From: Verrucomicrobiota bacterium
Lineage (GTDB): Bacteria > Verrucomicrobiota > Lentisphaeria > JABSQK01 > JAJFLO01
Direction of reading: 5' to 3'
Length of the DNA stretch: 64,000 nucleotides
NCBI GenBank assembly: GCA_021772675.1
Contig: JAJFLO010000040.1
Coordinates: 5,083 to 69,082 of the forward strand
Shown: piece after piece, positions 1 to 64,000 of the stretch
Position numbering within the stretch: the stretch's first letter is position 1
Layout of the letters: the number at the start of each line of letters is the position of its first letter
Position numbers and translations under genes: made by a program
The notes under the pieces: generated by a model
What the model was told of the DNA's origin: nothing
The model's input: only the letters and a program-made list of their open reading frames with translations
The model's database searches: none

Positions 1-297
1 TCAGTCTCAGGCATAGTTTTGCAAGAGGCTCAGGTATTATACAAATTAGCAATATGTCGCCACTTCGCGGAGGCTTTCTTTAAATGCATTTGCTTCGTTA
101 GTAAGCAGTTGCAGTAGTCACTACAGCTAAAGACTTACTGCCTGGCAACTACATTCAAAGAAAACCTTCACGGATTCAGGGAATATTCAAAACTTGAACG
201 ACGTATAACATTCTCTAATGACGTATAACGTTCTCTAATAAAGTAAAGTTGGGTGGTTCTGAAGTCCATATTTCAATGTGCAGGTGATCCTTAAATT

Positions 298-440
298 GAG
301 TCCGTATTCAAAATGTGGGTGGCAAATAGTAAATCGTTCGCCGCGGCGAATGAATAACATATGCCCAGTCTGTAATTGCCACGCTACTATTACTTCAACT
401 CAGGAAGTTCAGGAACCACTCACATTTTGAATACGAACTC
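298..440. repeat. MITE-like palindromic element, family D (termini GAGTCCGTATTCAAAATGTGGGTGG ... CCACTCACATTTTGAATACGAACTC)
   Basis: About 25-nt terminal inverted repeats are visible directly. The interior holds the perfect palindrome TTCGCCGCGGCGAA. A second copy lies at 9187-9327. Confidence 0.55.
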
Positions 441-712
441 CAATAATTGAAAAATCAAGCCGAAGGTTGACACTTATCCTGAATTAGGGATTTGTTGCCC
501 TGCTTCCATCGGAGCCTGTCTTATAACGCCCGGCTGAACTCCAAAACAACACAGTAGAAACGTTACCCGATATTTGAGAACATGCACTCGAATTAATTCC
601 TGGTGTGGTCAAGCATGGGCATTAGAGATTTTCAAACAGGCTCTGGCTATAAAAAAACGACTTGGTCTAACCGAGAATCAATGAGCCGAAAATACATTTT
701 AATCCGAACGGG

Positions 713-1873
713 TTAAGCCTCTTCAATGAGTTTTCTAAACCTCTGAAACAAGTATTGAGGATCATGAGGGCCGGGACCGGATTCAGGATGATATTGTACC
801 GCAAACATCGGTTCTTTTTTGTGTCGTATACCCTCAATGGTATTGTCATTCAAATTAACGTGGGTGATTTCCAGGTTGTCCAGATTAGATGTGTCAGCAT
901 CAATTGCAAAATTATGATTTTGTGAGGTGATTTCAATCTTTTCGGTCGTCAAGTCTTTAACCGGATGATTACAGCCATGGTGACCAAATTTCAGCCGATA
1001 GGTTTCCCCACCGCATGCAAGCCCTAATAATTGGTGTCCAAGACAAATACCCATAATCGGGACTTTGCCGATCAATTGCTTTGCATTATCAATTGCGTAG
1101 GAAACTGCTGCCGGATCAGCGGGTCCGTTTGAAAAAAATATGCCGTCTGGTTTAAGTTTTAAAACTTCCTCAGGAGTTGTTTTTGCTGGGACAACGGTTA
1201 CGTCCATACCACATATTCGCATATTTCTGAGAATATTGTATTTAATACCAAAATCGTATGCAACGACATGAAGATCGACATTTGGCAATTTATCTGACAA
1301 ACCCCAATAATCTTTGCTGCTGCATTCAACACTCCATTCGTAGGAATTGTCACAACTTACTTTTGATGCATAGTCTTGCCCATCAAGGCCTTCCCAATTC
1401 TTTGCATCGTGGATCGCGTCGGCTTCTTTTACATTACCACTGACACAGAGAAAACCCTTCATTGTGCCCTCTGTTCTGAGTTTTATGGTCAATGCTCTGG
1501 TGTCGATCCCAGCAATTGCCGGGATTTTATTGACCTGGAGGAAATCGGAAAGCGATTGTTCACTGCGCCAGTTTGCAGGTTGATTTAACTCATGAATGAT
1601 TAGGCCATTGAGAAATATTCCTCTGGATTCCATATCAGCAGAATTAATACCTGTATTTCCAATTTCAGGATATGTCATCGTTACGAATTGACCGCAATAT
1701 GACGGATCACTCAGAATCTCTTGATAACCAGTCATGCCTGTATTGAAAACAATTTCACCTGTTCCATCAATTGTGAATCCAATTGAGTATCCTCTATAGA
1801 TCGTCCCGTCCTCAAGCGCGAGAAATGCTTTTTGATCTCGTTTTTCCTGCCATTGCCAATTCATTTGAGTCAT
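713..1873 (-). CDS. carA: carbamoyl-phosphate synthase small (glutamine amidotransferase) subunit
   Basis: 386-aa ORF. The N-terminal CPSase small-chain region reads ALEDGTIYRGYSIG...GYQEILSDPSYCGQ. The class I GATase triad context is GICLGHQLL, HHGCNHPV and QYHPE. Confidence 0.95.
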   Translation of the reverse strand: MTQMNWQWQEKRDQKAFLALEDGTIYRGYSIGFTIDGTGEIVFNTGMTGYQEILSDPSYCGQFVTMTYPEIGNTGINSADMESRGIFLNGLIIHELNQPANWRSEQSLSDFLQVNKIPAIAGIDTRALTIKLRTEGTMKGFLCVSGNVKEADAIHDAKNWEGLDGQDYASKVSCDNSYEWSVECSSKDYWGLSDKLPNVDLHVVAYDFGIKYNILRNMRICGMDVTVVPAKTTPEEVLKLKPDGIFFSNGPADPAAVSYAIDNAKQLIGKVPIMGICLGHQLLGLACGGETYRLKFGHHGCNHPVKDLTTEKIEITSQNHNFAIDADTSNLDNLEITHVNLNDNTIEGIRHKKEPMFAVQYHPESGPGPHDPQYLFQRFRKLIEEA

Positions 1874-1912
1874 GTTGCTTTACCGTTTTTTGAAATTTAA
1901 TATTGAAAATAT

Positions 1913-2004
1913 ATACCGAAAGCCATCAGGTTTTAGACAGGTTTCTGTAAAATCACTGCCTAAATTGACAAACGAATGTCGAAAAACTTACTGCTTGCAG
2001 TATA
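1913..2004. repeat. ~92-nt structured intergenic repeat, family B
   Basis: ATACCG..CCATCAGGTTTT.GACAGGTTTCTGTAAAAT....TGTCGAAAAAC.TACTGCTTGCAGTATA. CAGGTTTTCGACAG can pair with CTGTCGAAAAACCT. Other copies lie at 11685-11776 and 33967-34058 (inverted), with a truncated copy near 18407-18460. Confidence 0.6.
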
Positions 2005-2317
2005 ACTAGAAGAATTTTATAAACTATAATCGTTTTATTCTATGTGCTTATATTTGGAAAAATATTTTTATATTTTTAGAATTTATAACCAAATTAAGGT
2101 TTAGCTTACCTCTGCTATTAGAAGGAACATAAGGATTCTTTATTAGTCATAAGTGTGTTTTGTCTGATTTAATTTAATTTTTTTAAGTGTCCTCATATTT
2201 CTGATATTATCATAGGGATTTTAGGAAGATCAAGTTGGTATTTACTGATTTCGATCGTTAAGTTCAGGGCGAAATCAGGTATAATCAATTTTATAAATTT
2301 AAAGAGGACATTTTATT

Positions 2318-2740
2318 ATGGGTTTAAACGAAATGCCAATGGGCCTTTCCCTGTTGATATGCGATTTAATTATACAAGACAAACAAACCAATAAACGAAC
2401 GTTGGTTGGTTTGTTTGATCGCTTATTTACTGCAAAACTTCCATGTGTTCATCCGTCGTTGTCCATCTTTGTATCGTTGACGAGCGGACATGGGCAGTAT
2501 AATTGCGAAATTGTCTGTCGTCATCAAGCTAAAGAAGAAGTTGCTTTTTCTGTAAAGGGAAAAGTTGCATTCCAAAATCCCTTGCAGGTTGTTGAGCTGG
2601 TGTTTAATGTTCAAGGAATCACGTTTCGTCATGAAGGTGAATATTGGTTGGAATTTAATGTTGATGGAGTTCCCGTTATGATGAGGCGGATATTTATTGT
2701 CCTAAAGAAGAAAGAATCGAAAGAATCCGGATCGAAATAA
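2318..2740 (+). CDS. hypothetical protein (140 aa)
   Basis: ORF preceded by AAAGAGGA about 10 nt upstream of the ATG. Its stop lies 3 nt before the gspF start. No recognisable motif. Confidence 0.55.
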   Translation: MGLNEMPMGLSLLICDLIIQDKQTNKRTLVGLFDRLFTAKLPCVHPSLSIFVSLTSGHGQYNCEIVCRHQAKEEVAFSVKGKVAFQNPLQVVELVFNVQGITFRHEGEYWLEFNVDGVPVMMRRIFIVLKKKESKESGSK

Positions 2741-2743
2741 TAT

Positions 2744-3949
2744 ATGCCTCTTTATAAGTTTAAGATTTCAAATTCCGCCGGGAAAATACAGGAGCTTTTG
2801 ATTGAAGGTGATAATCAGGCTGACGCAACTCGACGGGTACAAATTCGCGGTCTGATCCCAATAGAATTTTTGGGTCAAAGTGACAGTTCATCTTCCTCAT
2901 CTCCTATGCAGTGGGGATTTCGGAAAAAATTTGACGTTGCTGATTTTACGGATCGACTTGTTCCGCTGCTCCAGGCTGATATCCCATTAGAAAAAGCATT
3001 GGCGATTGTTGAGGAAACCGGTGAAAGTCAGAATGAAAAGGAAATAATTTCCAGTTTAAGACGAGGATTGCATGAAGGTCGAAAGTTTTCACAACTCATT
3101 AGTGATAGAAGCCAGTTATTCCCCAAAATGTATGCAAGCATCGTTGAAGCAGGGGAAGAAGCAGGCGCTTTACCTCAGGTTTTGGGTCAGTTAAGGGATT
3201 TTCTGAACATGACCCGCGAAATGAAAGCTTTTTTAATTTCGGCATCAATTTATCCCTTTTTCGTCATTATGGTTTGTATCGGTGTAATCTCCCTGCTTCT
3301 TGGGATTGTTGTACCTCGATTTGCACGGGTCATTGTCAGTACCGGACGGGAGCCGTCATTCAGTACACAATTATTATTAAATGCGTCTGAATTCATTCGC
3401 CATTACTGGTGGGGCGGATGTATTCTAATCGTGGTAGCTATGTTTATTGTAAAACAGGTAGAACATGAAGGTAAGGTAAAGGAAATTTGGGATTCCGTGG
3501 TATTGAAACTTCCATTCTTAAGTCGCATAGTTATTCTTGCAAATATCGGACGTCAGGTAAGAACAATGTCAATCTTAATGAAGAGTGGAGTGCATTTACT
3601 GGATACGGTTGCTATATCAGCCAAGGTTTTGCAAAATAATAAATTAAGAGATTCTATTGCTGGATTAGCGGCGGAACTGAGGCGGGGAGAGCGTTTATCT
3701 TCTGCATTAAGTCGTAGTCAGTACATCCCTCCGCTAGTCGTCCGCATGTTAGCTGTTGGTGAAGAAACGGGTGCAAGTGATGAAATGCTTGAGCGGGTGG
3801 CGGACCGATATGATGGCGAACTTAAACAAATAATAAAGAGAGCATTGTCCTGGTTCGAACCGATGGTAATTGTATTGTTAGGTGGCATAGTCGGAACCAT
3901 TGTTTTGTTACTGTTTTTGGCCGTTTTGGATATTCAAAGCAGTTTTTAG
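2744..3949 (+). CDS. gspF: type II secretion / type IV pilus platform protein, GspF/PilC family
   Basis: 401 aa with a duplicated T2SSF-type architecture, three hydrophobic TM stretches and conserved (A/V)GEE(A/T)G motifs (IVEAGEEAGAL, LAVGEETGASDEML). Confidence 0.9.
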   Translation: MPLYKFKISNSAGKIQELLIEGDNQADATRRVQIRGLIPIEFLGQSDSSSSSSPMQWGFRKKFDVADFTDRLVPLLQADIPLEKALAIVEETGESQNEKEIISSLRRGLHEGRKFSQLISDRSQLFPKMYASIVEAGEEAGALPQVLGQLRDFLNMTREMKAFLISASIYPFFVIMVCIGVISLLLGIVVPRFARVIVSTGREPSFSTQLLLNASEFIRHYWWGGCILIVVAMFIVKQVEHEGKVKEIWDSVVLKLPFLSRIVILANIGRQVRTMSILMKSGVHLLDTVAISAKVLQNNKLRDSIAGLAAELRRGERLSSALSRSQYIPPLVVRMLAVGEETGASDEMLERVADRYDGELKQIIKRALSWFEPMVIVLLGGIVGTIVLLLFLAVLDIQSSF

Positions 3950-4087
3950 ATCATAGGCTAACAAAATATTTTCAGTTTGAATTATTTCTGACGTTTTCAT
4001 GAATACTTTACTAGATGTTTGGTGTCAATAACCTTGAAAAGAGATTTAACGCAAAAAAAATTAAGAAACAGTTACAAGGATAATGAA

Positions 4088-4528
4088 ATGAATAAGATGA
4101 AATTTCAAAACAGGAAAATAGTAAGATCCTATTTTTCACTTACAGAATTAATGGTTGTATTATTGATTATTGGTCTTGTCGTCGGTTTAGTCGGACCTGC
4201 CTTATTTGAACGATACCAGGAAGCACAGAGAAAAGCAGCTAAAGCGCAAATCATGCTCATAAAGGAATGTGTTAAAAGTTATTATCTAGATATGAATGAG
4301 TTCCCACGATCATTAGAAGATGTTACCCGAAACCCCGGATCCGGCGGCAATTGGAAAGGGCCATATATTGAAGATGGCATCATTCCCAAAGATCCATGGG
4401 GTAATGATTATCTTTTTGATTCTCCTGGTAGGGACAATCGGGCATTTGAAATTTACAGTTATGCAAAAGATAACGCTCCCGGTGGAGAGGGTGGAGATGC
4501 TGATGTGGGCAGTTGGACTGAGCAATAA
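4088..4528 (+). CDS. gspG: type II secretion major pseudopilin GspG
   Basis: Prepilin N-terminus FSLTELMVVLLIIGLV, then the GspG core KDPWGNDYLF...YSYAKDNAPGGEGGDADVGSW. The start was chosen at the in-frame ATG 4088, behind AAGGA. The ORF track begins at GTG 4019. Confidence 0.9.
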   Translation: MNKMKFQNRKIVRSYFSLTELMVVLLIIGLVVGLVGPALFERYQEAQRKAAKAQIMLIKECVKSYYLDMNEFPRSLEDVTRNPGSGGNWKGPYIEDGIIPKDPWGNDYLFDSPGRDNRAFEIYSYAKDNAPGGEGGDADVGSWTEQ

Positions 4529-5141
4529 AGACAGTGATTTGTTTGATATACGACTAAATCCTCCTTTTTTATACTGTCATCGGGCTTCTTGCAGCAGCTC
4601 ATTTGAATCGTGTTATCGAAGATCATATTGCACTAAACGCTCTAGATTTACGCTTATAGAAGTCATTATTGTCCTGGTAATTTTTGGACTGATTTTAGGA
4701 ATAGTAGTACCGAAAGTCGGGCATATCTCTTCTGGCATAATTCGGTCAAATGCGATCAAAAATATTAAGTCTTCCTTTTACATGGCTTCCAGTATTGCTG
4801 CTGCTTCAGGAAAACCAGTAAAACTCAAATTCAATATTGAGCAAAAGTCAATTGACATTAATCGTTCCGCCTCGACGAATACAAGCCATTTCGAGGATGA
4901 ATTTGACATGCCGAGAGGCAGCATTTTTGATGATCTTAAACAATTTTACTTGCCTGAAAGTACCGAGTTAGATCCTCATTCTTTTAATGATTATTCTGAT
5001 GATGCATTTGAGTACAGCTTTTTTCCGAATGGTGAAGCTGCCGGTCCAAATATTTCGATTTTGATTGAAGAAAGTATTGTCGTATCAATTGATGTTGATC
5101 GTTTAACCGGTAAACCCCTGATAAAAATAGATGAACACTAA
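4503..5141 (+). CDS. minor pseudopilin, GspH-like (prepilin-type N-terminal domain)
   Basis: RFTLIEVIIVLVIFGLILG prepilin motif at about nt 4644. The start is uncertain. ATG 4503 overlaps the gspG end, and the 4320 start in the ORF track would overlap gspG heavily. Confidence 0.5.
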   Translation: MWAVGLSNKDSDLFDIRLNPPFLYCHRASCSSSFESCYRRSYCTKRSRFTLIEVIIVLVIFGLILGIVVPKVGHISSGIIRSNAIKNIKSSFYMASSIAAASGKPVKLKFNIEQKSIDINRSASTNTSHFEDEFDMPRGSIFDDLKQFYLPESTELDPHSFNDYSDDAFEYSFFPNGEAAGPNISILIEESIVVSIDVDRLTGKPLIKIDEH

Positions 5142-5274
5142 ACGTTGCATAAAAGAAAGTTTGACACGGTTGTGTCAATTTTTTATGATCAGTAGAGATG
5201 ACCTCCTAAATGGTCGCGATACTATGCCAGGAACACTCCAGAATTTAACCCCCCAATATCAACACATTCATCAG

Positions 5275-5688
5275 ATGTCATTGAAACGACGAATTACCAG
5301 CCATTTTACGCTCATAGAAATTCTGTTTGCTATGATTATTCTTGCATTGTCCCTTGGAGTAACATTAGCAATATCAGCACAAGCCAAGGGTGAAATTATC
5401 AGAGCACAACAGCGCTGGATCATGCAGCATTCATTAGAGCAGGTTGTCGAATATTGTTTGCTGGCAGATCCAGAACATATAAAGGTGCCAGATGATTTGT
5501 TGCCGGTAGGGTTTTCGGCGGAATGTCAAGTTGATATTGTAGAAGAAGGACTTCCAGAATTTGCCCTAGTCGAAGATTATAAAGGATGGCAGCTTGGTGT
5601 CTATACCATAACCGTTTACAATCGTTCAGGCGATTTGAGCAGTGAACAGATTGTCCATAAACTGATTCCTCAAGATCGTGGATTCTGA
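5275..5688 (+). CDS. minor pseudopilin, GspI-like
   Basis: MSLKRRITSHFTLIEILFAMIILALSLG prepilin-type N-terminus. The start is placed at the in-frame ATG 5275. Confidence 0.55.
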   Translation: MSLKRRITSHFTLIEILFAMIILALSLGVTLAISAQAKGEIIRAQQRWIMQHSLEQVVEYCLLADPEHIKVPDDLLPVGFSAECQVDIVEEGLPEFALVEDYKGWQLGVYTITVYNRSGDLSSEQIVHKLIPQDRGF

Positions 5689-6335
5689 TGGGTAAATCAC
5701 ATCAAAAAATCAAATGGTTTACTCTGGTTGAGGTTATCATTGCCATTTCTCTTTTAGTGACGGTTATCGGGATTTTGTTTTTGGGTACAGGTACGGTAAT
5801 GAGTTCCTGGGAGCAACTAGGCAGGCATACCAAGAGTTTGGAAGAACTGTTTCTTTTAGACCGGAGTCTGGACGCTTTACTCACGAATATCATTCCGTTA
5901 ACCTGGCCGGATGAAGACAACATCAAACAAGAATCTTTGTTTTTTGGTGAAAGTAACAAGGTTGTTTTTAGTTATATCCATTCGTTTAACCAGCTTGAGG
6001 ATGGCGCCATTCGTACGTGCAGCATGTTCGTTGAAGATGATGAGTTAGTCGTTTATTACTGCGAACGTCCACCCTTTCCCGATAACTTAAATTCAGACAT
6101 TTTGAAACGATCTGTATTGGCTTATGGAATTGAATCTATTGGATTTGCCTACGCTGATATGGAAGAAGGTGATCTTGAATTTAAGGATACATGGGAAGAG
6201 GAAGATTACCTGCCTTTAGGTATTCGGATCAATGTCAGATTTTTAAATGGTGCCAAGCAGAGTTGGCTTCGAAGAACCGCTGGTTCGTCATTTTATGAAC
6301 GGTGGGGGAAATGGGAGCAGAAAGAACGAATATGA
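5688..6335 (+). CDS. minor pseudopilin, GspJ-like
   Basis: MGKSHQKIKWFTLVEVIIAISLLV prepilin-type N-terminus. The ATG overlaps the upstream TGA by 1 nt (TGATG). Confidence 0.6.
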   Translation: MGKSHQKIKWFTLVEVIIAISLLVTVIGILFLGTGTVMSSWEQLGRHTKSLEELFLLDRSLDALLTNIIPLTWPDEDNIKQESLFFGESNKVVFSYIHSFNQLEDGAIRTCSMFVEDDELVVYYCERPPFPDNLNSDILKRSVLAYGIESIGFAYADMEEGDLEFKDTWEEEDYLPLGIRINVRFLNGAKQSWLRRTAGSSFYERWGKWEQKERI

Positions 6336-7417
6336 AATTTAATCGATATCGTTATCATCCAGCCGATATACCATTGAAAAATGAGAATGGTTTAGCATTG
6401 ATTATTGTCCTTGGTGTTGTCAGTTTGTTTACGGTACTTTCCGGTATGTTAATCAGTTCTTCAAAGGTTGCGGGAATCAATTCGAAAATCAACGTGGACC
6501 GAAGTCGAGCCAAATATGCGGCAGAATCTGCCACTGCGTTTACTCATTGGATGGTGATGAATTACAACTATAATCGGCCCGCAGAGTTAATTGAGGAAGA
6601 TTCGGACGAAGAGGCGTGGTTGGCAGACGGCACTAGTCATAAACTTAATATGGTAGACGGCTTGACTGCCGAAGTAAAGATTTTTGATGTAAATCGGGGA
6701 TGGAATATTCTCCAACTCCGAAACGAAAAATCGAAACTGATTAATCGCTATGCATTGGAAGATGATGAAAAGCGTGAAAATTTTGAGCGATTCTTTGCTG
6801 TGTTTAATGATTATATTGACAGAGACAATAAAAACCGCAGCCACCCGGATTATGGTATGGAAAATGACGATTATGACGCTCTGGATTATGAAAATTTTCC
6901 AAGAAACAGCAGTGTCGTTTTTAGGGAAGAAATGTATTGGCTTGATGGCGTAAAGTTTCTCGTGCCTAATTTAGGAAATTTTGAATTGGCCACTGCATTA
7001 CCTGATGATTTATTCAGAGTTATTGCTCCGCGTGGCATTGCTGATCCGGGTTCGAATCAGTATTCATTTTGGTCCGCGCCGATGCATTGGCTGGAATCGA
7101 ATAGCGGAGATGGTTTTTCAAGTTCTGAAGAGAATATAATCAAGGAATGCCGGGAAAAAGGATTTATTGATGAATTAAACTTGCAGGAATGTTTGGGATT
7201 TGACCTATACTCAAAATTAAAATCAATAAGAGGATTGTCCTTTGATCCAAAGAGTACACAGGTTTATACCATTGACGTTACTGTCTCAAGTGCTAATGGA
7301 GAAATTAGTCGACGAATGGTCAGCACCATGAATCTAAAAAATTTACCTGCATTTGTCGGTAATAGCGATGTTGGATCAATTACCATTCTTCCATACTGGC
7401 AAAAAATATTTTATTGA
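6332..7417 (+). CDS. GspK-like pseudopilin/secretion protein
   Basis: N-terminus NENGLALIIVLGVVSLFTVLSGML, typical of GspK (no processed Phe). ATGA overlap with the upstream gene, and the position follows the G-H-I-J order. Confidence 0.5.
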   Translation: MKFNRYRYHPADIPLKNENGLALIIVLGVVSLFTVLSGMLISSSKVAGINSKINVDRSRAKYAAESATAFTHWMVMNYNYNRPAELIEEDSDEEAWLADGTSHKLNMVDGLTAEVKIFDVNRGWNILQLRNEKSKLINRYALEDDEKRENFERFFAVFNDYIDRDNKNRSHPDYGMENDDYDALDYENFPRNSSVVFREEMYWLDGVKFLVPNLGNFELATALPDDLFRVIAPRGIADPGSNQYSFWSAPMHWLESNSGDGFSSSEENIIKECREKGFIDELNLQECLGFDLYSKLKSIRGLSFDPKSTQVYTIDVTVSSANGEISRRMVSTMNLKNLPAFVGNSDVGSITILPYWQKIFY

Positions 7418-7613
7418 ATCATTTATGAGCCTTCTCTGAAGCTTAAATATTTTTGGGGTTAGGTTTTAGATTTACGAATACGAATTACTTACACGGATAA
7501 CGTTGGAGGGTCGATGTCCTCAGCGACCGATATCCTTTGATAGCCAAGAATCGGACGTCGAGGACGCCGTCCCTCCAAAAATTATAAGTGAACCCAAGTT
7601 TCGTATTATTTTA

Positions 7614-7776
7614 ACTCACATTTTAGGTTTCATTTTTGATTTGTTAAAGTAACTCGGCCATTCCTGGCTGAGATACCTTGTGATTTGCGCAGCCAAGAAT
7701 GACGGCGTTACTCAGTTTTGATCGCAAGTTAACCATATTTGAATAACAAATCAAAAATGAAACCTAAAATGTGAGT
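7614..7776. repeat. composite MITE, family A: outer inverted repeats ACTCACATTTTAGGTTTCATTTTTGATTTGTTA enclosing a REP doublet (REPIN)
   Basis: The outer inverted repeats are read at both ends. Inner GTAACTCGGCCATTCCTGGCTG (7649-7670) pairs with CAGCCAAGAATGACGGCGTTAC (7690-7711). Other copies lie at 11909-12310 and 30356-30546. Confidence 0.7.
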
Positions 7777-7947
7777 ATTAACTAAGCCCGCGCATACGGG
7801 CTCTAAAATCGCTCTTCTAACTAAATGTAACGAAGTAGTAATGTGACTTATAGTGTTAATCTATTGCAAGACGTTCTGTCTCGAGGTACTTTTGTAGGAT
7901 TTCATTGAAGATATTACACAATCGGTTATTCTATAGGATTGAATTCT

Positions 7948-9000
7948 ATGAGCAGGTTGAGATTGACGAGCAACAGAGAAAATTCTTATCAATATTCGCA
8001 TCAGCATAAACGAACGGGAATAAAGGTTTTTGAAGCAACGTTATTGCTCATCGCGGTTTCCGCGATGGGAACTTTGGGTTATTATACCATCGAAGACTGG
8101 GGGTTGTTTGATTCCTTTTATATGACTGTAATAACTCTGGCGACGGTTGGTTATGGCGAGACTCATGATCTGAGTATGACAGGTAGACTTTTTACCGTGT
8201 TTCTCATTATAGTTTCGTTGGGCGTTGTCGGATATGGCGTGTCTAATTTAGCTGCATTTGTAGTTGAAGGTGAATTTCAACGTATGATTCAGGATCGAAA
8301 AATGGATAAACGAATCTCAAAAATGAAAGATCATATTATTCTTTGCGGTGCTGGACATAATGGAAAATGCGTTGCAGGAGAGTTTTACAAAACACAAACA
8401 CCATTCGTCATTATTGAAAAAAATCCAGAATATCTAAAGGCTGTATTTGAGATTGGTGACATTCCCTTTATCGAAGGAGACGCGACTCAAGACAGTGTCC
8501 TGCAATTAGCAGGCATCGACCGCGCGAAAGGATTAGTTACATCATTGTCAGATGATAAAGATAATACGTTCGTGGTTCTCAGTGCACGCTCCCTGAACCC
8601 AAAGTTAAAAATCATTGCCAGAAATATTGAGGTAGAGAATGCTGAAAAACTCCGAAAGGCGGGTGCAGATGAAGTTATTTCTCCCAATTCAATTGGCGGA
8701 TTACGAATGGCTTCAACGATGATTCGCCCATCTGTAGTTCAGTTCCTTGACGAGATGCTCAAAGATAAATCGAATACCATTCGATTTGATGAAGTAAAGG
8801 CCAATGACATTGCGTCGTTCATTGGATTATCGGTAAAAGAAGCCAATATTTCGAATAAAACGGGGTTACTTATTTTGGCTGTAATGCATGAAGACGGTGC
8901 CTACGATTTTAATCCGGATTCTGACATGATTTTCGCAAAAAATGATATTCTCCTCGTAATGGGCTCGCGTGATCAAATTGACAGGCTGAAAAATATATAA
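7948..9000 (+). CDS. potassium channel protein with RCK/TrkA-N and TrkA-C domains
   Basis: Two TM helices flank the selectivity filter TLATVGYGE. The Rossmann motif is ILCGAGHNG. A C-terminal TrkA-C-like region is present. The ORF opens at TTG 7939 and the first ATG is at 7948. Confidence 0.85.
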   Translation: MSRLRLTSNRENSYQYSHQHKRTGIKVFEATLLLIAVSAMGTLGYYTIEDWGLFDSFYMTVITLATVGYGETHDLSMTGRLFTVFLIIVSLGVVGYGVSNLAAFVVEGEFQRMIQDRKMDKRISKMKDHIILCGAGHNGKCVAGEFYKTQTPFVIIEKNPEYLKAVFEIGDIPFIEGDATQDSVLQLAGIDRAKGLVTSLSDDKDNTFVVLSARSLNPKLKIIARNIEVENAEKLRKAGADEVISPNSIGGLRMASTMIRPSVVQFLDEMLKDKSNTIRFDEVKANDIASFIGLSVKEANISNKTGLLILAVMHEDGAYDFNPDSDMIFAKNDILLVMGSRDQIDRLKNI

Positions 9001-9052
9001 CTTGATTGTCTGGGAATTTGTATTCTAAGTTGCTAAATGGTAACAGTTTTTG

Positions 9053-9146
9053 GGTGTCAGGTGTCAGGTGTCAGGTGTCAGGTGTCAGGTTTCAGGTTTC
9101 AGGTTTCAGGTTTCAGGTTTCAGGTTTCAGGTGCCAGGGGTCAATG
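9053..9146. repeat. heptanucleotide tandem repeat, about 5x GGTGTCA then about 6x GGTTTCA, with degenerate units
   Basis: Read directly: GGTGTCAGGTGTCAGGTGTCAGGTGTCAGGTGTCAGGTTTCAGGTTTCAGG... Confidence 0.85.
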
Positions 9147-9186
9147 TCAAGTCCGGGTTAAAAATTAAATGAGAATCACTTTATGT

Positions 9187-9327
9187 GAGTCCGTATTCAT
9201 GTTGTGAGTGGTAAAAAGTAACTCGGTCATTCCTGGCTGAATCAGGTGTGCGCCGTCAGGAATGACCACGTTACTTTGCGCAAACCCCGAGAATTTCCGG
9301 AGCCACTCACATTTTGAATACACACTC
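9187..9327. repeat. MITE-like element, family D, enclosing a REPIN
   Basis: Termini GAGTCCGTATTCATGTTGTGAGTGG ... CCACTCACATTTTGAATACACACTC. Inner GTAACTCGGTCATTCCTGGCTGA pairs with CGTCAGGAATGACCACGTTAC. Confidence 0.6.
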
Positions 9328-9556
9328 GACCTCCGCCCCGTTGAACGGGGCGGGACTACGAACGAGTTGCAATTAAATTTATAGCATCGAAGGTTCGAAG
9401 TAAAGTCCCGTTCATGAGTAGGACTGATTTTGCCAGTTGCTGCGGTAGAGAAGCTCGGAAAAGCTGGTTGATTAGTTACAAAAATTGAAATTAAATTATT
9501 ATTTTTATGAGTGATATGAAGTCCAATAACCTGTACATATTTGTAAGTGACGCTTA

Positions 9557-10435
9557 ATGAAGAAAAAACTATTGATTACCGGAGTAAGTGGATTTTTAGG
9601 CTGGAATTTAACTCAGCAAGCTTGTGAAAATTGGGATGTTTTCGGAATTGCATATTCTCATCCTGTTGACATTTCGAATGTTAATGTCAATAGAATAAAT
9701 CTTACCGAGTACGGTGCGTTAAAAGATTCTTTTTCTCAAATCAAACCGGATGCAGTCATTCATGCTGCTGCTATGACAGATCCCAATGAATGTCAGAACT
9801 ATCCATCATTGTCCCGAAAAATTAATGTTGATGTTTCAGTAAATATAGCTGGTCTATGTTCAGATTTGGGAATTCCATGCGTGTTCACATCAACCGATTT
9901 AGTATTTAATGGTTTGCATGCTCCATATCATGAAGATTCAGAAGTATCACCAGTCAGTTTATATGGCGAGCAAAAAGCGATAGCAGAGGAGGAAATGATA
10001 AACCGTTATCCGAATATGACAGTCTGTCGTATGCCATTGATGTTTGGAGATCCTGGTCCGGTGGCGACTAGTTTTATTCAACCTATGATCAATGACTTAA
10101 GCAAAGGGAAATCACTCAATTTATTTGTCGATGAAATCAGAACACCAGTCAGCGGGCATGCCGCAGCGAAAGGTCTTTTGTTGATGTTAGACTGTTTTAC
10201 TGGGCTCATACACTTAGGAGGTAATGAACGAATTTCACGTTATGATTTTGGCATGTTACTCTGTTCAGCGTTTGACCTGGATAAGGCCAGGCTCAATCCC
10301 TGTAAGCAATCGGATATGCAAATGGTCGCTCCTCGCCCACCGGATGTGTCACTAACCAGCGACAAGGCATTTGCCTTGGGGTATCAACCGCTTGCTTTGG
10401 CGGAGGAATTGGAAAAATTGTTTTTGAATGGATAA
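9557..10435 (+). CDS. SDR-family NAD(P)-dependent oxidoreductase, RmlD (dTDP-4-dehydrorhamnose reductase)-like
   Basis: Rossmann motif ITGVSGFLG at the N-terminus, catalytic YxxxK as YGEQK, and a length of 292 aa typical of the RmlD-like subfamily. Confidence 0.75.
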   Translation: MKKKLLITGVSGFLGWNLTQQACENWDVFGIAYSHPVDISNVNVNRINLTEYGALKDSFSQIKPDAVIHAAAMTDPNECQNYPSLSRKINVDVSVNIAGLCSDLGIPCVFTSTDLVFNGLHAPYHEDSEVSPVSLYGEQKAIAEEEMINRYPNMTVCRMPLMFGDPGPVATSFIQPMINDLSKGKSLNLFVDEIRTPVSGHAAAKGLLLMLDCFTGLIHLGGNERISRYDFGMLLCSAFDLDKARLNPCKQSDMQMVAPRPPDVSLTSDKAFALGYQPLALAEELEKLFLNG

Positions 10436-10504
10436 GTTCTATTTTCGACAATTTTGAATTTTATAGCATTATTAGCTCTTAACGTTTATTGAAAAGGATG
10501 GAGT

Positions 10505-11626
10505 ATGAGCGATCAGAAGATCTCACGAAAAAGTTATTTGTCACAAAATCTGGGCGACTATCCGGAATTAGCCTCGGTATTCGGAAATGATTATCAAAAG
10601 GTTGACGATTTAAGGTATGGTACTAACCCCCACCAGACGGCGGCCTACTACAAACCCGTTGGAGTGTCGACGCCCATTGGCGATTTAGAAATATTGAAAA
10701 CAGGTAAAAGTGGTTTATCTCAGACCAATTTGGAAGATGTATCTTATTCATTGAACATTTGTAAAAACTTTGATCGCCCAGCCTGTGCATGTATGAAGCA
10801 CGTTAACCCGAGTGGGGCCGCCGTTGCTGTCGAATCCTGTTCAGTGAAAGACGTTTATATCAAAGCAAGAGATTGTGATCCAAGGGCCGCATTTGGCTGT
10901 GTTGCAGGATTCAATGTTGAAGTTGATGAGGAAACCGCTGTTGAAATCATGTCGAGTTTTGTTGAATGCGTTGTTGCACCTTCAGTTACCGCTGCGGCAT
11001 TGACCGTATTTAATGATCATGAGCGATTTAAACTCAATCGGCATATTAGAATCATCAAGTGTGGTGACCTGACGTTGTTACCTAAGACAGTTATAGATTC
11101 AAAAGAGGTTATTCGGACGATTAAGGTGCTTGCTGACGGTTCACTGATTATTGCTGATCCATTATTGTCGCATATGGGGTCTGCTGCCGATGTAAAAAAG
11201 GCTTCAGCGGAAAACAAAGCACTGGGTCATATCGAGTCAACCGTTAGTACATCTGAACAGCAGTTGGAGGATTTATTAACGGCATGGTTTATAAACATGA
11301 ACGTTCGTTCAAATGGTGTCGTCATTGTCAAAAATGGTGTTGCTATCGCCGTGGGGACTGGTGAACAGGATCGGGTCGGCGCTGTCGAACAGGCCGTATG
11401 GAAGTATGAAAATAAATATGAAGGCAGGGAGATTATCACTGATGCGGTCATGGCCAGCGATGGATTTTTCCCGTTTTATGATGCTGTTGAAACAGCGGCA
11501 AAGGCGGGTGTCACCGCGATAATATCTCCGGCAGGGTCTGTGAAAGATGCTGATGTAATCAAACGCGCTAACGAAATCGGGGTCGCTATGTTTCACGCCC
11601 CTGAGCGTATTTTTTCCCACCATTAA
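10505..11626 (+). CDS. AICAR formyltransferase-like protein (PurH C-terminal domain only)
   Basis: LRYGTNPHQ motif near the N-terminus and MASDGFFPF...ISPAGSVKD...ERIFSHH at the C-terminus match the PurH AICARFT domain. No N-terminal MGS/IMP-cyclohydrolase domain is present (373 aa). Confidence 0.8.
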   Translation: MSDQKISRKSYLSQNLGDYPELASVFGNDYQKVDDLRYGTNPHQTAAYYKPVGVSTPIGDLEILKTGKSGLSQTNLEDVSYSLNICKNFDRPACACMKHVNPSGAAVAVESCSVKDVYIKARDCDPRAAFGCVAGFNVEVDEETAVEIMSSFVECVVAPSVTAAALTVFNDHERFKLNRHIRIIKCGDLTLLPKTVIDSKEVIRTIKVLADGSLIIADPLLSHMGSAADVKKASAENKALGHIESTVSTSEQQLEDLLTAWFINMNVRSNGVVIVKNGVAIAVGTGEQDRVGAVEQAVWKYENKYEGREIITDAVMASDGFFPFYDAVETAAKAGVTAIISPAGSVKDADVIKRANEIGVAMFHAPERIFSHH

Positions 11627-11684
11627 ACTACAAGTATAAGTGTTGTATAAAGACGATCATAAAAATTATTTGCACGTATTAAAT

Positions 11685-11776
11685 ATACCGACAGCCATCA
11701 GGTTTTCGACAGGTTTCTGTAAAATTGTTGCCTGAAATGAATAACGACTGTCGAAAAACCTACTGCTTGCAGTATA
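11685..11776. repeat. family B structured repeat
   Basis: Near-identical to 1913-2004 and to the reverse complement of 33967-34058. Confidence 0.6.
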
Positions 11777-11908
11777 TATGTGAATTAAACGTAATCTGTA
11801 GATCCACCGAGAGAAAAAGACTTAAACGATATCGCAGAGCTGAAACGAATAAAAAATCAGAAATCATGAATCCTCCCACAAAAAAGCACAGTCGATCAGA
11901 TATTATTA

Positions 11909-12310
11909 ACTCACATTTTAGGAGGTTTCATTTTTGATTTGTTAAAGTAACTCGGCCATTCCTGGCTGAGATGCCTTGTGATTTGCGCAGTCAGGGAGCA
12001 ATTATGGGTGAACGTTTCTCTGGCATTAAATTTGATAAAATCACATAACAATTCGTATAATTCTGGGCCTCCTGGGGTAATGCAATCTATATGTCGAAGC
12101 GCTTGTTGGAGTTCACTGCTTCAGCTGTGGCTTTTCACTTAGCTATGCACAACTGAAGTTGTGAACTCCAACAGACATATTGCCATGTCAGAGCGCTTCT
12201 CAGAGTTCACCCATAATTGCTGGCAGTCAGGAATGACTGCGTTACTCAGTTTTGATTGCAAGTTAACCATATTTGAATAACAAATTAAAAATGAAACCCA
12301 AAATGTGAGT
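11909..12310. repeat. family A composite MITE carrying a nested family C element (11998-12220)
   Basis: Same outer inverted repeats and REP arms as 7614-7776. The REPIN loop is interrupted by a 223-bp element with termini GCAATTATGGGTGAA / TTCACCCATAATTGC, flanked on both sides by GCAGTCAGG. Confidence 0.65.
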
Positions 12311-12509
12311 ATTAAGAAACATTTCTCAATGTTCTGAGGAATCTTTTGATGGGCACACAGAATTTCAGAATCTCTCAGCAAAAGAAAAATTGATGTGGTT
12401 GTCAAACACTACTTATTTCGTATATAAAACTGCGAAACATAATCCAAAAATTGACTGAAATTCATTCTTTAATAAAGTTTAGTTTGAATAAGGGTGTTAT
12501 CTATTCAAG

Positions 12510-13112
12510 TTAAAACCGATCCGTAATTACTACTTCATCCAGAGGTAATTGACCCGGTTTTTCCCAAGCATCTTTCGTTCCTTTACCAATTGCCACAAAC
12601 ATAGCGATGACGTGATCATCTGGTAAATTGATCAGTTTACCCACCGCATCAAAATCAAATCCGTCCATAGGGCAGGAGTCATATCCCATGGCTTTTGCCG
12701 CCAGCATCAGTGTCTGAGCAACGATGCCGCATGATCGCATCGCTTCATCACGTTGAACCTGGTCTTTACCCCGATAATATTGATCAATAGCCGGAATCAT
12801 AAATTCCTGTACTTCTTTTGGTGCAGTCCGCCAATAACGCTTTGGTTCCTTTTTCCATGAATTCAAATCCGCACAGAGAATGATGAACAGTGATGCATCT
12901 GTAACCTGCGCCTGATCCCATGAAACACTGCGAATATCCTCACGTAGTTTTTTGTCTTTTGGAATTACAAACCGCCAGTTTTGAATATTAAACGCTGTGG
13001 GTGATAGCAGTGCCAGAGACAAAAGTTTTTCTTGTTCCTCATCCGTCATTATATGATTCGGATCGTAATGTTTAACTGCTCGTCGTTGCTCGATTGCTTC
13101 AATTGTATTCAT
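12510..13112 (-). CDS. nitroreductase family protein
   Basis: MNTIEAIEQRRAVKHY...LSPTAFNIQNWRF is a typical NAD(P)H nitroreductase N-terminus. The start was chosen at the ATG behind AAGGAAAAATC. The ORF track starts 30 nt upstream at 13142. Confidence 0.85.
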   Translation of the reverse strand: MNTIEAIEQRRAVKHYDPNHIMTDEEQEKLLSLALLSPTAFNIQNWRFVIPKDKKLREDIRSVSWDQAQVTDASLFIILCADLNSWKKEPKRYWRTAPKEVQEFMIPAIDQYYRGKDQVQRDEAMRSCGIVAQTLMLAAKAMGYDSCPMDGFDFDAVGKLINLPDDHVIAMFVAIGKGTKDAWEKPGQLPLDEVVITDRF

Positions 13113-13134
13113 GATTTTTCCTTTTTTAAGTGGC

Positions 13135-13740
13135 GCGGACATTCCTGTCTGCGTATTTTAATTTTTTTTTCTATAATGCCCTAATTTTCTCAGCCAGGAA
13201 TGACCGAGTTACTTAGTGGTGCGTACATTCCTTTCTGCGTATTTTTTAATTTTTTCTGCTATAGAGCCTTAATTTTCTCAGCCAGGAATGACCGAGTTAT
13301 TTAGTAGCGCGTACATTCCTTTCTGCGTATTTTTTAATTTTTTTTCTATAGAGCCCTAATTTTCTCAGTCAGGAATGACCGAGTTACTTAGTAGCGCGTA
13401 CATTCCTTTCTGCGTATTTTTTAATTTTTCTTGCTATAGAGCCCTAATTTTCTCAGCCAGGAATGACCGAGTTACTTAGTAGCGCAGACATTCCTTTCTG
13501 CGTATTTTTTAATTTTTCCTGCTATAGAGCCCTAATTTTCTCAGTTAGGAATGACCGAGTTACTTAGTAGCGCGTACATTCCTTTCTGCGTATTTTTTAA
13601 TTTTTTCTGCTATAGAGCCCTAATTTTCTCAGCCAGGAATGACCGAGTTACTTAGTAGCGCGTACATTCCTTTCTGCGTATTTTTTAATTTTTTCTGCTA
13701 TAGAGCCTTAATTTTCTCAGCCAGGAATGACCGAGTTACC
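13135..13740. repeat. tandem array of 7 REP-containing units, period 87-88 bp
   Basis: CTCAG(C/T)CAGGAATGACCGAGTTA recurs at 13189, 13277, 13364, 13452, 13540, 13628 and 13716. The DNA between recurrences is also conserved, so there are no unique spacers. Confidence 0.85.
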
Positions 13741-14340
13741 TTCCCTTAACCATCGCCAGTCATCGGGGTTCTTTACCAATCCCGCCTTAACCGGATTATT
13801 CCGAATATAACGTTTTACACTTTCTGTTTTATCTGCACTTCTACACCAATGATCGAAGTTTTCAGGCATCCAAAATTGACCTTTACGATTCAGTATTTTA
13901 TTTGCTTCTCTTGCAGTAAAACCCTTCATAATACCGATGCTTCTCTCAAGTGATTTAGTCGCTAATTCACTATCAACTAACAAAATGTGAACATGATTAG
14001 GCATAATGACTGCCGCAGGTATACGCCAGTGACATTCCGTTTCCAACCAGTCAAAAGATTCCAATACTATCTGAGCAATTTCCGGTATTCTTAAATATGT
14101 TGGAGAATTTTTTGCACTATCCAGAATTGTTTCTACTGTTTTGAACCTTTTTCGTTGAAATATAAGTATTTCTTCCTGATTGGGATCACTGTCAAGAAAA
14201 TTTTGGTAATCCCGTTTTAATCTGTTTACGATTGATTCGGGTAGTGACCCTTTAAGTCTAAACGTCACGAAATAAGGTTTGCTTTTGACATGCCAATGTG
14301 GCAGATTCCGTCTTCGAAATGATGTTGTGTTTGGTGTCAT
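13717..14340 (-). CDS. REP-associated tyrosine transposase (RAYT; IS200/IS605-like Y1 transposase family)
   Basis: RRNLPHWHV..YFVTFRL near the N-terminus and the HUH motif MPNHVHILLV. The gene is flanked on both sides by REP units, and its last 7 codons (GNSVIPG) and stop lie inside a REP copy. Confidence 0.8.
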   Translation of the reverse strand: MTPNTTSFRRRNLPHWHVKSKPYFVTFRLKGSLPESIVNRLKRDYQNFLDSDPNQEEILIFQRKRFKTVETILDSAKNSPTYLRIPEIAQIVLESFDWLETECHWRIPAAVIMPNHVHILLVDSELATKSLERSIGIMKGFTAREANKILNRKGQFWMPENFDHWCRSADKTESVKRYIRNNPVKAGLVKNPDDWRWLREGNSVIPG

Positions 14341-14415
14341 AAGATTTTATTTAGTCGTGCGGGCAGTCCTGTCTGTGTAAAATTTTGTATGTTTGCTGTG
14401 CTGCCATGATTTCAT

Positions 14416-14530
14416 CTCAGCCAGGAATGACCGAGTTACTTAGTGGCGCGTACATTCTTGTCTGCGTATTTTTTTTAATTTTTCCTGCTATAATGCCCTA
14501 ATTTTCTCAGCCAGGAATGACTGAGTTACC
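14416..14530. repeat. two further REP units (period 90 bp) on the other side of the RAYT gene
   Basis: CTCAGCCAGGAATGAC(C/T)GAGTTAC at 14416 and 14506, in the same orientation as the 13135-13740 array. Confidence 0.75.
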
Positions 14531-14597
14531 CAAAATAATTTTTCCGCGCTTCGCGCAAAGAATTAAGGGTAAAAAACTAAAAGAATAAAGGGTAAAA

Positions 14598-17500
14598 CTA
14601 AACGTCTCGCAAAACAACCCGACAACCGTAGCTGTCCCACCGGCCGCCCGGGGCGTCGTCGATGCGGGCAGAGCAGGAGCAGGAGTCTGGATCGCGGTAC
14701 CAGGCGCCGCCCCGCAAAACACGGAACCTACCATCATCAGGACCTTCGGGGTCTTTCTTTGTTGAGTCCTTATAATAATCACTTTTATACCAGTCCCTGC
14801 ACCACTCCCAGACATTACCGGCTAGATCATAAATTCCCTCCGGTGTTTGTCCAGAGGGGTAACTGCCCACCGCTGATGGTTTGCCCAAATTAGATTTAGA
14901 GTAGTTCGCATATTTTTCTGAAATATCATCATTTCTCCACGGGTAAAGCGCATCGGAACGGCCGCGAGCCGCATATTCCCATTCAGCCTCTGTCGGCAGT
15001 TGGACGATCGTTTTTTGCGGTAGGTCTGATTCGCTTTGCAGGTGCCCAGTCAGCCAACTGCAGAAGGCTTCAGCTTCATACCATGAAACTCCAATAACAG
15101 GTTGATTAGGACTACTAAATTCTTCGTTGTCCCAATATTCAGGTTGGACCCATTTATTTGATTGACGCTGCTTCCAGCCTGCTTCGCTCCACCATTTTCT
15201 GTCATCATATCCTTTGGTATCGATAAACATTTTATATTGGCCGTTGGTAATCGGGTACCGGCTCATTTTAAATGGAGTTAATTCAACATCATGTTTAGCC
15301 TTTTCTCTTCCCATTGTAAAGCAGCCACCCGGAAGGTCAACCCACATTTCAATATCAAAATCACAGACTCCGGAGCGTTGATCGCCTGACCAGCCAAGAA
15401 TCAAACCAGCGTCAACGCGCTCATGTGCAGCGAGTTTCTCTTCACTCAGTAATGTTGTCAAGCGGCTGTTGAGCCGTGTCAAAAACTGAGGACCGCCTCC
15501 CTGTTTATCATTCTCAATCGGTCCCCGCTTGATGATGCGTGCAAAGTGTCCCGCCCACAAAACACCGCGCCAGTCATCTTCACGTTTCGGCTCGGGAATG
15601 CCGGGGCACAGGCTGTACGTTAAATCCAATGCCGGGTTTTCATTGCCGTCATTAAAGAGCAGTTCTTCCATTCCGAGTTCTACGCTAAGACGCCAGTATT
15701 CACCTTCCGCGAGTAATTCTTTGACCGTACGATTAAAACTTCGTGTTCGCTTTGCCAGATAGCAACCGGCAAAATACTCCTGGAATGTCCGGTGGGGAAA
15801 GGCATAAACACGCTCGACATCCTGACCACGACCGCTCAATAACCCGGAGGTCGTATCGATATAATCCAGCAGTTTCATTGCTGCTTTTTTTGAGTCGGTA
15901 ACAACACCGGATAAATTTTTTGTAAAACTGCTCATTGCCATTGCCCAGGGAATATCCGGCATTTGCTCTCCATCGCGACCGGCTTTTTGTGCCAGATAGC
16001 CCAGTTCCCATAATGCAAAGAGCATCCGTGTCTCATCCGATAATCCGACATCGTCAAATAATGAAACCTTTTGACCTATTCTAACTTCCTGCCATCGTTT
16101 CATCATCAGCATTGCCGCCTGGTCATAAAGTTTCACTCGTTGACGCGGCAGTTCGACATTGGTCGTATGAACACCGGCCAGGGTGGTCAGTAATAAGGGA
16201 TTACTGACCATATCCTCTGGTAGTCTGCCAACAGCCTGTTGCAGATTATCTGTTTTTGTCTGTGCCCAATCTGCGGGTTTGCCAAGTCGGTGCAGCGCCT
16301 GATACCAGTACGTGATAAAATTATTGATCTGTTTGTTGCTGAATGGGGCCAGGGTGATCGTTTGATACGTTGCTATGACGGTATCCTTAACATAAGAAAG
16401 TATACGGCATGTCACAATTATTCGATTACCCTTGGAGCCGACGGCGAGAATTCCCAATACCTCACGTAACAGGAATTGGTCGTCCTTTGGCACTTCATCT
16501 AAACCATCGAACACCAGCAGGCATCGGTCATCTTCCAGCAGACGAACGAGTTCACTGCTGAAACCGGATAGGCCATCAGCGTCTAATTTTTTCTGAAGAT
16601 GCTTTTTAATGATGCGCATAAACTGGCATAAACGCTGTTCCTGAGTTGATTTTATATATTGCTGCGAATTCTCTTCCTGTAGTGTTACCAGTAATTCTCG
16701 CAGGACGACGCGGATTGGGAAATAATGGCGATGGGGCCAGTCTTTTAATGATACAGATTCGGGGTTAAGTTGACGTTCAGCCAATTGCCAGAGAAGGTGA
16801 TTGATAAATGAGGTTTTGCCGGATCCCGGATCACCCAGAATAACCAGCAGCGGTTCATTCGCTGCCGCTTCTAACGCTGTGAGTGGTCGGACTTTGTCAT
16901 CTCCGAAATGAAAACGATCCTCGTTTACCTTGGCAGGCTTACCTTGTTTATCAACGAATGTCGTCGTATTTAATCCGATATAAATCTGGTCCAGAGTAAG
17001 GCGGAGATTCGCCTGTGGGTCGCCGCTTTTTGCTATATCAGCCAGAGGTAGAAGATTGCACACTGTCGATAAATTCTTAAAATAACGTTGGCGCAAAACC
17101 TCGATCGGGACCGAAGGCTCTTGTGGTTCTGTTGGTATCAGAGTTTCCGATGATGCTTCAGGAATATAATCTCCCTGAATATAACCGATGTGATTATGGC
17201 CGTGTTTGTCCTCGATCTTCAGGCGGTTCCATTTCAGCTCCGTTAAATGAGAAAAATCCGTTGACTGCTTTAATTCATCATCAAGTGTGTGGCGAAAAAG
17301 CATGGTTGTAAAGAGCGCGGACGGCTCTCCGGATGCAGTCTGGAATTTTTTGAATTCCCCTTCGCTCATCAACCGTTCGGCATCGGCCATCACCGAACCG
17401 TAGTATTGATCACCCACCAGTTCCACATTACCGTAAGCCAATACCAGGCGCAGTGACAGTGGCAGATCGCCGCCTTTTATCCCTTCATTGTATTCGACCA

Positions 17501-17780
17501 GGTCATGACGTAGTTTCTGTGTATACTCCAGCGCCACATCCGTTGAGATTCCCTTTAAGAAAATATAATATCCGTCTCCTGTTCCATGACGTTCAAAAAG
17601 TTGCGAAAACGGCATTATCGGGCTGATAAATTTTCCGGCCTGATCCATTGATTCCCCGAGTTGTTTCAGGATAATTTTACGGTGAACGTCGTCCTTGTAG
17701 AGACTAGTAAAGCCGACGATATCGACCAGCAGAATGGGAAACATTTTATTAGTAGTCATTGATTTGGTGGTGGCTGACAT
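14598..17780 (-). CDS. DGR target protein 1: cyclase-homology-like N-domain, NACHT NTPase, FGE-type C-type-lectin domain with C-terminal VR
   Basis: 1060 aa. The N-terminus carries FPILLVDIVGFTS, GTGDGYYIFL and GSVMADAERL. NACHT Walker A is LGDPGSGKTSF and Walker B is LLVFDGLDEV. The C-terminus carries FGE-sulfatase-type motifs: [42 protein letters not shown]. The last 116 nt match the TR. Confidence 0.9.
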   Translation of the reverse strand: MSATTKSMTTNKMFPILLVDIVGFTSLYKDDVHRKIILKQLGESMDQAGKFISPIMPFSQLFERHGTGDGYYIFLKGISTDVALEYTQKLRHDLVEYNEGIKGGDLPLSLRLVLAYGNVELVGDQYYGSVMADAERLMSEGEFKKFQTASGEPSALFTTMLFRHTLDDELKQSTDFSHLTELKWNRLKIEDKHGHNHIGYIQGDYIPEASSETLIPTEPQEPSVPIEVLRQRYFKNLSTVCNLLPLADIAKSGDPQANLRLTLDQIYIGLNTTTFVDKQGKPAKVNEDRFHFGDDKVRPLTALEAAANEPLLVILGDPGSGKTSFINHLLWQLAERQLNPESVSLKDWPHRHYFPIRVVLRELLVTLQEENSQQYIKSTQEQRLCQFMRIIKKHLQKKLDADGLSGFSSELVRLLEDDRCLLVFDGLDEVPKDDQFLLREVLGILAVGSKGNRIIVTCRILSYVKDTVIATYQTITLAPFSNKQINNFITYWYQALHRLGKPADWAQTKTDNLQQAVGRLPEDMVSNPLLLTTLAGVHTTNVELPRQRVKLYDQAAMLMMKRWQEVRIGQKVSLFDDVGLSDETRMLFALWELGYLAQKAGRDGEQMPDIPWAMAMSSFTKNLSGVVTDSKKAAMKLLDYIDTTSGLLSGRGQDVERVYAFPHRTFQEYFAGCYLAKRTRSFNRTVKELLAEGEYWRLSVELGMEELLFNDGNENPALDLTYSLCPGIPEPKREDDWRGVLWAGHFARIIKRGPIENDKQGGGPQFLTRLNSRLTTLLSEEKLAAHERVDAGLILGWSGDQRSGVCDFDIEMWVDLPGGCFTMGREKAKHDVELTPFKMSRYPITNGQYKMFIDTKGYDDRKWWSEAGWKQRQSNKWVQPEYWDNEEFSSPNQPVIGVSWYEAEAFCSWLTGHLQSESDLPQKTIVQLPTEAEWEYAARGRSDALYPWRNDDISEKYANYSKSNLGKPSAVGSYPSGQTPEGIYDLAGNVWEWCRDWYKSDYYKDSTKKDPEGPDDGRFRVLRGGAWYRDPDSCSCSARIDDAPGGRWDSYGCRVVLRDV
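14607..14722 (-). other. DGR variable region VR1
   Basis: 116-nt alignment to TR 18897-19012. By hand count, 19 of the 20 differences fall on TR coding-strand adenines. Confidence 0.9.
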
Positions 17781-17850
17781 TATTTAGTATCTATTCTCCA
17801 GGGAAATATTTAACGTTCAACCTTTCTGTTAAGAGAACGCATATTTTTTC

Positions 17851-18341
17851 GCAATTATGGGTGAAATGCATTTACCTGATTAATTCATCCGGTTTCTATT
17901 GCAAGCGCATATCTCACTTCATCTAAGCGAGTTATGAAGAACCAAAATACTGGAAATAGTTTCCACCACGGCGGATTTTCAACACTATTCCTTCGCCTTT
18001 GGAACCTCCATAACTCATTGATCTGAACGAAGCTAAGCACTCTCATAACGAAACCGTATGAACTAATCAGGTTAAGTACACTATGAATTTATTTTGAGGT
18101 TGAATTGCCATTATTTTGGAGTTCAAGCTTTAGCTTGCTTATTCAAGTCCTTCAAAAAACAAATAAAACAAGCTAAAGGTTGCCACTCCATGTTATTTCG
18201 TTGCTGTCCTCCGGACAGCCTGTCTCGCCCATATTGCAGGCTCGGCTAAACTCCAAAATAATGGCATCCATGACAAACAATACGAATTATTAATGCAACT
18301 TTGTCGAATCTAATGCTTTAGAATTATTCACCCATAATTGC
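17851..18341. repeat. family C inverted-repeat element with further nested palindromic elements
   Basis: Termini are GCAATTATGGGTGAA (17851-17865) and TTCACCCATAATTGC (18327-18341). Inner inverted-repeat pairs are TACCTGATTAATTCAT/ATGAACTAATCAGGTTA and CCATTATTTTGGAGTT/AACTCCAAAATAATGG. Confidence 0.5.
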
Positions 18342-18720
18342 TGTGTGTTTTGAATGAAAAAAAGTTACCGGACCTGAATCCGTTCTAAATCCGTTTTTGG
18401 CGATAATATACCGATTGCTATCAGGTTTTCGACAGGTTTCTGAAAAATCGCCAACTGAAAGATTCATGGCGCGGCCATTCCTGTCTGTGTAATTTTTAAG
18501 ATTTGACTTGCAGACACGCGTTATCTCCCTCAGTCAGGAATGACCGAGTTACTGCAAGATATGTATTAATCCTTTTTTAATTTTTTAACAAGCGGTGATA
18601 CATATTCCTTAATTTGCCATTGTTCAAGAAATGCTTCAATTGTAATAGAAAGTTTATGCATAATGCAGATTAGGGCTGCCATTTTTCTAACACGTTAAAA
18701 AATATTAAATTTAAGTTTTC

Positions 18721-18778
18721 AAAAAAAGTCCCGGCACGGACGTTCGAACCATACAGGCCTACCAGCCTCTGCCGGGAC
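18721..18778 (-). terminator. putative intrinsic terminator/structured 3' end of the DGR transcript
   Basis: On the minus strand, GTCCCGGCA ...(33 nt containing the palindrome GTTCGAAC)... TGCCGGGAC is followed by TTTTTTT. The loop is unusually long for a simple terminator. Confidence 0.45.
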
Positions 18779-18843
18779 GGTGTTTTATTTGGCCCGGTCG
18801 TAATGACCGAACACAGGAACAAACTCAGACGTTTCTGATATGC

Positions 18844-18867
18844 CCGGCAAATTCGTAAATTTGCCGG
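18844..18867 (-). other. perfect 10-bp stem, 4-nt loop hairpin about 30 nt downstream of the TR
   Basis: CCGGCAAATT-CGTA-AATTTGCCGG, read directly. Confidence 0.6.
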
Positions 18868-18896
18868 CTCTAATCGGTATAGCCAAATGAATCGTA

Positions 18897-19012
18897 TCGC
18901 AAAACAACTCGAAAACCGTTGTTGTTCCATCGGTTGTTCGGGTTGTTGTTGATGCGGGCAGAGCAGGAGCAGTTGTCTGGATTGTTGTTCCAGGCGCCGC
19001 CCCGCAAAACAC
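18897..19012 (-). other. DGR template region (TR)
   Basis: Begins 5 nt after the RT stop. The minus strand reads in target frame as [38 protein letters not shown], with 12 Asn codons (11 AAC, 1 AAT). It is homologous to the 3' ends of three genes. Confidence 0.9.
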
Positions 19013-19016
19013 ATTA

Positions 19017-20084
19017 CTAGTAGCTTGTCCCCTTAGTAAGTCGAACCCGACCAAGAACCCGGGTTCGCAGCCGGTAACTGCTGCCCCAACGAACATGACC
19101 AACCCAACTTTGAATGGATTGATGGATTCGATCTAGGGAAATCTCATTATTGTTATATTGACAACATAGTTTTTGTAAATGGCGTTGGTACCGACGGGAT
19201 TTCTGTTTTAATGGAATTCTGTGTGTCGGCCAATTACGAAATCCAAGAAACTGACACCCTTCCCTAACACGGAGAACCTGGCATTTTTTCGGGTGAATTT
19301 TCAACCGAAAAGATGCCAAATAGTGTTTGATTTTACTACAAATCTCCCACAACTGCTCTTTACTATGGCCGAATACTGCAAAATCATCCATATAACGCAA
19401 ATACGGAGGCTGGTGCAGTTGCTCTTTTATGAAATGGTCCAGTGGGTTAAGATAGACATTCGCGAATAATTGGCTGGTTAGATTTCCTATAGGTAGGCCT
19501 CGCCTGCGCATATAGGGTGTAAAAAGGTCATCACCTGGGAAATAATGTTCCATCTCCTCCTGAGGATTACTGTTACTTATGATTTTCTCGATCAGTTCCA
19601 GTGTTCGCTGACATCCGATTTTTCGCCTGATTCGCTGAAGCAGAATGTCGTGGTCTATTGACGGGAAGAATTTTTGGATATCACATTGTAACACCCAGGG
19701 AAATTGGCAGCTGTAATCCTGAAATTTCAGCAGTGCTTTATGAGTTCCTTTTCCGGACTGGCAGGCATAGGATGTCGTAATAAATGTTCGATCAAAAATG
19801 GGTTCAATGATTTGGCAGATTGCATGGTGTACCACCCGATCACGATAAGGCGCAGCGCTGATTAAACGCTCTTTCGGTTCAAATATCTGAAAGCTGCGAT
19901 AATTTCCAGGCTGAAAATATCCTTCCGTTAATTCTCGCTGGAGTGTTAAGAGTTCATTTTCGAGATGATATTCAAAACGCGCCGTTTCGGTACGAAAGCG
20001 TTTACCTCTGCGTGCAGTTCGGGAAGCGCGCAGGAGATTTTCGAAACATGTTATTTTCTGGAAAAGATTTTTTGCCGTTTTCAT
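19017..20084 (-). CDS. DGR reverse transcriptase
   Basis: 355 aa. Motifs are [39 protein letters not shown] (the DGR-typical I/LGxxxSQ) and the catalytic YMDDFAVF. No group II intron maturase or endonuclease extension is present. An avd-like gene and the TR are adjacent. Confidence 0.92.
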
Positions 20085-20434
20085 GGTTTACGTTGTTGTT
20101 TCAACCAGGCGCCCACCTCTGTGCCGATGTCATTGACAAGCTGTGCTGCATGGCCGTAACGTTTTGTGCTCAGACAACGCAGGTCTTTCGCCAGTCGCAG
20201 CGAAAACCGAAGCTGCTCAATCAGTAAATTGACTTTTTGCAAACTTGTTTGTTTATTTCGGCTAAATTTTGCTTCAATAAGCATCGTTAAAACATCACTG
20301 GCATTTGTTTCAATGCGATCGCCAAGGGTAAATTTTCGGGATCGTGGAAATTTATCTAGCATGGGGATTAACCAAAGAAGAAAATCATAGGTTTTGGTGA
20401 TTACGGACAATTCTTTTGGACACGGCATTATCAT
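20081..20434 (-). CDS. avd: Avd-like accessory protein (four-helix-bundle, 23S rRNA intervening-sequence protein family)
   Basis: 117 aa. [28 protein letters not shown] is typical of this family. The protein is basic, and it overlaps the RT start by 4 nt (ATGA). Confidence 0.85.
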
Positions 20435-20517
20435 ATCCCATTATTTTCATTAATTTTTTTTTCCGCGCTTCGCGCAAAGAATTAAGGGTAAAAAGAGTAA
20501 AAGAAAAAAGGGTAAAA

Positions 20518-23500
20518 CTAAACGTCTCGCAAAACAACTCGAAAACCGCCGAGGCTGATCCATCGGCCGCCCGGGTAGTAGTCGATGCGGGCAGAGCAGG
20601 AGCAGTAGTCTGGAGCGCTGTACCAGGCGCCGCCCCGCAAAACACGATATTTACCACGATCAGGACCATTTGGATCTTTCTTTTCTGAATTCTTGTAATA
20701 ATCTTCATTATACCAATCCCGGCACCACTCCCGGACATTGCCGACAAGATCGAAAACCCCCTCCGGTGTTTGGCCAGACGGATAACTGCCAACCGCTGAT
20801 GGTTTGCCGATATTCGATTTAGAGTAATTCGCATATTCTTCTGAAATTTTGTCATTTCTCCATGGATAAAGCGCATTGGATTGACCACGGGCGGCGTATT
20901 CCCATTCAGCCTCGGTCGGCAGTCGTACAATCGTTTTTTTCGATAGACCTGATCCAGTATGCAGATGTCTTGTCAACCAGTTGCAAAAGGCTTCGGCTTC
21001 ATACCATGAAACACCGGTAACGGGTTGATTCGGAGCGTTTGCTTCTTCATTGGTCCAATGTCGGGGTTCGTCCCATTCATTTGATTTACACCGCTTCCAG
21101 CCCTCTTTGCTCCATAATGTGTCGTCATTATATCCGCTTGCATCGATAAACATTTTGTATTGCCCGTTGCTAATCGGGTACCGGCTCATTCCAAACCGGG
21201 TTAACTCAACCTCATGACTGGCCTTTTCTCTTCCCATTGTAAAGCGGCCACCCGAAAGGTCAACCCACATTTCAGGATTAAAATCGCATACTCCTGGCCG
21301 TTGATCGCCTAGCCAACCCAGAATCAGGCCGGCATCAACGCGTTCACGGAATGCAAGTTTACCATGTGTGACCAATGCTGTCAGATGTTTATTTAACCGA
21401 CCTAAAAATTTTGGTCCGTTGCCTTCTTCATCCTTCTTTATCGAGCCTGCGCCAATGATGTGCGCTAGATTTCCAGCCCAGAAAATACCGCGCCAGTCTT
21501 CTTCTGATTCAGGTTCTCGGTCCTCTGGACATAAAGAATACGTCAACCCAAGGGCGGGGCGTTCATTTCCGTCATTAAAGAGTAGCTCTTCCATGCCAAG
21601 CTCAATGCATAATCGCCAATAATCTCCCTGTAAGAGTAATTCTTTGACCTTTTGATTAAAATTGAGTGTTCGTTTTGCCAGGTAGCAGCCTGCGAAATAC
21701 TCCTGAAATGTTCGATGAGGAAAGGCGTAGACCCTGTCAGTTTCTCCACCACGGCCATGCAGTAATCCTGATGTTGTATCGAAATAATTCAGTAATTTTA
21801 CAGCAGCTTCTCTGGGTTGCAGGACGATCTCTTCCAGGTTTTTTGTAAATATTTCGACTGCCGTGGCCCAGGGAATGTCAGAAATTTTTTCAGAATCCTT
21901 CCCCGCTTCATGGGCCACATAGCCAAGTTCCCATAACGGATAGAGCATTCGCGTTTCGTCCCTTAATCCAATGTCATCAAACAATGACATCTTCTGGCCG
22001 ATCCTGACTTCCTGCCAACGTTTCATCATCAGCATTGCAGCTTGATTGTACAGCGTCACTCGCTGCCGCGGCAGTTGCAGATTCGTTGCATGGACACTGG
22101 CCAATGTCGTGAGCAGCAGAGGATTTCTAACCATATCAACAGGAAGTTTGCCGACAGCCTGCTTCAGGTCATCAGTTTTTTCAGCTGACCAATCAATGGA
22201 TTTTCCAAGTCGATGCAGGGCGAGATACCAGTGATCAATGAAGTCATTTATTTGCTCCCTGCTGAATGGAGCGAGTGTGATATTACGGTAGGTTGGCAGC
22301 ACGGTATCCTTCACATAAGAAAGAACACGGCAAGTTACTATGATACGATTGCGCCGACAGCCGCCGGCAATGATTTCCAATGCTTTACAGAGAAGCAGTC
22401 GATCGTCCTTTGGCACTTCGTCAAGACCGTCAAATATCAACAGACACTGATCATCCTCCAAAAGGCGAAACAGTTCATGGCTAAAATCGGTCAGGTTATC
22501 CGAGTCTAATTTTTTCTGCAAATGCTTTTTTATGATGCGCATAAACTCACGCAGCCGCTGTTCTGGAGCACACCCAACATATTGATCCGCATTTTCTTCG
22601 TGCAGTGTTAGTAATAATTCCCGCAAGATGACGCGAATAGGAAAATAATGCCTATGGGACCAGCCTTTTAACGATTCAGAGTCCGAGTTGAGTTGATATT
22701 CTGCCAATTGCCATAAAAGATGATTGATAAATGAGGTTTTACCGGATCCCGGATCACCCAGCATAACAAGTAGTGGTTCGTTGGTCGTTGCCTCTAAAGC
22801 AGTGAGTGGCCGTGTTTCGTTTTCCCCAAAATGTAAATGATCATCTTTTTTATCGATAGTTTTTCCCTGTTTGTCAATGAAAGTCGTTGTATTTAACCCG
22901 ATATAAATTTTGTCCAGTGTCAGGCGAAGATCAGATTGTGGATCGCCACTTTTAGCGATATCCGCCAGAGGTAAAAGATTACAAACTATTGATAATTTTT
23001 CGAGATAACGTCTACGTAACACGCCCACCGGGATTGAAGGCGATTCTGGTTCAGTTGCAGTCGGAGTTTCATAGGGCGCTTCCGGCACATAATCACCCTG
23101 AATGTAACCGATGTGTTCATAACCGTGTTTGTCTTCGACCGGGAGTCGGCTCCACGTTAAACCGGTTAAATGAGAAAAATCATTGTTCTCGGTTAAATCA
23201 TCCTCAAGTTTGTGGTAAAACAGCATTGTCACAAATAATGCGGATCGGACTTTACAGCTTGACTGGAATTTTTTGAAATTTTTATCATCGATCAGCCGAT
23301 TTGCATCGGCCATTACCGAACTGTAGTATTGATCGCCAATAAGTTCTACATTACCATAAGCTAACACCAGACGCAGTGATAGGGGCAGGTCTTTACCTTT
23401 ACTACTTCCGTTGTATAATTCCAGTTTTTGGCGAAGTTGCTGAGTATATTCCATGGCAACCAGTGATGAAACGGCGTTAAATAAAATATAATACCCATCC

Positions 23501-23709
23501 CCTGTTGTTTCACGCGGGAACAGTTGTGAAAATTTGATTACCGGACTAATAAAAGTCCCGGCATCATCTATCAATTCCTGAAATTGCCTCATGACTGCCT
23601 TACTGTGAGTGTCATCATGGTAGCGTGATTTAAAGCCGACGATATCAATCAGCAGTATTGGAAACATTTCATTTTCTTTGATATTCATCCTACATTCTCC
23701 ATTTTTCAA
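20518..23709 (-). CDS. DGR target protein 2 (cyclase-like, NACHT, FGE/CLec with VR)
   Basis: 1063 aa, collinear with target 1 at high identity by eye. Motifs are FPILLIDIVGFKS, TTGDGYYILF, LGDPGSGKTSF and LLIFDGLDEV. Lies immediately upstream of avd on the same strand. Confidence 0.9.
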   Translation of the reverse strand: MKNGECRMNIKENEMFPILLIDIVGFKSRYHDDTHSKAVMRQFQELIDDAGTFISPVIKFSQLFPRETTGDGYYILFNAVSSLVAMEYTQQLRQKLELYNGSSKGKDLPLSLRLVLAYGNVELIGDQYYSSVMADANRLIDDKNFKKFQSSCKVRSALFVTMLFYHKLEDDLTENNDFSHLTGLTWSRLPVEDKHGYEHIGYIQGDYVPEAPYETPTATEPESPSIPVGVLRRRYLEKLSIVCNLLPLADIAKSGDPQSDLRLTLDKIYIGLNTTTFIDKQGKTIDKKDDHLHFGENETRPLTALEATTNEPLLVMLGDPGSGKTSFINHLLWQLAEYQLNSDSESLKGWSHRHYFPIRVILRELLLTLHEENADQYVGCAPEQRLREFMRIIKKHLQKKLDSDNLTDFSHELFRLLEDDQCLLIFDGLDEVPKDDRLLLCKALEIIAGGCRRNRIIVTCRVLSYVKDTVLPTYRNITLAPFSREQINDFIDHWYLALHRLGKSIDWSAEKTDDLKQAVGKLPVDMVRNPLLLTTLASVHATNLQLPRQRVTLYNQAAMLMMKRWQEVRIGQKMSLFDDIGLRDETRMLYPLWELGYVAHEAGKDSEKISDIPWATAVEIFTKNLEEIVLQPREAAVKLLNYFDTTSGLLHGRGGETDRVYAFPHRTFQEYFAGCYLAKRTLNFNQKVKELLLQGDYWRLCIELGMEELLFNDGNERPALGLTYSLCPEDREPESEEDWRGIFWAGNLAHIIGAGSIKKDEEGNGPKFLGRLNKHLTALVTHGKLAFRERVDAGLILGWLGDQRPGVCDFNPEMWVDLSGGRFTMGREKASHEVELTRFGMSRYPISNGQYKMFIDASGYNDDTLWSKEGWKRCKSNEWDEPRHWTNEEANAPNQPVTGVSWYEAEAFCNWLTRHLHTGSGLSKKTIVRLPTEAEWEYAARGQSNALYPWRNDKISEEYANYSKSNIGKPSAVGSYPSGQTPEGVFDLVGNVREWCRDWYNEDYYKNSEKKDPNGPDRGKYRVLRGGAWYSAPDYCSCSARIDYYPGGRWISLGGFRVVLRDV
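20527..20645 (-). other. DGR variable region VR2
   Basis: 119 nt. There are 17 substitutions relative to the TR, all at TR adenines, plus one extra codon inside the 3'-most AAC run. Confidence 0.9.
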
Positions 23710-23736
23710 ATAGACTTCGGTTTATTAAAATTCCAT

Positions 23737-26700
23737 TTAGATCAATTGCATCACAACACGAAAGCCAATGGTGTTCCAACTAGTTTTGGCTTTCGTTTGA
23801 TTGCGGGCAGTAACCTGGCAGCTGCCGGACCCATCTATCCAGGACCCGCCGCGCAGCGCTTTAAGATGATCTGGCTCACTACTCTGTACGATTTGATTAA
23901 TATCAGGTATAACGCTTAAATCCGGTTGCTCCCACCCGTTCAGGCACAATTCCCATATATTTCCCGCCATGTCCATGATGCCCTCCGGAGTCGCTCCGTC
24001 AGGATATAAGCCTGCCACCGTTGTGTGGCCCATCATTTCGTCACAATTTGCCCGATTTTTATTCGGTGTCTCATTGCCCCACGGATATCTCCTGCCACCC
24101 CGGCCTGCCACCCATTCCCACTCCATTTCCAGTGGCAGGCGAAACTGTCGCTGGCTCCTATTCTTATCGACGTCTTTTGCCTGCATTGTCAGCCATTGAC
24201 AATACTGCATCGCACTGTACCAGGAAATACCAATAACAGGTTGGTTATCTTCATTGAATTTTCGGTTCTCAAAATCCTTTGAATTATGGATTTGAACCTC
24301 TGCATCTGTAAAGGAATTCAGAAACGTCCGGTACCGCAGATTAGTGATGGGATATTTCGCTATATAGAGGTCGGAAATCGACACCTCTTTTACGGTGGCA
24401 GAAAAGCGAAATTGTCCGCCCGGTACAAAGATATATTCGGCATTATTTTCAATTGAATTAAAAAAGTGACTTTCTTTTGGCGCAGTCTTCGTATCTTGAG
24501 GACACTCTACACCCCATTTTGTAAGCAGTTCAGATGCTAGATTTCTCAACGATTTTTCCCCGTCATCTATTAACGACATGACCGCCGTAATGACACGTTC
24601 AGACGCATGGTGGCGCAGGCATTGCAGGGAATTATATCGCTTTCGCCAGGAATACCGTCTATCAGTCAACACCATGATAATGGGATCGATGGGTAACCGT
24701 ACAGATTCCCGAACCATTTGCAGCAGCAGTGGTGATGTCGCACCATCGTTGCCATCATGGGGGAGAAATAATTCAAGAAATTGCGGAAAAATAGCCGGTT
24801 CGGTCAGGCCGGCTGAAAAGAGAATGGTTTCCCGCCACCAATCGTCATGGAAGTTTGCCACCAATAGATCTGCCCGACCGCGATTGGCAATTTCGACAGC
24901 GGCAAGATACTCGCGAAATGATTTGTGTTGAAACATGTAGGTGTCATTTGATTTAACAAGGACCCCGGCGCGGTCACAGATATAGTTCAGAAATTGTGCC
25001 GATGAGATTTCGGGGTTGATTTTTTTCAACATGCCGGTGATATATGTCTCAATTTTTTTACCGGGCAATTCATCTGCATGTAGCTCGTCCTGCATCCAGA
25101 ACGATAAATTTTGGAGTATCTTTTTGGTTTCTGTTGTCGTCAGGAGCGGTTTAATCCGTTTTCTCCGATCGCGGTGATCGAGGAGATAGTTGATACTGCG
25201 GTTGTATAATAACATCCGGCCACCGGCAAGGCTGCCATGTTCCCGCCAGATAATCGCCATAATCTGTAGCAGCACCGGGATGCCGGCCATTTCCTTCAGC
25301 GAGCGGTTTCCATCCTCTGCCAGAAACGTGATAATATCATTGGCGTGAGTTGCGGACTCTTTCTTTAATGAGTCGCTGTTTTCTTCGTTGCTGCGTTCGG
25401 CAGGATCCAGCTCCGCTATGCTTACGGCATAAAACCAGTGAAGGAGGTATTCTTGTTGTTGATCGGAATTTAAATCGAGAACATTGGCACGGATGTGGGG
25501 CAATTTAAGGAAAATGCCTTCATGTTCATGATACCCGGTAAAGCGACAGGTGACGACAAAGACGGATTGATTATATACTGGAACGGCATGGTCAATCCAT
25601 CGGCAAATCTGCTTTCGCTTTTTCAGACTGCCGACTTCATCCAAACCATCAAGCAGCACCAGAATACCGGGTTCTTTCAACCAGTTTTTTAGTGTGCGTT
25701 TTGAAAAATTGAAATTTCTAATTTTAGCCCATTTCACCAGTGATTCGATGAAGGGCTGGTCCGGGTTAATTTCCCGGAGCGGCACCAGTAATGGGATAAG
25801 CGGTTTTTTGAGAGAAAGTTGATTCTGCCCGGAATTGTCGATGGAACAGATTTCTAAATAGCGCATCAGTGTGGTTTTTCCTGAACCCGGATCGCCGAGG
25901 ATAAGTATCGATTTAGAGTCCGCCATGGCTTGTGTCAAAAGTTGCCGGGGCGACAGTAAACGCTCAGTCTCTTCCTTCGGTTCTTTAATTTCAGGCAGAC
26001 TGTGACCGTATTCTGTAAGTCGAAGGGAAACAAATGCATCGAAAAGGTTTACAGAGATGTTCGCTGAAGACAGGAAACCAAATAAGTTAATGCGACCATG
26101 TTCAATGTGTATCGCTGCCAGATAGCGCTGTAGTGTCTTATCGTCATCAATTCCTGTTTCAGACGTGATCCTCTCGTCATTTACGTAGGCTATGTCATCC
26201 TGGTTATAACTTTCCTGAGACTGTAACTGTGACCAATTCAGTTTGGTGAGTTTTGATGTCAGTGGAGATTTTGTCAATTCACTCTCCAGCAAGTTATGAA
26301 AAATTGCGGTTGAAAACAAGATCGAATGCCCGTCACTGTATTCTTGATAGGATTTTAATTTTTCATCACGAACCAGGTGTTGTGCATCCGTGATCAGGGA
26401 GTCAGCATACTGGTTAATATCCAGGTCTGTCCGCTGCCAGGCCAGAATTAGACATAGTCTGAGTGGCGTGTTTACTCCATTGTGATGTGTGTTGTATTGG
26501 TACAGATTACTGCACAGGGCTTTAACAAAGACGAATGCGGTATCTATCGGCTGATTTTCCAAAAATAAATAATACCCGTTTATGGAATTTGTTTGCTTAA
26601 AGAACCGGGAAAACGGTGTATACGGTGAAATCATCTCTCCGGTGAAATCGATCAGGCTCTGGAGAACTTTTATGACGTGCATGCGTTCGAATTCGGTTTT

Positions 26701-28983
26701 GTAGATTGAGGAAAATCCGACAATATTTATCACCAGTAGCGGGCCATTGGCAGTTTTTTCGTTGTGAGTGATCAAGTGCCTGATTTCTAACGGCAGTTCA
26801 AGCAGTGCCCGTGTATTTCCTGATGCGTCCAGTCTGACGGCCTTTAAAATATCTATAACCGTTTGACCGCCCGGTACATTTATTAATATTTCGGGAAGTA
26901 ATATTTCAGCATTCTTCAAGTTATTTGCCATTCGCTCAGATATGGGCAGAGCCCCCTGAATCCAGAGAATGAGTCCGGATATAAGGGCATCATAGTCTTT
27001 TTTAAGTATTGGAAGAAACTCCTTCAATACTTCAGGATTGGCAAACATGACATCAATCAGCTCACATATCATCGCGACACGGTCTTGATGACCGGGGCTG
27101 GTATCATCCCATGTCCTGACCAGCAATTGATTGGCGTCTTCATAGGCGTGATCGTTTAGGTGCATGAAAAGTTTAAGCCGCTGTGGTATGGGGAACTGTT
27201 TTCCTGCCTTTTGCATATAGCCGCTATTGGCAAGAATCAGATGCGACTGTGATCTTGCTACTAATGCAAATCGTCTATTAATCATGGCCATGACAGCAAG
27301 TTCCTGCAGACGCACACTGTCACTGTTATTCAGTGCCGAAATGAGATTGTCGTAGTCGTCTATAGCCTCTTCTGTGCGATTTAAGTCGCATAATATCATG
27401 GCCCGATAGAGTTTTGCCCGATAGAGGTCTTCCTCTGCCTGCGAGTCCTGATTTTTTTCAAATTCCCTGATCGCCGTTTCAAAGGTGGCGGCGGCGGCTT
27501 CTATCTGGTTCATTTCAACTAAAATTAACCCCCTGGCTAATGTGATCTTACCGGTTAATAGATCCGTATTAGTTCCATGTTGTGTGGCAATGAGTTGGCC
27601 CAGTTCGTTGACAGTACTTAATGCTTTTTGTTGCGTTTTCTCATGAGCGGCCAGAAGCACGGCCTGTTGGAGTAAAATATCAATATTGTCGGGAGTTATG
27701 CGCGCAGAGTGTTTTTTCAGAAAATCAACGTCAATAGCGTCGAACTCAGTTTTTGTTATGGCTGCTGAATAATAAGTCAGGCTTTCATTTTGCGCGTCTA
27801 TGATGCGGTGTTGCAATTCTGAGGTATCATACCAGCGCTGAAGAAAATTCACGATCAGGGGTAATGGCCGGTTTCGACCTTCTTTGATATCAAGCATGAG
27901 CCGGAGCAGCGGTTCATTTAATTCATAACAAGTCGTTCGTCCAACCTGAGTTTTACGGACAAATTCACCTTTATGAAGATCGGTTAGCTGACGGGAAACC
28001 ACCTGTGACGTGAGAATGGTATATCGGGCAATCTCTTTTACTGCAATGGCCCGGCCATGATGATCGGCAATCGCTCTTAAAATCTTGTTCTGCTGTGGTG
28101 ACAAACGATCCAGTCGCTGCTGATAATATGGAGTGAGCTCACGATCACAGAAGCAAATGAAGGGAGGTACCAGGTTTGCCAGTCCGTTGTCATCAAGAAA
28201 AATACTCAACATCGCCAGCAGTCTGTGATTGCCGCCAGTAAGGTCATAGACCGCATTTATACGTGGAATCGCAGTCTCTTTATTTAACTCAATCGCGAGT
28301 TGGGGATTGCCGTTTGCCGATGCCAGACTGGCCAGAAACGATTGGGTGCCGTCGGGGGATAACGGCCTTAATGTATGGATATTAAAAAAACCGTAAAATG
28401 GATGATCTTCCTTGCCGTTTTGATATTTTGAGGTTGCTGACGCAAGTAGTGATACCGATGAATGGGTTTGAAGAAAGCCTCGCAGTGGGCCAATCTGGCC
28501 TTCGCTCTGTAAGACGGTGAAGATATCATTGAGATTTTCGATTATCAACAGTACGGCCCGCTGGTTTATCGTTTCCTCCAGCATTTCCGTAACCAATTCA
28601 AGTGCGGCGGGCATCGTTAAACCGGTAATTTTTTCAATGATTGTTGTCCGTGCTTCTCCAGCAGCACATATTACCGTCATAATGAAATCCAGTAATGAAC
28701 TGATGCCGCGTTCCTCTTCTGAGAACGGTATAATTAACACATTTTCGTCATTTTGAGAGTAATGTGGTATGGAGTGACGAATATAGGCCAGGAGATGGGT
28801 TTTTCCTGATCCTCGCGGACCGATAATCAAATGGTGATTGGATGATTGAGAACCCGCTATCGACTGGATATCCGCCATTATCGTTTCTGCCAGTTTTCGA
28901 CGGTCCCGGGTAAGCAGTTTGTCAATAACATCCAGTGAATTATTTTGCGGACTGAAAATTAAGGGAAGTGAATAATTATCCAT
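23737..28983 (-). CDS. 1748-aa multidomain STAND protein: AAA+ (ORC/Cdc6-like) ATPase with HTH, TPR-like region, degenerate cyclase-like domain, NACHT, FGE-type domain without VR
   Basis: N-terminal Walker A is IIGPRGSGKTHLL. TPR-like helical repeats follow. The cyclase-like block reads LLVINIVGFSS / NSINGYYLFL. NACHT motifs are LGDPGSGKTTLM and ILVLLDGLDEV. C-terminal FGE motifs are GISWYSAMQYCQWLT, LPLEMEWEWVAG, NIWELC and ALRGGSW. The 3' end has no nucleotide homology to the TR. Confidence 0.85.
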   Translation of the reverse strand: MDNYSLPLIFSPQNNSLDVIDKLLTRDRRKLAETIMADIQSIAGSQSSNHHLIIGPRGSGKTHLLAYIRHSIPHYSQNDENVLIIPFSEEERGISSLLDFIMTVICAAGEARTTIIEKITGLTMPAALELVTEMLEETINQRAVLLIIENLNDIFTVLQSEGQIGPLRGFLQTHSSVSLLASATSKYQNGKEDHPFYGFFNIHTLRPLSPDGTQSFLASLASANGNPQLAIELNKETAIPRINAVYDLTGGNHRLLAMLSIFLDDNGLANLVPPFICFCDRELTPYYQQRLDRLSPQQNKILRAIADHHGRAIAVKEIARYTILTSQVVSRQLTDLHKGEFVRKTQVGRTTCYELNEPLLRLMLDIKEGRNRPLPLIVNFLQRWYDTSELQHRIIDAQNESLTYYSAAITKTEFDAIDVDFLKKHSARITPDNIDILLQQAVLLAAHEKTQQKALSTVNELGQLIATQHGTNTDLLTGKITLARGLILVEMNQIEAAAATFETAIREFEKNQDSQAEEDLYRAKLYRAMILCDLNRTEEAIDDYDNLISALNNSDSVRLQELAVMAMINRRFALVARSQSHLILANSGYMQKAGKQFPIPQRLKLFMHLNDHAYEDANQLLVRTWDDTSPGHQDRVAMICELIDVMFANPEVLKEFLPILKKDYDALISGLILWIQGALPISERMANNLKNAEILLPEILINVPGGQTVIDILKAVRLDASGNTRALLELPLEIRHLITHNEKTANGPLLVINIVGFSSIYKTEFERMHVIKVLQSLIDFTGEMISPYTPFSRFFKQTNSINGYYLFLENQPIDTAFVFVKALCSNLYQYNTHHNGVNTPLRLCLILAWQRTDLDINQYADSLITDAQHLVRDEKLKSYQEYSDGHSILFSTAIFHNLLESELTKSPLTSKLTKLNWSQLQSQESYNQDDIAYVNDERITSETGIDDDKTLQRYLAAIHIEHGRINLFGFLSSANISVNLFDAFVSLRLTEYGHSLPEIKEPKEETERLLSPRQLLTQAMADSKSILILGDPGSGKTTLMRYLEICSIDNSGQNQLSLKKPLIPLLVPLREINPDQPFIESLVKWAKIRNFNFSKRTLKNWLKEPGILVLLDGLDEVGSLKKRKQICRWIDHAVPVYNQSVFVVTCRFTGYHEHEGIFLKLPHIRANVLDLNSDQQQEYLLHWFYAVSIAELDPAERSNEENSDSLKKESATHANDIITFLAEDGNRSLKEMAGIPVLLQIMAIIWREHGSLAGGRMLLYNRSINYLLDHRDRRKRIKPLLTTTETKKILQNLSFWMQDELHADELPGKKIETYITGMLKKINPEISSAQFLNYICDRAGVLVKSNDTYMFQHKSFREYLAAVEIANRGRADLLVANFHDDWWRETILFSAGLTEPAIFPQFLELFLPHDGNDGATSPLLLQMVRESVRLPIDPIIMVLTDRRYSWRKRYNSLQCLRHHASERVITAVMSLIDDGEKSLRNLASELLTKWGVECPQDTKTAPKESHFFNSIENNAEYIFVPGGQFRFSATVKEVSISDLYIAKYPITNLRYRTFLNSFTDAEVQIHNSKDFENRKFNEDNQPVIGISWYSAMQYCQWLTMQAKDVDKNRSQRQFRLPLEMEWEWVAGRGGRRYPWGNETPNKNRANCDEMMGHTTVAGLYPDGATPEGIMDMAGNIWELCLNGWEQPDLSVIPDINQIVQSSEPDHLKALRGGSWIDGSGSCQVTARNQTKAKTSWNTIGFRVVMQLI

Positions 28984-30195
28984 TTACCAACCTTTATGAA
29001 CGTAGTCCCACCAACGTCGTACTAGTGGTAGTTTAAAACGCCATGAATTCTGATTGTCCCGGAGCAGATAATGATCGTCTAAAAGTAATTTAAGCATCAC
29101 ACCGGCATATTCTTTATCGATATCTTGATAAGTTTCATCATATCGCAGTATCTTCACCAGCGCATCGAATTCCAAACCGTGTTCGAATTGACAGAGTTTT
29201 CTTAGTATGGTTCGTGCCAGCTCGGCTTTTTCATCCGGATAGTAGGCAGCCAGGCGACTTTTGTAATAATTGAACTCAGCCGGGTCCCCGTGCGCATCAA
29301 ATAATTGTTCTGGAATCGCTTCTATTATAGCCACTGTCCATGGGGACTCTTCGTTCTCCGACATCCATTTTACTATATGCTGTATGTAGAAGGGGACAAA
29401 GCAGGCGGTGTTGGCAATCGCTTCGGCACACTTGGCGATTGAATCACAAGGAATGGCTTCTCCCCGGATAAGACTGCCGGCAAGATACGTGCCGTCTTCA
29501 GAAGATAAAGGCGGAAGTTCAATTGGCGGTATATCATTGACGGGTTGTCCGGTATAACCAAATGATGTGAGTTTATCGAGGACGATATGTAATCCGAGGG
29601 AACCACAAAATAACATGCGGAAATTTGGATGTTCATGTCGAAGCGCACGCAAATCATCAAGGATGCGAATGGCATCATGCGCGTGATTATTTTTGATTAA
29701 TCCATCAAGAAAATGTGGCAGTTCGTCAATGATTAGAACCACCATGCGATCATCTGCGTTCCGAACAGCGTCAGCAACAGTTTCTTCGAGAAAAGTACTC
29801 CAGCTGGTTACTTCAGGAAGGCGTTGAGTTCCGATAGTTTGGCCCTGTAATTTTTGTGCCTGCCGCAGGAACCAGTCTTTTGCTCGTTGTAATCGCCGAT
29901 CATCAAATAGATTTTCGATATGGATTTGCTGATTAATTCGCCAGATTAGTTCAGGTGCCGATTTGTCACGTTGTGCGTCGATAAACAAGGTAACGGCAGA
30001 TTCGGGTGCGATAGCGCGGGCGAGTTGAATCAGCCATGTTTTTCCCATACGGCGTTCTGAGAGAATGCGCAGACTTCCGGATTCCAGCCGCCGCCACAAG
30101 AGCTGTGCCAGCTTCTCTCTTCCAAAAACGAATTCGGAGGCCTCCCCTACGCTTGGATTGCCAAACTTGAGCTTTGTCGGTTTATAATTCATCAT
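28984..30195 (-). CDS. ATP-binding protein (AAA-type, archaeal-ATPase/DUF234-like)
   Basis: 403 aa. P-loop-like ERRMGKTWLI and Walker B VVLIIDELPHF. Its stop codon abuts the start codon of the 1748-aa gene (TAA then ATG with no spacer). Confidence 0.7.
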   Translation of the reverse strand: MMNYKPTKLKFGNPSVGEASEFVFGREKLAQLLWRRLESGSLRILSERRMGKTWLIQLARAIAPESAVTLFIDAQRDKSAPELIWRINQQIHIENLFDDRRLQRAKDWFLRQAQKLQGQTIGTQRLPEVTSWSTFLEETVADAVRNADDRMVVLIIDELPHFLDGLIKNNHAHDAIRILDDLRALRHEHPNFRMLFCGSLGLHIVLDKLTSFGYTGQPVNDIPPIELPPLSSEDGTYLAGSLIRGEAIPCDSIAKCAEAIANTACFVPFYIQHIVKWMSENEESPWTVAIIEAIPEQLFDAHGDPAEFNYYKSRLAAYYPDEKAELARTILRKLCQFEHGLEFDALVKILRYDETYQDIDKEYAGVMLKLLLDDHYLLRDNQNSWRFKLPLVRRWWDYVHKGW

Positions 30196-30278
30196 TAATC
30201 GTACGACCTTTTTATCGTACGATAGATTCCGTCAATTGATTTTGCAAGCGCGTTCGGAAATTTTTTGCATCAAAAAAA

Positions 30279-30612
30279 TGTCCCGATACGGACGTTCGAA
30301 CCACAGGCTTACCAGCCCGAACCGGGACGGTGTTTTATTTGGCCCGATCGTGATAACTCACATTTTAGGTTTCATTTTCGATTTGTTATTCAAATATGGT
30401 TAACTTGCAATCAAAACTGAGTAACGCAGTTCCACGCAAAGCGAGACTAAATCTGTTATCTAGCTGGCTGTGCAAATCACAAGACATCTCAGCCAGGAAT
30501 GGCCGAGTTACTTTAACAAATCAAAACTGAAACCTAAAATGTGGGTAATAACCGAACACAGGAACAAATCATACGTCTTGGTGATTACCGTTAATTCTTT
30601 CGGGCATGGCAT
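30279..30612 (-). pseudogene. remnant of a second DGR cassette: avd 5' stub fused to post-TR sequence and a terminator copy, interrupted by a MITE
   Basis: 30612 downward encodes MPCPKELTVITKTYD, versus intact Avd [17 protein letters not shown]. At about 30567 homology jumps to the sequence found at 18806-18826. 30279-30350 matches 18726-18800. Confidence 0.65.
30356..30546. repeat. family A composite MITE (third copy)
   Basis: Outer inverted repeats are ACTCACATTTTAGGTTTCATTTTCGATTTGTTA ... TAACAAATCAAAACTGAAACCTAAAATGTGGGT. The REP arm is CTCAGCCAGGAATGGCCGAGTTAC. It is inserted within the cassette remnant. Confidence 0.65.
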
Positions 30613-30712
30613 AATATTAGATTAATGAGCTTCTTACAAAAGTCTTTTCGGCATCATTTCTTGCTCAAAATTCTGCTTGAACATACTTTTGCAAAAAAGC
30701 TCTGATGTTTTA

Positions 30713-33700
30713 TTAAAATTTTTTTTCCGCGCTTCGCGCGACGGAAAAGGGTAAAAAGATTAAAAGAAAAAAGGGTAAAACTAAACGTCTCGCAAAACAA
30801 CCCGAAAACCGAGGAGGCTGCCATCGGCCGCCCGGGTCGTAGGCGATGCGGGCAGAGCAGGAGCAGCTGTCTGGACCGTAGTTCCAGGCGCCGCCCCGCA
30901 AAACAGTCCAATCAGAATCTTTCCGCTTAATAGCAATATCCGACAAATTCGTTCTGTCTGCCAGTTGAAATTCAGGGTCATCCCTTCGATTCATGCACCA
31001 TTCCCAAACATTGCCTGCCATATTCATAACGCCCTCAGGCGTTGCTCCCTCAGGGTATGATCCCACCGGTGTTGTTTGACCCACTTTACTACCAAAATTT
31101 GCTCGAGTCTTATCCGGTGTCTCTGGACCCCATGGGTACTTTCGATTACCATTTCCTGCAATCCATTCCCACTCAACTTCGGTCGGCAGGCTGAATCTGG
31201 CATTTGGATTATCGAAATGGTCCATTGGCCAAGTTTCAGTAAGCCAATGACAATAGGCCATGGCGCCATACCAGTTAACACCGACTACCGGCTGTTCGTC
31301 ACCACCAAAACGTCGATCATCAAGGTAGTCGGACATATACTTTTTGACTTCATTACTGGACAGCGACGCAATAAACTGACGATAGTGTTTATTCATAACT
31401 GGATATTTGGCAACATACAGATTTGAGACAGACACCTTTTTCTTTGTCACGGGAAACTGATAGCTGCCCCCAGAAATGAAGATATAGTTTGTTTTATCTG
31501 TAACTGAACTAACTATTGACGCCTGTTTACCAGCTTTTTTAGATGGCACATCTACATTCCATTCTGCGAGCAATTCAGATGTCAGATTTCGTAATAGCGT
31601 TTCTTTGTCATTTGATATTGATTTCACAGCCGTAATAACCCGTTCAGAGGGATGGTTGCGAAGACACTGTAGGGTATTATAGCGTTTACGCCAGGAATAC
31701 CGGTGATCGGTCAGTACCGCAATAATAGGGGCGATGGGTAATCGAACGGATTCCTGAACCATTTGCAGCAACAATGGCAAGGTTGCGCCGCCATTGTGAT
31801 CATCAATCAGAAATTCTGTGAGAAATTCAGAAAAAACGGCCGGTTCAGTCAGACCAGCTGAAAAGAGAATGGTTTCCCGCCACCAGTCATCGTTAAAATT
31901 TTCGACCAATAAATCTGCCAGACCACGATTGGCAATTTCCACAGCCGCCAGATATTCCCGGAACGACTTATGCTGGAACATATAGGAATCATTTGATTTA
32001 ACCAGAACTCCGGCGCGATCACGCATATAATTAAGGAATTCTGTCGGCGTGATTTTGGGGTTGATTTCTTCCAGCATACCGGTGATATACTCCTCTATTT
32101 TGTTTCCCGGCAATTCATCCTTTTTTAGTTTTGACTGCATCCATAACGATAAATAGCGAAGTATTTCCCTTGCTTCTGCTGCATTGACTAGTGGTTCAAT
32201 ATGTTTTTTTCGGTCACGGTGATCAAGAAGATAATTTATGCTGCGGTCATAGAGCGATACGCGACTGCCGGACAGGCTGCCTTGTTCGCGCCAGATAATT
32301 GCCATGATCTGCAACAATACTGGGATGCCCGCCATATCCCTGAATGATTGATTTTCATCCTTACCCAAAAAATTCATTATGTCATCGGCATGTATAGTTG
32401 CCTGAATTTCTAATTCATTTTTTTTCACTGTACTATTATTGAGTTTTTCAGCATGAACTTCTTCTAAAGCAGATGCCGTAAACCAATGAATAAGGAAATC
32501 CTTCTGCTGGTTTTCGTCCAAATCATGGACTTCAGCCTGGATATGTGATCTGTTCAGGAATATACCGTCTGCCTGGCTGTATCCTGTAAAACGGCATGTC
32601 ACAACAAATATGGACTCACCGTATGCGGTTGCCGCGTTATCAATCCATCGGCAGACGGATTTTCGATTCTCCAGGCTGCTGACCTCATCAAGCCCATCAA
32701 GCAACACCAGTAAACCAGGCTCGTGCAGCCAATCTTTTAGTATATCTTTAGAAAGTTCCAGATTTCGATTAATTGCCCATACTGCCAGTGAATTGACGAA
32801 AGGTTGCTGAGGATCAATTTCACGTAACGGAATCAACAGAGGAATCAGCGGCTTTTTCAGAGAAAGTTGTTCACGTTTTGAATCATCGATAGAGCAGATT
32901 GCCAGATAACGCATCAACGTGGTTTTTCCTGAGCCGGGTTCGCCCAGAATCAGTATTGATTTGTCTTCGGTGATAGCTCGTACTAAAAGTTGTCGGGGTG
33001 ATACCAGTCGATTGTTTGTTTCCTTTTCTACCCTGATTTCAGGAAAGTCACGACCGGATTCAGTTAGGCGCAAAGATACAAATGCATCAAGAAGATTAAC
33101 AGGGATATTCGCAGAAGACAAAAATCCAAACAAGCTGATACGACTATGTTCGCGGTTTACCACTTCAAGATAATTTCGCAGTAATTTATTTTCGCCGTCC
33201 TTACGTTTGGCTGCTTTCGATTTTACCCGACGAGATTGGCTGGCAGTCGGTATGTAGTCACCTTGTATATATCCGATGTGTTCTTGGCCGTGTTTATCCT
33301 CTACCGGCAAACGACTCCATTTTAATTCCCTTAAATGAGAGTAACCATTGGGTTGATCAAATTCCTCCTTAAGTTTATGATGAAATAACATTGTCGAAAA
33401 TAGAGCCGACGGTTCTTTGGACTCATTCATAAATTGCTTAAAATTTTTGTCATCTATCAATCGATTCGCGTCGGCCATAACCGAGCTGTAGTATTGATCA
33501 CCAACCAGTTCGACAGTACCGTAAGCTAAAACCAGACGCAGTGACAAAGGCAGGTCTTTGCCCTTTTCTTCTAGATTATATCTTGTCACTTCCTGACGAA
33601 GGTGTTGAGTATATTCCAGAGCATCCATGGTGGAAATTGTTTTTAGTAAAATATAATACCCATCCCCTGTTTTTTCGCGTTCAAACAGTTTTGAAAACGG

Positions 33701-33865
33701 AATCACTGTACTGATAAAAGACCCGGCCTGTTCGATCAATTCCTGGAATTGTCGGGATATGGCTTTGCGGTGTATATCATCTTTATACTGGGATGTGAAT
33801 CCGACGATATCGATACACAGGATTGGAAACATTGGATTTTCTGAAATAGCTGTACTCATCTGCAC
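30713..33865 (-). CDS. DGR target protein 3 (cyclase-like, NACHT, FGE/CLec with VR); C-terminus frameshifted inside the VR
   Basis: 1050 aa as read. The N-terminus (FPILCIDIVGFTS, KTGDGYYILL) resembles targets 1 and 2. The centre and FGE domain resemble the 1748-aa protein. A 1-nt length excess in the VR replaces the expected ...GFRVVLRDV ending (stop at 30781) with QPPRFSGCFARRL... running to 30713. Confidence 0.8.
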   Translation of the reverse strand: MQMSTAISENPMFPILCIDIVGFTSQYKDDIHRKAISRQFQELIEQAGSFISTVIPFSKLFEREKTGDGYYILLKTISTMDALEYTQHLRQEVTRYNLEEKGKDLPLSLRLVLAYGTVELVGDQYYSSVMADANRLIDDKNFKQFMNESKEPSALFSTMLFHHKLKEEFDQPNGYSHLRELKWSRLPVEDKHGQEHIGYIQGDYIPTASQSRRVKSKAAKRKDGENKLLRNYLEVVNREHSRISLFGFLSSANIPVNLLDAFVSLRLTESGRDFPEIRVEKETNNRLVSPRQLLVRAITEDKSILILGEPGSGKTTLMRYLAICSIDDSKREQLSLKKPLIPLLIPLREIDPQQPFVNSLAVWAINRNLELSKDILKDWLHEPGLLVLLDGLDEVSSLENRKSVCRWIDNAATAYGESIFVVTCRFTGYSQADGIFLNRSHIQAEVHDLDENQQKDFLIHWFTASALEEVHAEKLNNSTVKKNELEIQATIHADDIMNFLGKDENQSFRDMAGIPVLLQIMAIIWREQGSLSGSRVSLYDRSINYLLDHRDRKKHIEPLVNAAEAREILRYLSLWMQSKLKKDELPGNKIEEYITGMLEEINPKITPTEFLNYMRDRAGVLVKSNDSYMFQHKSFREYLAAVEIANRGLADLLVENFNDDWWRETILFSAGLTEPAVFSEFLTEFLIDDHNGGATLPLLLQMVQESVRLPIAPIIAVLTDHRYSWRKRYNTLQCLRNHPSERVITAVKSISNDKETLLRNLTSELLAEWNVDVPSKKAGKQASIVSSVTDKTNYIFISGGSYQFPVTKKKVSVSNLYVAKYPVMNKHYRQFIASLSSNEVKKYMSDYLDDRRFGGDEQPVVGVNWYGAMAYCHWLTETWPMDHFDNPNARFSLPTEVEWEWIAGNGNRKYPWGPETPDKTRANFGSKVGQTTPVGSYPEGATPEGVMNMAGNVWEWCMNRRDDPEFQLADRTNLSDIAIKRKDSDWTVLRGGAWNYGPDSCSCSARIAYDPGGRWQPPRFSGCFARRLVLPFFLLIFLPFSVARSAEKKF
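30790..30905 (-). other. DGR variable region VR3
   Basis: About 18 substitutions relative to the TR, all at TR adenines, plus 1 extra nt in the 3'-most AAC run. Confidence 0.85.
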
Positions 33866-33966
33866 TTTCGATCTATAATTATTTATTCAATTATTATTTT
33901 TGTTTTACTATATATTGACATCAACTCACTTTTGTATCACTTTTAAGATTATTTTAAGTGAGTAGT

Positions 33967-34058
33967 TATACTGCAAGCAGTAGGTTTTTCGACATTCGTT
34001 ATTCATTTCAGGCAACAATTTTACAGAAACCTGTCGAAAACCTGATGGCTGTCGGTAT
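33967..34058. repeat. family B structured repeat (inverted orientation)
   Basis: Reverse complement of the 11685-11776 type. Lies about 100 nt upstream of the target 3 start. Confidence 0.6.
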
Positions 34059-34285
34059 AATAGTAAATGTCATTAAGTAAAGAATCGCGGGTTTGTTGGT
34101 CTTTCCGCATACTGGGGGATTTTATACAAAAGCCCCCATTATGGCGGAACTCCAAACTTAAAAACAGATCAGGAGCATGAAAAATACCTAACTTATTGGC
34201 ACTGAGTTAATCGTGCGCCGTAAAATGACGTCGTTTCCACTATGCTCACTTCTTATTATTCACTGTTTACTAAATTTCCTGACAA

Positions 34286-34361
34286 GCCAAAGTAGCTCAG
34301 TTGGTAGAGCAATTCACTCGTAATGAATAGGTCAGCGGTTCAAATCCGCTCTTTGGCTCCA
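34286..34361 (+). tRNA. tRNA-Thr (anticodon CGU), CCA encoded
   Basis: The cloverleaf was folded by hand. Acceptor is GCCAAAG/CTTTGGC, the D-arm reads GCTCAGTTGGTAGAGC, the anticodon stem is ATTCA/TGAAT with loop CTCGTAA, and the T-arm is GCGGTTCAAATCCGC. Ends with discriminator T and CCA. Confidence 0.9.
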
Positions 34362-35842
34362 AGTTTTCTTGCCTGTTTTGACCTCAAGTAATCCATTTTG
34401 CAAACTTATGCTATTTAGTGCCAATTTGTGCACTTCGTTTAAAAATTGCAAGCATTTTGCAAGCATTTTTTGTCAGGGTTGCTTGAGGGTATTGTGAGAA
34501 GAAAAATAGTTGGTAAAAAATTATTTTTAAGAGTGGAGTTTATTCGCTTCGCTCATTTCGGACCTTCGAGCTCTCACCTTTTTGTAAATCAATTCACAAA
34601 TAAATCCACCGTAAATTAACGCCGGAAAATCCGGTCATTAAAAATATAACCAATTAATTTGTAGTTGGTTAACACTAATTAAATGTAATGATCAGATTTG
34701 CCATATTCATTCGAAAAACGTTTATACCTTTTTTATGGCTATCTTAAACCTTGAATATTTGGGATTGATGAAATTAAATATGCATTTCGGAATTTCTTCA
34801 ATTACGCGGTAAGAAATAAAATATTTTTTGCTTAGAAGAAGTGCCTCCAATGAAAAGTTTTAATTATTATCTAGACGAAATATCCCAAATTTAGTTTGAA
34901 CTTAACCGGCTACGCCAGGGTTTTACCGCTAAGATTGGCAAAATTAGTCCTCCTGGTGAACCTCCTATGTTATAAATTTAATTTCAGCTCGTTCGTAGTC
35001 CCGTCCACGCTAAGCGGGACGGAAGTTTTCGGAGAGCTTCAGCGATCCGGTGTTTTTACACGCTCGCTGAAGCATCGCTACCACTTCCGCCTGAAGACGG
35101 TACTACAAACTCACTTTCTTCCAAGATAGTGATTTTACTGAATATGTGCTTTTCCAGCATTAACAACAACTTAGAATACACTACCTATACTATTAAATTA
35201 ATACGATATTTAATTTTGGAAGCAAATGAGTAGGGTTAGATAATAAACTTTTTTCAGTAATGCCGGTCATTCTTCTGCTAAAATCACCCCAATGTCGTTA
35301 AGTTAAGAGATAGGTTGATATGCAAATGCGAATTGAAATTTTTTTCTATCTTTTTTCCGTTGAAAGCTTCGATTTAATCGGATTTGAGTCGGCCTAATGA
35401 AGAATAATTTGTGTAAGCGTTCAATAATATAGTTTATTGAGTCTCTAAAAAAGAGCAAGATGCCGAATTCTTTCATTTTTGCCAAAGCTCTCGTTCGATT
35501 AACCTTATAGTCATGTTTGTCATTTTTTATCTTAACTTCAAGCTGCTCATCGATTGGGGTAATCAGCATTGAAGTTAAATTAAACATGAGAATTTTGGCA
35601 AAGAAATCCTGTTTTACAGTAAGAGGGGTTTGAAGTCCAACGGTACGAAAAGTTACTATAAGATCACTGTCCTTAAAAATTTTCCACCTAAATTGATTGA
35701 CAGGTTGTCAATTTAGAGTATACCTCAAATTAACGTCAGGTCATAGTACTTAATTGTGTCAACTTAAGATTATTATTTTTGTTTATTGACACTTGTTTGT
35801 CAAACTCTATAACTCTAACTTGACATATTTAAGGATGGAATA

Positions 35843-36370
35843 ATGACAGGACAACGTATTGGCTATATCAGGGTTAGTACCTTTGACCAGAACACAGATC
35901 GTCAATTGGAAGGTATACAAGTTGATCGTATTTTTACGGATAAAGGTATTCACCGGGAACAACTGGAAATATTAATAACTTTTGTTCGAAGTGGTGACAC
36001 CGTTGTCGTACACAGCATGGATCGGTTAGCACGTAATCTCGACGATTTGCGTCGCATTGTTCAATTACTCACGAGAGATGGGATTCGCATCGAGTTTATC
36101 AAGGAAAATCTGTCTTTTACAGGCGAAGATTCGCCAATGGCAAACTTAATGTTGTCTGTAATGGGTGAATTCGCTCGAAAAACTGGATTGGACTGGTCAG
36201 TCGTTTCCCGCCACTTAAAGTTACTAAACCTGCCCTTTCCTATTTTAGAATATCTAGAAAAGAATCAAACGCCTGAAGTATTAAAACAATGTCACCTAAA
36301 ATATTTATGCAGCCTTACAAAATTATCGGAGAAAGAATGTATTATAAGATTTTCTACAGATATCGGATAA
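35843..36370 (+). pseudogene. serine recombinase (resolvase/invertase) fragment
   Basis: The N-terminus IGYIRVSTFDQNTDRQL...GDTVVVHSMDRLARNLDDL...FTGEDSPMANLMLSVMGEFA is canonical. The conserved DK-x-SGK block is shortened (DKGIHREQL). After GEFA the sequence departs from the expected EFER..IRERQ helix into unrelated text. No C-terminal HTH is present. Confidence 0.6.
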
Positions 36371-37704
36371 CAGACAACTAAAAATTCAATCTTAATCCTA
36401 TCAAATAACAATGGATACCATCGTGGTGCGCTTGAATGTTTAAATGGGCTCCCCAAGCGCAACAACCTGCGCATTTTATTACCAATGACTGACAGCACAA
36501 AACCGTTATATTTCCATCTTAAACGGGCCTACTATATCCAGCTCGATGACAAGTTTCAAACGCTCGTATTCGATGCGAAACCTTCCGATCTAGACAATGA
36601 ACGGATTCTCTCAAAACGGCAACTGCACGACTGTATCCGTGCGGAACGGAAATGCCATTATCTCAATGGCAAGATCAACATCGTCGACGAAGCCCGAGCT
36701 TATGCCGAAGTGATCAGACAAAACCCACACCTGACTAAAACGCAAATCACCGAAGAATGGTAGCGCCGATCTATTAGCACCGAAATGTACCAATTTTAAA
36801 AATCCTTGTATTGTTGTCCGTGATCTTCTTCCATTCTTGAGTTTTCTTAAAAAAAATTCAAAAAAATCATTTTCTTCTCTAATTCTTGATACTTACTCCT
36901 GGTTTATCAATTCTTTACAATCTATATTTAGATAGCTGCCCGTGATCTTCCATAGTAGCAGTACTAAACTAAAGCGCGTCTATCTACAGGTCGTTCATCA
37001 ATGCCAGGTCATCATTATTGAAGGCGACAGCTTCCGGATTAAGGACAGATATTGATCGCCTGCCGGCAATGACATCTGAGATCGTCGCTGAACCTCATAA
37101 ACACCAGGGTATGGTTCAAGGAGCTTCAAACAGACGTATTCGTCACCTGAAAAACCCTTGCGAATTATGCCCTCCAACCGGCCTATGCGGTAAAACACAT
37201 ATGGAGAAAACTCTCCAAACCGCTATGGTTTCTGCGAAAAAATGGCGCGGAATCCTAGAGGACTTTTATTGCCTAACCCCTGAATTCGGTAGTTTAGAAC
37301 CGGTGTATTTCAGGAAAAATCCGTCGGCGGTAGCAAAGAACTCGGTTTTTCTCGAATTCATCTTTACCGAATGTTGAAAATCCTAAATCTTCCAGCGCAA
37401 ATTTTTGAATTTATTCAGATAAACAATTCGGCGAAGTATAATGAACTATTCACTGAAAGACGTTTACGCCCATTGATTTCAAATAAAGGCAATAAGACAC
37501 AATTAAAGTGGTTTCATGAAATATGTGTTGATTTATAGTTAAACCATAATAATAGTTTTAACTACTCATAAGGCTTAAGAGAAGTATCCTAAATTTAGCC
37601 TGGGAGACTGCTAAATGAACCCGATTGTTTTCAAAAAAGCAGTGGTTCAATTTATTGCATGGTAATTTCAATTATTCAGGTCTTGAACTCAAAATTCTAT
37701 AGAT

Positions 37705-39360
37705 ATGTTGATCGTTAAATTTAAAAATGTGGACAATATATGTAGAATTTGGTCTATCTGTTTAACTCTAATATTATCGCAGTCATTGGGACAAAAGATA
37801 TTGTCACCTCTGATTTTTGAAGATGAAGATGACGGCAGTCTTTTATCCCAAATTGTTTTTATCGTTAATGAATTTCGCTTTGTTGGGAATACCGTTATTG
37901 ACGAATTGGAACTAGCCAAGGCCGCTGAACCATTTACCAATCGCGAAGTTTATCCTGAAGAATTAGAGGAATTACGACATAAAATTACGGTACTTTATCT
38001 TGATAAAGGGTACATCAATTCCGGGGCAGTCATTAGAGATCAAAACATAGAAAATGGCGTCATAAAAATTGATATTATCGAAGGCTCTCTTACTGAAATA
38101 AATATTGAAGGCAATAATCGCCTTCGCTCAGATTATATAAGCAAACGAATTATGTTGGGAGCTGGTCCTCCATTGAATGTAAACGAGCTCCAGGATAAAA
38201 TCAAGATTTTAACCTCAAATGCTAATATTAGGCGTATTAATGCCGAACTGAAACCGGGAGCAACACCAGGGAAAAGTTATCTTGACATTAAAGTGGATGA
38301 AAATCATCCTCAAACACTAACCTTTAATTTAAATAATCACCGTACCCCTTCTGTCGGCGCAGAACGACTATTTCTGACAACGTCCTATCAAAATGTAACG
38401 GGAATTAGCGATCAGTTTGACCTTACCTACGGCATTACCAAAGGAGATTTTGAAGACTTCGATCTTGCCAACCTTGATGATATTGAAATTTCCTATACGG
38501 TTCCACTTAACTCTTTCGACACAACATTAGAATTAGCCTTCAGAAGAAGTGATTTTTCCGTCATTGAGGAGCCATTTGCAGACCTAAACATTGAAAGTGA
38601 GTCCGAAAATTTTAGCGTTACCATAAATCATCCGGTTCTTAAATCTTATCATGAAGAATTAATCCTGTCACTTAGTGCAGAACTTCGTCAAAGTAAAACG
38701 TTTTTACTTGGTCGACCATTTTCATTTTCAGTTGGCACGGATGATGGACGATCTCGTGTCGCAGTATTCCACTTAATTCAGCATTGGGTTAAACGAAGTT
38801 TGTCAAATGTAATCGCAGCACGATCATCATTTAATTTTGGTATCGACGCATTTCATGCGACGAAAGCAGGAAATACTACTCGAGATGGTAAATTCATGTC
38901 ATGGCTAGGCCAATTTCAATATGTTCAACGTTTAGGCAGTACAGCAAATCAATTGATATTCAAGAGTACTGTCCAATGGACGGACGATGAATTATTGTCA
39001 TTGGAACAGTTTAGTCTGGGTGGCTCAGGAAGCATAAGAGGATACCGTGAAAATCAATTGGTCCGGGATAAAGCTCTGGTCACTTCAATTGAGCTTCGTT
39101 TCCCAATTTTATTCGATCGGCGAGGCAAAGAAATATTACAATTGGCGCCATTTTTAGATTACGGTCGAGCAACGAATAATGGTTCCGGCACCCACGAATT
39201 TAATAATCTGACAAGCGCGGGATTGGGAATATTATTCACACCATTTGAGCAACTTAATTGTCAGCTATACTGGGGCTATCCATTTAGGGAAATCGATCGC
39301 GATGAAAATGACCTACAGGATAAAGGAATTCATTTCAATATTAGCTTTTCGACTTTTTAA
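37705..39360 (+). CDS. ShlB/FhaC/HecB-family two-partner-secretion outer-membrane transporter (TpsB) with POTRA domains
   Basis: 551 aa. It has a signal-peptide-like N-terminus and POTRA-like segments (FRFVGNTVI..., YLDKGYINSGAVI). The C-terminal beta-barrel carries LGGSGSIRGYRENQL and a terminal ...GIHFNISFSTF. Confidence 0.85.
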   Translation: MLIVKFKNVDNICRIWSICLTLILSQSLGQKILSPLIFEDEDDGSLLSQIVFIVNEFRFVGNTVIDELELAKAAEPFTNREVYPEELEELRHKITVLYLDKGYINSGAVIRDQNIENGVIKIDIIEGSLTEINIEGNNRLRSDYISKRIMLGAGPPLNVNELQDKIKILTSNANIRRINAELKPGATPGKSYLDIKVDENHPQTLTFNLNNHRTPSVGAERLFLTTSYQNVTGISDQFDLTYGITKGDFEDFDLANLDDIEISYTVPLNSFDTTLELAFRRSDFSVIEEPFADLNIESESENFSVTINHPVLKSYHEELILSLSAELRQSKTFLLGRPFSFSVGTDDGRSRVAVFHLIQHWVKRSLSNVIAARSSFNFGIDAFHATKAGNTTRDGKFMSWLGQFQYVQRLGSTANQLIFKSTVQWTDDELLSLEQFSLGGSGSIRGYRENQLVRDKALVTSIELRFPILFDRRGKEILQLAPFLDYGRATNNGSGTHEFNNLTSAGLGILFTPFEQLNCQLYWGYPFREIDRDENDLQDKGIHFNISFSTF

Positions 39361-39395
39361 CATATTCCAGCGCTTTGACTTACGTTGCGATTGTG

Positions 39396-39908
39396 TTAAT
39401 CGAAGAGTTCTTTCCATTCTGTAAACGAGATCCGGTTCCATTCCAGAGGAACTACACTTCCAAATTTGATCATCTTATCGGAAACGATTAAGTAATTATC
39501 GTGAACCGCTTCCACAATGCCGGAGCTAATTCGCCAATAATTATCATCCTTCAGATAAGTCTCAAACTCCCATTCTTCAATGTCTTTATAACCTTCCGGT
39601 GCATATTGGATGATATCGCCAATTAGACTGGCAGCAATACATTGATCAATATAGAATGACTGCGGTGAGCTGTTTTCCCTCAATGCCAATTTTTCCTGAA
39701 ACGTTGAAAGTGTGGACAAATCTGCAATCAATTCAGCTATTTTACTTACGTTGAGTGGATCATCTTGTTCTAATTTTTTAACAGCAAATTTATGAAGTTG
39801 GTGAGTATCGTAGACCGTTTTATTACTGTAAGGCGATTGATAAGGGTAACGGTATGAACTATTAACATAAAAAAAATGGAACTTCTCGGATATCTGTAAA
39901 ATGATCAC
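39396..39908 (-). pseudogene. displaced C-terminal ~157 codons of the upstream giant gene (separated by the IS insertion)
   Basis: From YVNSSYRYPY... onward the ORF continues the reading frame of 41237-46217 once the IS and one target-site copy are removed. The segment LNVSKIAELIADLS...SFYIDQCIAASLIGDIIQY is homologous to the C-terminus of the 46523-51937 protein. Confidence 0.8.
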
Positions 39909-41228
39909 CTTTTAATAAGGTGTCGATTTGATAATCGGAGGAACTGGCAATATAGCCTTCTTAATTTTTGAAACAACAAAAATTAAGGAGAGGCCATGTC
40001 AACCAGTTTACTTTATCATACTCAAGGAATCCATGATTTTAAATTTGAATCTTTTGATTTCACAGGCGGACAAACTGTCGCAACGATTCATCGAGATGAA
40101 GACAAGTTTCACTGCCCATGTTGCAACAGTTTGCGGACAACGCCAACATTTATTGGGACCCGCAAAATTCAAAGTCTGCCGATAGGGAGCCATCGTTTTT
40201 TCGTGCGAGTAAAGATGCATCGTATCCGGTGCAGTGATTGCGCTGCATTTCTTATGGAAAAATTGCCCTTTATTACTTCAGAGAAGGCGCGGTACACGAA
40301 GGCATTAGCACGAACCGTCATAGAGCTCCGTCCAGAAATGAGCATCTCAGCGATTGCAAAGTATTTCGGTTTACACTGGACAACTGTCAAAGAGATAGAA
40401 AAGAAGCACCTAAAGAAAAAGTACAAAAATGTTCCCTTGTCGGAAGTTCGGGTGATTGGCATAGATGAAATTTATGTTGGCAAAAATAGATATTTGACGG
40501 TTGTTCGAGATCTTTACAGTGGCGCAGTCCTGCATGTCGGGGAAGGCAAAGGGGGCGATAGTCTTGAAGCGTTTTCCCTACGCCTCAAATACTCAACATG
40601 CAGGATTGAAACTGTTGCTGTTGATCTTTCAGCTGCTTATACCTCGTGGATCAATAACAACCTGTCGGAAGCAACAATTGTCTACGACCATTTTCATGTT
40701 GTTAAGCTGATGAATGAAAAACTCGACAAGATTCGACGACGGACAATGTCGGAGCTTGAAGATGAACAAAAGAAAATGCTGAAAAACAAACGCTGGTTGC
40801 TTCTGAAAAATGTTGAAAATCTCGATACTGATAAGGAAAAATCTCTTGATCAATTACGTGAAACTTACAAAGAATTAGGCGATGCAAGTATCCTCAAAGA
40901 ATCACTAAGAAACATATACTCTATCGTTCCCGACGGGTATATGGCCCGTGTAGCATTCCAGGATTGGTGCAAACTTGCAATAGACACTGGCATACCCGAA
41001 ATGAAAACCATGGCAAGTACTATTACTTCTCATCTTGACGGAATCGTCGCTTACTGGAATGAAGGGATAACCTCTGCAGCCATGGAAGGATTCAATAATA
41101 AAATTCGATGGCTAATCAGGCAAGCTTACGGATATCACGACCAAGAATATTTCAAACTCAAAATCTTTGACTTGCCAAAATTGCGCATCGTGAAAAACCT
41201 ATGATTTTACAGATATCCGAGAAGTTCC
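39878..41228 (+). mobile_element. ISL3-family insertion sequence (1351 bp)
   Basis: 25-nt perfect terminal inverted repeats GGAACTTCTCGGATATCTGTAAAAT. The 8-bp direct repeat AAAAAAAT lies at 39870-39877 and 41229-41236. A single transposase ORF is present. Confidence 0.88.
39996..41204 (+). CDS. ISL3 family transposase
   Basis: 402 aa. The N-terminal zinc-finger-like region reads CPCC...CSDC. The DDE region reads VIGIDEIYVGK...VAVDLSAAY...DHFHVVKL, typical of ISL3. The ORF ends inside the right inverted repeat. Confidence 0.9.
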   Translation: MSTSLLYHTQGIHDFKFESFDFTGGQTVATIHRDEDKFHCPCCNSLRTTPTFIGTRKIQSLPIGSHRFFVRVKMHRIRCSDCAAFLMEKLPFITSEKARYTKALARTVIELRPEMSISAIAKYFGLHWTTVKEIEKKHLKKKYKNVPLSEVRVIGIDEIYVGKNRYLTVVRDLYSGAVLHVGEGKGGDSLEAFSLRLKYSTCRIETVAVDLSAAYTSWINNNLSEATIVYDHFHVVKLMNEKLDKIRRRTMSELEDEQKKMLKNKRWLLLKNVENLDTDKEKSLDQLRETYKELGDASILKESLRNIYSIVPDGYMARVAFQDWCKLAIDTGIPEMKTMASTITSHLDGIVAYWNEGITSAAMEGFNNKIRWLIRQAYGYHDQEYFKLKIFDLPKLRIVKNL

Positions 41229-44200
41229 AAAAAAATGTTGTGTCGGATTGCTCAAATTTGTTAACCAAAGTGCTGTATAGTATAAATTTGAAGAATTCCC
41301 AATCGAATCTGAAGGGTTACTAAACAGTTTTGGTGAAAACTGACTATCGTAAAAAATGTTTATATATCCATTTTCCACAATGTCATTCCCATAGACATCA
41401 ATAGCTTCAACTTTTCTTATCGATACATTGACATTCACTTGATGGGGTTTCTCAACAAATCGAATTGGTGCAACCGGCAGACCATCGGCAACAGATGCTC
41501 CCAATAAAATAGCACCGTTTGGCCTACACAAGAGATATTGTTCCGAATTGTTAGAATCTTCAACAACTAGCAAATCTGGTCCAGATGAATAAACTTTCTG
41601 ATCTTGAAAAATTGAAGGAATGTAAATATTATCCTGTATTGATACAGAGGAAGTTACACCATTTATGTTGAATAGTTTCCCCCGGGAATTTCCAATTTCA
41701 TTAGCAATGTCAAAATTCCAGAGTTCAACTTTGCCATGTTCTAAATGGAAATTGCTGCTAAGAAATCCTTTAACTTCTGATAGAGGATAGAATAATCCTA
41801 TAGATGTGCGTCGATAATCGTCCGCTTCGACACTTAAAAGGTCGTTCATGTTTGGAAACTCATAGATCAGTATATAGGGATTAGTCACAGAGACCTCACT
41901 ATCAGTTGTCGTGATTAAGCCTGATTCAGAGTCAATTTCGATGGCCCCTATTGGATGTCGATCAAACATTACGGGGCCAATTGAATCTAAATCATTAGCT
42001 GAGGCTGAACCTAAGAGTACTACTCCATTTGAATTTTTAAGTACATAACTTCCAGAATATTTTTGATGCACCCAAAAATCACCTCGCCTCGTATAGAGTA
42101 TTTTTCTGTCCTTTTCCACGACAAAGAACCCCTCACCCCTGATTGCAATGTTTCCACCGCCACTATAATACATATCGGTTTTGTTCATAAGAATACTGCC
42201 CTTCCAGTGAACAGATCTGTTTACGATTCCTATGGATGAATTTTCAATACTGGATTGTTGATCCTCAACTTTTATTGGAGACAGATCGCGATATAAGTCG
42301 TAATCCAAACCGACTAGTTGGTCCGGATTAGAAAACCGTCGAATACTTACAAATTTATTGTTAACGATACTCTTTCCGAAATAATCAAAAGCTCTTATTT
42401 CGCCAGATTTTCGATCAATACGAATTGATTTCGGGTATTCGCTAAATTGTATCGGGTGGAGCAGTCCCTCATTTTTTTCCCTGGAGCCAAGCAATACTAT
42501 ATCGTCTCTGAACGCTAACACATATTTTCCAGAGTTTTCTGCGTCTTCTTTCAGATTGTAAAGATAATAATATATAAAAAAATACGGCATGTAAAGAGTT
42601 TCTCCTCGGTACATGACAGAAAGATAAATTGATCCCGTATCGTTATTTTCAGATTCGTAAGCTGATTTAAAATGGCTAAAGTCCCTAATCGAATGCTGAA
42701 GCACATCGATATTGCACTTTTCTAACATACCTTGACGGATAGCGACGTTAGTAGAGTTGATCTTTTTTGCTGAATTGGTTTCTCGAAAGACTCCAAAACT
42801 TCTGCAATGGTAAGGGCCGATTTCCACTTCTTCAAGCTCGTCGAGATTCAAAAATTGATGTATCTGTATATAAGCGTTCTCGACTTCAACGCTTTCACCA
42901 GATTGATTAAATAATAAATATTTTTCAACATGTGGCGTGATTATTGTTTTTATTCTCTCGTTATTAAATATTTCAATATTTTTCGAATCGACTTTGCCGT
43001 TTGTACCAACAGTTAAAGATCCGGGAAAATTACTAAAACGTACAGGTCCAGTCGTTTTTCCAAATTCAGATTCCGCACCTAATAAAATTGCGCCATTGGG
43101 GCGACGTAAAATAAATGTTCCCGGTAAATCAAAATCTTCCTCCAGAGAAAAATCTCCGAGTCGCGAATATAGGTTTTCTCCCTCAAATCTTACCCGAAAA
43201 AAGCCGTTCCCATCAATTGCAAAATGTGTTAGCATGTCAGTATTTTCGATTGGTCCGTTTGTCCAAACGATACGTTGTTCTTTTGACACAGACAATGAAC
43301 TCGCCAAACTTCCCTCGCGAATTGAAGCCTCTGAAGGAAGAATTTTATTAGCAAGCGTGGTTTCTCGGTAGATTCCTAATGACGGATCAAGTGAGTCATC
43401 GTCATCAATTCTAATCAACCCGTCCGGATTCGAAAATCTGTATATTCCAACAAATTCGTTTTCTACTAGGCTATTACCCTGTTCATCTTTTGCTTTTAGA
43501 ATTGCTGCATCATAATCGACTGAAATATATGACGTCCATGCTGTAAATCTAACAGGACCTGCAGGGTCACCCTTTAGGGCAAAAGAGCCCATTAGAACAG
43601 CCCCATTCGGACGAATTAGAAGATAGGTTCCAGGTATTTCCAAATCTTCGATTAAATTGAAATCACCCGCACGAGTATAGACTATTTCATTTTTGAAAAA
43701 CACCGCAAAAAATCCTTCGCCGTCTATCGCCAAATCATATCTCCTATTCGTATTTTCTAAAACATTATTATCCCAATCAATATATTTGTTAGGTGTCATC
43801 TCTTCGGGACTTGAAATATGCCCTTGTGATACACTCTTAAAAACAATCGTTTTTTCCGTCGTTCCTGCATTCTTGTGATAGATATCGGAATCGATCAGCT
43901 CTAATGTCTCATTATTGCTAAAGTCTGTAATTTTGATAAATTCGTTTTCAACAAGGCTATCGCCATTATTATCGACCGCGACAACCCGACCTGAAAATGC
44001 TCTGATACTAATGTTTTCCGGATATTGAGAGAAACGCACCGGACCGGAAAGTTCTCCATCTGATTCTTGCGCTCCCAACAGAATGGCACCGTTTGCTCTG
44101 CTTAATACATATCCGCCGGCATTTTCTGGATCGGGTTTCAGAAAGAAGTCGCCGGTTTTTGTAAATCCGGTCTCGCCGTCATATTCAACGGCAAAAAAAC

Positions 44201-46217
44201 CATCGCCAATAATCGCAATATGCGTATCTCTCCCCGTTTCAACGATGGACCGAGCAGATGATTGAATTACTTCGAATTTAGCAACTATCTGTCGATCCTC
44301 CGTCATTGCTACAGTAGTGTTGGTCACGCCAGAATCGCTAACACCCTCGCCAACCCAGCTGATAAAACGATAGCCCGGTTCGGGGGTCGCTATTATCGGC
44401 ACGAATTCTCCTTGCTCGTAATCGCCATCACCTTCGATAGTTCCAGCTCCATCGGGTTCAATCGAAATGGTCAAACTAATAATATTATCATCTAATCCTG
44501 TTTGGAATACGTGAACCATATCAACTGGAGTAGTCCCAAGAAAAACCGACCATTCTATCCTTGCTGTTCCCGCTGATCCGGTTCGAATATAGTAAATTTT
44601 GCTATCATCTGCAGTATAAGATAGCCATTCACCATCATTCGAAAGTGAGATTTGTCTAACTCCATTTCGGCCGTGAACCCAAACATTCCTCCATTTTTCT
44701 TTCATAGGATTATATTCAAAACACCGGATTTTCCCACCTCCGAATAACGGATCATCATCCCCCAAACTGGACGTAAATACCCGCACTTTGCCATTCAAGT
44801 TGTCGATATTGTGATCCAATACAATATTATTGGGATTTTTCCCAAGCGCAGTACTAATTGTCCAGGAAATACATTCACCACCATCTTTTTGCATTGCATG
44901 CAGAACTCCTCGAGATCGATCTGCCCGACTATAAAAGATCCAGTTGTTATTAGTTGACGAGGTAACAACGGGTACACTATCGCTCCAGAATTCGATTATT
45001 GATTCATCACATGACAACTGCGAATCAACTTCTGAGAGAATTGCATGCCCCTCAAGATTATAATTCCCGTTATTATTCAAACTGGTCGCCCATGCATTTC
45101 CGCTTTCTGTAACCCAAAGTGAAGAATAGCTGTTACCCGTTAGACTTCCCAGGGAGATTGGCTGAGCAGTCTGTATACCATACACCATCAAATTGTTGTC
45201 ATTCATGTAAAAATATCCGTACCCACCCGAATACGAACGACTCAATTTCATCCCATTTCCTGGTAAATCCGCAGCAATAAATCTGCCGGAGCTAGCATCG
45301 AAAAGTTCGAAAAGTCCATCATATTCAATGGCAACATGAATTCCATCTGGGAACGGTAATAATTTTCTAACTGAAATACTGGGTATATAGCCGACAATAT
45401 CTTGTGTTACGACGTCGATAACAGCCAATCCATCTTCCAGACCGACAAGTGTCAGTGAATGTTGACCAAAGCGGAAATTATCGTCCCGTTTGATCATACG
45501 AAATTCCTCAATCATTTGATCGTCATGTTGGTAGACCACACGGATCCGGTTTTCTCCAGTTTCTAACGGAATGACTACCGTAAAATTGTCATCAGTATGA
45601 AGATCTAATAAATTAGGATTGAGTATCTGATCATTTACGTATATCTTGAGTATAGTATTCGATCTTATTTCCGCGAACCCTGTCAGTAGAATATACTGAT
45701 AATTGGTCGTGACTAAGGGATTTTGTGGAGTACGAATATGAAGATGCGATGATGCTGAAGCGGCTCGGGACGATGTGGTTACTTGATTGAGGTGGATTTG
45801 ACTAGATTGCAATCCTTCTTCTGCGGTAACAGTACCAATACGTCTGCTATCAATATTGATACTTTGAGATTCTTCAATTTTCGCGGAATGATGGTCCGTT
45901 TTAATTGATAGTTTGTCTGTTGTATTACTGATTTTTGTGGGATAATTAACTGAGTGCGAACTTCTCTCGTTAGAGGATATTGAATCATTCTGGGCAGACT
46001 TTTTTTCTTTTGAAAATTTATCTGAGGCATGTCTTGAAACATCCTGATTTTGAATTTTTCTTACTACGCTATTCAGTGCGATTACCAATTTATTTTGGGG
46101 ATAACACAGAATTGTGAGTCCCGAAAACAAGAGTATAAGTTTTACGCTTTTTCTGGATCTGAATGTCATTATAATACCTTTTAGCACACCACGACTCTTG
46201 CGTCCCGGGAAAAACAC
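41199..46217 (-). pseudogene. giant secreted protein with tandem flagellar-rod/hook-like modules, copy 1, truncated by ISL3
   Basis: 1672-aa ORF whose last 9 codons are IS-derived. It is a paralog of 46523-51937, with high N-terminal identity by eye. The reconstructed uninterrupted length is about 1820 aa. Confidence 0.8.
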
Positions 46218-46522
46218 CTCCTATAACGCAATACTTACCCTAAAGATAGTCTTTAATATGATACTTAACCATTGTTCAAATTATACAAATTTGGCAGATA
46301 TATAATTACCAATTTGAGATCACAACGTTTTGACCTGGAATTCGTGCAAATTAATTCAGATACAGAAGTCTATTATAGTGAAGAGACTATTTGTCGTCGA
46401 TGAATATGAAAAGAATCTTGCACTTATCACTCAAAGACTTGAATTATTTGTTTAAACCCCAAACGATCCCGCACTATTTGATTTTTCGATTGACTATTAA
46501 ATTGCTTTCATCAGAACAAGGT

Positions 46523-49500
46523 TTATTTCTTAACATACCATGGGAATAACGTATCACCTCCAGGTTCCGTGAATGTGAATTTCTGTGGAAATTTGGCAGC
46601 AAATATGATCTTCTTGTCATCAACGAGTAAAATAATTTCGCGGTATGTGATATGGATTCCTTTCACTATTCCAGTCTCAATTTCCTTAACAAAATTTTTG
46701 TCTGCTGATACATGTAAATGTCCCTTTCCATATGTATCTACGTAGTAGAAATATCCATATGGTACACGTGTGCCTCCATAGACTAAGGATCCATATGGAA
46801 GGTATTTAATCATATCACCAATCAGACTAGCGGCAATACATTGATCAATGTAGGATGAAAGTGGCGAACCTGGATTAATTAATTCCAATTTATCTTCAAC
46901 TGATGAAAGGTTGGATAATTTGGCAATTAGATTTCTTATCTCACCTATATTCAATGGATCTATGTATGAGAATACTTCGAGTATTACACTATAAAATTGA
47001 TCGGTTTCATAAAAGGTAGATTTATAATTTTGCTGTGTTAATACCTCATATTTTAATGGCGACATTGACAGTGCAGTGTTATACAACGTGGGATGTCTAC
47101 CTGTGTTCCAAATAGATAAACTTGACTGTGGATTCTCTCCATAAACAGATGATTCGTTACCTTCATGTAACGAGAAGTGATTATCAAAAAATAAATCGAT
47201 ATAAGCATTGCTAACAATGTTATTTCCCTCGATATTCGTCGCTTCTATTCTCTGTGCCGTTACATTGATTGATACCTGATTAGGTTTTTCAACGAATCGA
47301 ACCGGCGCGGTCGGCAATTCATCGGTTGCTGAGGCTCCCAATAAAATGGCGCCGTTTGGTCGGCACATTAGATACTGTCCCGAATTATCAGGATCTTCAA
47401 CAACTAGCAAATCTGGTCCCGACGAATAAACTTTTTCGTCCTGAAAAATAGCGGGAATATATAGATAATCCAAGACAGAAACCTTAGACGAAATTCCATT
47501 AATATCATACATTTTCCCTCGACTGTTGCCAAGATCGTTTGCAATATCAAAATTCCAACGTTCGATTGCACCCTGTCTTATCGTTAGGTTCTCGGTCCTT
47601 GTTCTTGTAACCTCTAAGGGGCAATAGAATAATCCTAACGGGCTCATACGATACGGATCGATTTTTATATCAACAAGATTACTGATATCCGGAAATTCAA
47701 ATATTATTATGTATGGATTTGTCACAATAAGCTCATATCCAGTACCAGTAACAAAACCGGTTATAGAGTCAATACTAACTGTGGATGGAACCTCATTGAA
47801 TGTTACCGGTCCAGTCAATTCATTACCACTTGCTGAATCTGTGCCCATGAGTATTGCACCATCTGGACGGGCAAGAACAAAGACCGACGATTTCCCATTT
47901 GGAATCTCTATGATACTGAAATCACCTCGTTTACTATAAATTATTTCGTTAAGAAATTTAAAAGTAAAAAAGCCGTTCCCAATAATTGCAATATTACTGA
48001 CATAATTTGGTAGTATCTGAGCGACAATACTTCCTTTCCAGTTTACGGATATGTTGGTAACTGTTTTTAATAACTTGTCCCCGGTTTGTGAAGTCTGAGT
48101 TGATTGATTATTCTCATTCTCCACGGACGATAAATCTCGATAAAGGCCATAATCCAAACCTATTAATTGGTCAGAATCAGGAATGTGTCGAATACTAATA
48201 TATTTATTCTCGACGATACTCGCTCCATGGTAATCATAAGATTTCACTTCGCCTGATATCGAATCAATTCGAATTGATTTCGGATTCTCGCTAAATCGTA
48301 TCGGCTGAAGCGGTCCGCTATTTTTCTCGGCGGTACCGAGCAACGTTACTCCATCAACTACGGATATTATATAGTTTCCGGGCTTCTCGGGATCCTCTGT
48401 TAGAGGAAACTTATAAATGCCATGAAGTGGAGCATAGAGAATTTCCCCGTTGTACAAAACAGAGAAATAGATTGATCCTGAATTATTAATCTCGACTTTT
48501 TGTGTTGATCTAAATCGGAGAAGATCTCGTTTAACCTGTTTATCTATGTCAATGTTGCAGCCTTCTAAGAGTCCTTGTATTATACGGCTTTTACTGTTAT
48601 TAATTTTACCTGCAAATTCAACTTCTCGAAATAGTCCATGTTTTCGGCAATGATAAGGTCCGATTTCGACTTCTTCTAATGCATCGGGGGTCATAAATCG
48701 ATATGTCTGGATGTACATATTTTCAACTAAACCGTCAGCGTTTAAATCGGTTTCTATAAGATTTCCCCTACGTTGATCTACCTTAAAAGATGATGGCATA
48801 TCGAAAAAACGAACACGCCCTATAGAATTACCATTTTCCTTATCAGAACCTAACAAAATCGCCCCATTTGGTCGGCGTAAAATGAAGGTCCCAGACAAAT
48901 CCGGATCTTCTTCTAGGGAAAAGTCTCCTAACCGTGAAAGTAAATGTTCTCCCTGAAACTCGACCAGAAAAAAGCCTGTGCCAATAATCTCAAGATGCGT
49001 TCGCATGTAAGTGAATTCAGTCGGGCCTTGATTCCAAGCATCAGGATCAATTGAGACGGACAAGGAACCTGTCAACATTCCTTGCCGGATTGCGGTCCTT
49101 GAAGGAGAAATTTTGTTAGCGAGTGTAGTTTTCCGATATATTCCCATGGAAGAATCAATTGAAATATCGTCGTCAATTCTGATCAACGCGTCTGGATGCG
49201 AAAATCGATACACACCTATAAATTTGTTTTCGACTATACTATTACCGTTATTATCCGTTGCACTGACATTTCCAGTATTTGAACCAATTGAAAAAGACTG
49301 TACCGGGCCATTGAATCGAACCTGCCCAACAGGCTCGCCATCTTGGATCGTGGAACCAAGTAGAATAGCTCCGTTGGGACGACTCAGTAGAAATGTTCCC
49401 GGCATGTCCATATCTTCTACAAAATCAAAGTCTCCTGCACGAGTGTAAACAATTTCATCCTTAAATAATACTGCAAAAAATGCAGCACCTTCAAGAGCCA

Positions 49501-51937
49501 TGTGAGTTTGCCTACCCGTATTCTCTCTTTCATCGTTATACCAGTCAACGTATTTCTTAGGCTCAATATTTTCAGGAGATACAATATGGCCCTGAGACAG
49601 GTTCTTAAATCTTACCAATTTCTCCGTGGTTAAATCGCTTGAAGACTTTATATCATCAACAATCGTTTCTAACGTCTCCTCGTTATCATACGTATTAATT
49701 TGAATAAAGGCGTTTTCGACAATGTTAACTCCATGATCAGTCGCTCTTACCTCACCCGACAATGCGTTGATGTCAATACTCTCTGGAAATTGAGAGAAAC
49801 GGATTGGACCGGCGAGCTCCCCTTCCGCCTCTTGCGTTCCCAACAAAATGGCACCGTTTGGTCTGCTTAATATATATCCGCCGGCGTTTTCCGGATCGGG
49901 CTTCAGAAAAAAGTCACCTGTTTTCGTAAATCCGGTCTCGCCGTTATACTCAACGGCGAAAAAACCGCCGCCAACAATCGCAATGTGCGTCTCTCTCCCC
50001 GTTTCAACAATGGATCGAGCAGATGACGGAACCGCTTCAAATTTAGCAACTATCTGTCGATCCTCCGTCATTGCTACAATAGTATTCGTCACGCCAGAAT
50101 CGCTAATACCCTCTCCAACCCAGCTGACAAAACGATAACCTGGTTCGGGTACCGCCGTTATCGGTACTAATTCTCCTTGCTCGTAGTCTCCATCACCTTC
50201 GATAGTTCCCGCCCCAATGGGTTCAATTGATATGGTCAAATTAATAATATTGTCATCTAATCCTGTTTGGAATACGTGAACCATATCAACTGGAGCAGTC
50301 CCAAGAAAAACCGACCATTCTACCCGAGCCGTTCCCACAGATTCGGTCCGAATATAGTAAATCTCGTTATCATCATTTGCAGCATAGGATAGCCATTCAC
50401 CGTCATTCGAAAGTGAGATTTGTCTAATTCCATTTCGGCCGTGAACCCAAATATTCCTCCACTTTCCTTTGATAGGACTATATTCAAAACACCGGATTTT
50501 TCCACCTCCAAATAGAGGATCAATATCTCCCTGACTGGACGAAAATACCCGCTGCCCGCCATGCAGGTTGTCGACTTTGCGATCAAGCACAACATTATTA
50601 GGATTTTTCCCAAGCGCACCACTAATTGACCAAGAAACACATTCATCGCCATCTTTTTGCATCGCATGCAGAAATCCCAAAGATCGGAATCCTCGGCTAT
50701 AAAATATCCAGTTGTTATTTGTTGAAGAGGTCACGATCGGTACACTATCGCTGCGGAATTCTTTTGTTGATTCACCGCATGACAACAGTAAATCAACGTC
50801 CGAAAGAACTGTATGTCCCTCAAGATTATACGTCCCATTTTCATTCAAATTGGCCGTCCAGGCGTTTCCGCTCTCAGTAACCCAAAGTGATGAATAATTG
50901 TCACCCAGTAGGTTTCTCAGAGAGATTGGCTTATCAGCGTGAGTGTCGTACGCCATCAAACTGTTGTCATTCATATAAAAATATCCGTATCCATCCGAAT
51001 ACGAACGACTCAATTCCATCCCATTTCCTGGTAAATCCGCAGCAATAAATCTGCCGGAGCGAGCATCGAAAAGTTCGAAAAGTCCATCATATTCAATGGC
51101 AACATGAATTCCATCCGGGAAGGGTAATAATTTTCTAACTGAAATCGTGGGTATATAACCGACAATATCACGGGTAACGACGTCAATAACAGCCAGTCCA
51201 TTTTCCAGACCGACAAGTGTCAGTGAATGTTGGCCAAAGCGGAAATTATCGTTCCGTTTGATCGTACGTACTTCCTCAATCATTTGATCGTCATGTTGGT
51301 ATACCACACGGATCCGGTTCTCACCAGTTTCTAACAGAATGACTGCCGTAAAACGGCCATCATCATGCAGATCTATTAAATTAGCATCAAGTATCTGGTC
51401 ATTTACGTATATATCGAATACAGTGTTCAATCTAATTTCCGCCAACCCTGTCAGAAGAATATGTTGATAATTAGTCGTGACTAAGGAATTTTGTGGAGTA
51501 CGAATATTAAGATGCGATGATGCTGAATCGGTTCGGGACGATGTGGCTACTTGACTTGGGTGGATTAGGCTGGTTTGCCATTCGCCTTCTATCGCAACAG
51601 TTCCAATACGTCTGATATCACCTTTGCCACTTTGTGATTTTGATTTTTTTGCATAAGAATGGTTAGTCTTACTTGATACATTGTCAGTTATTTCACTAAA
51701 ACTTATGGAATTGCTAATTATGTGCGAAATTCTCTTGTTGCCGGATTTCGAATCGCCCTGGCCAGCTCCAGACTCCGTTTCGTCGAGATATTTATCTGAG
51801 AGGTCTCTTAGACCATTTTGATTCTGAATTTTGCTTACTACACTATTCAGAGCATTTACCAGTTTATTCTGTGGATAGCAAAGAATGGCGATCCCCGCGA
51901 ACAAGAAAATCAATTTTACCCTTTTTCTGAAAGTCAT
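46523..51937 (-). CDS. giant secreted protein (1804 aa): signal peptide, Ser/Thr-rich linker, beta-rich region, InlB-B-repeat-like domain, about six FlgG/FlgE-like modules, conserved C-terminal domain
   Basis: N-terminus MTFRKRVKLIFLFAGIAILC. The InlB-B-like segment reads GTIEGDGDYEQGELVPITAVPEPGYRFVSWVG. Repeated blocks follow (see findings): I.G.GFF.V.(F/Y)..E..Y(T/S)R.GDF ... RPNGAILLG ... GPVRF ... IVEN.(F/Y)I...RF..PD.L ... I(R/I)QG.L. Confidence 0.85.
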   Translation of the reverse strand: MTFRKRVKLIFLFAGIAILCYPQNKLVNALNSVVSKIQNQNGLRDLSDKYLDETESGAGQGDSKSGNKRISHIISNSISFSEITDNVSSKTNHSYAKKSKSQSGKGDIRRIGTVAIEGEWQTSLIHPSQVATSSRTDSASSHLNIRTPQNSLVTTNYQHILLTGLAEIRLNTVFDIYVNDQILDANLIDLHDDGRFTAVILLETGENRIRVVYQHDDQMIEEVRTIKRNDNFRFGQHSLTLVGLENGLAVIDVVTRDIVGYIPTISVRKLLPFPDGIHVAIEYDGLFELFDARSGRFIAADLPGNGMELSRSYSDGYGYFYMNDNSLMAYDTHADKPISLRNLLGDNYSSLWVTESGNAWTANLNENGTYNLEGHTVLSDVDLLLSCGESTKEFRSDSVPIVTSSTNNNWIFYSRGFRSLGFLHAMQKDGDECVSWSISGALGKNPNNVVLDRKVDNLHGGQRVFSSSQGDIDPLFGGGKIRCFEYSPIKGKWRNIWVHGRNGIRQISLSNDGEWLSYAANDDNEIYYIRTESVGTARVEWSVFLGTAPVDMVHVFQTGLDDNIINLTISIEPIGAGTIEGDGDYEQGELVPITAVPEPGYRFVSWVGEGISDSGVTNTIVAMTEDRQIVAKFEAVPSSARSIVETGRETHIAIVGGGFFAVEYNGETGFTKTGDFFLKPDPENAGGYILSRPNGAILLGTQEAEGELAGPIRFSQFPESIDINALSGEVRATDHGVNIVENAFIQINTYDNEETLETIVDDIKSSSDLTTEKLVRFKNLSQGHIVSPENIEPKKYVDWYNDERENTGRQTHMALEGAAFFAVLFKDEIVYTRAGDFDFVEDMDMPGTFLLSRPNGAILLGSTIQDGEPVGQVRFNGPVQSFSIGSNTGNVSATDNNGNSIVENKFIGVYRFSHPDALIRIDDDISIDSSMGIYRKTTLANKISPSRTAIRQGMLTGSLSVSIDPDAWNQGPTEFTYMRTHLEIIGTGFFLVEFQGEHLLSRLGDFSLEEDPDLSGTFILRRPNGAILLGSDKENGNSIGRVRFFDMPSSFKVDQRRGNLIETDLNADGLVENMYIQTYRFMTPDALEEVEIGPYHCRKHGLFREVEFAGKINNSKSRIIQGLLEGCNIDIDKQVKRDLLRFRSTQKVEINNSGSIYFSVLYNGEILYAPLHGIYKFPLTEDPEKPGNYIISVVDGVTLLGTAEKNSGPLQPIRFSENPKSIRIDSISGEVKSYDYHGASIVENKYISIRHIPDSDQLIGLDYGLYRDLSSVENENNQSTQTSQTGDKLLKTVTNISVNWKGSIVAQILPNYVSNIAIIGNGFFTFKFLNEIIYSKRGDFSIIEIPNGKSSVFVLARPDGAILMGTDSASGNELTGPVTFNEVPSTVSIDSITGFVTGTGYELIVTNPYIIIFEFPDISNLVDIKIDPYRMSPLGLFYCPLEVTRTRTENLTIRQGAIERWNFDIANDLGNSRGKMYDINGISSKVSVLDYLYIPAIFQDEKVYSSGPDLLVVEDPDNSGQYLMCRPNGAILLGASATDELPTAPVRFVEKPNQVSINVTAQRIEATNIEGNNIVSNAYIDLFFDNHFSLHEGNESSVYGENPQSSLSIWNTGRHPTLYNTALSMSPLKYEVLTQQNYKSTFYETDQFYSVILEVFSYIDPLNIGEIRNLIAKLSNLSSVEDKLELINPGSPLSSYIDQCIAASLIGDMIKYLPYGSLVYGGTRVPYGYFYYVDTYGKGHLHVSADKNFVKEIETGIVKGIHITYREIILLVDDKKIIFAAKFPQKFTFTEPGGDTLFPWYVKK

Positions 51938-52219
51938 AGTAATACCTTTAACTTTGAGCTAGGACACAATAATTTTGAAAAAAAACATCCCATGCAAAAC
52001 CAACTTATTATTAGATGCTTTCTCTCAATAATAGTCTACACTATAATACCAAATAATAATGATAGATCTTACGTGAGTTTTTTAATTTTTTTACGCAGTA
52101 AGAATATTAATAAGACCGTATCATAATTCAGTCAGAAACATTGTTTAATCACAGGGACTTCGATAAAGGTATTGGAAATTCAAAATACGACGAGTACATA
52201 TTCTAAATTTCGAATCGAT

Positions 52220-53329
52220 TTATGGAGCCGATATAGAATTGTATTCCCCACCATTAAAAAAAATCAAAACAATGTCGCTTATTTGAATAATGTCACCATT
52301 TGCCAATTTTTTATTGACAATCTTAATACCGTTTATAAATACGCCGTTTTTCGATTCGCAATCGTTTAGATGCCAGCCATCACAATCACTGGTGATTTGA
52401 CAGTGTTCTCGCGAGATGAAATCATACTTCAAATACAGTTTATTCTGGGATCCTGAGCCAATTGTAAAGGGTGAAGCAATGGTTTGCCATTTAGCTTTTT
52501 GTTCACGATTTTCATTGGTCTCGATAACAAGAACACATGCATCGGAATATTCGGTTGGGGGATATCGTCTGAGCAAATCAGTCAAATACCGAATTCTATT
52601 GTCAATTTCTCGACTTAACAGACCATTATCCGAGTTTGAATGATCACCACAGTTGACGCTAGTTTTACATTGTGTATCATTGTCAATTTCATCAAGTTTC
52701 TCATCCAAACCAGTTACGTTATCCATTAACTTTTTAACTTCATTTTTAAGAAAACCAACGACACGATTCCGATGCTGATACACCAAATTTCGTGTGATAT
52801 TGAGTTTATTTGCGACGATATCGGCATTTTGTTGCTCCAATACATACATTTGAAAAGATCGCCATGTCATATCATCAATTCGTTTGCAAACTATCTTCAA
52901 AACGGCATTTAAAACCTCTCGTCTCATTGAATCGTCAGCCATTTGCCATGAAGCATCGGACGTTTCGATAATTTCGGATAGCGCTTCGTCGGGTAATTTC
53001 TCAATGGGCAACGTTTGTAGCTGACGGGCATATAGCGAACCAATACGAGAAATCGCAATTCGAATTAAATAAGTACGGAATTTTCCTTTCACTTGATCAT
53101 AACTAAATTTGGGTAAATATTTCATGAGCTGACACATTGTTTCCTGAAGAACATCCGCTGCCAGTGATTCAGTACACCCCTGTTTTCGACAAAATCCTAT
53201 CACTAACGGGGAATAAAGATTATAAAACTGATTCCAAGCCTCATCATCATTCAAATCTTTCATTCGTTCGATAAGTGACAAAGACGTTTTAATACTTGAA
53301 CCACCAGTGTTTTGTCGGTTTCTTGGCAT
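52220..53329 (-). CDS. sigma-70 family (ECF-like) sigma factor fused to a C-terminal FHA domain
   Basis: The region 2-like block reads LAADVLQETMCQLMKYLPKF..FRTYLIRIAISR. The region 4 HTH-like block reads DIVANKLNITRNLVYQHRNRV. The C-terminus FTIGSGSQNKLYLKYDFISREHCQI...NDCESKNGVFINGIKI is FHA-like. Confidence 0.78.
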   Translation of the reverse strand: MPRNRQNTGGSSIKTSLSLIERMKDLNDDEAWNQFYNLYSPLVIGFCRKQGCTESLAADVLQETMCQLMKYLPKFSYDQVKGKFRTYLIRIAISRIGSLYARQLQTLPIEKLPDEALSEIIETSDASWQMADDSMRREVLNAVLKIVCKRIDDMTWRSFQMYVLEQQNADIVANKLNITRNLVYQHRNRVVGFLKNEVKKLMDNVTGLDEKLDEIDNDTQCKTSVNCGDHSNSDNGLLSREIDNRIRYLTDLLRRYPPTEYSDACVLVIETNENREQKAKWQTIASPFTIGSGSQNKLYLKYDFISREHCQITSDCDGWHLNDCESKNGVFINGIKIVNKKLANGDIIQISDIVLIFFNGGEYNSISAP

Positions 53330-53874
53330 TTATTAAACCTAATGTTGTTTGACATTTTTTTATAAGCAGACTAGATATCTACATTATCACAATATACTAG
53401 TTAGGCTGATATATGAATCTGTAATTTTCAAGTAGTTCAAATTACAATTCGGTTATTTATACAAGAATATAGGCAGGAGCCTCAATTTTTCCATTTATAA
53501 TATGATTTCAAAGCGTCCAGATCACGATCGAAATCGATACACTTGTTTCAATATTGGTGAAACATTAAATTGAGCTAAACTTTTTTATTGTGTAAAATCA
53601 TTTCGGTGTATAAGAAATGAATCAAAATATTGTATAACTAAAACAATGTCAGTTTGTATTTATTCAGGATACTAGACGTTGTCGTACCAGACAAAAAGTA
53701 ACGGTATACTACTTGTATAACCGACAAGTGATCCGTTTCATTTTTGCGAACATGATCTGTCGACTTAACTCGTGGTATCATAAAAAAGCGCCAGGCTAAT
53801 TTCTTTGTTACAATTCAGATATTTCAAGAAAGCGAATAATCACCCCATTTGTCCTGTGAATTAAGGAACAATCT

Positions 53875-56800
53875 ATGAACAATCGAAAACGACATGATGT
53901 TCGACGAAAACGGATCAAACGGCCGATCTGTTTTAGCAGAAAATTGGGTCAAAATATCAATTGCACCGATAGATTGAATTTGAGAAATTCCACAGCCTTC
54001 CACTATTTGAGATTTTCTATTAAAAACCATACATGCTGCAATGTCAGATATCGGCGAATCAAGGGAATGGAAGATGACACTGATTATTCAAATAATTCTA
54101 ACCATGTAAAACTTCTACCCAAATCGGATTCGGTAAAAAAGCATTATAGCGAATTTGGCGATGAAACATCGACAAAATATCAGAGTTCGTTAGGTACGCC
54201 ATGGATAAACGATACCTATAATCGTATATCCTCTCATAGTGACTTGATCGATAGAATATTAACTGGCTCTTCTGAGGAGAAATATGAATTTGTTAGTAAT
54301 CTTGCACAAGGGGGCATGGGCAAAATCACATTGGTACGGGATAAGAATTGCCAGCGAAAGACCGTAAAAAAACAGATACTTGTTAATAGAAATTCGTCAA
54401 AAGAATTAATCATCCGTTTTATTCGCGAAGGACAAATTACTGCACAATTAGAACATCCCAATATTGTTCCGGTATATGAAATTGGTCAGGACCATGAGGG
54501 ACAAGCATACTATACAATGAAACATACGGGAGGATCGAATCTAGGTGATATACTAAAAGGACTTGTCACAAACGATGAAACAACAGTACGAAACTATCCG
54601 ATTTCACGAATTCTTAATATTATCAAATCGATTTGTGACGCTTTGGCTTATGCGCATTCAATGAACGTTGTTCATCGAGATCTTAAACCGGAAAATATCA
54701 TGGTCGGTCAATTCGGAGAAGTCGCAGTACTTGACTGGGGTCTTGCGAAAATTTTGGATGAATCGGATATCTCAAACGAGATAGAATCCTTTGTAGAAAC
54801 CGATCTCGAGATAAATAAAAAATTAAAGAAAATTGATGCTAATAAAATCGATATAGATCTCCCAGACGACTTAAGAAATTTATTAAAGACTTACGAAGGG
54901 GCTATCGCCGGAACACCAGAATATATGGCCCCTGAACAATTAATTGGCGATGTCAAATTGATAAATAGGTTGACTGACATCTACGGTTTGGGAGCAATTC
55001 TCTATAGCGCATTGACGCTCAAGACGCCGCAGAATGGTAAAAATGCTGCGGTAATTTATAACAAAATCAAGAGCGGCGAAATCCCACCCCCGATTCGTTG
55101 CAATAAAAAAAAGAAATATGTTCACTGTCCCCTGGGCAAGATCCCAAAACCGTTGTCAGACGTCGCGATGAAAGCGATGGCCTTCGATCAAAAAAATAGA
55201 TATCACTCAGTTAATGAATTTAAGCAAGAAATTGAGAATTATCAAGCCGATATCGCGACGGCTGCGGAAGAGGCGGGATGGTCACGAATTCTTTGCTTAT
55301 TGGTGAAACGAAACAAGATTCTTGCGATTAGTTTCACGATCATTTTGTCATTTGCTTTGTATTCCTACCAGCAAATAAAAGATCGAGAATCACTGGCACA
55401 ATATCGTTTGGCGGAGAGTCATCTTGCCCAAGGAGACGTTTATACCCGATCCAATGAATGGTACACTGCAAAAAAGCACTATCAAATTTCTTATGATTTA
55501 TTTCGTGAATTAAGGCAGCCGACTTTTCCAGCAGAGGTTCGCCTTTTTGACGTCTATAAGCATGCACCTGATCGTCTCAATAGCTTTGTGCATCCTCAAA
55601 TTCCTACCTGTTTCGATATTTCCGATAACGGACGAACTCTGATAGCCGGAAATAGTAATAATCGCCTAATCCTTCAAGATATCGTTACAGGGAGAAAAAT
55701 AAATTCTATTCTCAGGTCGAAATTAGAATCTCCTCCGATAGCGATCACACTGGGACCCGATCAAAAATATGCCTACACAGGACATTATGATGGATCTGTG
55801 GTTATATGGGACATAATTAGAGGGATCGAATTGACAGTTATTAAGGACGCTCATGAAGGCCCTGTTTATCAAGTGATTCCGATGTTGGCAGATGGATCCG
55901 TTATATCTGCTGGTGCGGACGGTGTCGTAAAAATATGGAACTCAGTATCTGGACAAAAAAAGCAAACCTGCTGTGAGCATCAATCAGATATCAGAGTTTT
56001 CGAAATATCAAAGGATAATTCCATGCTTCTTTCTGGAAGTACGGACGGAGCCGTTAAATTATGGGATATCCCTCAGGGGAATTTGGTCGCATCAATCCAG
56101 GAAATCAGTGTAGAGGTTTTATCTCTATCTGGAAACTTTAACTTTAGTAATGTTGCAGTAGGCTATCGAGATGGTCGCGTAACCGTCTGGAACCCCCACA
56201 CCGATAAATCACTATCTACGATGCCTCGTCCAGTGGCTGTCCACAGTATTCAATTGTTACCGGACAGTAAGTCTTTATTGGTAGGCTATCAAGATTCCTC
56301 GATGGTGAAATTTAATACAAAAACTCTGGAATCGATTGATGAGTATCACGGCCTTTACAGAGAGATCAATGACATGGTATTTTCACGTGATGGGCGAATT
56401 GCTGCCCTCCGCCGGAATAGTACCAATATTGATGTAATCCCAGTTATGCAGCACGAATTTGTCAAATTTGAGAACCACACCCCATTTGTAAAGTGCTCTA
56501 CGCTTTCCAATGATGCACGATTAATGGCATCCGGCGGCCAAAACAATACTGTTAATTTATGGGATGTTCAGACGGCAAATATACTAAGAACGTTTTCTGG
56601 CCATGAAAATATTGTAACTCATATAGCATTATCTTCAGATAATACAAAGATGGTCACTGCCAGTCTCGATAAGACATTGCGTGTCTGGGACGTGAATACA
56701 GGTAGTATTCTACATACTCTTGAATATAAATCCAGTCAATTTAGCAAGAATGAATTACCCATTTACGATCATCCGTTCGAGGCACTTGCCCTAAACAGTC

Positions 56801-57657
56801 GGATGGTGATATCCGGAGATCGTATCGGTAATATTTTATTCTGGGATATTGAATCGGGTAAGTTGGTCAAACGTTTCGCCACCTTAGATGGCCCGATAAG
56901 TTCGATTACGGTTTCACCATCAGGGAAGAAAATTCTTGCGGTTGAAAGAAACATGAAGGTCTCATTATGGAACCTAAAATCCAATCACCTTATTTGGGAA
57001 CAATCAATCGAACTATTAACCTGTGCAACCTTAGTTCCTAACCGAAAATCGGTTGTAACTGGAGAGCGAAATGGCACCGTTCGATTATGGAATATTGGGT
57101 CGAAGAATAAGTCTATCGAAATTGGATCCAGCTGGAGTCGAATAACTAGCGTTGAGTGTTCGCCAAATGGACGATATGTCATAACCGGAGATAAAGATGG
57201 AGTAATAACGTTTTGGGATATTCGAACGCAAAAAGAAATAGGAAACTTTAAAGATCACATAAATAATGTTAACACTGTCTCTTTTTCCAGTGATGGAACA
57301 AAAATTTTGTCTGGTGGAGGTAATGGCGAGATAATTATATACGATTTTTCAAGACCTCAAAAATACTCACTTTTTCGCATGGAAAAGAGAAATTGGATAA
57401 ACCTATCGGATGAAAATATTGATAATGTATTACGATACAGGTCTTTGGGAGAATGGTATGCCTTTCGAGGAGTATTTGATTGGGCTCACGTAGTACTTAC
57501 TAAAGTCAAACAAGAAAATATTCCTGTATCATCTTTCCTCATGGGACAATTGCAGTGGGATTTGGGTAATAACGAAGCTGCTGCCAATGAATTTAGATCA
57601 GCTTCTTCAGAACTCCCTCCATACTACATTAATTTACTATTAAATAGATTAGAATAA
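53875..57657 (+). CDS. Ser/Thr protein kinase with one TM segment and a long WD40-repeat region
   Basis: Hanks kinase motifs are LAQGGMGKI, VHRDLKPENIM, DWGLAK and GTPEYMAPEQ. The hydrophobic segment is ILAISFTIILSFALYSY. At least 10 WD-like repeats end in (I/V/L)W(D/N). An alternative start is ATG 54067 (MEDDTD...). Confidence 0.85.
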   Translation: MNNRKRHDVRRKRIKRPICFSRKLGQNINCTDRLNLRNSTAFHYLRFSIKNHTCCNVRYRRIKGMEDDTDYSNNSNHVKLLPKSDSVKKHYSEFGDETSTKYQSSLGTPWINDTYNRISSHSDLIDRILTGSSEEKYEFVSNLAQGGMGKITLVRDKNCQRKTVKKQILVNRNSSKELIIRFIREGQITAQLEHPNIVPVYEIGQDHEGQAYYTMKHTGGSNLGDILKGLVTNDETTVRNYPISRILNIIKSICDALAYAHSMNVVHRDLKPENIMVGQFGEVAVLDWGLAKILDESDISNEIESFVETDLEINKKLKKIDANKIDIDLPDDLRNLLKTYEGAIAGTPEYMAPEQLIGDVKLINRLTDIYGLGAILYSALTLKTPQNGKNAAVIYNKIKSGEIPPPIRCNKKKKYVHCPLGKIPKPLSDVAMKAMAFDQKNRYHSVNEFKQEIENYQADIATAAEEAGWSRILCLLVKRNKILAISFTIILSFALYSYQQIKDRESLAQYRLAESHLAQGDVYTRSNEWYTAKKHYQISYDLFRELRQPTFPAEVRLFDVYKHAPDRLNSFVHPQIPTCFDISDNGRTLIAGNSNNRLILQDIVTGRKINSILRSKLESPPIAITLGPDQKYAYTGHYDGSVVIWDIIRGIELTVIKDAHEGPVYQVIPMLADGSVISAGADGVVKIWNSVSGQKKQTCCEHQSDIRVFEISKDNSMLLSGSTDGAVKLWDIPQGNLVASIQEISVEVLSLSGNFNFSNVAVGYRDGRVTVWNPHTDKSLSTMPRPVAVHSIQLLPDSKSLLVGYQDSSMVKFNTKTLESIDEYHGLYREINDMVFSRDGRIAALRRNSTNIDVIPVMQHEFVKFENHTPFVKCSTLSNDARLMASGGQNNTVNLWDVQTANILRTFSGHENIVTHIALSSDNTKMVTASLDKTLRVWDVNTGSILHTLEYKSSQFSKNELPIYDHPFEALALNSRMVISGDRIGNILFWDIESGKLVKRFATLDGPISSITVSPSGKKILAVERNMKVSLWNLKSNHLIWEQSIELLTCATLVPNRKSVVTGERNGTVRLWNIGSKNKSIEIGSSWSRITSVECSPNGRYVITGDKDGVITFWDIRTQKEIGNFKDHINNVNTVSFSSDGTKILSGGGNGEIIIYDFSRPQKYSLFRMEKRNWINLSDENIDNVLRYRSLGEWYAFRGVFDWAHVVLTKVKQENIPVSSFLMGQLQWDLGNNEAAANEFRSASSELPPYYINLLLNRLE

Positions 57658-58132
57658 GCAGTCAGGCAAGTTGCATTATATCTAGGCGTGTAAGGTTTCA
57701 AATCAGCCGTCACCGACTTTTTGCTGAATCTGATCCGTTGCTATAATAGTGTCTGTCCGAAAAAGGCGAAATTCGAAATATTGAATATCAAAAAAGCCAC
57801 AACCTGTTTTATGAAAGCATGTTATGGTTTTAGATAATTTTCAAAAATCGAGTTATCAACAGGTCGCTACGGACGAGTAATTTTGCGTCCACCAAGTCCA
57901 GGAGTTTTTCAGAAAAATAGTAACTGCCTAATTTAGAAGTTGTTATGAATATCACACAACGCAATTTTCCAAGGCCTATGCATGGAGTTGAACAATTTTT
58001 AATAAAAACTCATTTCAAATTTCAGTTGTAACTATTTCTTCAATAGTATCTTATATATTTATGAACAGACACTATAATAGACTTCAATACGGGATTGGAG
58101 AATTTTATTAATTGATTGCTACAGGCTATATA

Positions 58133-58924
58133 TTACTTATTTCGCTCGAATAGTGCAACTTCTCGCAAATCTCCCTGTTCAAACAATTCGGCCCTGATTT
58201 TTATCAAAGATACATCGTTCGGCCTTAGTTCAATCAGATCAGAAATAATTTCGATAGCATCGTACCAAATACCGTTTTCTGCAAGATCCTTGGCAAGGTC
58301 AACTTTGCTTTTTGCCCCCATTCCTGCAATGACTTCTGCAGGCGTATCAATTCTGGACAATAACGAATGAGCATATATATCTTTCGAACGATTATCAGGA
58401 GCTGAATCTGCAACAATATTAACTGTAAACTTGTACTTTACTTTTTTTTTCAACTTTACGTTTAAATCTGAAAGTTTGAATTTGTGAATTCCCGCGCGCG
58501 ATTTGCCTAATTCAAATGGTGAATCCAATAGCGATGTGCCTGTATCCGCGTTTAAGATTGAAACTTCAATTTTATTGGTCGTTTCATGAGACTGATACCA
58601 GTAGATGGTTGGTTGGGTCTTTGTGGTATAAGCAATATGGTCGGGAGAAAGAATAAATAAATTTGGCCTAAGGGCATCATCATGATTACGTATAACACTA
58701 TTAACTCGAACCTTTTCCTGGGTGGCAGGAGCTCGATAAAAAATTTCTGGTGGTGCATTATTAGGGTCTGCCGAGCAAATCAATGCGGTCAGTTCCATAG
58801 ACAAAAATAATACTAACGATAATTTAAGACAATGTTGTATCAAATGGTTAATTCGATACTTCATTTGCAGCAAGTTTCCGATGATTAAACCTGCTATTGC
58901 AATTAAAACGGATGTATTTATCAT
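58133..58924 (-). CDS. DUF928-like secreted protein
   Basis: 263 aa. A likely internal start is at 58864 (MKYRINHL...LSLVLFLSMELTALICSA, signal-like). PTIYWYQSHETTNKIEVSI resembles the DUF928 N-terminal signature, and the C-terminus is TPR-like. The assignment comes from motif memory and gene context only. Confidence 0.55.
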   Translation of the reverse strand: MINTSVLIAIAGLIIGNLLQMKYRINHLIQHCLKLSLVLFLSMELTALICSADPNNAPPEIFYRAPATQEKVRVNSVIRNHDDALRPNLFILSPDHIAYTTKTQPTIYWYQSHETTNKIEVSILNADTGTSLLDSPFELGKSRAGIHKFKLSDLNVKLKKKVKYKFTVNIVADSAPDNRSKDIYAHSLLSRIDTPAEVIAGMGAKSKVDLAKDLAENGIWYDAIEIISDLIELRPNDVSLIKIRAELFEQGDLREVALFERNK

Positions 58925-59421
58925 TTTTTCGTCCTTTGAGATTAAGTAGAACTGCTACAGTCTACACTATCTAAAGTTAAAAATTCATGTTGGAAAAAGC
59001 AGTCTAAAGAGATTCGATTTAGGACCTATGCTTATAAGGAATATTAATGCTCGTTTACAATCCTTTTTTTAAAGATACCCAGTTTATCCCCAAAAAATTC
59101 CAATTCGAATAAACGGACTCTTCTATGATAATACCTGAATAATATCTATTGTCTTATACTAATTCGATAATTTTTTTGAAAATATTTTTTGAGACATATA
59201 TCAATATTCAAATTAATGAGTTATGAGGAATATGATTGAACAAAATGGAGGTTTTGAATTATTTAGTATTGAAACTTCAGAGGAAAAAAATTTGAATATA
59301 ATATACCGTTAGACGTAAACGATTGATCTTTTTGAAGTTGTCCCCTATAATAAATCCATATAACCAGTCAGATTTAAATAAAATACAAAATAGTGCTGAA
59401 TATATAAGTGGAGACACCAAA

Positions 59422-61686
59422 ATGATCCTGAAATTCAACAATTTATGTATACTAATTGTTGTGATAGTTCTTTCTGGGCTAATTGAGTGTTTCGCAGAAG
59501 TTAACCTGGACGGAACTTTGGGACCAAAGCTCGATCTGGCAGGTCCTAATTATCAAATATCTCATGAACATGGATTGATAAGAGGGGGTAATTTGTTTCA
59601 CAGCTTTGAAATATTCAACCTATCGTCAAACCAATCGGTGACAGAGTCGGCCTTATTTACAGGCCCCCAAACGATTACTAATATAATCTCCAGAGTAACT
59701 GGCGGCAGTGCGTCAGAAATTAATGGTATCATAAAATCTGAAATCCCGGGAGCAAATTTTTACCTATTAAATCCGGCGGGTATCATGTTTGGCCCAAATG
59801 CACAACTTGATATCGATGGTTCTACAACCGTTAGTACCGCAGATTATATTCAATTGGGTAATGAAGGGCAGTTTTTCGGCATTAATTCTGAACAATCCAG
59901 CCTAAGTATAGCACCACCATCTGCTTTTGGTTTCCTGAACCCGTTCGCTGCAGCAATCACGATACAAGATAGTGTGTTGACAGTCAAGGACCACCAATCT
60001 CTATCGATGATTGGTGGTGATATTGATATTTCAGGGGGAGAGTTACGCGTTTCTCAAGGAAATTTATATATGGTTAGTGTTGCTTCTTCAGGGATCACAG
60101 ATGTTGGATTTGACGTAACAAATTTTTCAGAATTGGGTCAAATTAAACTTTTCAATAATCTTAATATTGATCTATCCGGTGAAGGAGGGGGCGATGTAAA
60201 AATTCGATCTAAGTTGATAAATATGAACGATGTCGAAGTTTCCGCAGATTCGCTTGGAGCCATGCCCAGTGGCGATATCGATATCGAAGTAACGGAGAAT
60301 TTAATATTGGACAATACATTTATTACATCGGAAAGTATCAGTGATGGCAACGCAGGTACCATCAGGCTGAAAGCTACAGATATCGACATCCGAAATCAAT
60401 CAATTATCAGCGGTTCATCGTTTAACGATGGCAATTCCGGGAATATTGATCTATCTGCAACTGATATAGCTTTAAGTAATAATACAGAAATCACAGTCAA
60501 TTCGTTAAATTCTGGAAAAGCTGGTATCATATCTTTAAGGGGAAATCACATCACACTTGACAATGCTACCGTTCAAACTCAAACATCTGGCACTGGTCGA
60601 GGTGGCTTGATTAGTGTCAATGCTACGGAAAATTTAGTTCTAAAAAATGGAGGATTAATCGATTCAGCAAATATCGGAAATACGATAGACCCGGGGAAAA
60701 TTGAAATTACAGCAGGACATCTCGCTATCACCGGTTCTGGCATAAATAGCAGCGGCATTAATACGAGTTCCCTTGGAGACGGAGATGGTGGTAATATTTC
60801 GATTGAAACAACCAAATCTATTGTTATCGACGGAAAAGTTAAAACCGAACGGTTTCCGAGTCGCATCTTGGCGATCTCGAATGCTTTAGGAAATTCTGGT
60901 AACATATCAATAAACACACCACTTCTGATAATGATTAATGGTGCGTCAATCAGTACATCAACTAATGGCGATGGCAATGGAGGAAATATCAAAGTCATAG
61001 CGGAAACATTGAGTATGGCAGCCAATTCATCAATTTCATCCAAGAGTACCGATACGGGAACGGGAAAAACGGGTACAATTAATCTCTTTTCAGAGGTTTC
61101 TACTGTAATCGTAGAAAGCTTAATTACTACAGAGGGGGTAGGGAAAGATGTATCTGGTGGTGGAATCACTATAAAGTCTGATCAAAACATTATTGTAGAT
61201 AGAAGTGACATTACTTCTCAATCTGAAAGTGATGGAGGAAATATATCTGTGACGGCACTGAACAGACTTCAGTTGGGAAATGCTACAATCAGTGCAGAAG
61301 CTGGAGATAGCGGGGGTAATATTGTACTAAATTCGATTAAGACTCTGGTTAGGAATAGCGTTCTTAAGGCCAACTCGATTCAGGGAAATGGAGGAAATAT
61401 AAATATTAATTCCGAAGTCTTCCTGATAACACAGAATAGTTTGATCGACGCGTCTTCGGTATTTGGTTTGTCCGGTAACATTGAAATACCATCACCAGAT
61501 ACGGATATAGCAAGGCACCTCACAGAATTGCCCAAATCCGTCTTAAGAAGAGATGAAGAAATGCAGGAAAGATGCACCGTTAAATTGGATGATAATATTA
61601 GTAGCTTTATTGTTGGAGGTCGTCGTGGTTCTTCAATTATACCGGGTGAAATTCTACCAGGATTCATATCTATATTGAACAAATAA
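59422..61686 (+). CDS. filamentous-hemagglutinin N-terminal (TPS) domain protein with beta-helix repeats
   Basis: The start was chosen at ATG 59422, behind GGAG. The signal peptide reads MILKFNNLCILIVVIVLSGLIECFA. TPS-domain motifs are NLFHSFEIFN, ISRVTGGSASEINGI and YLLNPAGIMFGPNAQLDIDG. Repeats of the ..G.I.I.. type follow. The C-terminus is SSFIVGGRRGSSIIPGEILP. Confidence 0.8.
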   Translation: MILKFNNLCILIVVIVLSGLIECFAEVNLDGTLGPKLDLAGPNYQISHEHGLIRGGNLFHSFEIFNLSSNQSVTESALFTGPQTITNIISRVTGGSASEINGIIKSEIPGANFYLLNPAGIMFGPNAQLDIDGSTTVSTADYIQLGNEGQFFGINSEQSSLSIAPPSAFGFLNPFAAAITIQDSVLTVKDHQSLSMIGGDIDISGGELRVSQGNLYMVSVASSGITDVGFDVTNFSELGQIKLFNNLNIDLSGEGGGDVKIRSKLINMNDVEVSADSLGAMPSGDIDIEVTENLILDNTFITSESISDGNAGTIRLKATDIDIRNQSIISGSSFNDGNSGNIDLSATDIALSNNTEITVNSLNSGKAGIISLRGNHITLDNATVQTQTSGTGRGGLISVNATENLVLKNGGLIDSANIGNTIDPGKIEITAGHLAITGSGINSSGINTSSLGDGDGGNISIETTKSIVIDGKVKTERFPSRILAISNALGNSGNISINTPLLIMINGASISTSTNGDGNGGNIKVIAETLSMAANSSISSKSTDTGTGKTGTINLFSEVSTVIVESLITTEGVGKDVSGGGITIKSDQNIIVDRSDITSQSESDGGNISVTALNRLQLGNATISAEAGDSGGNIVLNSIKTLVRNSVLKANSIQGNGGNININSEVFLITQNSLIDASSVFGLSGNIEIPSPDTDIARHLTELPKSVLRRDEEMQERCTVKLDDNISSFIVGGRRGSSIIPGEILPGFISILNK

Positions 61687-61780
61687 CACATTTTAAACCA
61701 ATCTTCAAATACAGATTTTAACAACTATTTCTATGTTTAAAATAGACCGGATTATTGATCAAGTAGCTTTTATTGATATA

Positions 61781-64000
61781 TTACAGCCAATTACCAATCA
61801 ATTGAAAAGGTGCCCAGAAACAAGGATGGCCGTAGCGATATTGGTCTTGCTCGATGAAATATTTTTGGGCACTTTGTAGAGCCTGAGCTTTTGAAATAGT
61901 CTGATCATGGGCCCTTGGAAATTTAATTAATTTCTTATAAAACCGGTCAATTAGCAATGAGGTCGACTTGTCATCAACGTTCCAAAGAGTTCCAAAAACA
62001 CTTCGAGCACCAGACTTTATAGCTACGCCCGCCAATCCAAGCGCAGAACGATCATTACCCGCTGCGGTTTCACACGCACTTAATACTAATAGTTCAATTG
62101 GAATTCCCCTGTATGCACTTGGTTTTATTGCCCGTTCCAAATCGTTTAATGATAGTTTTCCATCGTAAGTTTGAATATAACTTTCTTCGGCAATACCACT
62201 GAATTTTCCGTGGGAAGCTATGTGAATAATTTTGAATTGGTTCTTTGCGATAATCTTGCTAAAACCTGATAAAGTGAAAGCATCATTCAGTAAAGTTTCT
62301 GAACGAATGTATTTTCGGACGTTTGCGATTTCTTCAGCAACAAACTTAAGAGAGGTTGTTCCAGAGCCTTTTCGATCACTACCTGTCACTAAACACCGTG
62401 CCTTCTTCCAGTTCACTGTATGAGGATCAAGAAGATGTAAACCAGGTGAAATTGCAATGGCAAAATTCTGGATCAGGTACTGCTTTCCATCATGCAAAGC
62501 TGCCATAGGAATCGTACGAAATTCCAGATCTGGTATAAATATCAATGTTTTAATACGGTATTGGAGCAATATCGGTTTAATCGGATCGATGATCCACTTG
62601 TATAATTTTTGTGCGTTTTCTAAATGTTTGTTCCCCGGTCGGATTTCTAGATACTGCCGAAAGGTTCTCACCACATTATTAACTTCCTTACTTTTGACAT
62701 CCTTAAAAAATAAATAAATCATCGTACCTTCAACGGGTGCATTCTGATCCTTTACTGATACCAAAATATTGAGCTGTTCCCTTAGAGGAATTATCTGGAT
62801 GACGGCTGTTTCATCGATAATACTATCCACTCGTCGTTGGTTTTGTTTTGCGATATTTTGACAATCATCCAAAAAATAATCTTCCAATTCGGCTTCTTGA
62901 AATTGTTCAACAATTTCCTGTACATGATGGAGATATACCTGTTGCATCTTATTATCATCCGAGAATTTATATTGTTCAATCAGACAATCGATTAGCTCAA
63001 AATATATTGGACCAATAGCTTCACGAAAATTCCATTTTAAGTTTCTATTTTCATGGCTAATAATTAGATCATGGCGAATAGTTTTTAGTGTTGACAGCGC
63101 CCCTCTATAAACACGAATGGCATCTCCAAGATTACCGAATTCTTTTAATATGCGTGCAACCTGCCATTGCCAGCGGAAAACAGCATCTGGCAACTGTTCG
63201 GTTTGAGCTAATTGTAATGCTTTTCGTGATAGTTTTAGTGCCTCGTCTAACTGACCAGCCTTTTCCAGTAGTTCCCCCATGTACCCGAATGCGTATGACT
63301 TCGAATAGGTATCGGAAACTCTATCCGCGATCTTAACAGCATTTTTATAAACGCTGTACGCGTTGTATGTTAACTCGTCTCGTTTCTCTTGAAATACAGT
63401 ACTAAGTTTTTGAAAGGTAGTTCCAACGGTAATCATTAAATGTCCCTTTTTGCGAGTGTCCTTAACTTGAGGTAACATAGCCAAGGCTTGATAATTCCAT
63501 TTTTGGGCTTGATCAAATTTCTCGTTGGAATAAGCCGATGATGCTGCATTTGTCAAAGCCAGGGAAAGCAGATTGATATCATCAATTTTCCGCGAATGAA
63601 GAATTGCCTGTTTATAATAGCTAAATGACTCCTCAGCCTTTCCTTTAATTGCTTGTAACTCGGCAAGATTGAGTAAATTTACGATAATGGCCTGTACGAT
63701 TTCGGAAGCCGCCGCCGTCGAGAGGCCCTTTTGGAGGTATTTTTCGGCTTCATCGTAGTTCCCCATGTAGGTATGTAACTGCCCCAACGAGCTATACACT
63801 TTCAGGAATTGGCCAATATCATTTGAATTCTCTGCATAAAATAAAGCCTTTCCAAGTGATTTTGAAGAAAGTTCAAAGTATCCTAGGAACTGATAGGCTT
63901 TGGCAAGGTTAGTTAAAATTTCTATCTGAAGCTCAGGTTCCAAGAATAAATATGTTTCGAGCGCATCTTCAAAGTGACGCGCAGCAGTTTCATAATTTCC
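61781..64000 (-). CDS. TPR-repeat CHAT-domain protein (5' end beyond the window)
   Basis: The C-terminal CHAT His/Cys dyad context is IIHIASHGKF and LLVLSACETAAGN. TPR-like repeats lie upstream. The reading frame stays open to nt 64000 (GNYETAARHFEDALE...), so M at 63943 is probably not the true start. Confidence 0.8.
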   Translation of the reverse strand, partial: GNYETAARHFEDALETYLFLEPELQIEILTNLAKAYQFLGYFELSSKSLGKALFYAENSNDIGQFLKVYSSLGQLHTYMGNYDEAEKYLQKGLSTAAASEIVQAIIVNLLNLAELQAIKGKAEESFSYYKQAILHSRKIDDINLLSLALTNAASSAYSNEKFDQAQKWNYQALAMLPQVKDTRKKGHLMITVGTTFQKLSTVFQEKRDELTYNAYSVYKNAVKIADRVSDTYSKSYAFGYMGELLEKAGQLDEALKLSRKALQLAQTEQLPDAVFRWQWQVARILKEFGNLGDAIRVYRGALSTLKTIRHDLIISHENRNLKWNFREAIGPIYFELIDCLIEQYKFSDDNKMQQVYLHHVQEIVEQFQEAELEDYFLDDCQNIAKQNQRRVDSIIDETAVIQIIPLREQLNILVSVKDQNAPVEGTMIYLFFKDVKSKEVNNVVRTFRQYLEIRPGNKHLENAQKLYKWIIDPIKPILLQYRIKTLIFIPDLEFRTIPMAALHDGKQYLIQNFAIAISPGLHLLDPHTVNWKKARCLVTGSDRKGSGTTSLKFVAEEIANVRKYIRSETLLNDAFTLSGFSKIIAKNQFKIIHIASHGKFSGIAEESYIQTYDGKLSLNDLERAIKPSAYRGIPIELLVLSACETAAGNDRSALGLAGVAIKSGARSVFGTLWNVDDKSTSLLIDRFYKKLIKFPRAHDQTISKAQALQSAQKYFIEQDQYRYGHPCFWAPFQLIGNWL

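Follow-up and report, generated by a model that had tools for sequence, protein, structure and literature searches.

The locus analyzed here raises the question of what the N-terminal domain of DGR-diversified, NLR-like proteins does. The window (the whole 64-kb stretch of DNA that was analyzed) carries three target genes which, together with a reverse transcriptase (RT), the accessory protein bAvd and a template repeat (TR), constitute one DGR locus, with VRs located in the last ~125 nt of each target gene. The RT (355 aa; positions 19017–20084, minus strand) was recognized by both Pfam (RVT_1, E=4.9e-29) and PADLOC (RT, E=2e-55), and bAvd (117 aa; 20081–20434, minus strand) by Pfam (bAvd, E=9.9e-20). 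The AAC-codon-rich TR (~18885–19012, minus strand) was delimited by alignment to the 3′ ends of the genes, and its translation is Asn-codon-rich, as is typical for DGR templates. Other genes of the window include those for CHAT-TPR, DUF928 and TPS/ShlB proteins.

VR1, the 3′ end of target 1 (14598–14722, minus strand), shares 81% identity with the TR, and 21 of its 26 mismatches fall at TR adenines. The ratio of adenine to other-base mismatches was 21 vs 5 for VR1, 19 vs 4 for VR2 and 20 vs 2 for VR3, in agreement with the original prediction of a hypervariable VR at the C-terminal end of the targets. The end of a fourth paralogue (23737–28983) differs from the TR at 14 adenines vs 27 other bases and is not adenine-specific. 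Targets 1–3 thus have the features of DGR targets (an adenine-specific 3′ VR within an FGE fold, and RT and bAvd genes nearby), and the DGR rewrites the predicted ligand-binding tip of the FGE/C-type-lectin domain in three cytoplasmic NACHT proteins. The three targets also have in common a conserved 3′ flank of ~97 nt that contains a GC-rich palindrome, CCGCGCTTCGCGC (14532–14628, minus strand), further copies of which are present at 20452–20548 and 30715–30811 (direct-repeat family D11, 71–86% identity).

Target 1 (1060 aa; 14598–17780, minus strand) is an ORF in which a cyclase-like N-domain is followed by a NACHT NTPase and then by an FGE/CLec domain with the VR at its end, and no transmembrane segments were predicted in its product. 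Its NACHT core (aa 312–492; 16305–16847, minus strand; 37.2 bits in Pfam with a cut-off of 26.7) contains the Walker A motif GDPGSGKT at residue 316 and the Walker B motif LLVFDGLDE at residue 421, and the FGE-sulfatase/C-type-lectin-fold domain (aa 812–1056; 14613–15347, minus strand) matches Pfam PF03781 with E=1.5e-58 (198.9 bits). Target 2 (1063 aa; 20518–23709, minus strand) has the same architecture, with the cyclase-like domain at ~23095–23667 and VR2 at 20518–~20645. In target 3 (1050 aa as read; 30713–33865, minus strand) the cyclase-like domain lies at ~33260–33832 and VR3 at ~30779–30906; as sequenced, a +1 frameshift in the distal VR places the canonical GFRVVLRDV* end in another frame. 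The N-domain of target 3 is 66–70% identical to those of targets 1 and 2; its NACHT region shares 65% identity with the fourth paralogue and only 22–25% with targets 1 and 2. All four paralogues carry G(D/E)PGSGKT and hhhh(h)DGLDE and score above the PF05729 (NACHT) cut-off of 26.7 bits (37.2, 32.8, 47.3 and 60.4 bits, respectively), which identifies them as NACHT/STAND NTPases. The single architecture that had been proposed for targets 1–3 was therefore recovered, its motifs being common to all three ORFs and the NACHT and FGE-sulfatase profiles suggested for checking both giving Pfam matches.

In targets 1–3, a divergent class III nucleotidyl-cyclase homology domain (CHD) occupies the N-terminal ~190 residues. 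In target 1 it spans aa ~13–203 (17172–17744, minus strand), i.e. it is somewhat longer than the ~170 aa given originally, and its assignment is based on profile searches, hhalign, AF2, Foldseek and residue conservation. Standard annotation misses this domain: the suggested search against Guanylate_cyc was negative, since a Pfam scan of the full proteins and isolated N-domains of all paralogues, down to E≤10, gave no Guanylate_cyc, GGDEF, DUF2652 or other match to the N-domain, and the PADLOC defence-protein models did not match it either. With the Pfam Guanylate_cyc model failing, the cyclase relationship becomes visible only with a family profile and structure prediction. A profile built from 42 family sequences retrieved 3mr7 (E=9e-11) and Ma1120 (E=1e-4) from the PDB sequences, class III cyclases making up 24 of the 27 matches listed, and in the 3mr7/Ma1120 alignment D20, TGD69G, R111 and R136 fall on catalytic residues. 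Pairwise comparison by hhalign with proteins bearing a Pfam Guanylate_cyc domain or named class 3 adenylate cyclase gave values of 97.3–98.7% (98.7% for P0105, whose CHD is Pfam-verified, and 97.9% for P0122). The AF2 model obtained from the 42-sequence alignment (pLDDT 94.6, pTM 0.90) replaced an earlier one of moderate confidence from six sequences (pLDDT 69.7), and its best 50 Foldseek matches in the PDB were all class III adenylate or guanylate cyclases (probability 1.00; target-normalised TM-score up to 0.81, rmsd 2.9 Å). The modelling and structure comparison that had been recommended therefore speak for the cyclase fold. Two other assignments were dismissed: a lipase match from a single-sequence phmmer search against PDB sequences as chance, and a GGDEF diguanylate cyclase because Pfam gave no match, DosC (E=0.83) was the sole diguanylate cyclase among the PDB matches listed and none appeared in the Foldseek best 50.

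The motifs FPILLVDIVGFTS, GTGDGYYIF and LSLRLVLAYGNVELVGDQYYGSVMADAERL of the target 1 N-domain, common to targets 2 and 3, had been read as collinear with the blocks holding the two metal-binding Asp residues and the transition-state Arg, and the profile, the model, Foldseek and hhalign all agree with this reading. In target 1 the residues are the metal Asp pair D20 and D69 (β1 and the β2–β3 hairpin), the phosphate Arg R111 (aligned to the Arg of the R.G.h.G motif) and the transition-state Arg R136 (aligned to the VN.A.R Arg). Conservation was counted over 59 family representatives, which share ≤50% identity and cover at least seven phyla-level groups: D20 and D69, present in targets 1–3, are each found in 58/59, the sole exception for both being the fourth paralogue, and R111, R136 and K192 in 53, 56 and 56 of the 59, respectively. 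K192 lies in the hairpin loop 191–195 between strands 184–190 and 196–202 of the AF2 model, and its placement as the β7–β8 loop Lys follows model topology, the global hhalign of the C-terminal third being unreliable. The transition-state Asn is absent, as was noted originally: the position is A132 in targets 1–3 and, in most of the family, Thr, Ile or Ala. The base-specifying positions are H65 in target 1, E65 in targets 2 and 3 (the only catalytic position at which target 2 differs from target 1) and Q125 in all three, with His + Gln as the family consensus; neither of the canonical pairs, Lys/Asp (ATP) or Glu/Cys-type (GTP), occurs in targets 1–3. Neither an unrelated fold nor a loss of catalytic residues, the two outcomes that would speak against a cyclase, was seen in targets 1–3, and their cyclase domain is apparently intact.

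We propose, with a probability of roughly 55%, that in these proteins a hypervariable lectin sensor drives NACHT oligomerisation, which in turn pairs the cyclase domains for synthesis of a cyclic nucleotide, and that invaders are recognized in this way. Binding of a ligand by the lectin domain would free the NACHT module to oligomerise. Class III cyclases need head-to-tail dimers to form their active sites, and in the NACHT oligomers the cyclase domains would meet as such dimers and convert NTP to a cyclic nucleotide, the specificity pair for its base (His/Glu + Gln) being non-canonical. The product would act on receptors whose genes lie elsewhere in the genome, or the consumption of NTP might itself be the effect. 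The likely biological role would be recognition of invaders (e.g. phages), as suggested for other DGR-diversified STAND proteins. Ligand-induced cNMP synthesis is compatible with all of the findings and is plausible.

The fourth paralogue bears directly on the question of activity. This non-diversified protein of 1748 aa (23737–28983, minus strand), whose VR-like end is mismatched at all four bases, comprises according to Pfam an ORC/AAA_16 ATPase, a MarR-type wHTH and TPR, which are an extra N-terminal part relative to the targets, followed by a degenerate cyclase-like domain, NACHT and FGE. It is abutted at its start by an ORF for an AAA_22-type ATPase (403 aa; 28984–30195, minus strand; Pfam), with which it is probably co-transcribed. 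The degenerate domain (~26158–26790) carries the substitutions D20N, G68I, D69N, R111C, G117Q, R136H and K192S, so that the catalytic residues D20, D69, R111, R136 and K192 are all gone. Such a joint loss in the non-diversified paralogue is the pattern expected if the other proteins keep these residues for catalysis.

The same paralogue also offers an argument for the opposite interpretation, in which the cyclase-like domain is a pseudo-enzyme, i.e. a module for nucleotide binding, dimerisation or adaptor functions that, upon NACHT oligomerisation, brings in or controls a separate effector and makes no cyclic nucleotide: here a dead domain is tolerated and retained. Inactive cyclase domains are, moreover, reported to be common in related conflict systems (PMC7159879), and both the missing transition-state Asn with the non-canonical specificity residues in the targets and the failure to find a cNMP receptor nearby would fit. 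However, a pure scaffold would hardly be expected to keep five catalytic residues near-invariant over the 59 representatives, and their joint loss from the degenerate paralogue indicates that they are not needed for folding. The Asn is reportedly dispensable in some active class III cyclases, e.g. Rv1900c with His in its place, and Asn-less enzymes of this class may thus be active (PMC4886424). We therefore regard a pseudo-enzyme as improbable.

The N-domain belongs to a family of ~120 sequence clusters, in which it is nearly always N-terminal on STAND NTPases, preceding NACHT, NB-ARC or AAA_16, with TPR or FGE sensors. This family was defined by an exhaustive HMM search (word-index homologue searches gave only 2 and 5 relatives), and the related loci were found by a search with the 6-sequence alignment. 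In P0006 the N-domain stands in tandem with TIR, and in a DGR locus of Magnetococcales one target carries the N-domain and its sister target TIR at the same N-terminal position; this interchange supports an effector role.

The search for a cNMP-binding effector that had been proposed came back empty: no cNMP-binding, CARF, SAVED or similar effector was found in the 64-kb window or beside 22 related loci. Pfam analysis of 27 further window ORFs of at least 117 aa (seven of which had no Pfam match; 46523–51937 and 53875–57657 were left out of this set) gave no cNMP-binding, CARF or SAVED protein, a small and weak cNMP-binding HMM run against the window and 25 related loci in all six frames pointed to no partner, and an all-against-all comparison of neighbours at 20 genomic loci detected no conserved partner gene. 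These apparent single-gene systems, lacking a conserved partner, would also suit an active enzyme with a different output, namely a non-canonical cNMP (e.g. cCMP/cUMP), an oligonucleotide, linear or cyclic, of the sort that related palm-fold enzymes produce, or a toxic depletion of NTP that does without a dedicated receptor. The His/Glu + Gln combination, which fits neither the ATP- nor the GTP-type pair, the loss of the ribose-contacting Asn and the fusion of one family member to TIR, another nucleotide-consuming effector, point in the same direction. On the other hand, the N-domain has no PADLOC match, and its top matches, in structure as in sequence, are all class III cyclases forming 3′,5′-cNMPs, apart from one marginal GGDEF (E=0.83) among the matches listed; we thus find such an output unlikely.

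The surroundings of the locus are relevant to its biological role as well, as no recognised defence genes flank it. This would be expected if the proteins were DGR-tuned receptors for environmental or self signals that feed ordinary cAMP/cGMP signalling and tune regulatory pathways, their output being a general second messenger, and related cyclase-STAND proteins such as Rv0386 have been treated as signalling or regulatory (PMC4452763). However, the arrangement of the proteins (effector, then NACHT, then hypervariable sensor) and the exchange of the N-domain for TIR in sister DGR targets fit the antigen-sensor/conflict class (PMC10907252, PMC7159879), and the paralogue expansion, domain shuffling and decay seen at the locus are typical of conflict genes, which makes a non-immune role rather doubtful in our view.

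The reading preferred here, a lectin sensor coupled through NACHT to cyclic-nucleotide synthesis, may be taken further, although only tentatively. It is conceivable that the family forms a new, functionally distinct class III subclass (Asn lost, His/Glu–Gln pair) that supplies NLR-like receptors with a signal generator of their own, so that a retroelement-reprogrammed, adaptive-like repertoire would be wired to a possibly non-canonical cyclic-nucleotide alarm. In that case the dead 1748-aa paralogue would regulate the active cyclase heads or serve them as a decoy. The strongest candidates for a programmable antigen-receptor repertoire in bacteria are, at present, DGR-diversified NLR-like proteins, and the assignment of one such N-terminal extension to an apparently intact cyclase provides an assayable output (cNMP or pyrophosphate) that may serve as a read-out for ligands of the lectin domain. 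The locus ties together DGRs, bacterial NLRs and cyclic-nucleotide immune signalling, offers a natural pair of putatively active and dead cyclase domains, and has led to the delineation of an unannotated family missed by standard profiles.

Among known systems, Pycsar, the products of which are cCMP or cUMP, resembles the locus by analogy only, in that a class III-type cyclase serves as an immune signal generator. Pycsar consists of a stand-alone cyclase and an effector, whereas the cyclase at this locus is part of one protein with its NACHT and sensor and no cNMP-binding effector gene is adjacent. Identity with PycC was rejected, given that the N-domain has no PADLOC match and no cNMP-binding neighbour in the window or related loci. 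DUF2652 proteins (~250-aa single-domain proteins, not STAND fusions; PMC4886424) likewise adopt a class III-like fold that standard annotation overlooks; they retain the metal Asp and transition-state Arg but have a hydrophobic residue in place of the Asn, which parallels the Asn loss here. The N-domain itself has no Pfam DUF2652 match.

Also comparable are the CHD-STAND fusions, long known from M. tuberculosis (Rv0386, Rv1358 and Rv2488c, composed of CHD, AAA/NB-ARC and LuxR HTH; PMC4452763), of which the Rv0386 cyclase domain has been studied biochemically (Castro et al. 2005, as cited in PMC4452763). A survey of bacterial NACHT proteins (Kibby et al.) contains N-terminal cyclase "ACYC+NACHT(+LRR)" architectures and lists cNMP cyclases among N-terminal effectors. 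In these fusions, as in our targets, the CHD directly precedes a STAND NTPase. They also exemplify the general kind of CHD to which the family has its best sequence match (3mr7, P0105-type cyclase-TPR), and the family motif GDVE.V.DQ..S....EA.R parallels their GD..L..GD.FGDAVN.AAR. In contrast, their CHDs are matched by standard profiles and keep the Asn, whereas Pfam fails to find the family described here even at E≤10, and the fusions have TPR, LRR or HTH as sensors or outputs instead of a DGR-diversified lectin domain. The suggestion that a cyclase output is novel thus stands in part: cyclase-STAND fusions and cyclase-NACHT architectures are published, while the triple combination (cyclase head, NACHT and DGR lectin) and the divergent cyclase family were not found described in the literature searched. 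Each building block is already known, and it is their combination, and the divergent family, that may be new.

Conflict systems of multicellular bacteria are known to use cNMP cyclases as effectors (Kaur et al. 2020/2021; PMC7159879, PMC8195603), and DGR-diversified STAND-CLec sensors, which the original prediction correctly took to have been reported in general, are published as clade 5D (Dore et al. 2024; PMC10907252). The DGR STAND antigen sensors (PMC10907252, PMC7159879, PMC8195603) share with this locus the RT, Avd, TR, at least two paralogous targets, NACHT/STAND, an FGE/CLec domain with a VR and an N-terminal output position; what distinguishes the proteins described here is their N-terminal domain, which is assigned to the class III cyclase fold as a divergent member.

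The original prediction described three proteins diversified by a DGR (targets 1, 2 and 3) that combine an N-terminal cyclase-like domain, a NACHT NTPase and a C-terminal lectin fold, and ORF calling, Pfam searches and Walker motifs bore out this three-module layout. Target 1 (14598-17780, minus strand) is a single ORF of 1060 aa, in which the N-domain (residues ~13-203) is followed by a NACHT NTPase (residues 312-492; Pfam, 37.2 bits against a cut-off of 26.7), with Walker A GDPGSGKT at residue 316 and Walker B LLVFDGLDE at residue 421, and by an FGE-sulfatase domain with the C-type-lectin fold (residues 812-1056; Pfam, E=1.5e-58). Targets 2 (20518-23709, minus strand, 1063 aa) and 3 (30713-33865, minus strand, 1050 aa) are laid out in the same way. 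A fourth paralogue of 1748 aa (23737-28983, minus strand) carries an ORC/AAA_16-type ATPase, a MarR-type wHTH and TPRs ahead of the same three modules, which gives it a "double STAND" layout. Its start codon is abutted by a gene for a 403-aa AAA_22 ATPase (28984-30195, minus strand). No transmembrane segments were predicted in any of the paralogues.

The reverse transcriptase (19017-20084; Pfam RVT_1, E=4.9e-29) and the accessory gene bAvd (20081-20434; Pfam, E=9.9e-20) lie between targets 1 and 2, and the template repeat (TR) of ~128 nt, at ~18885-19012, has a translation of 37 residues. Aligned to the TR, the 3' ends of the three targets differ at 21, 19 and 20 template adenines (targets 1, 2 and 3, respectively) and at 5, 4 and 2 other bases; this adenine bias, together with the two DGR genes, upholds the claim that the variable repeats (VRs) lie at the lectin end, and it is the tip of the lectin domain to which diversification is directed. 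A 3' flank of ~97 nt that includes a GC-rich palindrome is likewise common to the three targets (direct-repeat family D11). In the 1748-aa paralogue, the corresponding region has mismatches to the TR at each of the four bases (14 at A and 27 elsewhere), and the gene is therefore not a current DGR target. At 30713-30906 (minus strand) in target 3, the distal VR carries one extra base (+1), which places the canonical ...GFRVVLRDV* end in another frame, and the reading frame continues for 33 codons beyond the usual end. Targets 2 and 3 have a CAGCCTC insert in common, which the present TR could not have templated.

No Pfam profile was matched by the N-domain, even at E<=10, and this includes Guanylate_cyc, against which the original prediction had proposed to run hmmscan; PADLOC gave no match and a single-sequence search of PDB sequences returned nothing relevant. 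With an HMM of the four copies from the window and two relatives, an exhaustive search through 1.84 billion representative proteins gathered a family of 120 clusters, of which 95 lie at E<=1e-10. A 42-sequence profile of the domain matched the class III cyclases 3mr7 (E=9e-11) and Ma1120 of M. avium (E=1e-4) among PDB sequences, and class III cyclases made up 24 of the 27 PDB matches listed. Profile-profile comparison (hhalign) linked the family to a protein that JGI names "class 3 adenylate cyclase" (97.9%) and to the Pfam-verified cyclase domain of a related protein, P0105 (97.3-98.7%). An AlphaFold2 model built from the 42-sequence alignment (pLDDT 94.6, pTM 0.90) was compared with the PDB using Foldseek, and the best 50 matches were all class III adenylyl or guanylyl cyclases with a probability of 1.00 (extreme values: E 3.6e-8, target-normalised TM-score 0.81 and rmsd 2.9 Å; Ma1120 was the best); an earlier, lower-confidence model gave the same outcome. 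Three independent lines (profile, profile-profile and structure) thus indicate, from sequence and model, that the N-domain family is a divergent class III cyclase homology domain, as had been predicted.

The catalytic positions were mapped with HMMER alignments to 3mr7 and Ma1120 (target 1 numbering). D20 and D69 (in TGDGYY) correspond to the first and second metal Asp of canonical class III cyclases, H65 (Glu in targets 2 and 3) to the substrate-specifying Lys, Q125 to the second specifying position (Asp in adenylyl cyclases), R111 to the phosphate-binding Arg, A132 to the transition-state Asn and R136 to the transition-state Arg. The expectation that the Asn position does not hold Asn was correct, and most family members have Thr, Ile or Ala there, with a conserved acidic residue next to it. 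The remaining set is conserved among 59 full-length family representatives: D20 in 58, G68-D69-G70 in 58-59, R111 in 53, G117 in 57, R136 in 56 and K192 in 56. In the model, K192 sits in the loop of the beta7-beta8 hairpin, the location of the canonical phosphate-binding Lys, and may, by topology only, be its equivalent. The sole representative without both metal Asp is the 1748-aa paralogue, which has lost the catalytic set (D20N, G68I, D69N, R111C, G117Q, R136H and K192S) and retains fold residues such as F24, Y71-Y72, F162 and W184; it could be a decoy or a regulator of its active paralogues. Of the arguments at hand, this contrast speaks most strongly for catalysis as the likely reason why targets 1-3 have kept these residues. 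A pseudo-enzyme or an adaptor, to which the missing Asn might point, is an improbable reading of the domain, and active class III cyclases without this residue do exist, e.g. Rv1900c with His (from a study of another divergent cyclase family, PMC4886424).

Among 50 longer family members, the N-domain is accompanied by NACHT (20), AAA_16 (21), NB-ARC (5) or FGE-sulfatase (4) domains and, in most, by TPRs. In one relative (P0006) it precedes TIR, NB-ARC and TPR, and in another (P0069) it is combined with TCAD9, a protein kinase domain and FGE. Twenty loci were found in GTDB species genomes of Planctomycetota, Chloroflexi, Thermodesulfobacteriota, Acidobacteriota, Myxococcota and Cloacimonadota, with Magnetococcales foremost; no conserved partner gene was present among the neighbours of these 20 loci and the family therefore consists of essentially single-gene systems. 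In two Magnetococcales assemblies (L024 10001-19648, from MAG PEAK01000005.1, and L025), a DGR locus combines a TR with an RVT_1 gene; in its 117-nt core, template A is changed at 12/24 and 10/24 positions and other bases at 9/93 and 6/93. One target there (P0056) comprises a cyclase-like domain, NACHT and FGE, and its sister target comprises TIR (TIR_2), NACHT and FGE, the two differing only in the N-terminal head. At the N-terminal output position, the cyclase-like head can thus be exchanged for an effector known to consume nucleotides, and the architecture recurs far from the lineage of the window. In P0108, P0110 and P0121, a distant relative of the N-domain (E~1e-4 to 1e-5) is located C-terminal to a cNMP-binding domain; these proteins have no Pfam cyclase match and may represent a further cyclase-like group that annotation has missed and that carries its own sensor for cyclic nucleotides.

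STAND/NLR proteins are known for ligand-licensed oligomerisation, and class III cyclases are obligate dimers with active sites at the interface. In the proposed mechanism, a ligand bound by the hypervariable lectin domain would license oligomerisation of the NACHT module, which would juxtapose the cyclase domains as active head-to-tail dimers, and these would produce a cyclic nucleotide. In such a dimer, Q125, R136 and K192 of one chain are predicted to lie opposite D20, D69 and H65 of its partner. Function as a ligand-switched cyclase is plausible, and the whole sequence of steps is given a little better than even odds (roughly 0.55). As the His/Glu-Gln pair is non-canonical and the Asn is missing, these residues do not point to a particular substrate. 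No cNMP-binding, CARF, SAVED or comparable effector was found among the window ORFs scanned (46523-51937 and 53875-57657 stood outside the Pfam scan), and a small cNMP-binding HMM had no match when run against the window and 25 related loci translated in all six frames; the downstream step might involve a receptor from elsewhere in the genome, depletion of NTP or some other chemistry. That the head performs a different nucleotide chemistry or depletes NTP is an unlikely alternative.

Targets 1-3 share 64-70% identity in their N-domains (66-70% between target 3 and targets 1 and 2), whereas the NACHT-containing middle regions are of two types, one in targets 1 and 2 (71% identity) and the other in target 3 and the 1748-aa paralogue (65%), with only 22-25% identity between types. 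Shuffling across 14598-33865 has therefore put the cyclase head on different NACHT scaffolds; together with the frameshift in target 3 and the degeneration of the fourth copy, this forms a birth-and-death pattern typical of conflict genes. A non-immune signalling role, which overlaps mechanistically with the ligand-switched cyclase, is unlikely beside this pattern. The G+C content is 42-46% over ~14-32 kb and 35-41% in most of the remaining window, and a tRNA-Thr (CGT) gene (34286-34361, plus strand) is located just past target 3, after which come a resolvase that looks truncated (35843-36370, plus strand) and an ISL3 transposase (39996-41204, plus strand); the DGR cluster may be on an island integrated beside tRNA-Thr. 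An 88-bp unit (13068-13782, 14415-14529 and 18467-18552) is present in ~7 tandem copies (93-94% identity among most), and further single copies flank target 1. The tandem array runs into the 3' end of an ORF for an IS200-like Y1 transposase (13717-14340), and the unit could be an element of the REP/RAYT or MITE kind. Further genes encode a ShlB/POTRA transporter (37705-39360), a DUF928 protein (58133-58924), a TPS-domain exoprotein (59323-61686) and a TPR-CHAT protein (61781-63943), amid which are three giant ORFs of 1260-1804 aa (41199-46217, 46523-51937 and 53875-57657).

DGR-diversified STAND-CLec "antigen sensors" have already been described, and many such targets bear uncharacterised N-terminal extensions (PMC10907252). 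Cyclases producing cNMPs are recognised signalling or effector domains in conflict systems of multicellular bacteria and sometimes share one protein with FGS domains (PMC7159879, PMC8195603). In the available part of its text, a survey of bacterial NACHT proteins lists cNMP cyclases among N-terminal effectors ("ACYC+NACHT" and "ACYC+NACHT+ImmLRR") and has a separate entry "NNH2+NACHT+FGE-sulfatase"; no ACYC+NACHT+FGS entry was found in that part. M. tuberculosis Rv0386, Rv1358 and Rv2488c are CHD + AAA/NB-ARC + LuxR proteins (PMC4452763), and substrate selection by Rv0386 is cited there as having been studied biochemically (Castro et al. 2005). These fuse a CHD and a STAND module to LuxR, whereas the present targets join a cyclase head to NACHT and a diversified lectin. 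The concept is an expected extension of published work, and the new part is therefore an unannotated, divergent cyclase subfamily heading DGR-programmed NACHT receptors; its class III assignment is useful to specialists, a cyclase head would open the output of a DGR-NLR to direct assay, and the contrast between active and dead paralogues is attractive.

Follow-up and report, generated by a model that had tools for sequence, protein, structure and literature searches.

The window analysed here, a 64,000-nt stretch of contig JAJFLO010000040.1 from a Verrucomicrobiota bacterium, contains between 14.5 and 33.9 kb what is very probably a diversity-generating retroelement (DGR) island, made up of a single operon and three target genes, with all parts on the minus strand. 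The cassette is ordered avd, reverse transcriptase (RT), template repeat (TR), structured RNA and terminator. One target (T2) lies directly upstream of avd, another (T1) downstream of the TR-RNA module and the third (T3) about 11 kb off. The same strand also carries P4 (23737–28983, 1748 aa), a paralogue of the targets that is recognisable by Pfam and, from its count of mismatches to the TR, has no variable repeat (VR), as well as the Pfam-assigned gene of a 403-aa AAA_22 ATPase (28984–30195), which sits between P4 and the remains of a second, decayed DGR cassette (30272–30612).

The RT (19017–20084, 355 aa) is intact, matches RVT_1 (E 4.9e-29) and has the motifs IGNLTSQ and YMDD, i.e. the DGR-type [I/L/V]GxxxSQ and YxDD. 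Its best PDB match, 8ub7_A (E 8e-60), extends over the full length (328 aa) and presumably belongs to the phage bRT cryo-EM series, although the entry itself is titled only 'Reverse transcriptase'; group II intron RTs come far behind (3.6e-26). The closest relatives of this RT are about 60% identical to it. Avd (20081–20434, 117 aa), also intact, was identified by both the NCBIfam equivalog NF033474 DivGenRetAVD (108.9 bits, cut-off 80) and Pfam bAvd (E 1e-19, 71.5 bits versus 40). Taken together with the repeats described below, the locus possesses every defining feature of a DGR that can be tested in sequence. It is a complete and well-preserved DGR, of a class already described in 2024, and not a new kind of system.

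The closest named homologues of CarA are from Lentisphaerae MAGs (68–69% identical), and an 88% relative is found on an ENA contig. The HIP1 motif (GCGATCGC), a typical cyanobacterial signature, was not enriched (1 match versus 0.78 expected).

Template and variable repeats

A repeat finder returned a single four-copy family (14595–14722, 18885–19012, 20518–20645 and 30779–30906), the A-rich member of which, at 18885–19012, carries the TR. The coordinates given in the first-pass annotation, 14607–14722, are those of VR1, at the 3' end of T1, and not of the TR. The TR is found at 18897–19012, starting 4 nt past the RT stop codon, and the computed alignment agreed with the hand reading on its length (116 nt) and its 30 adenines. 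Twenty-four of these are in twelve Asn codons (eleven AAC, one AAT); the A-rich codons are all AAC or AAT, and no stop codon can be reached through changes of A. The other two VRs were placed by the same alignment at the 3' ends of T2 (VR2, 20527–20645) and T3 (VR3, 30790–30906), and in the targets the VR makes up the last ~38 codons of the FGE domain.

For the comparison of the repeats we used the 106 nt outside a short indel block (24 A and 82 non-A sites), which can be aligned ungapped. Of the 24 A sites, 16, 12 and 13 are changed relative to the TR in VR1, VR2 and VR3, and of the 82 non-A sites one, none and none (Fisher one-sided p 3e-12, 1e-9 and 2e-10; pooled ~1e-30). In other words, 41 of the 42 ungapped substitutions in the three VRs hit sites with an A in the TR copy, which make up 23% of the total. 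Over the whole repeat, VR1 has the length of the TR, with 19 changes at TR adenines and a single non-adenine change (T>G, TTT to TGT, turning Phe to Cys in GFRVV), exactly as had been counted by eye. For VR2 it was correct that all changes are at adenines and none elsewhere, but their number is 16 rather than 17, accompanied by a 3-nt insertion that adds one codon relative to the TR. The ungapped blocks of VR3 contain 13 changes at adenines and, as had been noted, none elsewhere. The extra codon relative to the TR appears in both VR2 and VR3, within the block nearest the 3' flank, and in VR3 the AAC-AAC-AAC block has 1 nt more than its TR counterpart, which throws the final ~12 codons out of frame and extends the ORF by 66 nt. 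The amino acids read out at the variable codons had all been given correctly (YRD/S/DDA/GG/DSY in T1, YSA/Y/DYY/GG/ISLG in T2 and NYG/S/AYD/GG/frameshift in T3).

The computed alignment, in which substitutions are not spread over non-A positions, thus upholds the original interpretation of the adenine restriction as the signature of mutagenic retrohoming, given 41 changes at A versus one elsewhere and the presence of the DGR parts. The proposal that one TR serves three loci over 16 kb also stands: VR3 matches the TR at 82 of 82 non-A sites although T3 and T1 are only 31% identical as proteins, a match that is difficult to account for unless VR3 was copied from the present TR or from one identical to it. 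The three VRs were not drawn independently of one another. All of them have the same state at 14 of the 30 A sites (7 as in the TR and 7 with G throughout, among them GGC GGC), and AGC CTC is common to VR2 and VR3.

A window-wide scan that scored non-A positions found no fourth VR, the best other site having 30 of 65 non-A mismatches. The FGE tail of P4 (ALRGGSWIDGSGSCQVTARNQ...) was considered as a candidate and rejected, with 30 of 65 non-A mismatches to the TR.

VR flanks and the structured RNA

The TR and the VRs part directly after TTGCGA, where all VRs go on with GAGACGTTTAGTTTTACCC and the TR with GATACGATTCATTTGGC. Conserved flanks follow VR1 (14532–14606, repeat family D17), VR2 (20440–20526, reaching into the start of avd) and VR3 (30700–30789); over 90 nt past the VR the three sequences are 80–86% identical to one another, and over a further 160 nt only ~50%. 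The flank runs GAGACGTTTAGTTTTACCC..., contains TTTTACCCTT twice and includes a small GCGCGAAGCGCG hairpin about 55 nt 3' of the VR. A sibling DGR (L009, see below) likewise has the TTTTACCCTT motif 3' of its VR. The conserved flank in the window is a candidate for the IMH and target-recognition region. The GCGCGAAGCGCG hairpin was also considered as a cruciform like that of BPP-1 and rejected, given that it is conserved but has fold energies no better than those of shuffled sequences (z −1.8, +0.5 and −0.6).

Directly 3' of the TR is a structured RNA (18721–18896), henceforth referred to as Sp-like. It comprises an 11-bp stem with a UACG loop (18843–18868), a hairpin (18787–18814) and a long terminal helix with a T-run (18721–18776), and folds with a z-score of −3.1. 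A further strand (18815–18825) is predicted by RNAduplex to pair with 19022–19032, a candidate 'cPRT stop' strand inside the 3' end of the RT gene just 5' of the TR, so that sequence 5' of the TR would be joined to the RNA; this duplex covaries in the sibling L009 and in another relative, L027. In an alignment of six DGR lineages we found compensatory change in 23 of 42 pairs, versus 12.1±2.3 in shuffled alignments (0 of 500 as high) and 5–12 when the structure was slid along; in the helix of the UACG stem, 8 of 10 pairs show it. The UACG stem-loop and the cPRT-stop-like duplex fit elements of the Bordetella phage RNP, in which the Avd-binding element is likewise of 11 bp with a UNCG loop (bioRxiv 10.1101/2023.10.23.563531), and a role in Avd binding is putative for the stem-loop in the window.

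Comparison with Rfam gave a full-length, correct-strand alignment to RF03068 (RT-3 RNA), a candidate structured RNA associated with RTs, both at 18730–18879 and in L009, with the same layout (tetraloop hairpin, UGAG, hairpin, A-rich linker and terminal helix with GGUAG...CGAA). The scores of 17.1 bits (window) and 20.9 bits (L009) are below the gathering score of 40.5, and by the Rfam criterion the Sp-like RNA is not a member of this family but at best a divergent relative. A metagenome scan with the RNA motif returned 33 loci, of which only L013, L027 and L043 are true relatives, the remainder being chance matches in coding DNA. A scan for promoter and terminator consensus sequences was uninformative.

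Target proteins and the decayed cassette

Using Pfam, PDB profiles, an AF2 model and Foldseek, we could divide T1 (14598–17780, 1060 aa) into a class III cyclase-like domain (residues ~10–220), a NACHT domain (312–492) and an FGE-sulfatase/C-type-lectin domain (812–1056). T2 (20518–23709, 1063 aa) has the same architecture by Pfam, is 70% identical to T1 and, alone among the targets, has kept its GFRVVLRDV tail undamaged. T3 (30713–33865, 1050 aa), assigned by Pfam and protein identity, is a distant paralogue, with 31% identity to T1 overall and 64% for the cyclase-like domain. Its DNA is only 55% identical to that of T1 and T2 over the 300 nt on the 5' side of the VR, and its C-terminal strand is lost through the VR3 frameshift. 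The FGE-sulfatase domain was detected in T1, T2 and T3 with E values of 1.5e-58, 3.8e-56 and 6.1e-31, and NACHT, flanked by N- and C-terminal modules, with 37.2, 32.8 and 47.3 bits (Pfam cut-off 26.7).

Searches of the N-terminal 300 aa of the targets with Pfam, PADLOC and NCBIfam found nothing, and Pfam Guanylate_cyc gave no match at E<=1. A PDB profile search matched this domain to 3mr7 (E 6.7e-8), its AF2 model had a pLDDT of 90.8, and the top 50 Foldseek hits were all class III adenylyl or guanylyl cyclases (probability 1.0, TM (target) up to 0.80). From profile and predicted fold, we identify it as having the class III cyclase homology domain fold. Two candidate metal-binding Asp residues (in DIVGF and TGDGYY) are kept in T1–T3 and are nearly invariant across the domain family, which amounts to about 100 clusters among 1.8 billion representatives, has no Pfam model match, and also heads other STAND proteins with TPR, His_Phos or FGE C-termini. 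In P4, which is laid out as AAA/wHTH/TPR, cyclase-like domain (residues 747–940), NACHT and FGE, both of these Asp are missing (INIVGF and SINGYY replace DIVGF and TGDGYY). Judged by their domains, the targets are NLR-like proteins, in which a cyclase-like N-terminus is followed by a NACHT NTPase in the centre and, at the C-terminus, by an FGE-type C-type-lectin fold whose ligand-binding tip would be formed by the VR.

The second cassette was recognised with nhmmer, by its sequence and by alignment of avd. An avd 5' stub (30568–30612), which aligns with the start of the real avd, is fused to an Sp fragment (30549–30590); an insertion of ~190 nt with a REP-like motif (30490–30511) and the Sp 3' part and terminator (30272–30355; nhmmer E 1.9e-15 for the Sp 3' part) make up the rest, while RT and TR have been deleted. 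With its own cassette reduced to an avd stub and an RNA tail, T3 could be rewritten only by the surviving RT and TR, in trans.

Present-day activity, known relatives and a possible receptor type

The DGR in the window may well still be active at present. Variation in nature is seen in its nearest sibling DGR (L009/L010; 59% RT identity and the same order avd-RT-TR-RNA), of which two samples differ at 4 of 17,327 nt; three of these four differences are in the VR, all of them at TR adenines. No match to a 46-nt A>N pattern of the window was found when JGI metagenome contigs were scanned, and the 90% protein clusters of T1, T2, T3 and P4 have one member each. Two Logan contigs of SRR15505515 (L006, window 18200–20487, and L007, 21600–30325) are 100% identical to the window and both end before every VR; the truncated T2 product of L007 (696 aa) did not appear among the T1 homologues listed.

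The record in the VRs could instead be that of a fossil, in which mutagenic retrohoming took place in the past, none of the three genes is diversified now, and the remote T1 and T3 are decaying. In favour of this, one cassette is already in ruins, VR3 is frameshifted with its ORF tail replaced, the non-adenine change in VR1 hits the conserved Phe of GFRVV, and no population variants have been found (the empty JGI scan and the singleton target clusters); besides, VR2 and VR3 each exceed the present TR by one codon in the 3'-proximal block, which every full homing event should overwrite. We nevertheless consider a fossil unlikely, since the RT and Avd ORFs are intact with their catalytic motifs, the TR has kept all 12 Asn codons and the Sp-like RNA every covarying helix, VR2 and VR3 have 0 non-A changes in 82 sites, and the nearest sibling varies in nature. 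The extra codon could also be due to slippage of the RT on AAC repeats, and the frameshift to an assembly error. This last point can be taken further: the VR3 frameshift, and perhaps the indels, might be consensus artefacts of assembling hypervariable repeats, T3 being intact in the cells and diversified like T2. The window does come from a metagenome-type assembly, and in the independent Logan assembly the 5.2-kb P4 and the RT are intact whereas no VR-bearing gene is present end to end, the contigs breaking near the repeated VR flanks. However, the repeated 3' flank alone (exact repeats >31 nt) can explain such breaks, and no alternative VR3 sequence was recovered, which leaves an artefact as a possible explanation of the frameshift but a doubtful one.

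A more radical alternative would dispense with reverse transcription altogether, taking the four copies as ordinary paralogous repeats that are kept alike by gene conversion and differ by normal mutations. The VR states in common at 14 of the 30 A sites and the indel block of VR2 and VR3 do fit some VR-to-VR exchange. As an account of the whole pattern it is effectively refuted by the concentration of 41 of the 42 ungapped substitutions on A sites of one copy (p 1e-30), and this A-rich copy is moreover non-coding and adjoins a DGR RT and Avd, while in T3 the homology stops exactly at the TR boundaries. We accordingly give it practically no credence, and return to a DGR as the preferred reading.

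The prototype Bordetella phage BPP-1 DGR (mtd/avd/TR/Sp/brt) resembles the locus in its adenine-specific transfer from TR to VR, in having Avd plus an RT with the [I/L/V]GxxxSQ motif, in a VR at the C-terminus of a C-type-lectin fold, in a VR 3' flank distinct from that of the TR, and in an 11-bp UNCG-loop stem 3' of the TR together with a duplex across the TR. It differs in that its TR precedes the RT, whereas in the window the TR comes after it (avd-RT-TR-RNA); the window locus is also cellular rather than phage, has three targets instead of one, diversifies cytoplasmic NLR-like proteins and not a tail-fibre receptor-binding protein, and is without a GC-rich IMH. Closer counterparts are found among the DGRs of multicellular bacteria, which diversify STAND-NTPase plus CLec 'putative antigen sensors', e.g. 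DGR 3 and 6 of Thiohalocapsa PB-PSB1 (RT clade 5D); 'clade 5D' DGRs commonly diversify two targets of this STAND-NTPase plus CLec type, and loci that have degenerated are served in trans (PMC10907252). As in the window, the targets of DGR 3 and 6 are duplicated and extended at the N-terminus, their NACHT or nSTAND domain is central and their FGE/CLec VR C-terminal, and transposons lie close by. The likeness to clade 5D (Dore et al. 2024) is one of target architecture. What sets the window apart is the class III cyclase-like N-terminal domain of its targets, the word 'cyclase' occurring 0 times in PMC10907252.

The tripartite plan of the targets (N-terminal effector, NACHT and C-terminal sensor) is also that of the antiviral STANDs of the Avs/bNACHT type, and FGE-sulfatase-like sensors are on record among prokaryotic STANDs (PMC13581612). 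This is a likeness of domain architecture; PADLOC gave only weak P-loop-level matches. Unlike Avs/bNACHT proteins, those in the window have a sensor that would be somatically diversifiable by the DGR instead of fixed, and an effector that is cyclase-like and not a nuclease, SIR2 or TIR.

Reasoning by homology from the Bordetella phage DGR, we expect the avd-RT-TR-Sp-like RNA-terminator operon to give rise to an RNA, from which an RT-Avd complex would copy the 116-nt TR into cDNA, misincorporating opposite adenines. With the VR-specific flank as a guide, this cDNA would then take the place of the homologous VR at the 3' end of one of the target genes. The domain architecture of the targets suggests a signalling logic running from sensor to NACHT to cyclase, in which the hypervariable lectin tip would bind a ligand, NACHT would then oligomerise, and the cyclase-like domains thereby brought together would act as output. 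Tentatively, we propose that the targets may represent a distinct type of bacterial NLR (DGR-hypermutated lectin sensor, NACHT oligomerisation and class III cyclase-like output), with the cyclase-like family as a new STAND effector module, and that T3 may have taken up the VR and 90-nt recognition cassette with its own copy of the DGR, later becoming a client in trans.

The current picture of DGR biology is unchanged by this locus. Its interest lies in being a compact and nearly fully annotated natural case of a single DGR serving several NLR-like receptors. Within 20 kb there are an entire cassette with a target in cis, a second target downstream, a third in trans next to the ruined cassette, and a paralogue that is not a target and whose effector domain is dead. 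As such it could be used as a test bed for the requirements of VR recognition (the 90-nt flank with its TTTTACCCTT motifs), for whether the RNA elements of phage DGRs hold in cellular DGRs with the TR after the RT, and for the output of DGR-diversified STAND sensors. If the proposed receptor type were true, these bacteria would make a repertoire of receptors in advance and have it signal through a nucleotide second messenger, and the locus would be a record of how receptors of this type come to be recruited.

Adenine-restricted differences between template and variable repeats

A repeat finder recovered a four-copy family on the minus strand (14595-14722, 18885-19012, 20518-20645 and 30779-30906), the strand that carries all features of this diversity-generating retroelement (DGR). 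In a MAFFT alignment the adenine-rich member is the copy at 18885-19012, which places the template repeat (TR) at 18897-19012 and makes 14607-14722, the coordinates given in the first-pass annotation, the variable repeat of the first target gene (VR1). The TR has 30 adenines in 116-117 nt and translates in the frame of the three target genes. When the repeat was split at its single indel block, an ungapped part of 106 nt remained (24 adenines and 82 other positions), over which VR1 differs from the TR at 16 adenines and one non-adenine, VR2 at 12 adenines and VR3 at 13, both without any non-adenine difference (Fisher p = 3e-12, 1e-9 and 2e-10, respectively, and 1e-30 pooled). Including the indel block, VR1 carries 19 adenine changes and a single T>G (Phe>Cys), exactly the count proposed earlier; VR2 changes only at adenines, as had been claimed, with 16 such changes plus a 3-nt insertion in place of the reported 17. 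VR3 has a net gain of 1 nt that frameshifts its last ~12 codons and lengthens the ORF by 66 nt. The computed alignment thus bears out the earlier observation, differences being confined to TR adenines save for one T>G, and supports its interpretation as mutagenic retrohoming. No VRs beyond these three were found in a window-wide scan scoring non-adenine positions only.

The TR starts 4 nt 3' of the stop codon of the reverse transcriptase gene (RT, 19017-20084, minus strand), whose 355 aa product matches RVT_1 and contains the IGNLTSQ and YMDD motifs. Its closest solved structure is 8ub7_A (328 aa, E 8e-60, full length), followed by group II intron RTs (E 3.6e-26). The accessory gene avd (20081-20434, minus) passes the cut-off of the NCBIfam equivalog 'diversity-generating retroelement protein Avd' (108.9 bits versus 80).

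Several features speak for current activity. RT, Avd, TR and RNA are all intact, and the ungapped blocks of VR2 and VR3 are free of non-adenine changes. A sibling DGR with the same gene order (L009, 59% RT identity) shows four differences in 17,327 nt between two JGI samples, three of which sit in its VR, all at TR adenines. Against activity count the VR3 frameshift, the non-adenine change of VR1, which falls in the conserved GFRVV strand, and the extra codon of VR2 and VR3 in the 3'-proximal block, since each homing event should copy the TR there. All three VRs also share the same state at 14 of the 30 adenine sites (7 unchanged, 7 all G), the all-G sites including a TR AAC AAC that is GGC GGC (Gly-Gly) throughout. 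One Asn codon is AGC in all three, and AGC CTC is common to VR2 and VR3 within the block where each has one codon more than the TR. By a rough hand calculation, independent mutagenesis would bring all three VRs to an identical mutated base at 1-2 sites as against the 7 seen, so that part of the sharing must come from selection favouring small residues or from exchange among the VRs. The shared codons and the longer block, at alignment columns 75-79 and 90-95, point either to selection, to conversion between VRs or to recent loss of one AAC from the TR.

Structured RNA, VR flanks and a wrecked second cassette

The 180 nt downstream of the TR fold better than their shuffles (z -3.1) and can be aligned with the matching region in the nearest relatives. 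A motif scan found a third lineage of this RNA (L027, L013 and L043), and an nhmmer profile three more (L011, L002 and L001), where it lies directly 3' of their RT/TR. In the RNAalifold structure of the six-lineage alignment, 23 of 42 pairs show compensatory change, compared with 12.1+-2.3 in shuffles (none of 500 reaching 23) and 5-12 with slid partners. Helix 1 (18843-18868) consists of 11 bp capped by a UACG loop, like the Avd-binding element of the phage DGR RNA (11 bp, UNCG; bioRxiv 10.1101/2023.10.23.563531). A predicted duplex (19022-19032 with 18815-18825) joins sequences flanking the TR 5' and 3' and covaries in L009 and L027; in phage DGR RNA, a duplex of such flanking sequences halts cDNA synthesis (bioRxiv 10.1101/2023.10.23.563531). 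An Rfam search of the window gave no family at gathering score for this RNA, RF03068 ('RT-3 RNA') aligning over its full length below threshold (17.1 bits here and 20.9 in L009, threshold 40.5). Among other RNAs, L027 has seven sub-threshold copies of RF01687 Acido-Lenti-1 (26-32 bits versus 37) on both strands at 5805-7250, between its DGR and a downstream target.

After TTGCGA the three VRs run on as GAGACGTTTAGTTTTACCC and the TR as GATACGATTCATTTGGC. Over the first 90 nt 3' of the VR, every pairwise comparison gives 80-86% identity, against ~50% in the following 160 nt; on the 5' side T1 and T2 share 81% identity and T3 only 55% with either, so the unit common to the targets is exactly the VR plus about 90 nt. 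This flank contains two copies of TTTTACCCTT, also found 3' of the VR in L009, and a small hairpin that is energetically not significant. We infer that it is a candidate target-recognition element.

The RNA profile has a second match at 30272-30355 (E 1.9e-15), beside T3. Inspection of 30190-30800 and its alignment to the junction of VR2 and avd revealed, on the minus strand 3' of VR3 and its flank, an unrelated stretch of ~95 nt, the initial 45 nt of avd (30568-30612), an internal RNA piece fused directly to it (30549-30590), a ~190-nt insertion carrying a REP-like motif of the genome (30490-30511), and the RNA 3' part with terminator (30272-30355). The RT, the TR, the RNA's 5' part and most of avd have been lost. 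T3 was thus once accompanied by a DGR copy of its own and would now rely on the surviving one, a situation also described for 'degenerate' loci in Thiohalocapsa PB-PSB1 (PMC10907252).

Target proteins and their N-terminal domain

T1 (14598-17780), T2 (20518-23709) and T3 (30713-33865), all on the minus strand, encode 1060, 1063 and 1050 aa, each with NACHT and a C-terminal FGE-sulfatase domain; T1 is 70% identical to T2 and 31% to T3. Their N-terminal ~210 aa match no Pfam, PADLOC or NCBIfam model and, in a set of 1.8 billion representatives, recur in about 100 clusters; in this domain T3 and T1 share 64% identity. A 28-sequence profile matched 3mr7, an adenylate/guanylate cyclase (E 6.7e-8), and the top 50 Foldseek PDB matches of its AF2 model (pLDDT 90.8) were all class III cyclases, which together identify the domain as class III cyclase-like. 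Both Asp of DIVGF and TGDGYY are present in T1-T3 and lost in P4, a 1748-aa paralogue without VR. The domain also forms the N-terminus of further STAND proteins that end in TPR, His_Phos or FGE, once together with TIR, so it appears to behave as an effector module. In related conflict systems, cyclase domains that generate nucleotides are established as effectors (PMC7159879); STANDs with FGE-like sensors are on record (PMC13581612), and DGR targets of the STAND plus CLec type have been described (PMC10907252).

P4 (23737-28983, minus) looks like a fusion of an AAA/ORC-Cdc6-like ATPase-wHTH-TPR protein with a T3-like protein in which the cyclase-like domain is missing its two candidate metal-binding Asp and the FGE tail does not form a VR; P4 may serve as a decoy or regulator. 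The targets in L009 (4605-9556) combine Peptidase_C14 (caspase-like) with FGE, and of these only the avd-adjacent one has a TR-matching VR; related RTs thus serve CLec sensors joined to different effector modules.

Genomic setting

The island at 14.4-33.9 kb has 44.4% G+C, against 38-40% on either side. At one edge lie tRNA-Thr(CGT) (34286-34361) and then a serine-recombinase (resolvase) gene (35843-36370), at the other a Y1 transposase gene next to a tandem array of 88-nt units; the composition and this context suggest horizontal acquisition. The nearest named CarA homologues are in Lentisphaerae MAGs (68-69% identity).

The array (13129-13739; seven copies, 93% alike) adjoins the Y1_Tnp (IS200-like) gene (13717-14340, minus). 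The window contains 17 copies of the array's core motif, CAGCCAGGAATGACCGAGTTAC, some of them arranged in inverted pairs, and so array and gene look like a REP/RAYT system; solo REP-like copies flank T1 (14415-14529, 18467-18552) and lie inside the wrecked cassette (30490-30511). A Y1_Tnp is likewise present in L009 (22% protein identity, E 0.009), between 98-120-nt tandem arrays directly after its DGR. A 56-nt dispersed repeat, 84-86% alike, occurs at 1910-1965, 11682-11737 and 18405-18460, the third copy lying between T1 and the terminator of the DGR RNA, right next to a REP-like copy. Beyond an ISL3 transposase (39996-41204) are two adjacent giant paralogues (41199-46217 and 46523-51937, minus; 1672 and 1804 aa) with several repeats matching the flagellar hook/rod models FlgE/F/G (TIGR02490, 175.8 bits in four stretches), an architecture unusual for such domains. 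A signalling/secretion cluster at 52220-63943 (FHA-sigma70_r2, Pkinase-WD40 of 1260 aa, DUF928, a TPS-domain protein and CHAT-TPR), with a ShlB/POTRA gene at 37705-39360, is typical of genomes with many conflict and multicellularity-type systems.

The locus is a well-preserved cellular DGR of known class diversifying STAND-CLec sensors, with three modestly novel additions: a cyclase-like domain as effector, the wreck of a sister cassette, and an RNA module downstream of the TR that is supported by covariation.

Follow-up and report, generated by a model that had tools for sequence, protein, structure and literature searches.

The diversity-generating retroelement (DGR) of phage BPP-1, with the gene order mtd-avd-TR-brt, is known down to the cryo-EM structure of its bRT-Avd-RNA complex (8ub7; Handa et al., bioRxiv 10.1101/2023.10.23.563531). 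Its template repeat (TR) and spacer RNA lie between avd and the reverse transcriptase (RT) gene, its target is a tail fibre, and its spacer RNA corresponds to the Rfam family RT-10. Wu et al. 2018 (PMC5758913), who surveyed DGRs, catalogued the order avd-RT-TR as Architecture B2 and documented indels opposite AAC codons of the TR as well as a frameshift in a variable repeat (VR). The DGRs of multicellular bacteria ("clade 5D") diversify STAND/NACHT-lectin proteins, and many N-terminal extensions of these targets were called uncharacterised (Doré et al. 2024, PMC10907252). Among structured RNAs, the RT-3 motif was given no function by Weinberg et al. 2017 (PMC5737381), who proposed a DGR role for RT-10 only.

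The locus described here lies in a window of 64,000 nucleotides, the whole stretch of DNA that was analysed. We consider it to be a genuine chromosomal DGR of the avd-RT-TR type, working as explained below, with a probability of roughly 85%. It has in common with the BPP-1 element the RT and Avd families, mutagenesis that is specific for adenines, a VR at the 3' end of a target with C-type lectin fold, asymmetric repeat ends that resemble IMH and IMH*, and a GC hairpin after the VR. It differs in being chromosomal and not phage-borne, in carrying the TR and the spacer RNA after the RT gene, and in having three dispersed, intracellular NLR-like targets. Compared with Architecture B2, there is no difference in kind: the core order is identical, everything is on one strand, a target gene is upstream, and there is no other accessory gene. 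The present locus merely has two extra remote targets and a decayed second cassette. Its identity as a DGR is sound but ordinary, the layout being already catalogued and usual for the lineage of the RT. An earlier note on this DNA, made from the sequence alone, had pointed to the TR behind the RT as a departure from the Bordetella phage prototype. The order is right, but it is not a noteworthy departure, because it is the majority layout among relatives: of the 59 related loci with a detectable TR, 49 have it after and 10 before the RT.

The complete cassette of avd, RT and TR in that order, which the earlier note had proposed, is confirmed, with all parts on the minus strand. It was also correctly placed directly 3' of, and on the same strand as, the target gene that we call target B (target 2 of the note). 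The avd gene (accessory variability determinant, 117 aa, 20434..20081) was assigned with NCBIfam and Pfam models; its product scores 108.9 bits on the equivalog model DivGenRetAVD (cut-off 80) and matches Pfam bAvd at 9.9e-20. The real start of avd is probably the ATG at 20428, judging from the conserved start in a remnant copy described below. As had been claimed, avd and the RT gene (355 aa, 20084..19017, Pfam RVT_1) overlap by ATGA at 20084..20081. The best match of the RT in the PDB is bRT of phage BPP-1 (8ub7), with an E-value of 8e-60. The DGR-type motifs quoted in the note and the YMDD box are all present in the translation, and an alignment to bRT shows the catalytic motifs to be intact: the catalytic residues match, D135, IGNLTSQ (199-205) and YMDD (231-234) all align, and the latter two correspond to I181-Q187 and D215/D216 of bRT. 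An intact YxDD together with [ILV]GxxxSQ, where group II and retron RTs have QGxxxSP, was taken as the mark of a DGR RT, and the protein has both.

One could still suppose that the RT belongs to another class, of group II intron, retron or defence-associated origin, and that the repeats are nearby by accident. The NCBIfam group II RT/maturase model (TIGR04416) gives 160 bits on the protein, several DRT models match weakly, and homologues carry the database names "retron-type" and "group II intron" RT. However, 160 bits is far under the model cut-off of 300, the best group II intron RT in the PDB (E 3.6e-26) matches about 34 orders of magnitude worse than bRT, and the Rfam search found no intron RNA domains or families within the window. 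Moreover, avd is translationally coupled to the RT, and adenine-specific TR/VR pairs are present at 59 of 82 loci homologous to this RT. An RT of another class is thus effectively refuted already, and we assign this reading almost no probability. As a DGR RT, the protein is divergent at the sequence level: its nearest relatives are 59-60% identical, and 60% is the maximum in a collection of 5.8 billion proteins. The top-ranked relative in GTDB representative genomes is from Thiomargarita sp. (52% identity), and the relatives include Thiomargarita and many filamentous cyanobacteria. When the proteins of the window were looked up, each was found on one contig only, 78,976 bp long, and the locus in one assembly only.

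On the minus strand, the cassette is preceded by genes for an AAA ATPase (403 aa, 28984..30195), a STAND protein (1748 aa, 23737..28983), both identified with Pfam, and target B (20518..23709). The spacings that the earlier note had given for this string are correct in one case and depend on the choice of start codon in two. The 0 nt between the ATPase and the STAND gene (28984/28983) stand, the junction reading TAAATG. The 27 nt before target B (23737/23709) hold for a TTG start, but become 48 nt if translation begins at ATG 23688; the latter is preceded by GGAG and appears the likelier start. Similarly, the 83 nt between target B and avd (20518/20434) apply to the first avd ATG, and become 89 nt with the start at 20428. 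In the minus-strand intergenic gaps from 30195 to 18728, no hairpin followed by a T-run was found. The arrangement is compatible with the single long transcription unit that had been suggested, comprising ATPase, STAND protein, target B, avd, RT and TR; if real, this unit would begin past a terminator-like hairpin at ~30275. REP and IS elements abound in the neighbourhood. A possible fourth VR, at the lectin end of the 1748-aa STAND protein, was rejected because its identity to the TR is 61% and the substitutions affect all four bases.

The TR (116 nt, 19012..18897, minus strand) was delimited by blastn and by alignment to the three VRs, VR_A (14722..14598), VR_B (20645..20518) and VR_C (30905..30778). 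The RT stop codon TAG occupies 19019..19017, and homology to the VRs begins at 19012 (19011 for VR_C), so that the distance of 5 nt in the earlier note agrees with the 4-5 nt found here. The TR contains 30 adenines and, in the VR reading frame, 12 AAY codons, and is 81-82% identical to the VRs. When the three VRs are pooled, 51 of the 53 mismatches fall on adenines, which make up 30 of the 116 TR positions; the binomial probability of this bias is estimated at ~1e-27. Individually, the mismatches affect 19/30 A sites and 1/86 non-A sites in VR_A, 16/30 and 0/86 in VR_B, and 16/28 and 1/86 in VR_C, which leaves 2 of 258 non-A sites changed overall. The last mutated A (18909) is 5' of the predicted priming site. 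Among the 28 A sites that can be compared in all VRs, 14 vary from one VR to another. At seven A sites, all three VRs have G, when 1.6 would be expected (p 5e-5), and part of the pattern is therefore attributable to common ancestry or selection, not to fresh independent events. At the AAC run of the TR, two VRs have changed in length, VR_B by a 3-nt insertion and VR_C by a net +1 nt that shifts the frame. The 3' ends also differ: the VRs end in GCGAGACGTTTAG (IMH type) and the TR in GCGATACGATTCA (IMH* type). A scan of JGI metagenomes with the TR pattern, allowing N at every A, matched no other copy or VR variant.

Sequence comparisons show a conserved RNA with covariation, about 160-175 nt long, on the 3' side of the TR. 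In the window, this spacer-like RNA (18721..18896, minus strand, 176 nt) runs from the TR to a terminator, and the lower limit of 18721 in the earlier note coincides with the end of a GC-rich hairpin and its T7 run. From 5' to 3', we assign a small hairpin (18886..18874), a 10-bp stem P1 with a UACG loop (18867..18844), a primer strand GAAACGU (18835..18829), a stop strand (18825..18815), the hairpin P3 (18812..18792), an A-rich linker (18791..18779), the hairpin P4 with a UGGUA/CGAAC interior loop (18778..18728) and the T7 run (18727..18721). MAFFT alignments of the RNA proved too rough to yield a full consensus structure, and RNAalifold found only two helices. Hence, the window sequence was used to draw up the structure by hand, and the model-based alignment to test it afterwards. 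The covariance model R1 matches at 51 related loci from several phyla and in two places of the window. Where both R1 match and TR were found, the match is directly 3' of the TR, including 5 loci with the TR before the RT. In the R1 alignment, which was fitted to the model's own structure and so favours it, 89% of cells are paired versus 55% in shuffles, and changes on both sides of a pair occur in 510 cells versus 161. The helices are 88-95% paired, both-side changes are seen at 30 of 31 pairs, and sliding the partners reduces pairing to 34-52%. All helices of the spacer RNA are intact in the window.

Two strands of the spacer RNA are predicted to pair with the flanks of the TR. The stop strand would form a cPRT-stop duplex with GGGGACAAGCU (19022..19032), which is within the last RT codons. 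In the window, this duplex has 11 pairs and a dG of -15.1 kcal/mol. Over 39 loci, the cognate sum is -655 kcal/mol compared with -439 +/- 16 kcal/mol after permutation, and none of 10000 permutations reaches the observed value. The primer strand is predicted to pair with ACGAUUC on the IMH* side, at the TR 3' end (18889..18895), to give the template:primer duplex. In the window, this is a weak duplex (-3.8 kcal/mol, with one A.A mismatch). Over the 39 loci, the mean is -7.5 kcal/mol for cognate and -4.8 kcal/mol for non-cognate pairs, and again 0 of 10000 permutations reach the sum, a separation obtained only after the strands were restricted; a first, broad test did not separate the cognate pairs (median rank 12/39). 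An alternative primer duplex, GAUA/UAUC plus GUUU/AAAC, was dropped in favour of ACGAUUC/GAAACGU, which stays in register with the relatives.

It might be argued that the stretch from the TR to 18721 is a mere 3' UTR with an intrinsic terminator that plays no part in reverse transcription. P4 does look like a terminator, a GC-rich hairpin followed by T7, and the region taken alone has a fold z-score of -2.47, which is modest. Against this, the same multi-helix architecture, with extensive compensatory changes, is found 3' of the TR in the 51 related loci. In the 5 loci with the TR upstream of the RT, the element is followed by the RT gene and not by the end of a transcript, and two of its strands covary with sequences that flank the TR. 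We therefore regard a simple untranslated region as highly improbable, and a spacer RNA that takes part in reverse transcription as the better description.

The spacer RNA also resembles a known Rfam family. It matches RT-3 (RF03068) over the full length of the model (1-148) with 17.1 bits and an E-value of 0.04-0.085, which does not reach the gathering score of 40.5. In both, the first hairpin is long and has a tetraloop, another hairpin stands in the middle, and an A-rich linker leads to the terminal one, which has a GGUA...CGAA interior loop; RT-3, too, adjoins RT genes. At the gathering threshold, Rfam identifies only a tRNA in the window, and RT-3 is not reached in any of 25 related loci. 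The only matches in these 25 loci are group II intron families in one of them (L070), unrelated to the DGR.

The spacer RNA of BPP-1, an RT-10 RNA where the one described here resembles RT-3, offers a guide to how the latter may work. It has the same elements in the same order: an Avd-binding stem-loop with a UNCG loop, a primer strand, a stop-duplex strand, a short stem-loop with adenosines after it, a linker that is single-stranded, and finally a stem-loop, long and interrupted, to which the RT binds. By analogy with the cryo-EM structure, the RNA from ~19032 to the terminator at 18721 would fold around the RT-Avd complex. Position and shape would make P1 the Avd-binding element and the long, interrupted hairpin P4 the RT-binding element; the latter would double as intrinsic terminator, which the last hairpin of the BPP-1 RNA does not. 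The strand after P1 would pair with the TR 3' end and prime cDNA synthesis at ~18896/18897. The next strand would pair with GGGGACAAGCU, and the duplex would halt the cDNA a short way upstream of the TR. The 5' strand of that duplex is in the RT coding end here and in avd in BPP-1, and by the same analogy this strand should be ~0-13 nt from the TR start. The tight position of the TR behind the RT stop can thus be explained by the need to keep the stop-duplex strand, in the last RT codons, near the TR start. The adenine-mutagenised cDNA would then replace VRs that end in the IMH-type GCGAGACGTTTAG and are followed by the conserved flank, and NLR-like sensors would in this way be diversified at their ligand-binding tips.

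The downstream flank is shared by all three VRs. It is found at 20452..20517 behind VR_B, where it consists of TTTTACCCTT-type repeats and a GCGCGAAGCGCG hairpin, and sequence comparison locates the same element at 14532..14597 behind VR_A and at 30715..30780 behind VR_C (all on the minus strand). From the stop codon onwards, the three flanks are ~97% identical for ~65 nt, in contrast to the proteins, which are 34-70% identical. Within the 65 nt, the repeats are TTTACCCTTT-type and TTTACCCTT, and the GC hairpin GCGCGAAGCGCG is present after all VRs but absent after the TR. Flank motif and hairpin recur 3' of VRs in relatives. With the shared flank as an address, one RT-Avd-RNA particle might reach several receptors in trans.

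The second R1 match in the window belongs to a remnant of another cassette, 3' of target C (30275..30612, minus strand), which was detected with R1 and by alignments. In this remnant, the first ~47 nt of avd run straight into the middle of the spacer RNA; next come a ~195-nt REP-like insertion and the 3' half of that RNA, terminator included. The R1 match has 50.7 bits and covers 30389..30277. The deletion of a second cassette in the same locus raises the question whether the whole element is a formerly active relic, whose TR/VR pattern is a fossil spread by gene duplication. The frameshift in VR_C would fit such a scenario, and so would the non-A change that alters a conserved scaffold residue in VR_A, as would the agreement of the three VRs at seven mutated A sites and the abundance of REP and IS elements around them. 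However, the RT and avd reading frames are unbroken, every catalytic and DGR motif is kept, and the spacer-RNA helices are intact as well. Moreover, the flanks of the VRs are far better conserved than the proteins, and half of the A sites vary among the VRs while the non-A sites are nearly unchanged. We therefore think it unlikely that the element is a relic, and favour a functional DGR next to the remains of a second one.

The three targets, all on the minus strand, appear to be proteins with cyclase-like, NACHT and C-type lectin parts, the first of which is predicted. In target B (20518..23709), the cyclase-like N-domain is joined by NACHT and FGE/C-type-lectin domains, both identified with Pfam (NACHT, FGE-sulfatase). 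Target A (14598..17780) is 70% identical to target B, and target C occupies 30713..33865. The FGE-sulfatase match reaches the C-terminus in targets A (E 1.5e-58) and B (E 3.8e-56). In the frameshifted target C, it ends at residue 1012 of 1050 (6.1e-31), and as a consequence of the frameshift the conserved GFRVVLRDV end is available only in another frame, with its stop at 30783..30781. The single non-A change in VR_A, T to G, turns GFRVV into GCRVV, so that a conserved scaffold Phe is lost. In its target features, the locus resembles clade 5D (PMC10907252): it has a central NACHT NTPase, a single C-terminal lectin domain of the FGE type that bears the VR, at least two targets per locus, and transposable elements nearby. 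The occurrence of RT relatives in Thiomargarita and filamentous cyanobacteria is a further point of likeness. In contrast to the description of that clade, the N-terminal domain has a predicted class III cyclase-like fold, and the ATPase and the non-diversified 1748-aa paralogue are in the same gene string.

The assignment of the N-domain is based on a structural model. Sequence searches were uninformative: there was no Pfam match even at E 10, and PADLOC and PDB sequence searches gave nothing usable. The AlphaFold2 model has a pLDDT of 94.7, and all 50 of the 50 Foldseek matches listed are class III nucleotide cyclases, the best with an E-value of about 2e-8; among these matches, TM-scores are 0.54-0.64 (query) and up to 0.79 (target). 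Class III cyclases are defined by the cyclase-homology fold and two metal-binding aspartates, and among 52 homologues of the N-domain D22 is invariant and D71 nearly so. One may speculate that binding of a ligand to the hypermutated lectin tip would lead to oligomerisation of the NACHT domains, that the class III cyclase-like N-domains would dimerise as a result, and that a second messenger would be synthesised. The combined proposal, NLR-like receptors with a cyclic nucleotide output and a VR flank that acts as portable address for the reprogramming of dispersed receptors in trans, is tentative, and we judge it more doubtful than not.

Taken by itself, the cassette is one more DGR in a well-described class. 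It may serve as an example of a BPP-1 scaffold that has been rebuilt with the TR behind the RT, in which the end of the RT gene would supply the upstream strand of the stop duplex and the hairpin that binds the RT would act as the terminator. It is also an example of one template serving several distant targets, all with the same ~65-nt flank. The similarity of the spacer RNA to RT-3, a match below threshold, suggests a function for an orphan Rfam motif. With regard to the role of diversified NACHT proteins, the locus provides a case with a predicted cyclase-like output domain. If the targets were indeed cyclic-nucleotide receptors that are addressed through their flanks, they would represent a family of bacterial receptors whose diversification is somatic in style and whose signalling output is defined.

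The cassette that the earlier note had read as a complete DGR, in the order avd, RT, TR (template repeat), is a real DGR of known architecture and known target class. This is confirmed by the family matches of RT and Avd, and by adenine-biased mismatches between the TR and the variable repeats (VRs). All its features lie on the minus strand. The avd ORF (20434..20081, 117 aa) reaches 108.9 bits with the NCBI equivalog model for DGR Avd (cut-off 80), and is also matched by Pfam bAvd; its true start is probably at 20428. It shares an ATGA overlap with the RT ORF (20084..19017, 355 aa). Both this overlap and the DGR-type RT motifs, already noted previously, are borne out by the ORF coordinates and the alignment to bRT, the RT of Bordetella phage BPP-1. 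Among solved structures, bRT (8ub7) is the best match (E 8e-60), compared with E 3.6e-26 for the best group II intron RT and 5.6e-16 for a retron-type RT. The group II RT/maturase model gives 160 bits, below its cut-off of 300, and no intron RNA was found in the window. Residues D135, IGNLTSQ (199-205) and YMDD (231-234) align with D138, I181-Q187 and D215/D216 of bRT. Inactivating substitutions in the catalytic motifs, named beforehand as a refutation, are therefore absent. With at most 60% identity to any database protein, the RT is divergent.

The TR (19012 to 18897, 116 nt) recurs with 81-82% identity at 14722..14595, 20645..20515 and 30905..30778. In every case, the copy makes up the 3' end of a gene for a protein of ~1050 aa that contains both a NACHT and an FGE-sulfatase (C-type-lectin) domain; these genes are targets A (14598..17780), B (20518..23709) and C (30713..33865). 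In the three VRs, TR adenines are mismatched at 19/30, 16/30 and 16/28 positions, versus 1/86, 0/86 and 1/86 for the other bases. Read in the VR frame, the TR has 12 AAY codons in a translated stretch of 40 residues, which is classic DGR template design. The VR end GCGAGACGTTTAG and the TR end GCGATACGATTCA differ in the manner of IMH and IMH*. The lectin end of the 1748-aa STAND protein encoded upstream (23737..28983) was considered as a further target and rejected, because it is only 61% identical to the TR and changed at all four bases. The 27-nt spacing between this gene and target B, as claimed earlier, rests on a TTG start (23709) that is probably incorrect. The ATG at 23688, in frame and with GGAG eight nt upstream, also matches the start region of target A; it is the likelier start and gives 48 nt.

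The TR directly follows the RT, as the earlier note had stated (RT stop 19019..19017, TR from 19012). The avd-RT-TR layout is not special, and corresponds to Architecture B2 as defined by Wu et al. 2018 (PMC5758913). We fetched 80 related loci encoding RTs 43-53% identical, one genome per species, from Thiomargarita, many filamentous cyanobacteria, Planctomycetota, Chloroflexota and others. These were screened for adenine-biased repeats together with two metagenome loci encoding the closest RTs. Of the 82 loci, 49 have the TR just after the RT and 10 have it before the RT; in 23, the screen detected none. One close relative (59% RT identity) clearly shares this order, its TR lying within an over-called RT ORF; a second (57%) has a TR-like repeat at the same position, which failed the adenine-bias screen.

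The 176 nt after the TR, left unexplained by the earlier note, are conserved in relatives. A covariance model (R1) built from nine sequences matches two places in the window and 51 of the 82 related loci. In the latter, the matches are located immediately 3' of the TR, also in five loci with the TR ahead of the RT. In the R1-based alignment, 89% of cells are paired, compared to 55% in shuffles, both-side changes occur in 510 cells versus 161 +/- 13, and pairing falls to 34-52% once partners are slid. The alignment was fitted to the model, so that these counts lean towards structure, but the margin is nevertheless large. The Rfam motif RT-3 (RF03068) matches the window RNA weakly over its full length (17.1 bits, gathering score 40.5, E 0.04), and the hairpins and a GGUA/CGAA interior loop are alike. 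No function has been assigned to RT-3; Weinberg et al. (PMC5737381) linked RT-10 with the BPP-1 spacer, and speculated that further RT motifs function in other DGRs.

According to Handa et al. (bioRxiv 10.1101/2023.10.23.563531), the BPP-1 spacer RNA begins with a stem-loop of 11 bp with a UNCG loop, to which Avd binds. Next are a primer strand complementary to the TR 3' end and the "cPRT stop" strand, whose partner is an 11-nt stretch upstream of the TR. Then come a short stem-loop with unpaired adenosines behind it, the single-stranded "thumb ring", and finally a long stem that binds the RT and has two interior loops. The same series is present in the window RNA. Helix P1 (18867..18844) has 10 bp and a UACG loop. 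ACGAUUC at the TR end (18895..18889) is the partner of the primer strand GAAACGU (18835..18829), and the stop strand AGUUUGUUCCU (18825..18815) forms 11 pairs with GGGGACAAGCU (19032..19022). Helix P3 (18812..18792) is followed by CAAAUAAAACACC, and P4 (18778..18728) consists of 9 bp, a 2x2 loop, 3 bp, a UGGUA/CGAAC loop and 4 bp, with a T7 run (18727..18721) directly after it. Judging from position and shape, P1 and P4 would bind Avd and RT, respectively.

For both long-range duplexes, cognate and non-cognate partners were compared over 39 loci. For the stop duplex, the cognate sum is -655 kcal/mol, compared to -439 +/- 16 for permuted partners, and none of 10000 permutations reached the observed value. 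The sequences involved vary widely among loci (e.g. GGGAAAAAAUC/GAUUUUUUCC and GGGGCGCGGCC/GGCCGUGCUCC), and the upstream strand ends a median of 6 nt before the TR. The tight placement of the TR behind the RT is thus explained, because the stop-duplex strand encoded in the last RT codons must adjoin the TR. The primer duplex has a cognate mean of -7.5 versus -4.8 kcal/mol, with 0/10000 permutations reaching the observed sum; in the window itself it is weak (-3.8 kcal/mol).

The ~65 nt after each VR stop codon (14532-14597, 20452-20517 and 30715-30780) are ~97% identical, whereas the target proteins A and C are only 70% and 34% identical to B. These flanks contain TTTTACCCTT-type repeats and then a GCGCGAAGCGCG hairpin, which is followed by an A-run in the window and by a T-run in many relatives. 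A GC-rich perfect hairpin occurs in 56/78 VR flanks of relatives. TTACCC or ACCCTT is found in 34/76 VR flanks, but only 2/59 TR flanks (background 3%), so that across the RT clade the motif is ~15-fold enriched 3' of VRs and nearly absent 3' of TRs. Motif and hairpin look like a lineage-wide recognition element, for which a non-exhaustive literature search found no published description.

Length differences between TR and VRs both fall in the (AAC)3 run of the TR (18918-18926; VR_B 20545-20556; VR_C 30805-30814). VR_B has 3 extra nt (one codon) and VR_C a net +1 nt, and both lengths fit a four-AAC template. The CAGCCTC common to the two at this run suggests that they may descend from one such template. 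The +1 nt shifts the frame of the last ~12 codons of target C, which has therefore lost the conserved GFRVVLRDV* end. Indels opposite AAC and a VR frameshift were already described by Wu et al. 2018 (PMC5758913). In VR_A, a single T-to-G change at 14634, not adenine-derived, turns the conserved scaffold motif GFRVV of target A into GCRVV. At seven A sites, all three VRs have G (1.6 expected, p 5e-5), and 14/28 sites differ among them. Such a pattern points to common descent or selection, and in addition to independent events.

Sequence searches with the N-terminal ~200 aa of the targets gave no match in Pfam or PADLOC, and no useful one in the PDB. With a profile-free search, 86 homologues were detected. 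In an alignment of 52 sequences, three of them the window paralogues, the motifs DxxGF and TGDGYY are conserved, D22, G70 and G72 are invariant, and T69, D71, Y73 and Y74 are nearly so. In Foldseek, the AlphaFold2 model (pLDDT 94.7) matches class III adenylyl/guanylyl cyclases, which make up 50/50 of the matches listed (best E about 2e-8). A class III nucleotide cyclase fold is therefore confidently predicted for all three targets (B, 23080-23709; A, 17151-17780; C, 33236-33865), which would thus be cyclase-like/NACHT/lectin proteins. As such, they fit the NLR-like "antigen sensor" class of Doré et al. 2024 (PMC10907252), and also the conflict systems of Kaur et al. 2020. The same cyclase-like domain is internal in the 1748-aa paralogue (residues 746-937).

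The second R1 match in the window (30389..30277) lies downstream of target C, in a cassette remnant (30275-30612, minus strand) that joins the avd start to the middle of the spacer RNA. The first ~47 nt (30612..30566) are 80% identical to avd, and are directly fused to spacer RNA at GTTCCTGTG, with short imperfect homology TATGATTT/TCTGAGTTT at the fusion point. Next comes a REP-like insertion of ~195 nt, with an inverted copy of 75 nt of it at 12236-12310, and then the retained 3' half of the spacer RNA with its hairpin and T-run (terminator). The locus must therefore once have contained two target-avd-RT-TR units. In one of them avd, RT and TR have been deleted, and the target of that unit continues to match the TR that remains. 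Any long operon that includes the 403-aa AAA ATPase (28984..30195) must begin at the remnant hairpin and T-run (~30275).

Among the genes of the window, which is chromosomal, are carA, a purH-like gene and pilus genes. Over 14-32 kb, GC content amounts to 44-46%, compared to about 38-40% in most flanking sequence. In a close relative (L086/L087, whose CarA falls into the same cluster at 90% identity), synteny breaks off just past the purH-like gene, which is followed by different genes and no DGR. On the other side of the DGR region are tRNA-Thr(CGT) (34286-34361), a resolvase (35843-36370) and an ISL3 transposase (39996-41204). This suggests that the region, roughly 12000-34400, is variable or acquired. 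Within 13068-13782, a tandem array of at least seven 88-bp repeats containing CTCAGCCAGGAATGACCGAGTTAC adjoins an IS200-like Y1 transposase ORF (13717-14340), a REP/RAYT-like arrangement. Single CTCAGCCAGGAATGACCGAGTTAC copies lie beside VR_A (14415-14529), 3' of the DGR terminator (18494-18552), and within the insertion interrupting the remnant spacer RNA (30487-30510). In one related locus (L001), the TR is directly followed by a repeat array and a Y1 transposase. A non-coding 57-nt inverted repeat (82% complementary) is found upstream of targets A (18404-18460) and C (34006-34062). Further away, an outer-membrane transporter gene of the ShlB/FhaC type (37705-39360) and two very large ORFs close to it (1672 aa, 41199-46217; 1804 aa, 46523-51937) may form a two-partner secretion locus. 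They are unrelated to the DGR.

By its sequence, the DGR in the window is apparently intact. What it adds is an element-by-element map of the RNA, a remnant cassette, a VR-flank motif and a predicted cyclase-like output domain.

Follow-up and report, generated by a model that had tools for sequence, protein, structure and literature searches.

NLR-like sensors that are diversified by DGRs have been described only recently, and to our knowledge the control of their output is not known. The closest described systems are the DGR-diversified STAND NTPase and FGE/CLec antigen sensors, which, in the available text of the two source papers (PMC10907252, PMC8195603), combine an N-terminal effector, a NACHT-type NTPase, and a C-terminal FGE domain, occur in several copies per genome adjoining avd, RT, and TR, and lie near duplicated or degraded DGR parts with MITE-like repeats. 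The effector list for STAND-FGS proteins in the available text of Kaur et al. 2021 (PMC8195603) names no cyclase, and that of Dore et al. 2024 (PMC10907252) contains no mention of "cyclase," "paralog," or "non-diversified." The locus analyzed here, within a 64,000-nt window of a Verrucomicrobiota bacterium (GCA_021772675.1, JAJFLO010000040.1:5083-69082), has these same features. A giant ORF that sits between two live targets of one DGR differs from the described sensors in that it is not a TR target, has a putatively dead effector, and carries a whole extra NTPase-TPR protein at its N terminus (Table 1). This gene is very probably a fusion of a separate gene, here called B, with a sensor paralog that is no longer diversified and whose cyclase-like domain is a pseudo-cyclase.

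The 5247-nt reading frame of the giant was open throughout, without a stop. The original prediction that the upstream gene (gene A) encodes a 403-aa AAA-type ATPase and ends in a TAA abutting the ATG of the giant was borne out by the ORFs and their junction (...GGT TGG TAA ATG GAT...), where both genes are in the same frame. Pfam profiles also recovered the P-loop, winged helix, and TPR-like repeats that had been predicted for the N-terminal part, with matches to ORC-CDC6-like (E = 9.3e-12), AAA_16 and AAA_22 (residues 33-154), MarR_2 wHTH (E = 3.6e-6), and TPR_16 (residues 482-547, E = 7e-4), followed by NACHT (PF05729, E = 2.4e-16) and FGE-sulfatase (PF03781, E = 1.1e-34). The GDPGSGKT and LLDGLDE columns of NACHT were invariant in the alignment of all four paralogs. 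Searches of PADLOC-DB 2.0 matched only short P-loop or wHTH stretches of the giant (mad8, E = 4.1e-10, residues 47-118; PDC-M05A, E = 1.1e-5). Promoter and terminator counts across positions 23500-30800 were close to shuffle expectation.

Table 1. Features of the locus, with positions counted from the first nucleotide of the window
Feature	Position	Strand	Description or basis
Live DGR core	18885..20434	-	avd 20081-20434, RT 19017-20084, TR 18885-19012
Giant 1748-aa ORF	23737..28983	-	B module, putative pseudo-cyclase, NACHT, and FGE; paralog of DGR targets
FGE-sulfatase/C-type-lectin-like domain, residues 1514-1744	23752..24444	-	Pfam; not a VR
NACHT NTPase, residues 1026-1184	25432..25908	-	Walker A GDPGSGKT and Walker B LLDGLDE intact
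Putative pseudo-cyclase domain, residues 746-960	26104..26748	-	Class III cyclase fold, degenerate active site
C844 codon, phosphate-binding Arg position of IRIGINTG motif	26452..26454	-	Family R in 76/83
N802 codon, second metal-binding Asp position	26578..26580	-	Family D in 78/82
N753 codon AAT, first metal-binding Asp position	26725..26727	-	Family D in 79/81
Fusion junction	26734..26781	-	...LEIRHLITHNEKTANG/PLLVINIVGF...; complete B end runs into first cyclase-like strand
B module, residues 1-745	26749..28983	-	P-loop NTPase, MarR-type winged helix (294-346), TPR-like repeats, C-terminal motif (~715-745)
Gene A, 403-aa P-loop ATPase	28984..30195	-	Bare NOD-type module with P-loop, helical, and winged-helix parts
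Degraded DGR cassette, between target 3 and gene A	30262..30615	-	Repeat families D14 and D15; alignment; folds
Target 3	30713..33865	-	Closest paralog of C-terminal 1000 residues of giant; active-type cyclase-like domain and VR kept

The giant had been described as gaining about 750 N-terminal residues; the extra segment is real, but it corresponds to a whole preexisting gene, B, and not to added domains. This module retained Walker A GPRGSGKT (residues 55-62), the family-invariant E149 and N150, and all 25 of the columns that are invariant among 23 B proteins, and it was 26-43% identical to stand-alone B proteins over ~290-770 residues (blastp). In the alignment, the C-terminal motif of B was complete, and the first strand of the sensor N-terminal domain followed directly. 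The giant is thus read as two complete units joined in frame, end to start: B, the second member of a conserved two-gene cassette, and a DGR-sensor paralog. Separate translation of the sensor from an internal start was considered unlikely: the junction has no in-frame ATG (the one in GCC AAT GGC belongs to another frame), and the first in-frame Met after it, M768, already lies inside the cyclase-like domain. Neither NACHT nor FGE was present in any of the 53 other long B homologs, and a check of 40 related genomes did not turn up the fusion, so that it appears to be a singleton among the relatives compared.

Since B is the second gene of a conserved cassette, gene A is its usual partner and not a newcomer. 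An A homolog followed by a B homolog (matching giant residues 1 to ~574-741), with an overlap or gap of ≤2 nt, was found at 10 of the 14 loci at which a relative of A occurred, including loci from Marinimicrobia, Sumerlaeota, Hydrogenedentota, cyanobacteria, and actinobacteria; at 3 of the other loci the contig ended at A or ≤174 nt after it, and 1 was a 42-residue partial match. A-B loci in other phyla had housekeeping neighbors and no DGR, and in a cyanobacterial locus (L007) B carried a C-terminal TIR domain (E = 3.1e-18) in the slot where the giant has the sensor paralog. The cassette, which is uncatalogued, spans at least five phyla. Gene A, a single-copy gene in the source genome with 69 homologs of ~400 aa each, matched Pfam AAA_22 (E = 4.6e-6) and was modeled by AF2 at pLDDT 91.6. 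Its best Foldseek matches were the archaeal AAA+ ATPases 2fna and 2qen, followed by ORC/Cdc6, NLR NB-ARC, Apaf-1, and CED-4. The three-part NOD-like fold is thus the one found in archaeal ATPase_2, ORC/Cdc6, and the NB-ARC of Apaf-1, CED-4, and plant NLRs, and the B module matches ORC-CDC6-like and ATPase_2-type Pfam models; unlike those NOD proteins, gene A lacks any sensor or effector domain. No curated family or defense-system model in NCBIfam or PADLOC matched gene A, its profile found nothing below E = 0.1 among PDB sequences, and its ESM Atlas matches fell only in unnamed AAA_22, AAA_35, or ATPase_2 clusters. The B profile recovered only TPR proteins and the SmtB wHTH from PDB sequences. 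A and B were rejected as paralogs of each other, as BLASTP similarity between them was not significant (best E = 0.31). Complex prediction of A with B, a pair without a solved look-alike that could prompt a pass, gave a median score of 0.45 (runs 0.58, 0.45, and 0.00, with contact agreement of at least 0% and partner pLDDT of at least 81), compared to 0.00 for the best of 3 controls. In the benchmark, 116 of the 157 solved complexes reached the mark for this score, as did 2 of the 215 mismatched pairs, with scores of ≤0.60 including just 18 of the 157 solved complexes and both passing mismatches; the models therefore weakly suggest physical contact between A and B.

Sequence searches with the cyclase-like domain were fruitless, which required the use of fold and profile-profile methods. 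PF00211 (Guanylate_cyc) did not match the domain of the giant or of the three targets at E ≤ 10, although 16 PF00211 matches were present elsewhere in the same genome; Pfam at E ≤ 10 returned just a spurious DUF7886 match (E = 0.047), and a four-sequence profile found only chance matches among PDB sequences (an OTU protein, E = 0.16; saporin, E = 0.87). The AF2 model of the giant domain (pLDDT 82.2) matched, among the Foldseek matches listed, class III adenylyl/guanylyl cyclases only (E from 1.2e-5), and all 50 of the VIA-align matches listed were class III cyclases (Z of 12.5-14.4, rmsd of 3.0-4.1, 155-184 residues aligned), at 8-16% identity to the solved enzymes. In hhalign, the family profile aligned with eight PF00211 domains from the source genome (probability 87%, E = 3.9e-6, 103 columns), and the two Asp columns of the family paired with FSDIxGFT and IGDA. 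The domain therefore resembles class III cyclases, such as mammalian AC C1/C2 and soluble guanylate cyclase alpha/beta, in fold (Z up to 14.4) and has positions homologous to their two Asp, Arg, and Gly residues, but it escapes PF00211. Because that model is blind to the family, "cyclase" denotes here a fold and a few residues and not a demonstrated activity. The family itself is uncatalogued and comprises 90 representative clusters; the domain is N terminal in most full-length members, and in 15 of 19 members scanned it was linked to an NTPase domain of NACHT, NB-ARC, or AAA type.

Residue roles (metal Asp, phosphate-binding Arg, and Gly) were taken from Table 1 of PMC6005667. The original prediction that both cyclase-type Asp residues are replaced by Asn in the giant was confirmed in the four-paralog alignment, in which LVINIVGF and SINGYYLF stand against DIVGF and TGDGYYI in the three targets, corresponding to N753 and N802. 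The claim would have fallen had these positions not been homologous to class III metal ligands; hhalign indicated that the homology holds. Beside N802, I801 stands where 79 of 82 family members have Gly, and Q850 takes the place of another Gly (G in 81 of 84). In family numbering, the deviations of the giant include D20N, G68I, D69N, R111C, G117Q, R136H, K192S, and H193Y, so that about ten more family-conserved residues are lost in addition to both Asp and the Arg. The conserved R136 and K192 correspond to H869 and S925, and their cyclase equivalence is by order and spacing only, outside the half covered by hhalign. The core residues of the fold were conserved, and the domain was still modeled confidently at 34% identity. 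Among 90 family representatives, only the giant had Asn at both Asp positions, which argues that the loss is no chance variant. With about ten residues gone besides both metal Asp and the phosphate-binding Arg, the effector domain is best read as a pseudo-enzyme that has kept the class III cyclase fold and lost the active site. Asn can weakly bind Mg2+, and the domain may therefore retain residual nucleotide binding.

The domain also evolved faster than its surroundings. In Tajima relative-rate tests with the protein P0073 as the outgroup, the cyclase-like domain had 49 unique changes in the giant versus 16 (P = 4e-5, provided that P0073 is suitable as an outgroup for this domain), whereas neither the middle part (40 versus 29) nor FGE (32 versus 22) differed significantly. 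The cyclase-like domain of target 3 was 65-68% identical to the type found in targets 1 and 2, yet its NACHT was only ~25% identical, and by this pattern the domain looks to have recombined with the target 1/target 2 type. The divergence might reflect a giant domain native to the NACHT lineage shared with target 3 and a recent import in target 3; this was dismissed as a full explanation because the outside relative P0073, whose NACHT is of that type (42-43% identity), has a cyclase-like domain 48-50% identical to those of target 3 and target 1 but only 31% identical to that of the giant.

The live DGR was supported by matches to NCBIfam Avd (E = 1.3e-31) and RVT_1 (E = 4.9e-29) and by a TR in repeat family D5. 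The 3' end of the giant was 58.6% identical to the TR, as expected for homologous coding sequence, so that the original claim of no nucleotide similarity fails as worded; its substance, that this end is not a VR, stands. Only 14 of 48 mismatches fell at TR adenines, with the other 34 at non-A positions, compared to 51 of 53 at adenines for VR1-3. Because its mismatches lie mostly off TR adenines, the 3' end is not a VR, and the paralog is no longer a DGR target, in agreement with its earlier description as nondiversified. Neither a second copy of this 3' end nor another TR-like copy was found in the genome (86% complete), and the region from 23621 to 24522 was identical in contigs of runs X1 and X2, the latter from a second sample. 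Target 3, 62-70% identical to the giant in NACHT and helical parts, has a frameshift in its VR end. The degraded cassette, which has neither an RT nor a TR between 30262 and 30615, combines an avd 5'-end remnant (30557-30615) with a high-copy repeat and, at 30270-30357, a copy of the ~85-nt element found after the TR; read depth was 127 over 30348-30588 versus ~9. Rfam searches of positions 12000-36000 found a tRNA alone, so the post-TR element fits no Rfam family.

An assembly or sequencing artefact, in which two real genes were joined by a mis-join or a missed stop, might be feared in a metagenome bin of 605 contigs and a region full of paralogs and repeats, but is highly improbable: the X1 contig (8726 nt) covers positions 23600-30325 with 0 differences, X2 contigs, which are of low depth and independent of X1, bridge both the junction with the two Asn codons (278 nt, 26526-26803) and the TAA/ATG site (28887-29182) with 0 differences each, and complete domains are joined in frame. 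The gene could also be a recent neutral accident, a pseudogene in the making that arose when B became joined, through a small deletion or the loss of a stop, to a redundant, failing sensor copy. Such an origin would fit the singleton status of the fusion, the decay nearby (the degraded avd/TR cassette upstream and the frameshift of target 3), and an active-site loss and faster rate compatible with relaxed constraint; it is nevertheless quite unlikely, given a stop-free frame of this length, intact motifs in every NTPase, a dead domain that still models confidently, and an acceleration limited to that domain while NACHT and FGE rates are like those of target 3. The conserved B NTPase, NACHT, and FGE residues, together with these ordinary rates, argue that the giant is maintained as a whole and is not decaying.

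A maintained giant might instead be a self-contained sensor of fixed specificity, recognizing one invariant ligand through its own FGE domain and signaling through B and A without cross-talk with the other sensors, the dead fold being a linker. That its NACHT, FGE, and B parts are all intact, that the C terminus of B is an effector slot elsewhere (the TIR domain of L007), and that A-B is autonomous in other phyla would all suit this reading, which we regard as somewhat doubtful; one would hardly expect a simple linker to retain a well-packed 200-residue fold with a conserved core, and the gene is flanked by two live targets of the same DGR, though neither point is decisive.

We infer that the giant is most likely a noncatalytic adaptor or regulator, which would act without producing a nucleotide signal. 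The mode of action proposed for it is tentative, and the full explanation, with anatomy, history, and mode of action taken together, is about evenly balanced between right and wrong. A fixed lectin-like tip and NACHT would make assembly dependent on ligand and NTP, and this assembly would be physically coupled to the A-B ATPase pair. Class III cyclase domains function as dimers, and the dead fold may for this reason have been kept as a pairing surface, with its own copies or with active domains of the diversified sensors. In such a dimer, neither of the shared active sites could work if one partner lacked the Asp set as well as the Arg/Lys set; if paired with the sensors, the giant would thus restrain them in a dominant-negative or threshold-setting manner. 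In an extended form of this proposal, which is unlikely as it stands, the giant would be a hub or brake whose dead fold pairs homotypically with active effector domains and whose NACHT may coassemble with that of target 3, holding sensors in inactive mixed dimers tied to the A-B pair, which would set the threshold at which they are released. An arrangement of this kind would be a bacterial analog of the sensor/helper pairs among NLRs, with a pseudo-enzyme as the adaptor, and would guard against self-reactive variants generated by the DGR.

Partial precedents exist for a dead cyclase domain in such a role. Class III pseudo-heterodimers with one degenerate site, as treated in the available text of PMC6005667, provide a precedent for the pairing of an incomplete domain with a complete one; C2/beta subunits, however, keep a complementary Asn, Arg, and Lys set, whereas in the giant domain the conserved Arg and Lys are gone as well, and it would therefore be unable to complement a partner. 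Inactive cNMP cyclase domains also occupy effector positions in bacterial conflict systems, and the available text of PMC7159879 interprets them as dominant-negative regulators, nucleotide binders, or decoys. Those systems and the giant share a dead cyclase-type domain within a multi-NTPase, conflict-type system, but on the same text they have vWA, MoxR, and VMAP companions that this locus lacks, and the cyclase-like family differs. Unlike in those systems, the dead copy here has three active paralogs as neighbors within a single locus and is joined to a STAND-type pair.

The locus, seen in one metagenome bin, brings together three active hypermutating sensors and one frozen, dead-effector copy joined to a widely conserved NOD-type ATPase pair. 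If the frozen copy regulates the variable sensors, it would give a receptor-diversifying system of bacteria a means of tolerance or of setting its threshold, and would be a clean case of a pseudo-enzyme acting as an adaptor.

All genes of interest were carried on the minus strand, and their coordinates are collected in the table together with the domains of the giant ORF. The 7.3-Mb genome is an 86% complete bin of 605 contigs, and the runs in which this DNA occurs are biofilm metagenomes. CarA encoded in the window shared 88% identity with an unnamed protein, and its best named matches (67 to 69% identity) came from Lentisphaerae/Lentisphaeria MAGs. Between 14000 and 34400, the DGR/sensor block had a G+C content of 0.42 to 0.46, versus 0.35 to 0.40 in the flanks, and its end adjoined a tRNA gene (34286-34358, plus strand) and a serine-recombinase (resolvase) gene (35843-36370); the G+C contrast and the tRNA/recombinase edge suggest an island gained as a unit. 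The window also contained ORFs for kinase-WD40, TPR-CHAT, and sigma-70 region 2 plus FHA proteins, together with the ShlB-type transporter and TPS-domain protein genes of two-partner secretion (53875-57657, 61781-63943, 52220-53329, 37705-39360, and 59323-61686).

Features of the DGR/sensor block and domains of the giant protein (nucleotide positions in the window; residue numbers where stated)
Feature	Position	Strand	Remark
Target 3	33865-30713	-	First in 5' to 3' order of the minus strand
Degraded DGR remnant	~30615-30262	-	Between target 3 and gene A
Gene A	30195-28984	-	403 aa
Giant ORF	28983-23737	-	1748 aa
Target 2	23709-20518	-	Downstream of the giant
avd	20434-20081	-	NCBIfam Avd, E 1.3e-31
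RT	20084-19017	-	RVT_1, E 4.9e-29
TR	19012-18885	-	After RT
Target 1	17780-14598	-	Last in 5' to 3' order of the minus strand
ORC-CDC6-like	N-terminal part of giant		Pfam, E 9.3e-12
AAA_16, AAA_22	Giant residues 33-154		Pfam
MarR-type winged helix	Giant residues 294-346		Pfam, E 3.6e-6
TPR	Giant residues 482-547		Pfam, E 7e-4
NACHT	Giant residues 1026-1184		Pfam, E 2.4e-16
FGE-sulfatase	Giant residues 1514-1744		Pfam, E 1.1e-34

The boundary of gene A, which encodes a P-loop ATPase, and the giant ORF (28981-28986) reads TGG TAA ATG GAT, in agreement with the original prediction that the TAA of A directly abuts the ATG of the giant. Because A is 1212 nt long, the two ORFs share one reading frame, and a single TAA parts them; the product of read-through would have about 2150 residues. 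The common frame may be due to chance. At three outside loci (L001-L003), A and the following gene, B, overlap by 4 nt and are therefore in different frames.

Homologs of A (69 proteins of about 400 aa, 22 to 51% identity) were nearly all unnamed. When genomes were scanned, one per species, 14 loci with an A relative were obtained. In 10 of these (L001-L007 and L010-L012) the gene that follows is homologous to giant residues 1 to ~290-741 (blastp E 3e-139 to 4e-38) and overlaps A or starts within 2 nt of its stop codon. Among the other four, three contigs ended at A or at most 174 nt after it, and one had a 42-residue partial match. The hosts were Marinimicrobia (Neomarinimicrobiota), Sumerlaeota, Hydrogenedentota, a Synechococcales cyanobacterium, actinobacteria, and one further bacterium. 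Other neighbors of the A-B loci were unrelated housekeeping genes, such as those for MetRS, the DNA polymerase III delta' subunit, and pyruvate kinase. In a Hydrogenedentota MAG (L004, 3224-5562), A-B stood back to back with an HNH endonuclease gene and a gene for a kinase plus FGE-sulfatase protein, which is a typical DGR-target architecture; this was the only other case seen of A-B beside an FGE protein.

In stand-alone B proteins, which were 431 to 1057 aa long, a P-loop and a MarR-type wHTH were combined with a varying number of TPRs; the conserved C-terminal motif of B is GDxKALLxLPLExRxLI followed by 5 to 12 residues. The motif is complete in the giant (...GNTRALLELPLEIRHLITHNEKTANG) and runs directly into PLLVINIVGF, the first strand of the N-terminal domain of the sensors, of which only a leader of about 12 residues is missing; the giant is thus a B protein joined end to start to a sensor paralog. 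Of the columns that are invariant among 23 aligned B proteins, the giant keeps all 25, including GPRGxGKTH and the E149-N150 pair. The originally proposed P-loop, winged helix, and TPRs of the N-terminal 745 residues were recovered in Pfam, as were ATPase families on profile search (ORC-CDC6-like, AAA_16, and AAA_22), and the supposed gain of this region by the paralog is better described as a whole B protein. Since the cyanobacterial B protein (L007) has a C-terminal TIR domain (residues 724-831, E 3.1e-18), the C terminus of B can carry an effector, and it is this slot that the sensor paralog occupies in the giant.

Structural comparison of the A model (pLDDT 91.6) ranked the archaeal AAA+ ATPases 2fna and 2qen first, ahead of ORC/Cdc6 and of the nucleotide-binding modules of plant NLR resistosomes, Apaf-1, and CED-4, and A is therefore regarded as a bare NOD-type module; it had no match in PADLOC or NCBIfam. 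Predictions of a complex of A with B residues 1-420 scored 0.58, 0.45, and 0.00 (median, 0.45; best of three controls, 0.00), with contact agreement of at least 0% and partner pLDDT of at least 81. At the mark used for these scores, 116 of 157 solved complexes pass, as do 2 of 215 mismatched pairs, and scores of ≤0.60 were found for only 18 of the 157 and for both passing mismatches. The predictions weakly suggest that A and B may be in contact.

The fusion is real. A contig of 8726 nt from sample X1, which may be the source sample, spans 23600-30325 with 0 differences. Two contigs from X2, another sample in the same study, also show 0 differences: one of 278 nt (26526-26803) crosses the fusion junction together with both Asn codons, and one of 296 nt (28887-29182) crosses the TAA/ATG site. 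The fusion is so far a singleton. A fragment across the junction (residues 600-900) was matched in full only in its own genome among 41 genomes (its own and 40 relatives), with one related genome (G004) matching the cyclase-like half only. A search with giant residues 1-745, confined to proteins of 961 to 3059 aa, scored 8000 candidates and returned 54 including the giant; for the other 53 long B homologs, the Pfam domains listed included neither NACHT nor FGE-sulfatase.

In the alignment of the four paralogs, LVINIVGF and SINGYYLF of the giant correspond to DIVGF and TGDGYYI of the targets, with Asn at N753 and N802. None of the four copies matched PF00211 at an E value of ≤10, and a profile search of PDB sequences with the cyclase-like block gave chance matches only. 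A profile of the four copies retrieved 90 proteins at an E value of ≤0.001 from 1.84 billion representatives. The giant's own domain, modeled with AlphaFold2 from 38 sequences (4 window copies and 34 short family members), had a pLDDT of 82.2 and a pTM of 0.81. Among the Foldseek matches listed, class III adenylyl/guanylyl cyclase catalytic domains were found throughout (E from 1.2e-5), as they were in 50 of 50 VIA-align matches listed (Z 12.5 to 14.4, rmsd 3.0 to 4.1, 155 to 184 aligned residues). With hhalign, the family was aligned to 8 of the 16 PF00211 domains of the same genome (probability 87%, E 3.9e-6, 103 columns), which paired the Asp of DIxGF with that of FSDIxGFT, the Asp of GDGYY with that of IGDA, and R111 and G117 with the Arg and last Gly of IRIGINTG. 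Table 1 of PMC6005667 gives two metal-binding Asp and then a phosphate-binding Arg, in that order, for class III cyclases. The proposed Asp-to-Asn replacement at positions homologous to the metal ligands thus survived its refutation test.

The domain was N terminal in most full-length family members and was joined to a NACHT, NB-ARC, or AAA-type NTPase in 15 of 19 members scanned; most of these had TPR or FGE ends, with TIR once and kinase plus FGE once. One protein (P0130, 643 aa) contained the cyclase-like domain twice (3-124 and 230-360), in a tandem that recalls pseudo-heterodimeric cyclases, and another (P0132, 1514 aa) had an internal domain (751-946) after a TCAD9-containing N terminus and before kinase plus FGE.

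Damage to the giant's cyclase-like domain exceeds the two Asp positions. Across 92 aligned domain stretches from the 90 proteins, the first column held Asp in 79 (Asn 1, Gly 1, Ser 0, gap 11) and the second in 78 (Asn 2, Gly 1, Ser 1, gap 10), and only the giant had Asn at both. Further replacements (family conservation in parentheses) were G68 (79/82) to I801, T67 (67/81) to S800, R111 (76/83) to C844, G117 (81/84) to Q850, R136 (78/81) to H869, K192 (63/68) to S925, H193 (54/68) to Y926, D124 (63/84) to N857, E120 (58/85) to D853, and G199 (52/65) to A932. Core residues P748, G756, F757, G803, Y804, Y805, A816, L827, N831, L847, F895, and W917 were retained. Target 3, the closest paralog, retains both Asp, G68, R111, G117, R136, K192, and H193.

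Identity between the giant and target 3 was 33.7% in the cyclase-like domain, 61.3% in the linker, 61.6% in NACHT, 69.5% in the helical part, and 45.0% in FGE, versus 65 to 68%, 15%, 25 to 26%, 24 to 26%, and 31 to 33%, respectively, between target 3 and targets 1 and 2. This change of pattern by region marks the locus as a mosaic. In Tajima relative-rate counts of unique changes, with the outside relative P0073 as the outgroup, the giant had 49 and target 3 had 16 in the cyclase-like domain (chi-square 16.75, P = 4e-5), a contrast that possible recombination of target 3's domain could inflate; counts were 40 and 29 in the middle part (P = 0.19) and 32 and 22 in FGE (P = 0.17). The P0073 domain was 48 to 50% identical to those of targets 3 and 1 and only 31% to that of the giant, which is thus a long branch; a simply older lineage was rejected on the same comparison.

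Alignment of TR and VRs agreed with a DGR that has three targets. The three VRs were 83 to 86% identical to TR over its 116-nt core, with mismatches at TR adenines in 19 of 20, 16 of 16, and 16 of 17 cases (together 51/53). The giant's 3' end was 58.6% identical to TR, so that the original statement of no TR similarity was too strong; only 14 of its 48 mismatches were at TR adenines, versus 51/53 in true VRs, and it was rejected as a VR and upheld as nondiversified. The sequence common to the three targets downstream was absent after the giant, and no further copy of its 3' end was found in the 86% complete genome. The X1 and X2 contigs were identical over 23621-24522, a weak point because contigs drop rare variants.

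The target 3 VR (30779-30906) had a net length change of +1 near its end relative to TR (aligned as a 2-nt gap and a 3-nt insertion). As a result, its final residues are RFSGCFARRLVL... in place of GFRVVLRDV and stop, and the ORF extends 66 nt (30713-30778) beyond the stop position common to targets 1 and 2. An X1 contig (30497-30790) has the same end sequence. Target 3 may have been inactivated only recently.

The interval from target 3 to A contained what is left of the avd 5' end (59 nt, 78% identical to live avd), a high-copy repeat (depth 127 versus ~9), and a copy, 85% identical, of the ~85-nt element that trails the live TR. The fold is poorer in the orphan copy (z -1.58) than in the live element (z -2.96), which forms a long hairpin and then a U-run. 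No RT or TR was found in this orphan cassette (30262-30615). The locus fits the picture in the text of Dore et al. 2024 (PMC10907252), where, once DGR parts have been duplicated, MITE-like repeats degrade the redundant ones. An 88-nt repeat unit (core TCTCAGCCAGGAATGACCGAGTTAC) formed a seven-copy tandem array adjoining a Y1/IS200-like transposase gene (13717-14340), with single copies dispersed in the DGR locus (sites 13068-13782, 14415-14529, 18467-18552, and ~30488-30520); the repeat and this gene resemble a REP/MITE-type element and its RAYT-like transposase.

DGR-diversified STAND-FGE proteins are known (Kaur et al. 2021, PMC8195603; Dore et al. 2024). The STAND-FGS effectors named in the relevant passages of PMC8195603 are TIR, DRHyd, calcineurin, caspase, trypsin, kinase, and FHA; a cyclase is missing from that list, and the supplements may name such architectures. 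The terms "cyclase," "paralog," and "non-diversified" are absent from the text of PMC10907252, whose supplements may likewise list such architectures. In other conflict systems, inactive cNMP cyclase domains fill effector positions and have been interpreted as dominant-negative regulators, nucleotide binders, or decoys, according to the relevant passages of Kaur et al. 2020 (PMC7159879).

The giant is a maintained protein, with the NTPase-type modules A, B, and NACHT within reach; its lectin-like tip is fixed, and its central cyclase-type domain is folded but dead. A role as an adaptor or regulator is our tentative reading and is itself doubtful. Ranked just after it, and also unlikely, is a self-contained fixed sensor, which would make use of the giant's own NACHT and fixed tip. 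A neutral, decaying fusion was judged improbable; the catalytic losses are in keeping with it, and the intact B columns and the confidently modeled cyclase fold speak for maintenance. That the fusion is an artefact of the bin hardly merits consideration beside the matching contigs of X1 and X2. Together, these four readings do not take up the whole of the probability.

For an adaptor or regulator, the dimeric nature of class III cyclase domains is relevant: each of the two sites takes residues from both chains (PMC6005667). In a mixed dimer, both sites would be knocked out by a partner devoid of the Asp as well as the conserved Arg/Lys set. Since the giant's domain has neither set, it should inhibit the targets' domains if it pairs with them, and the output of the giant itself would be something other than a nucleotide signal.
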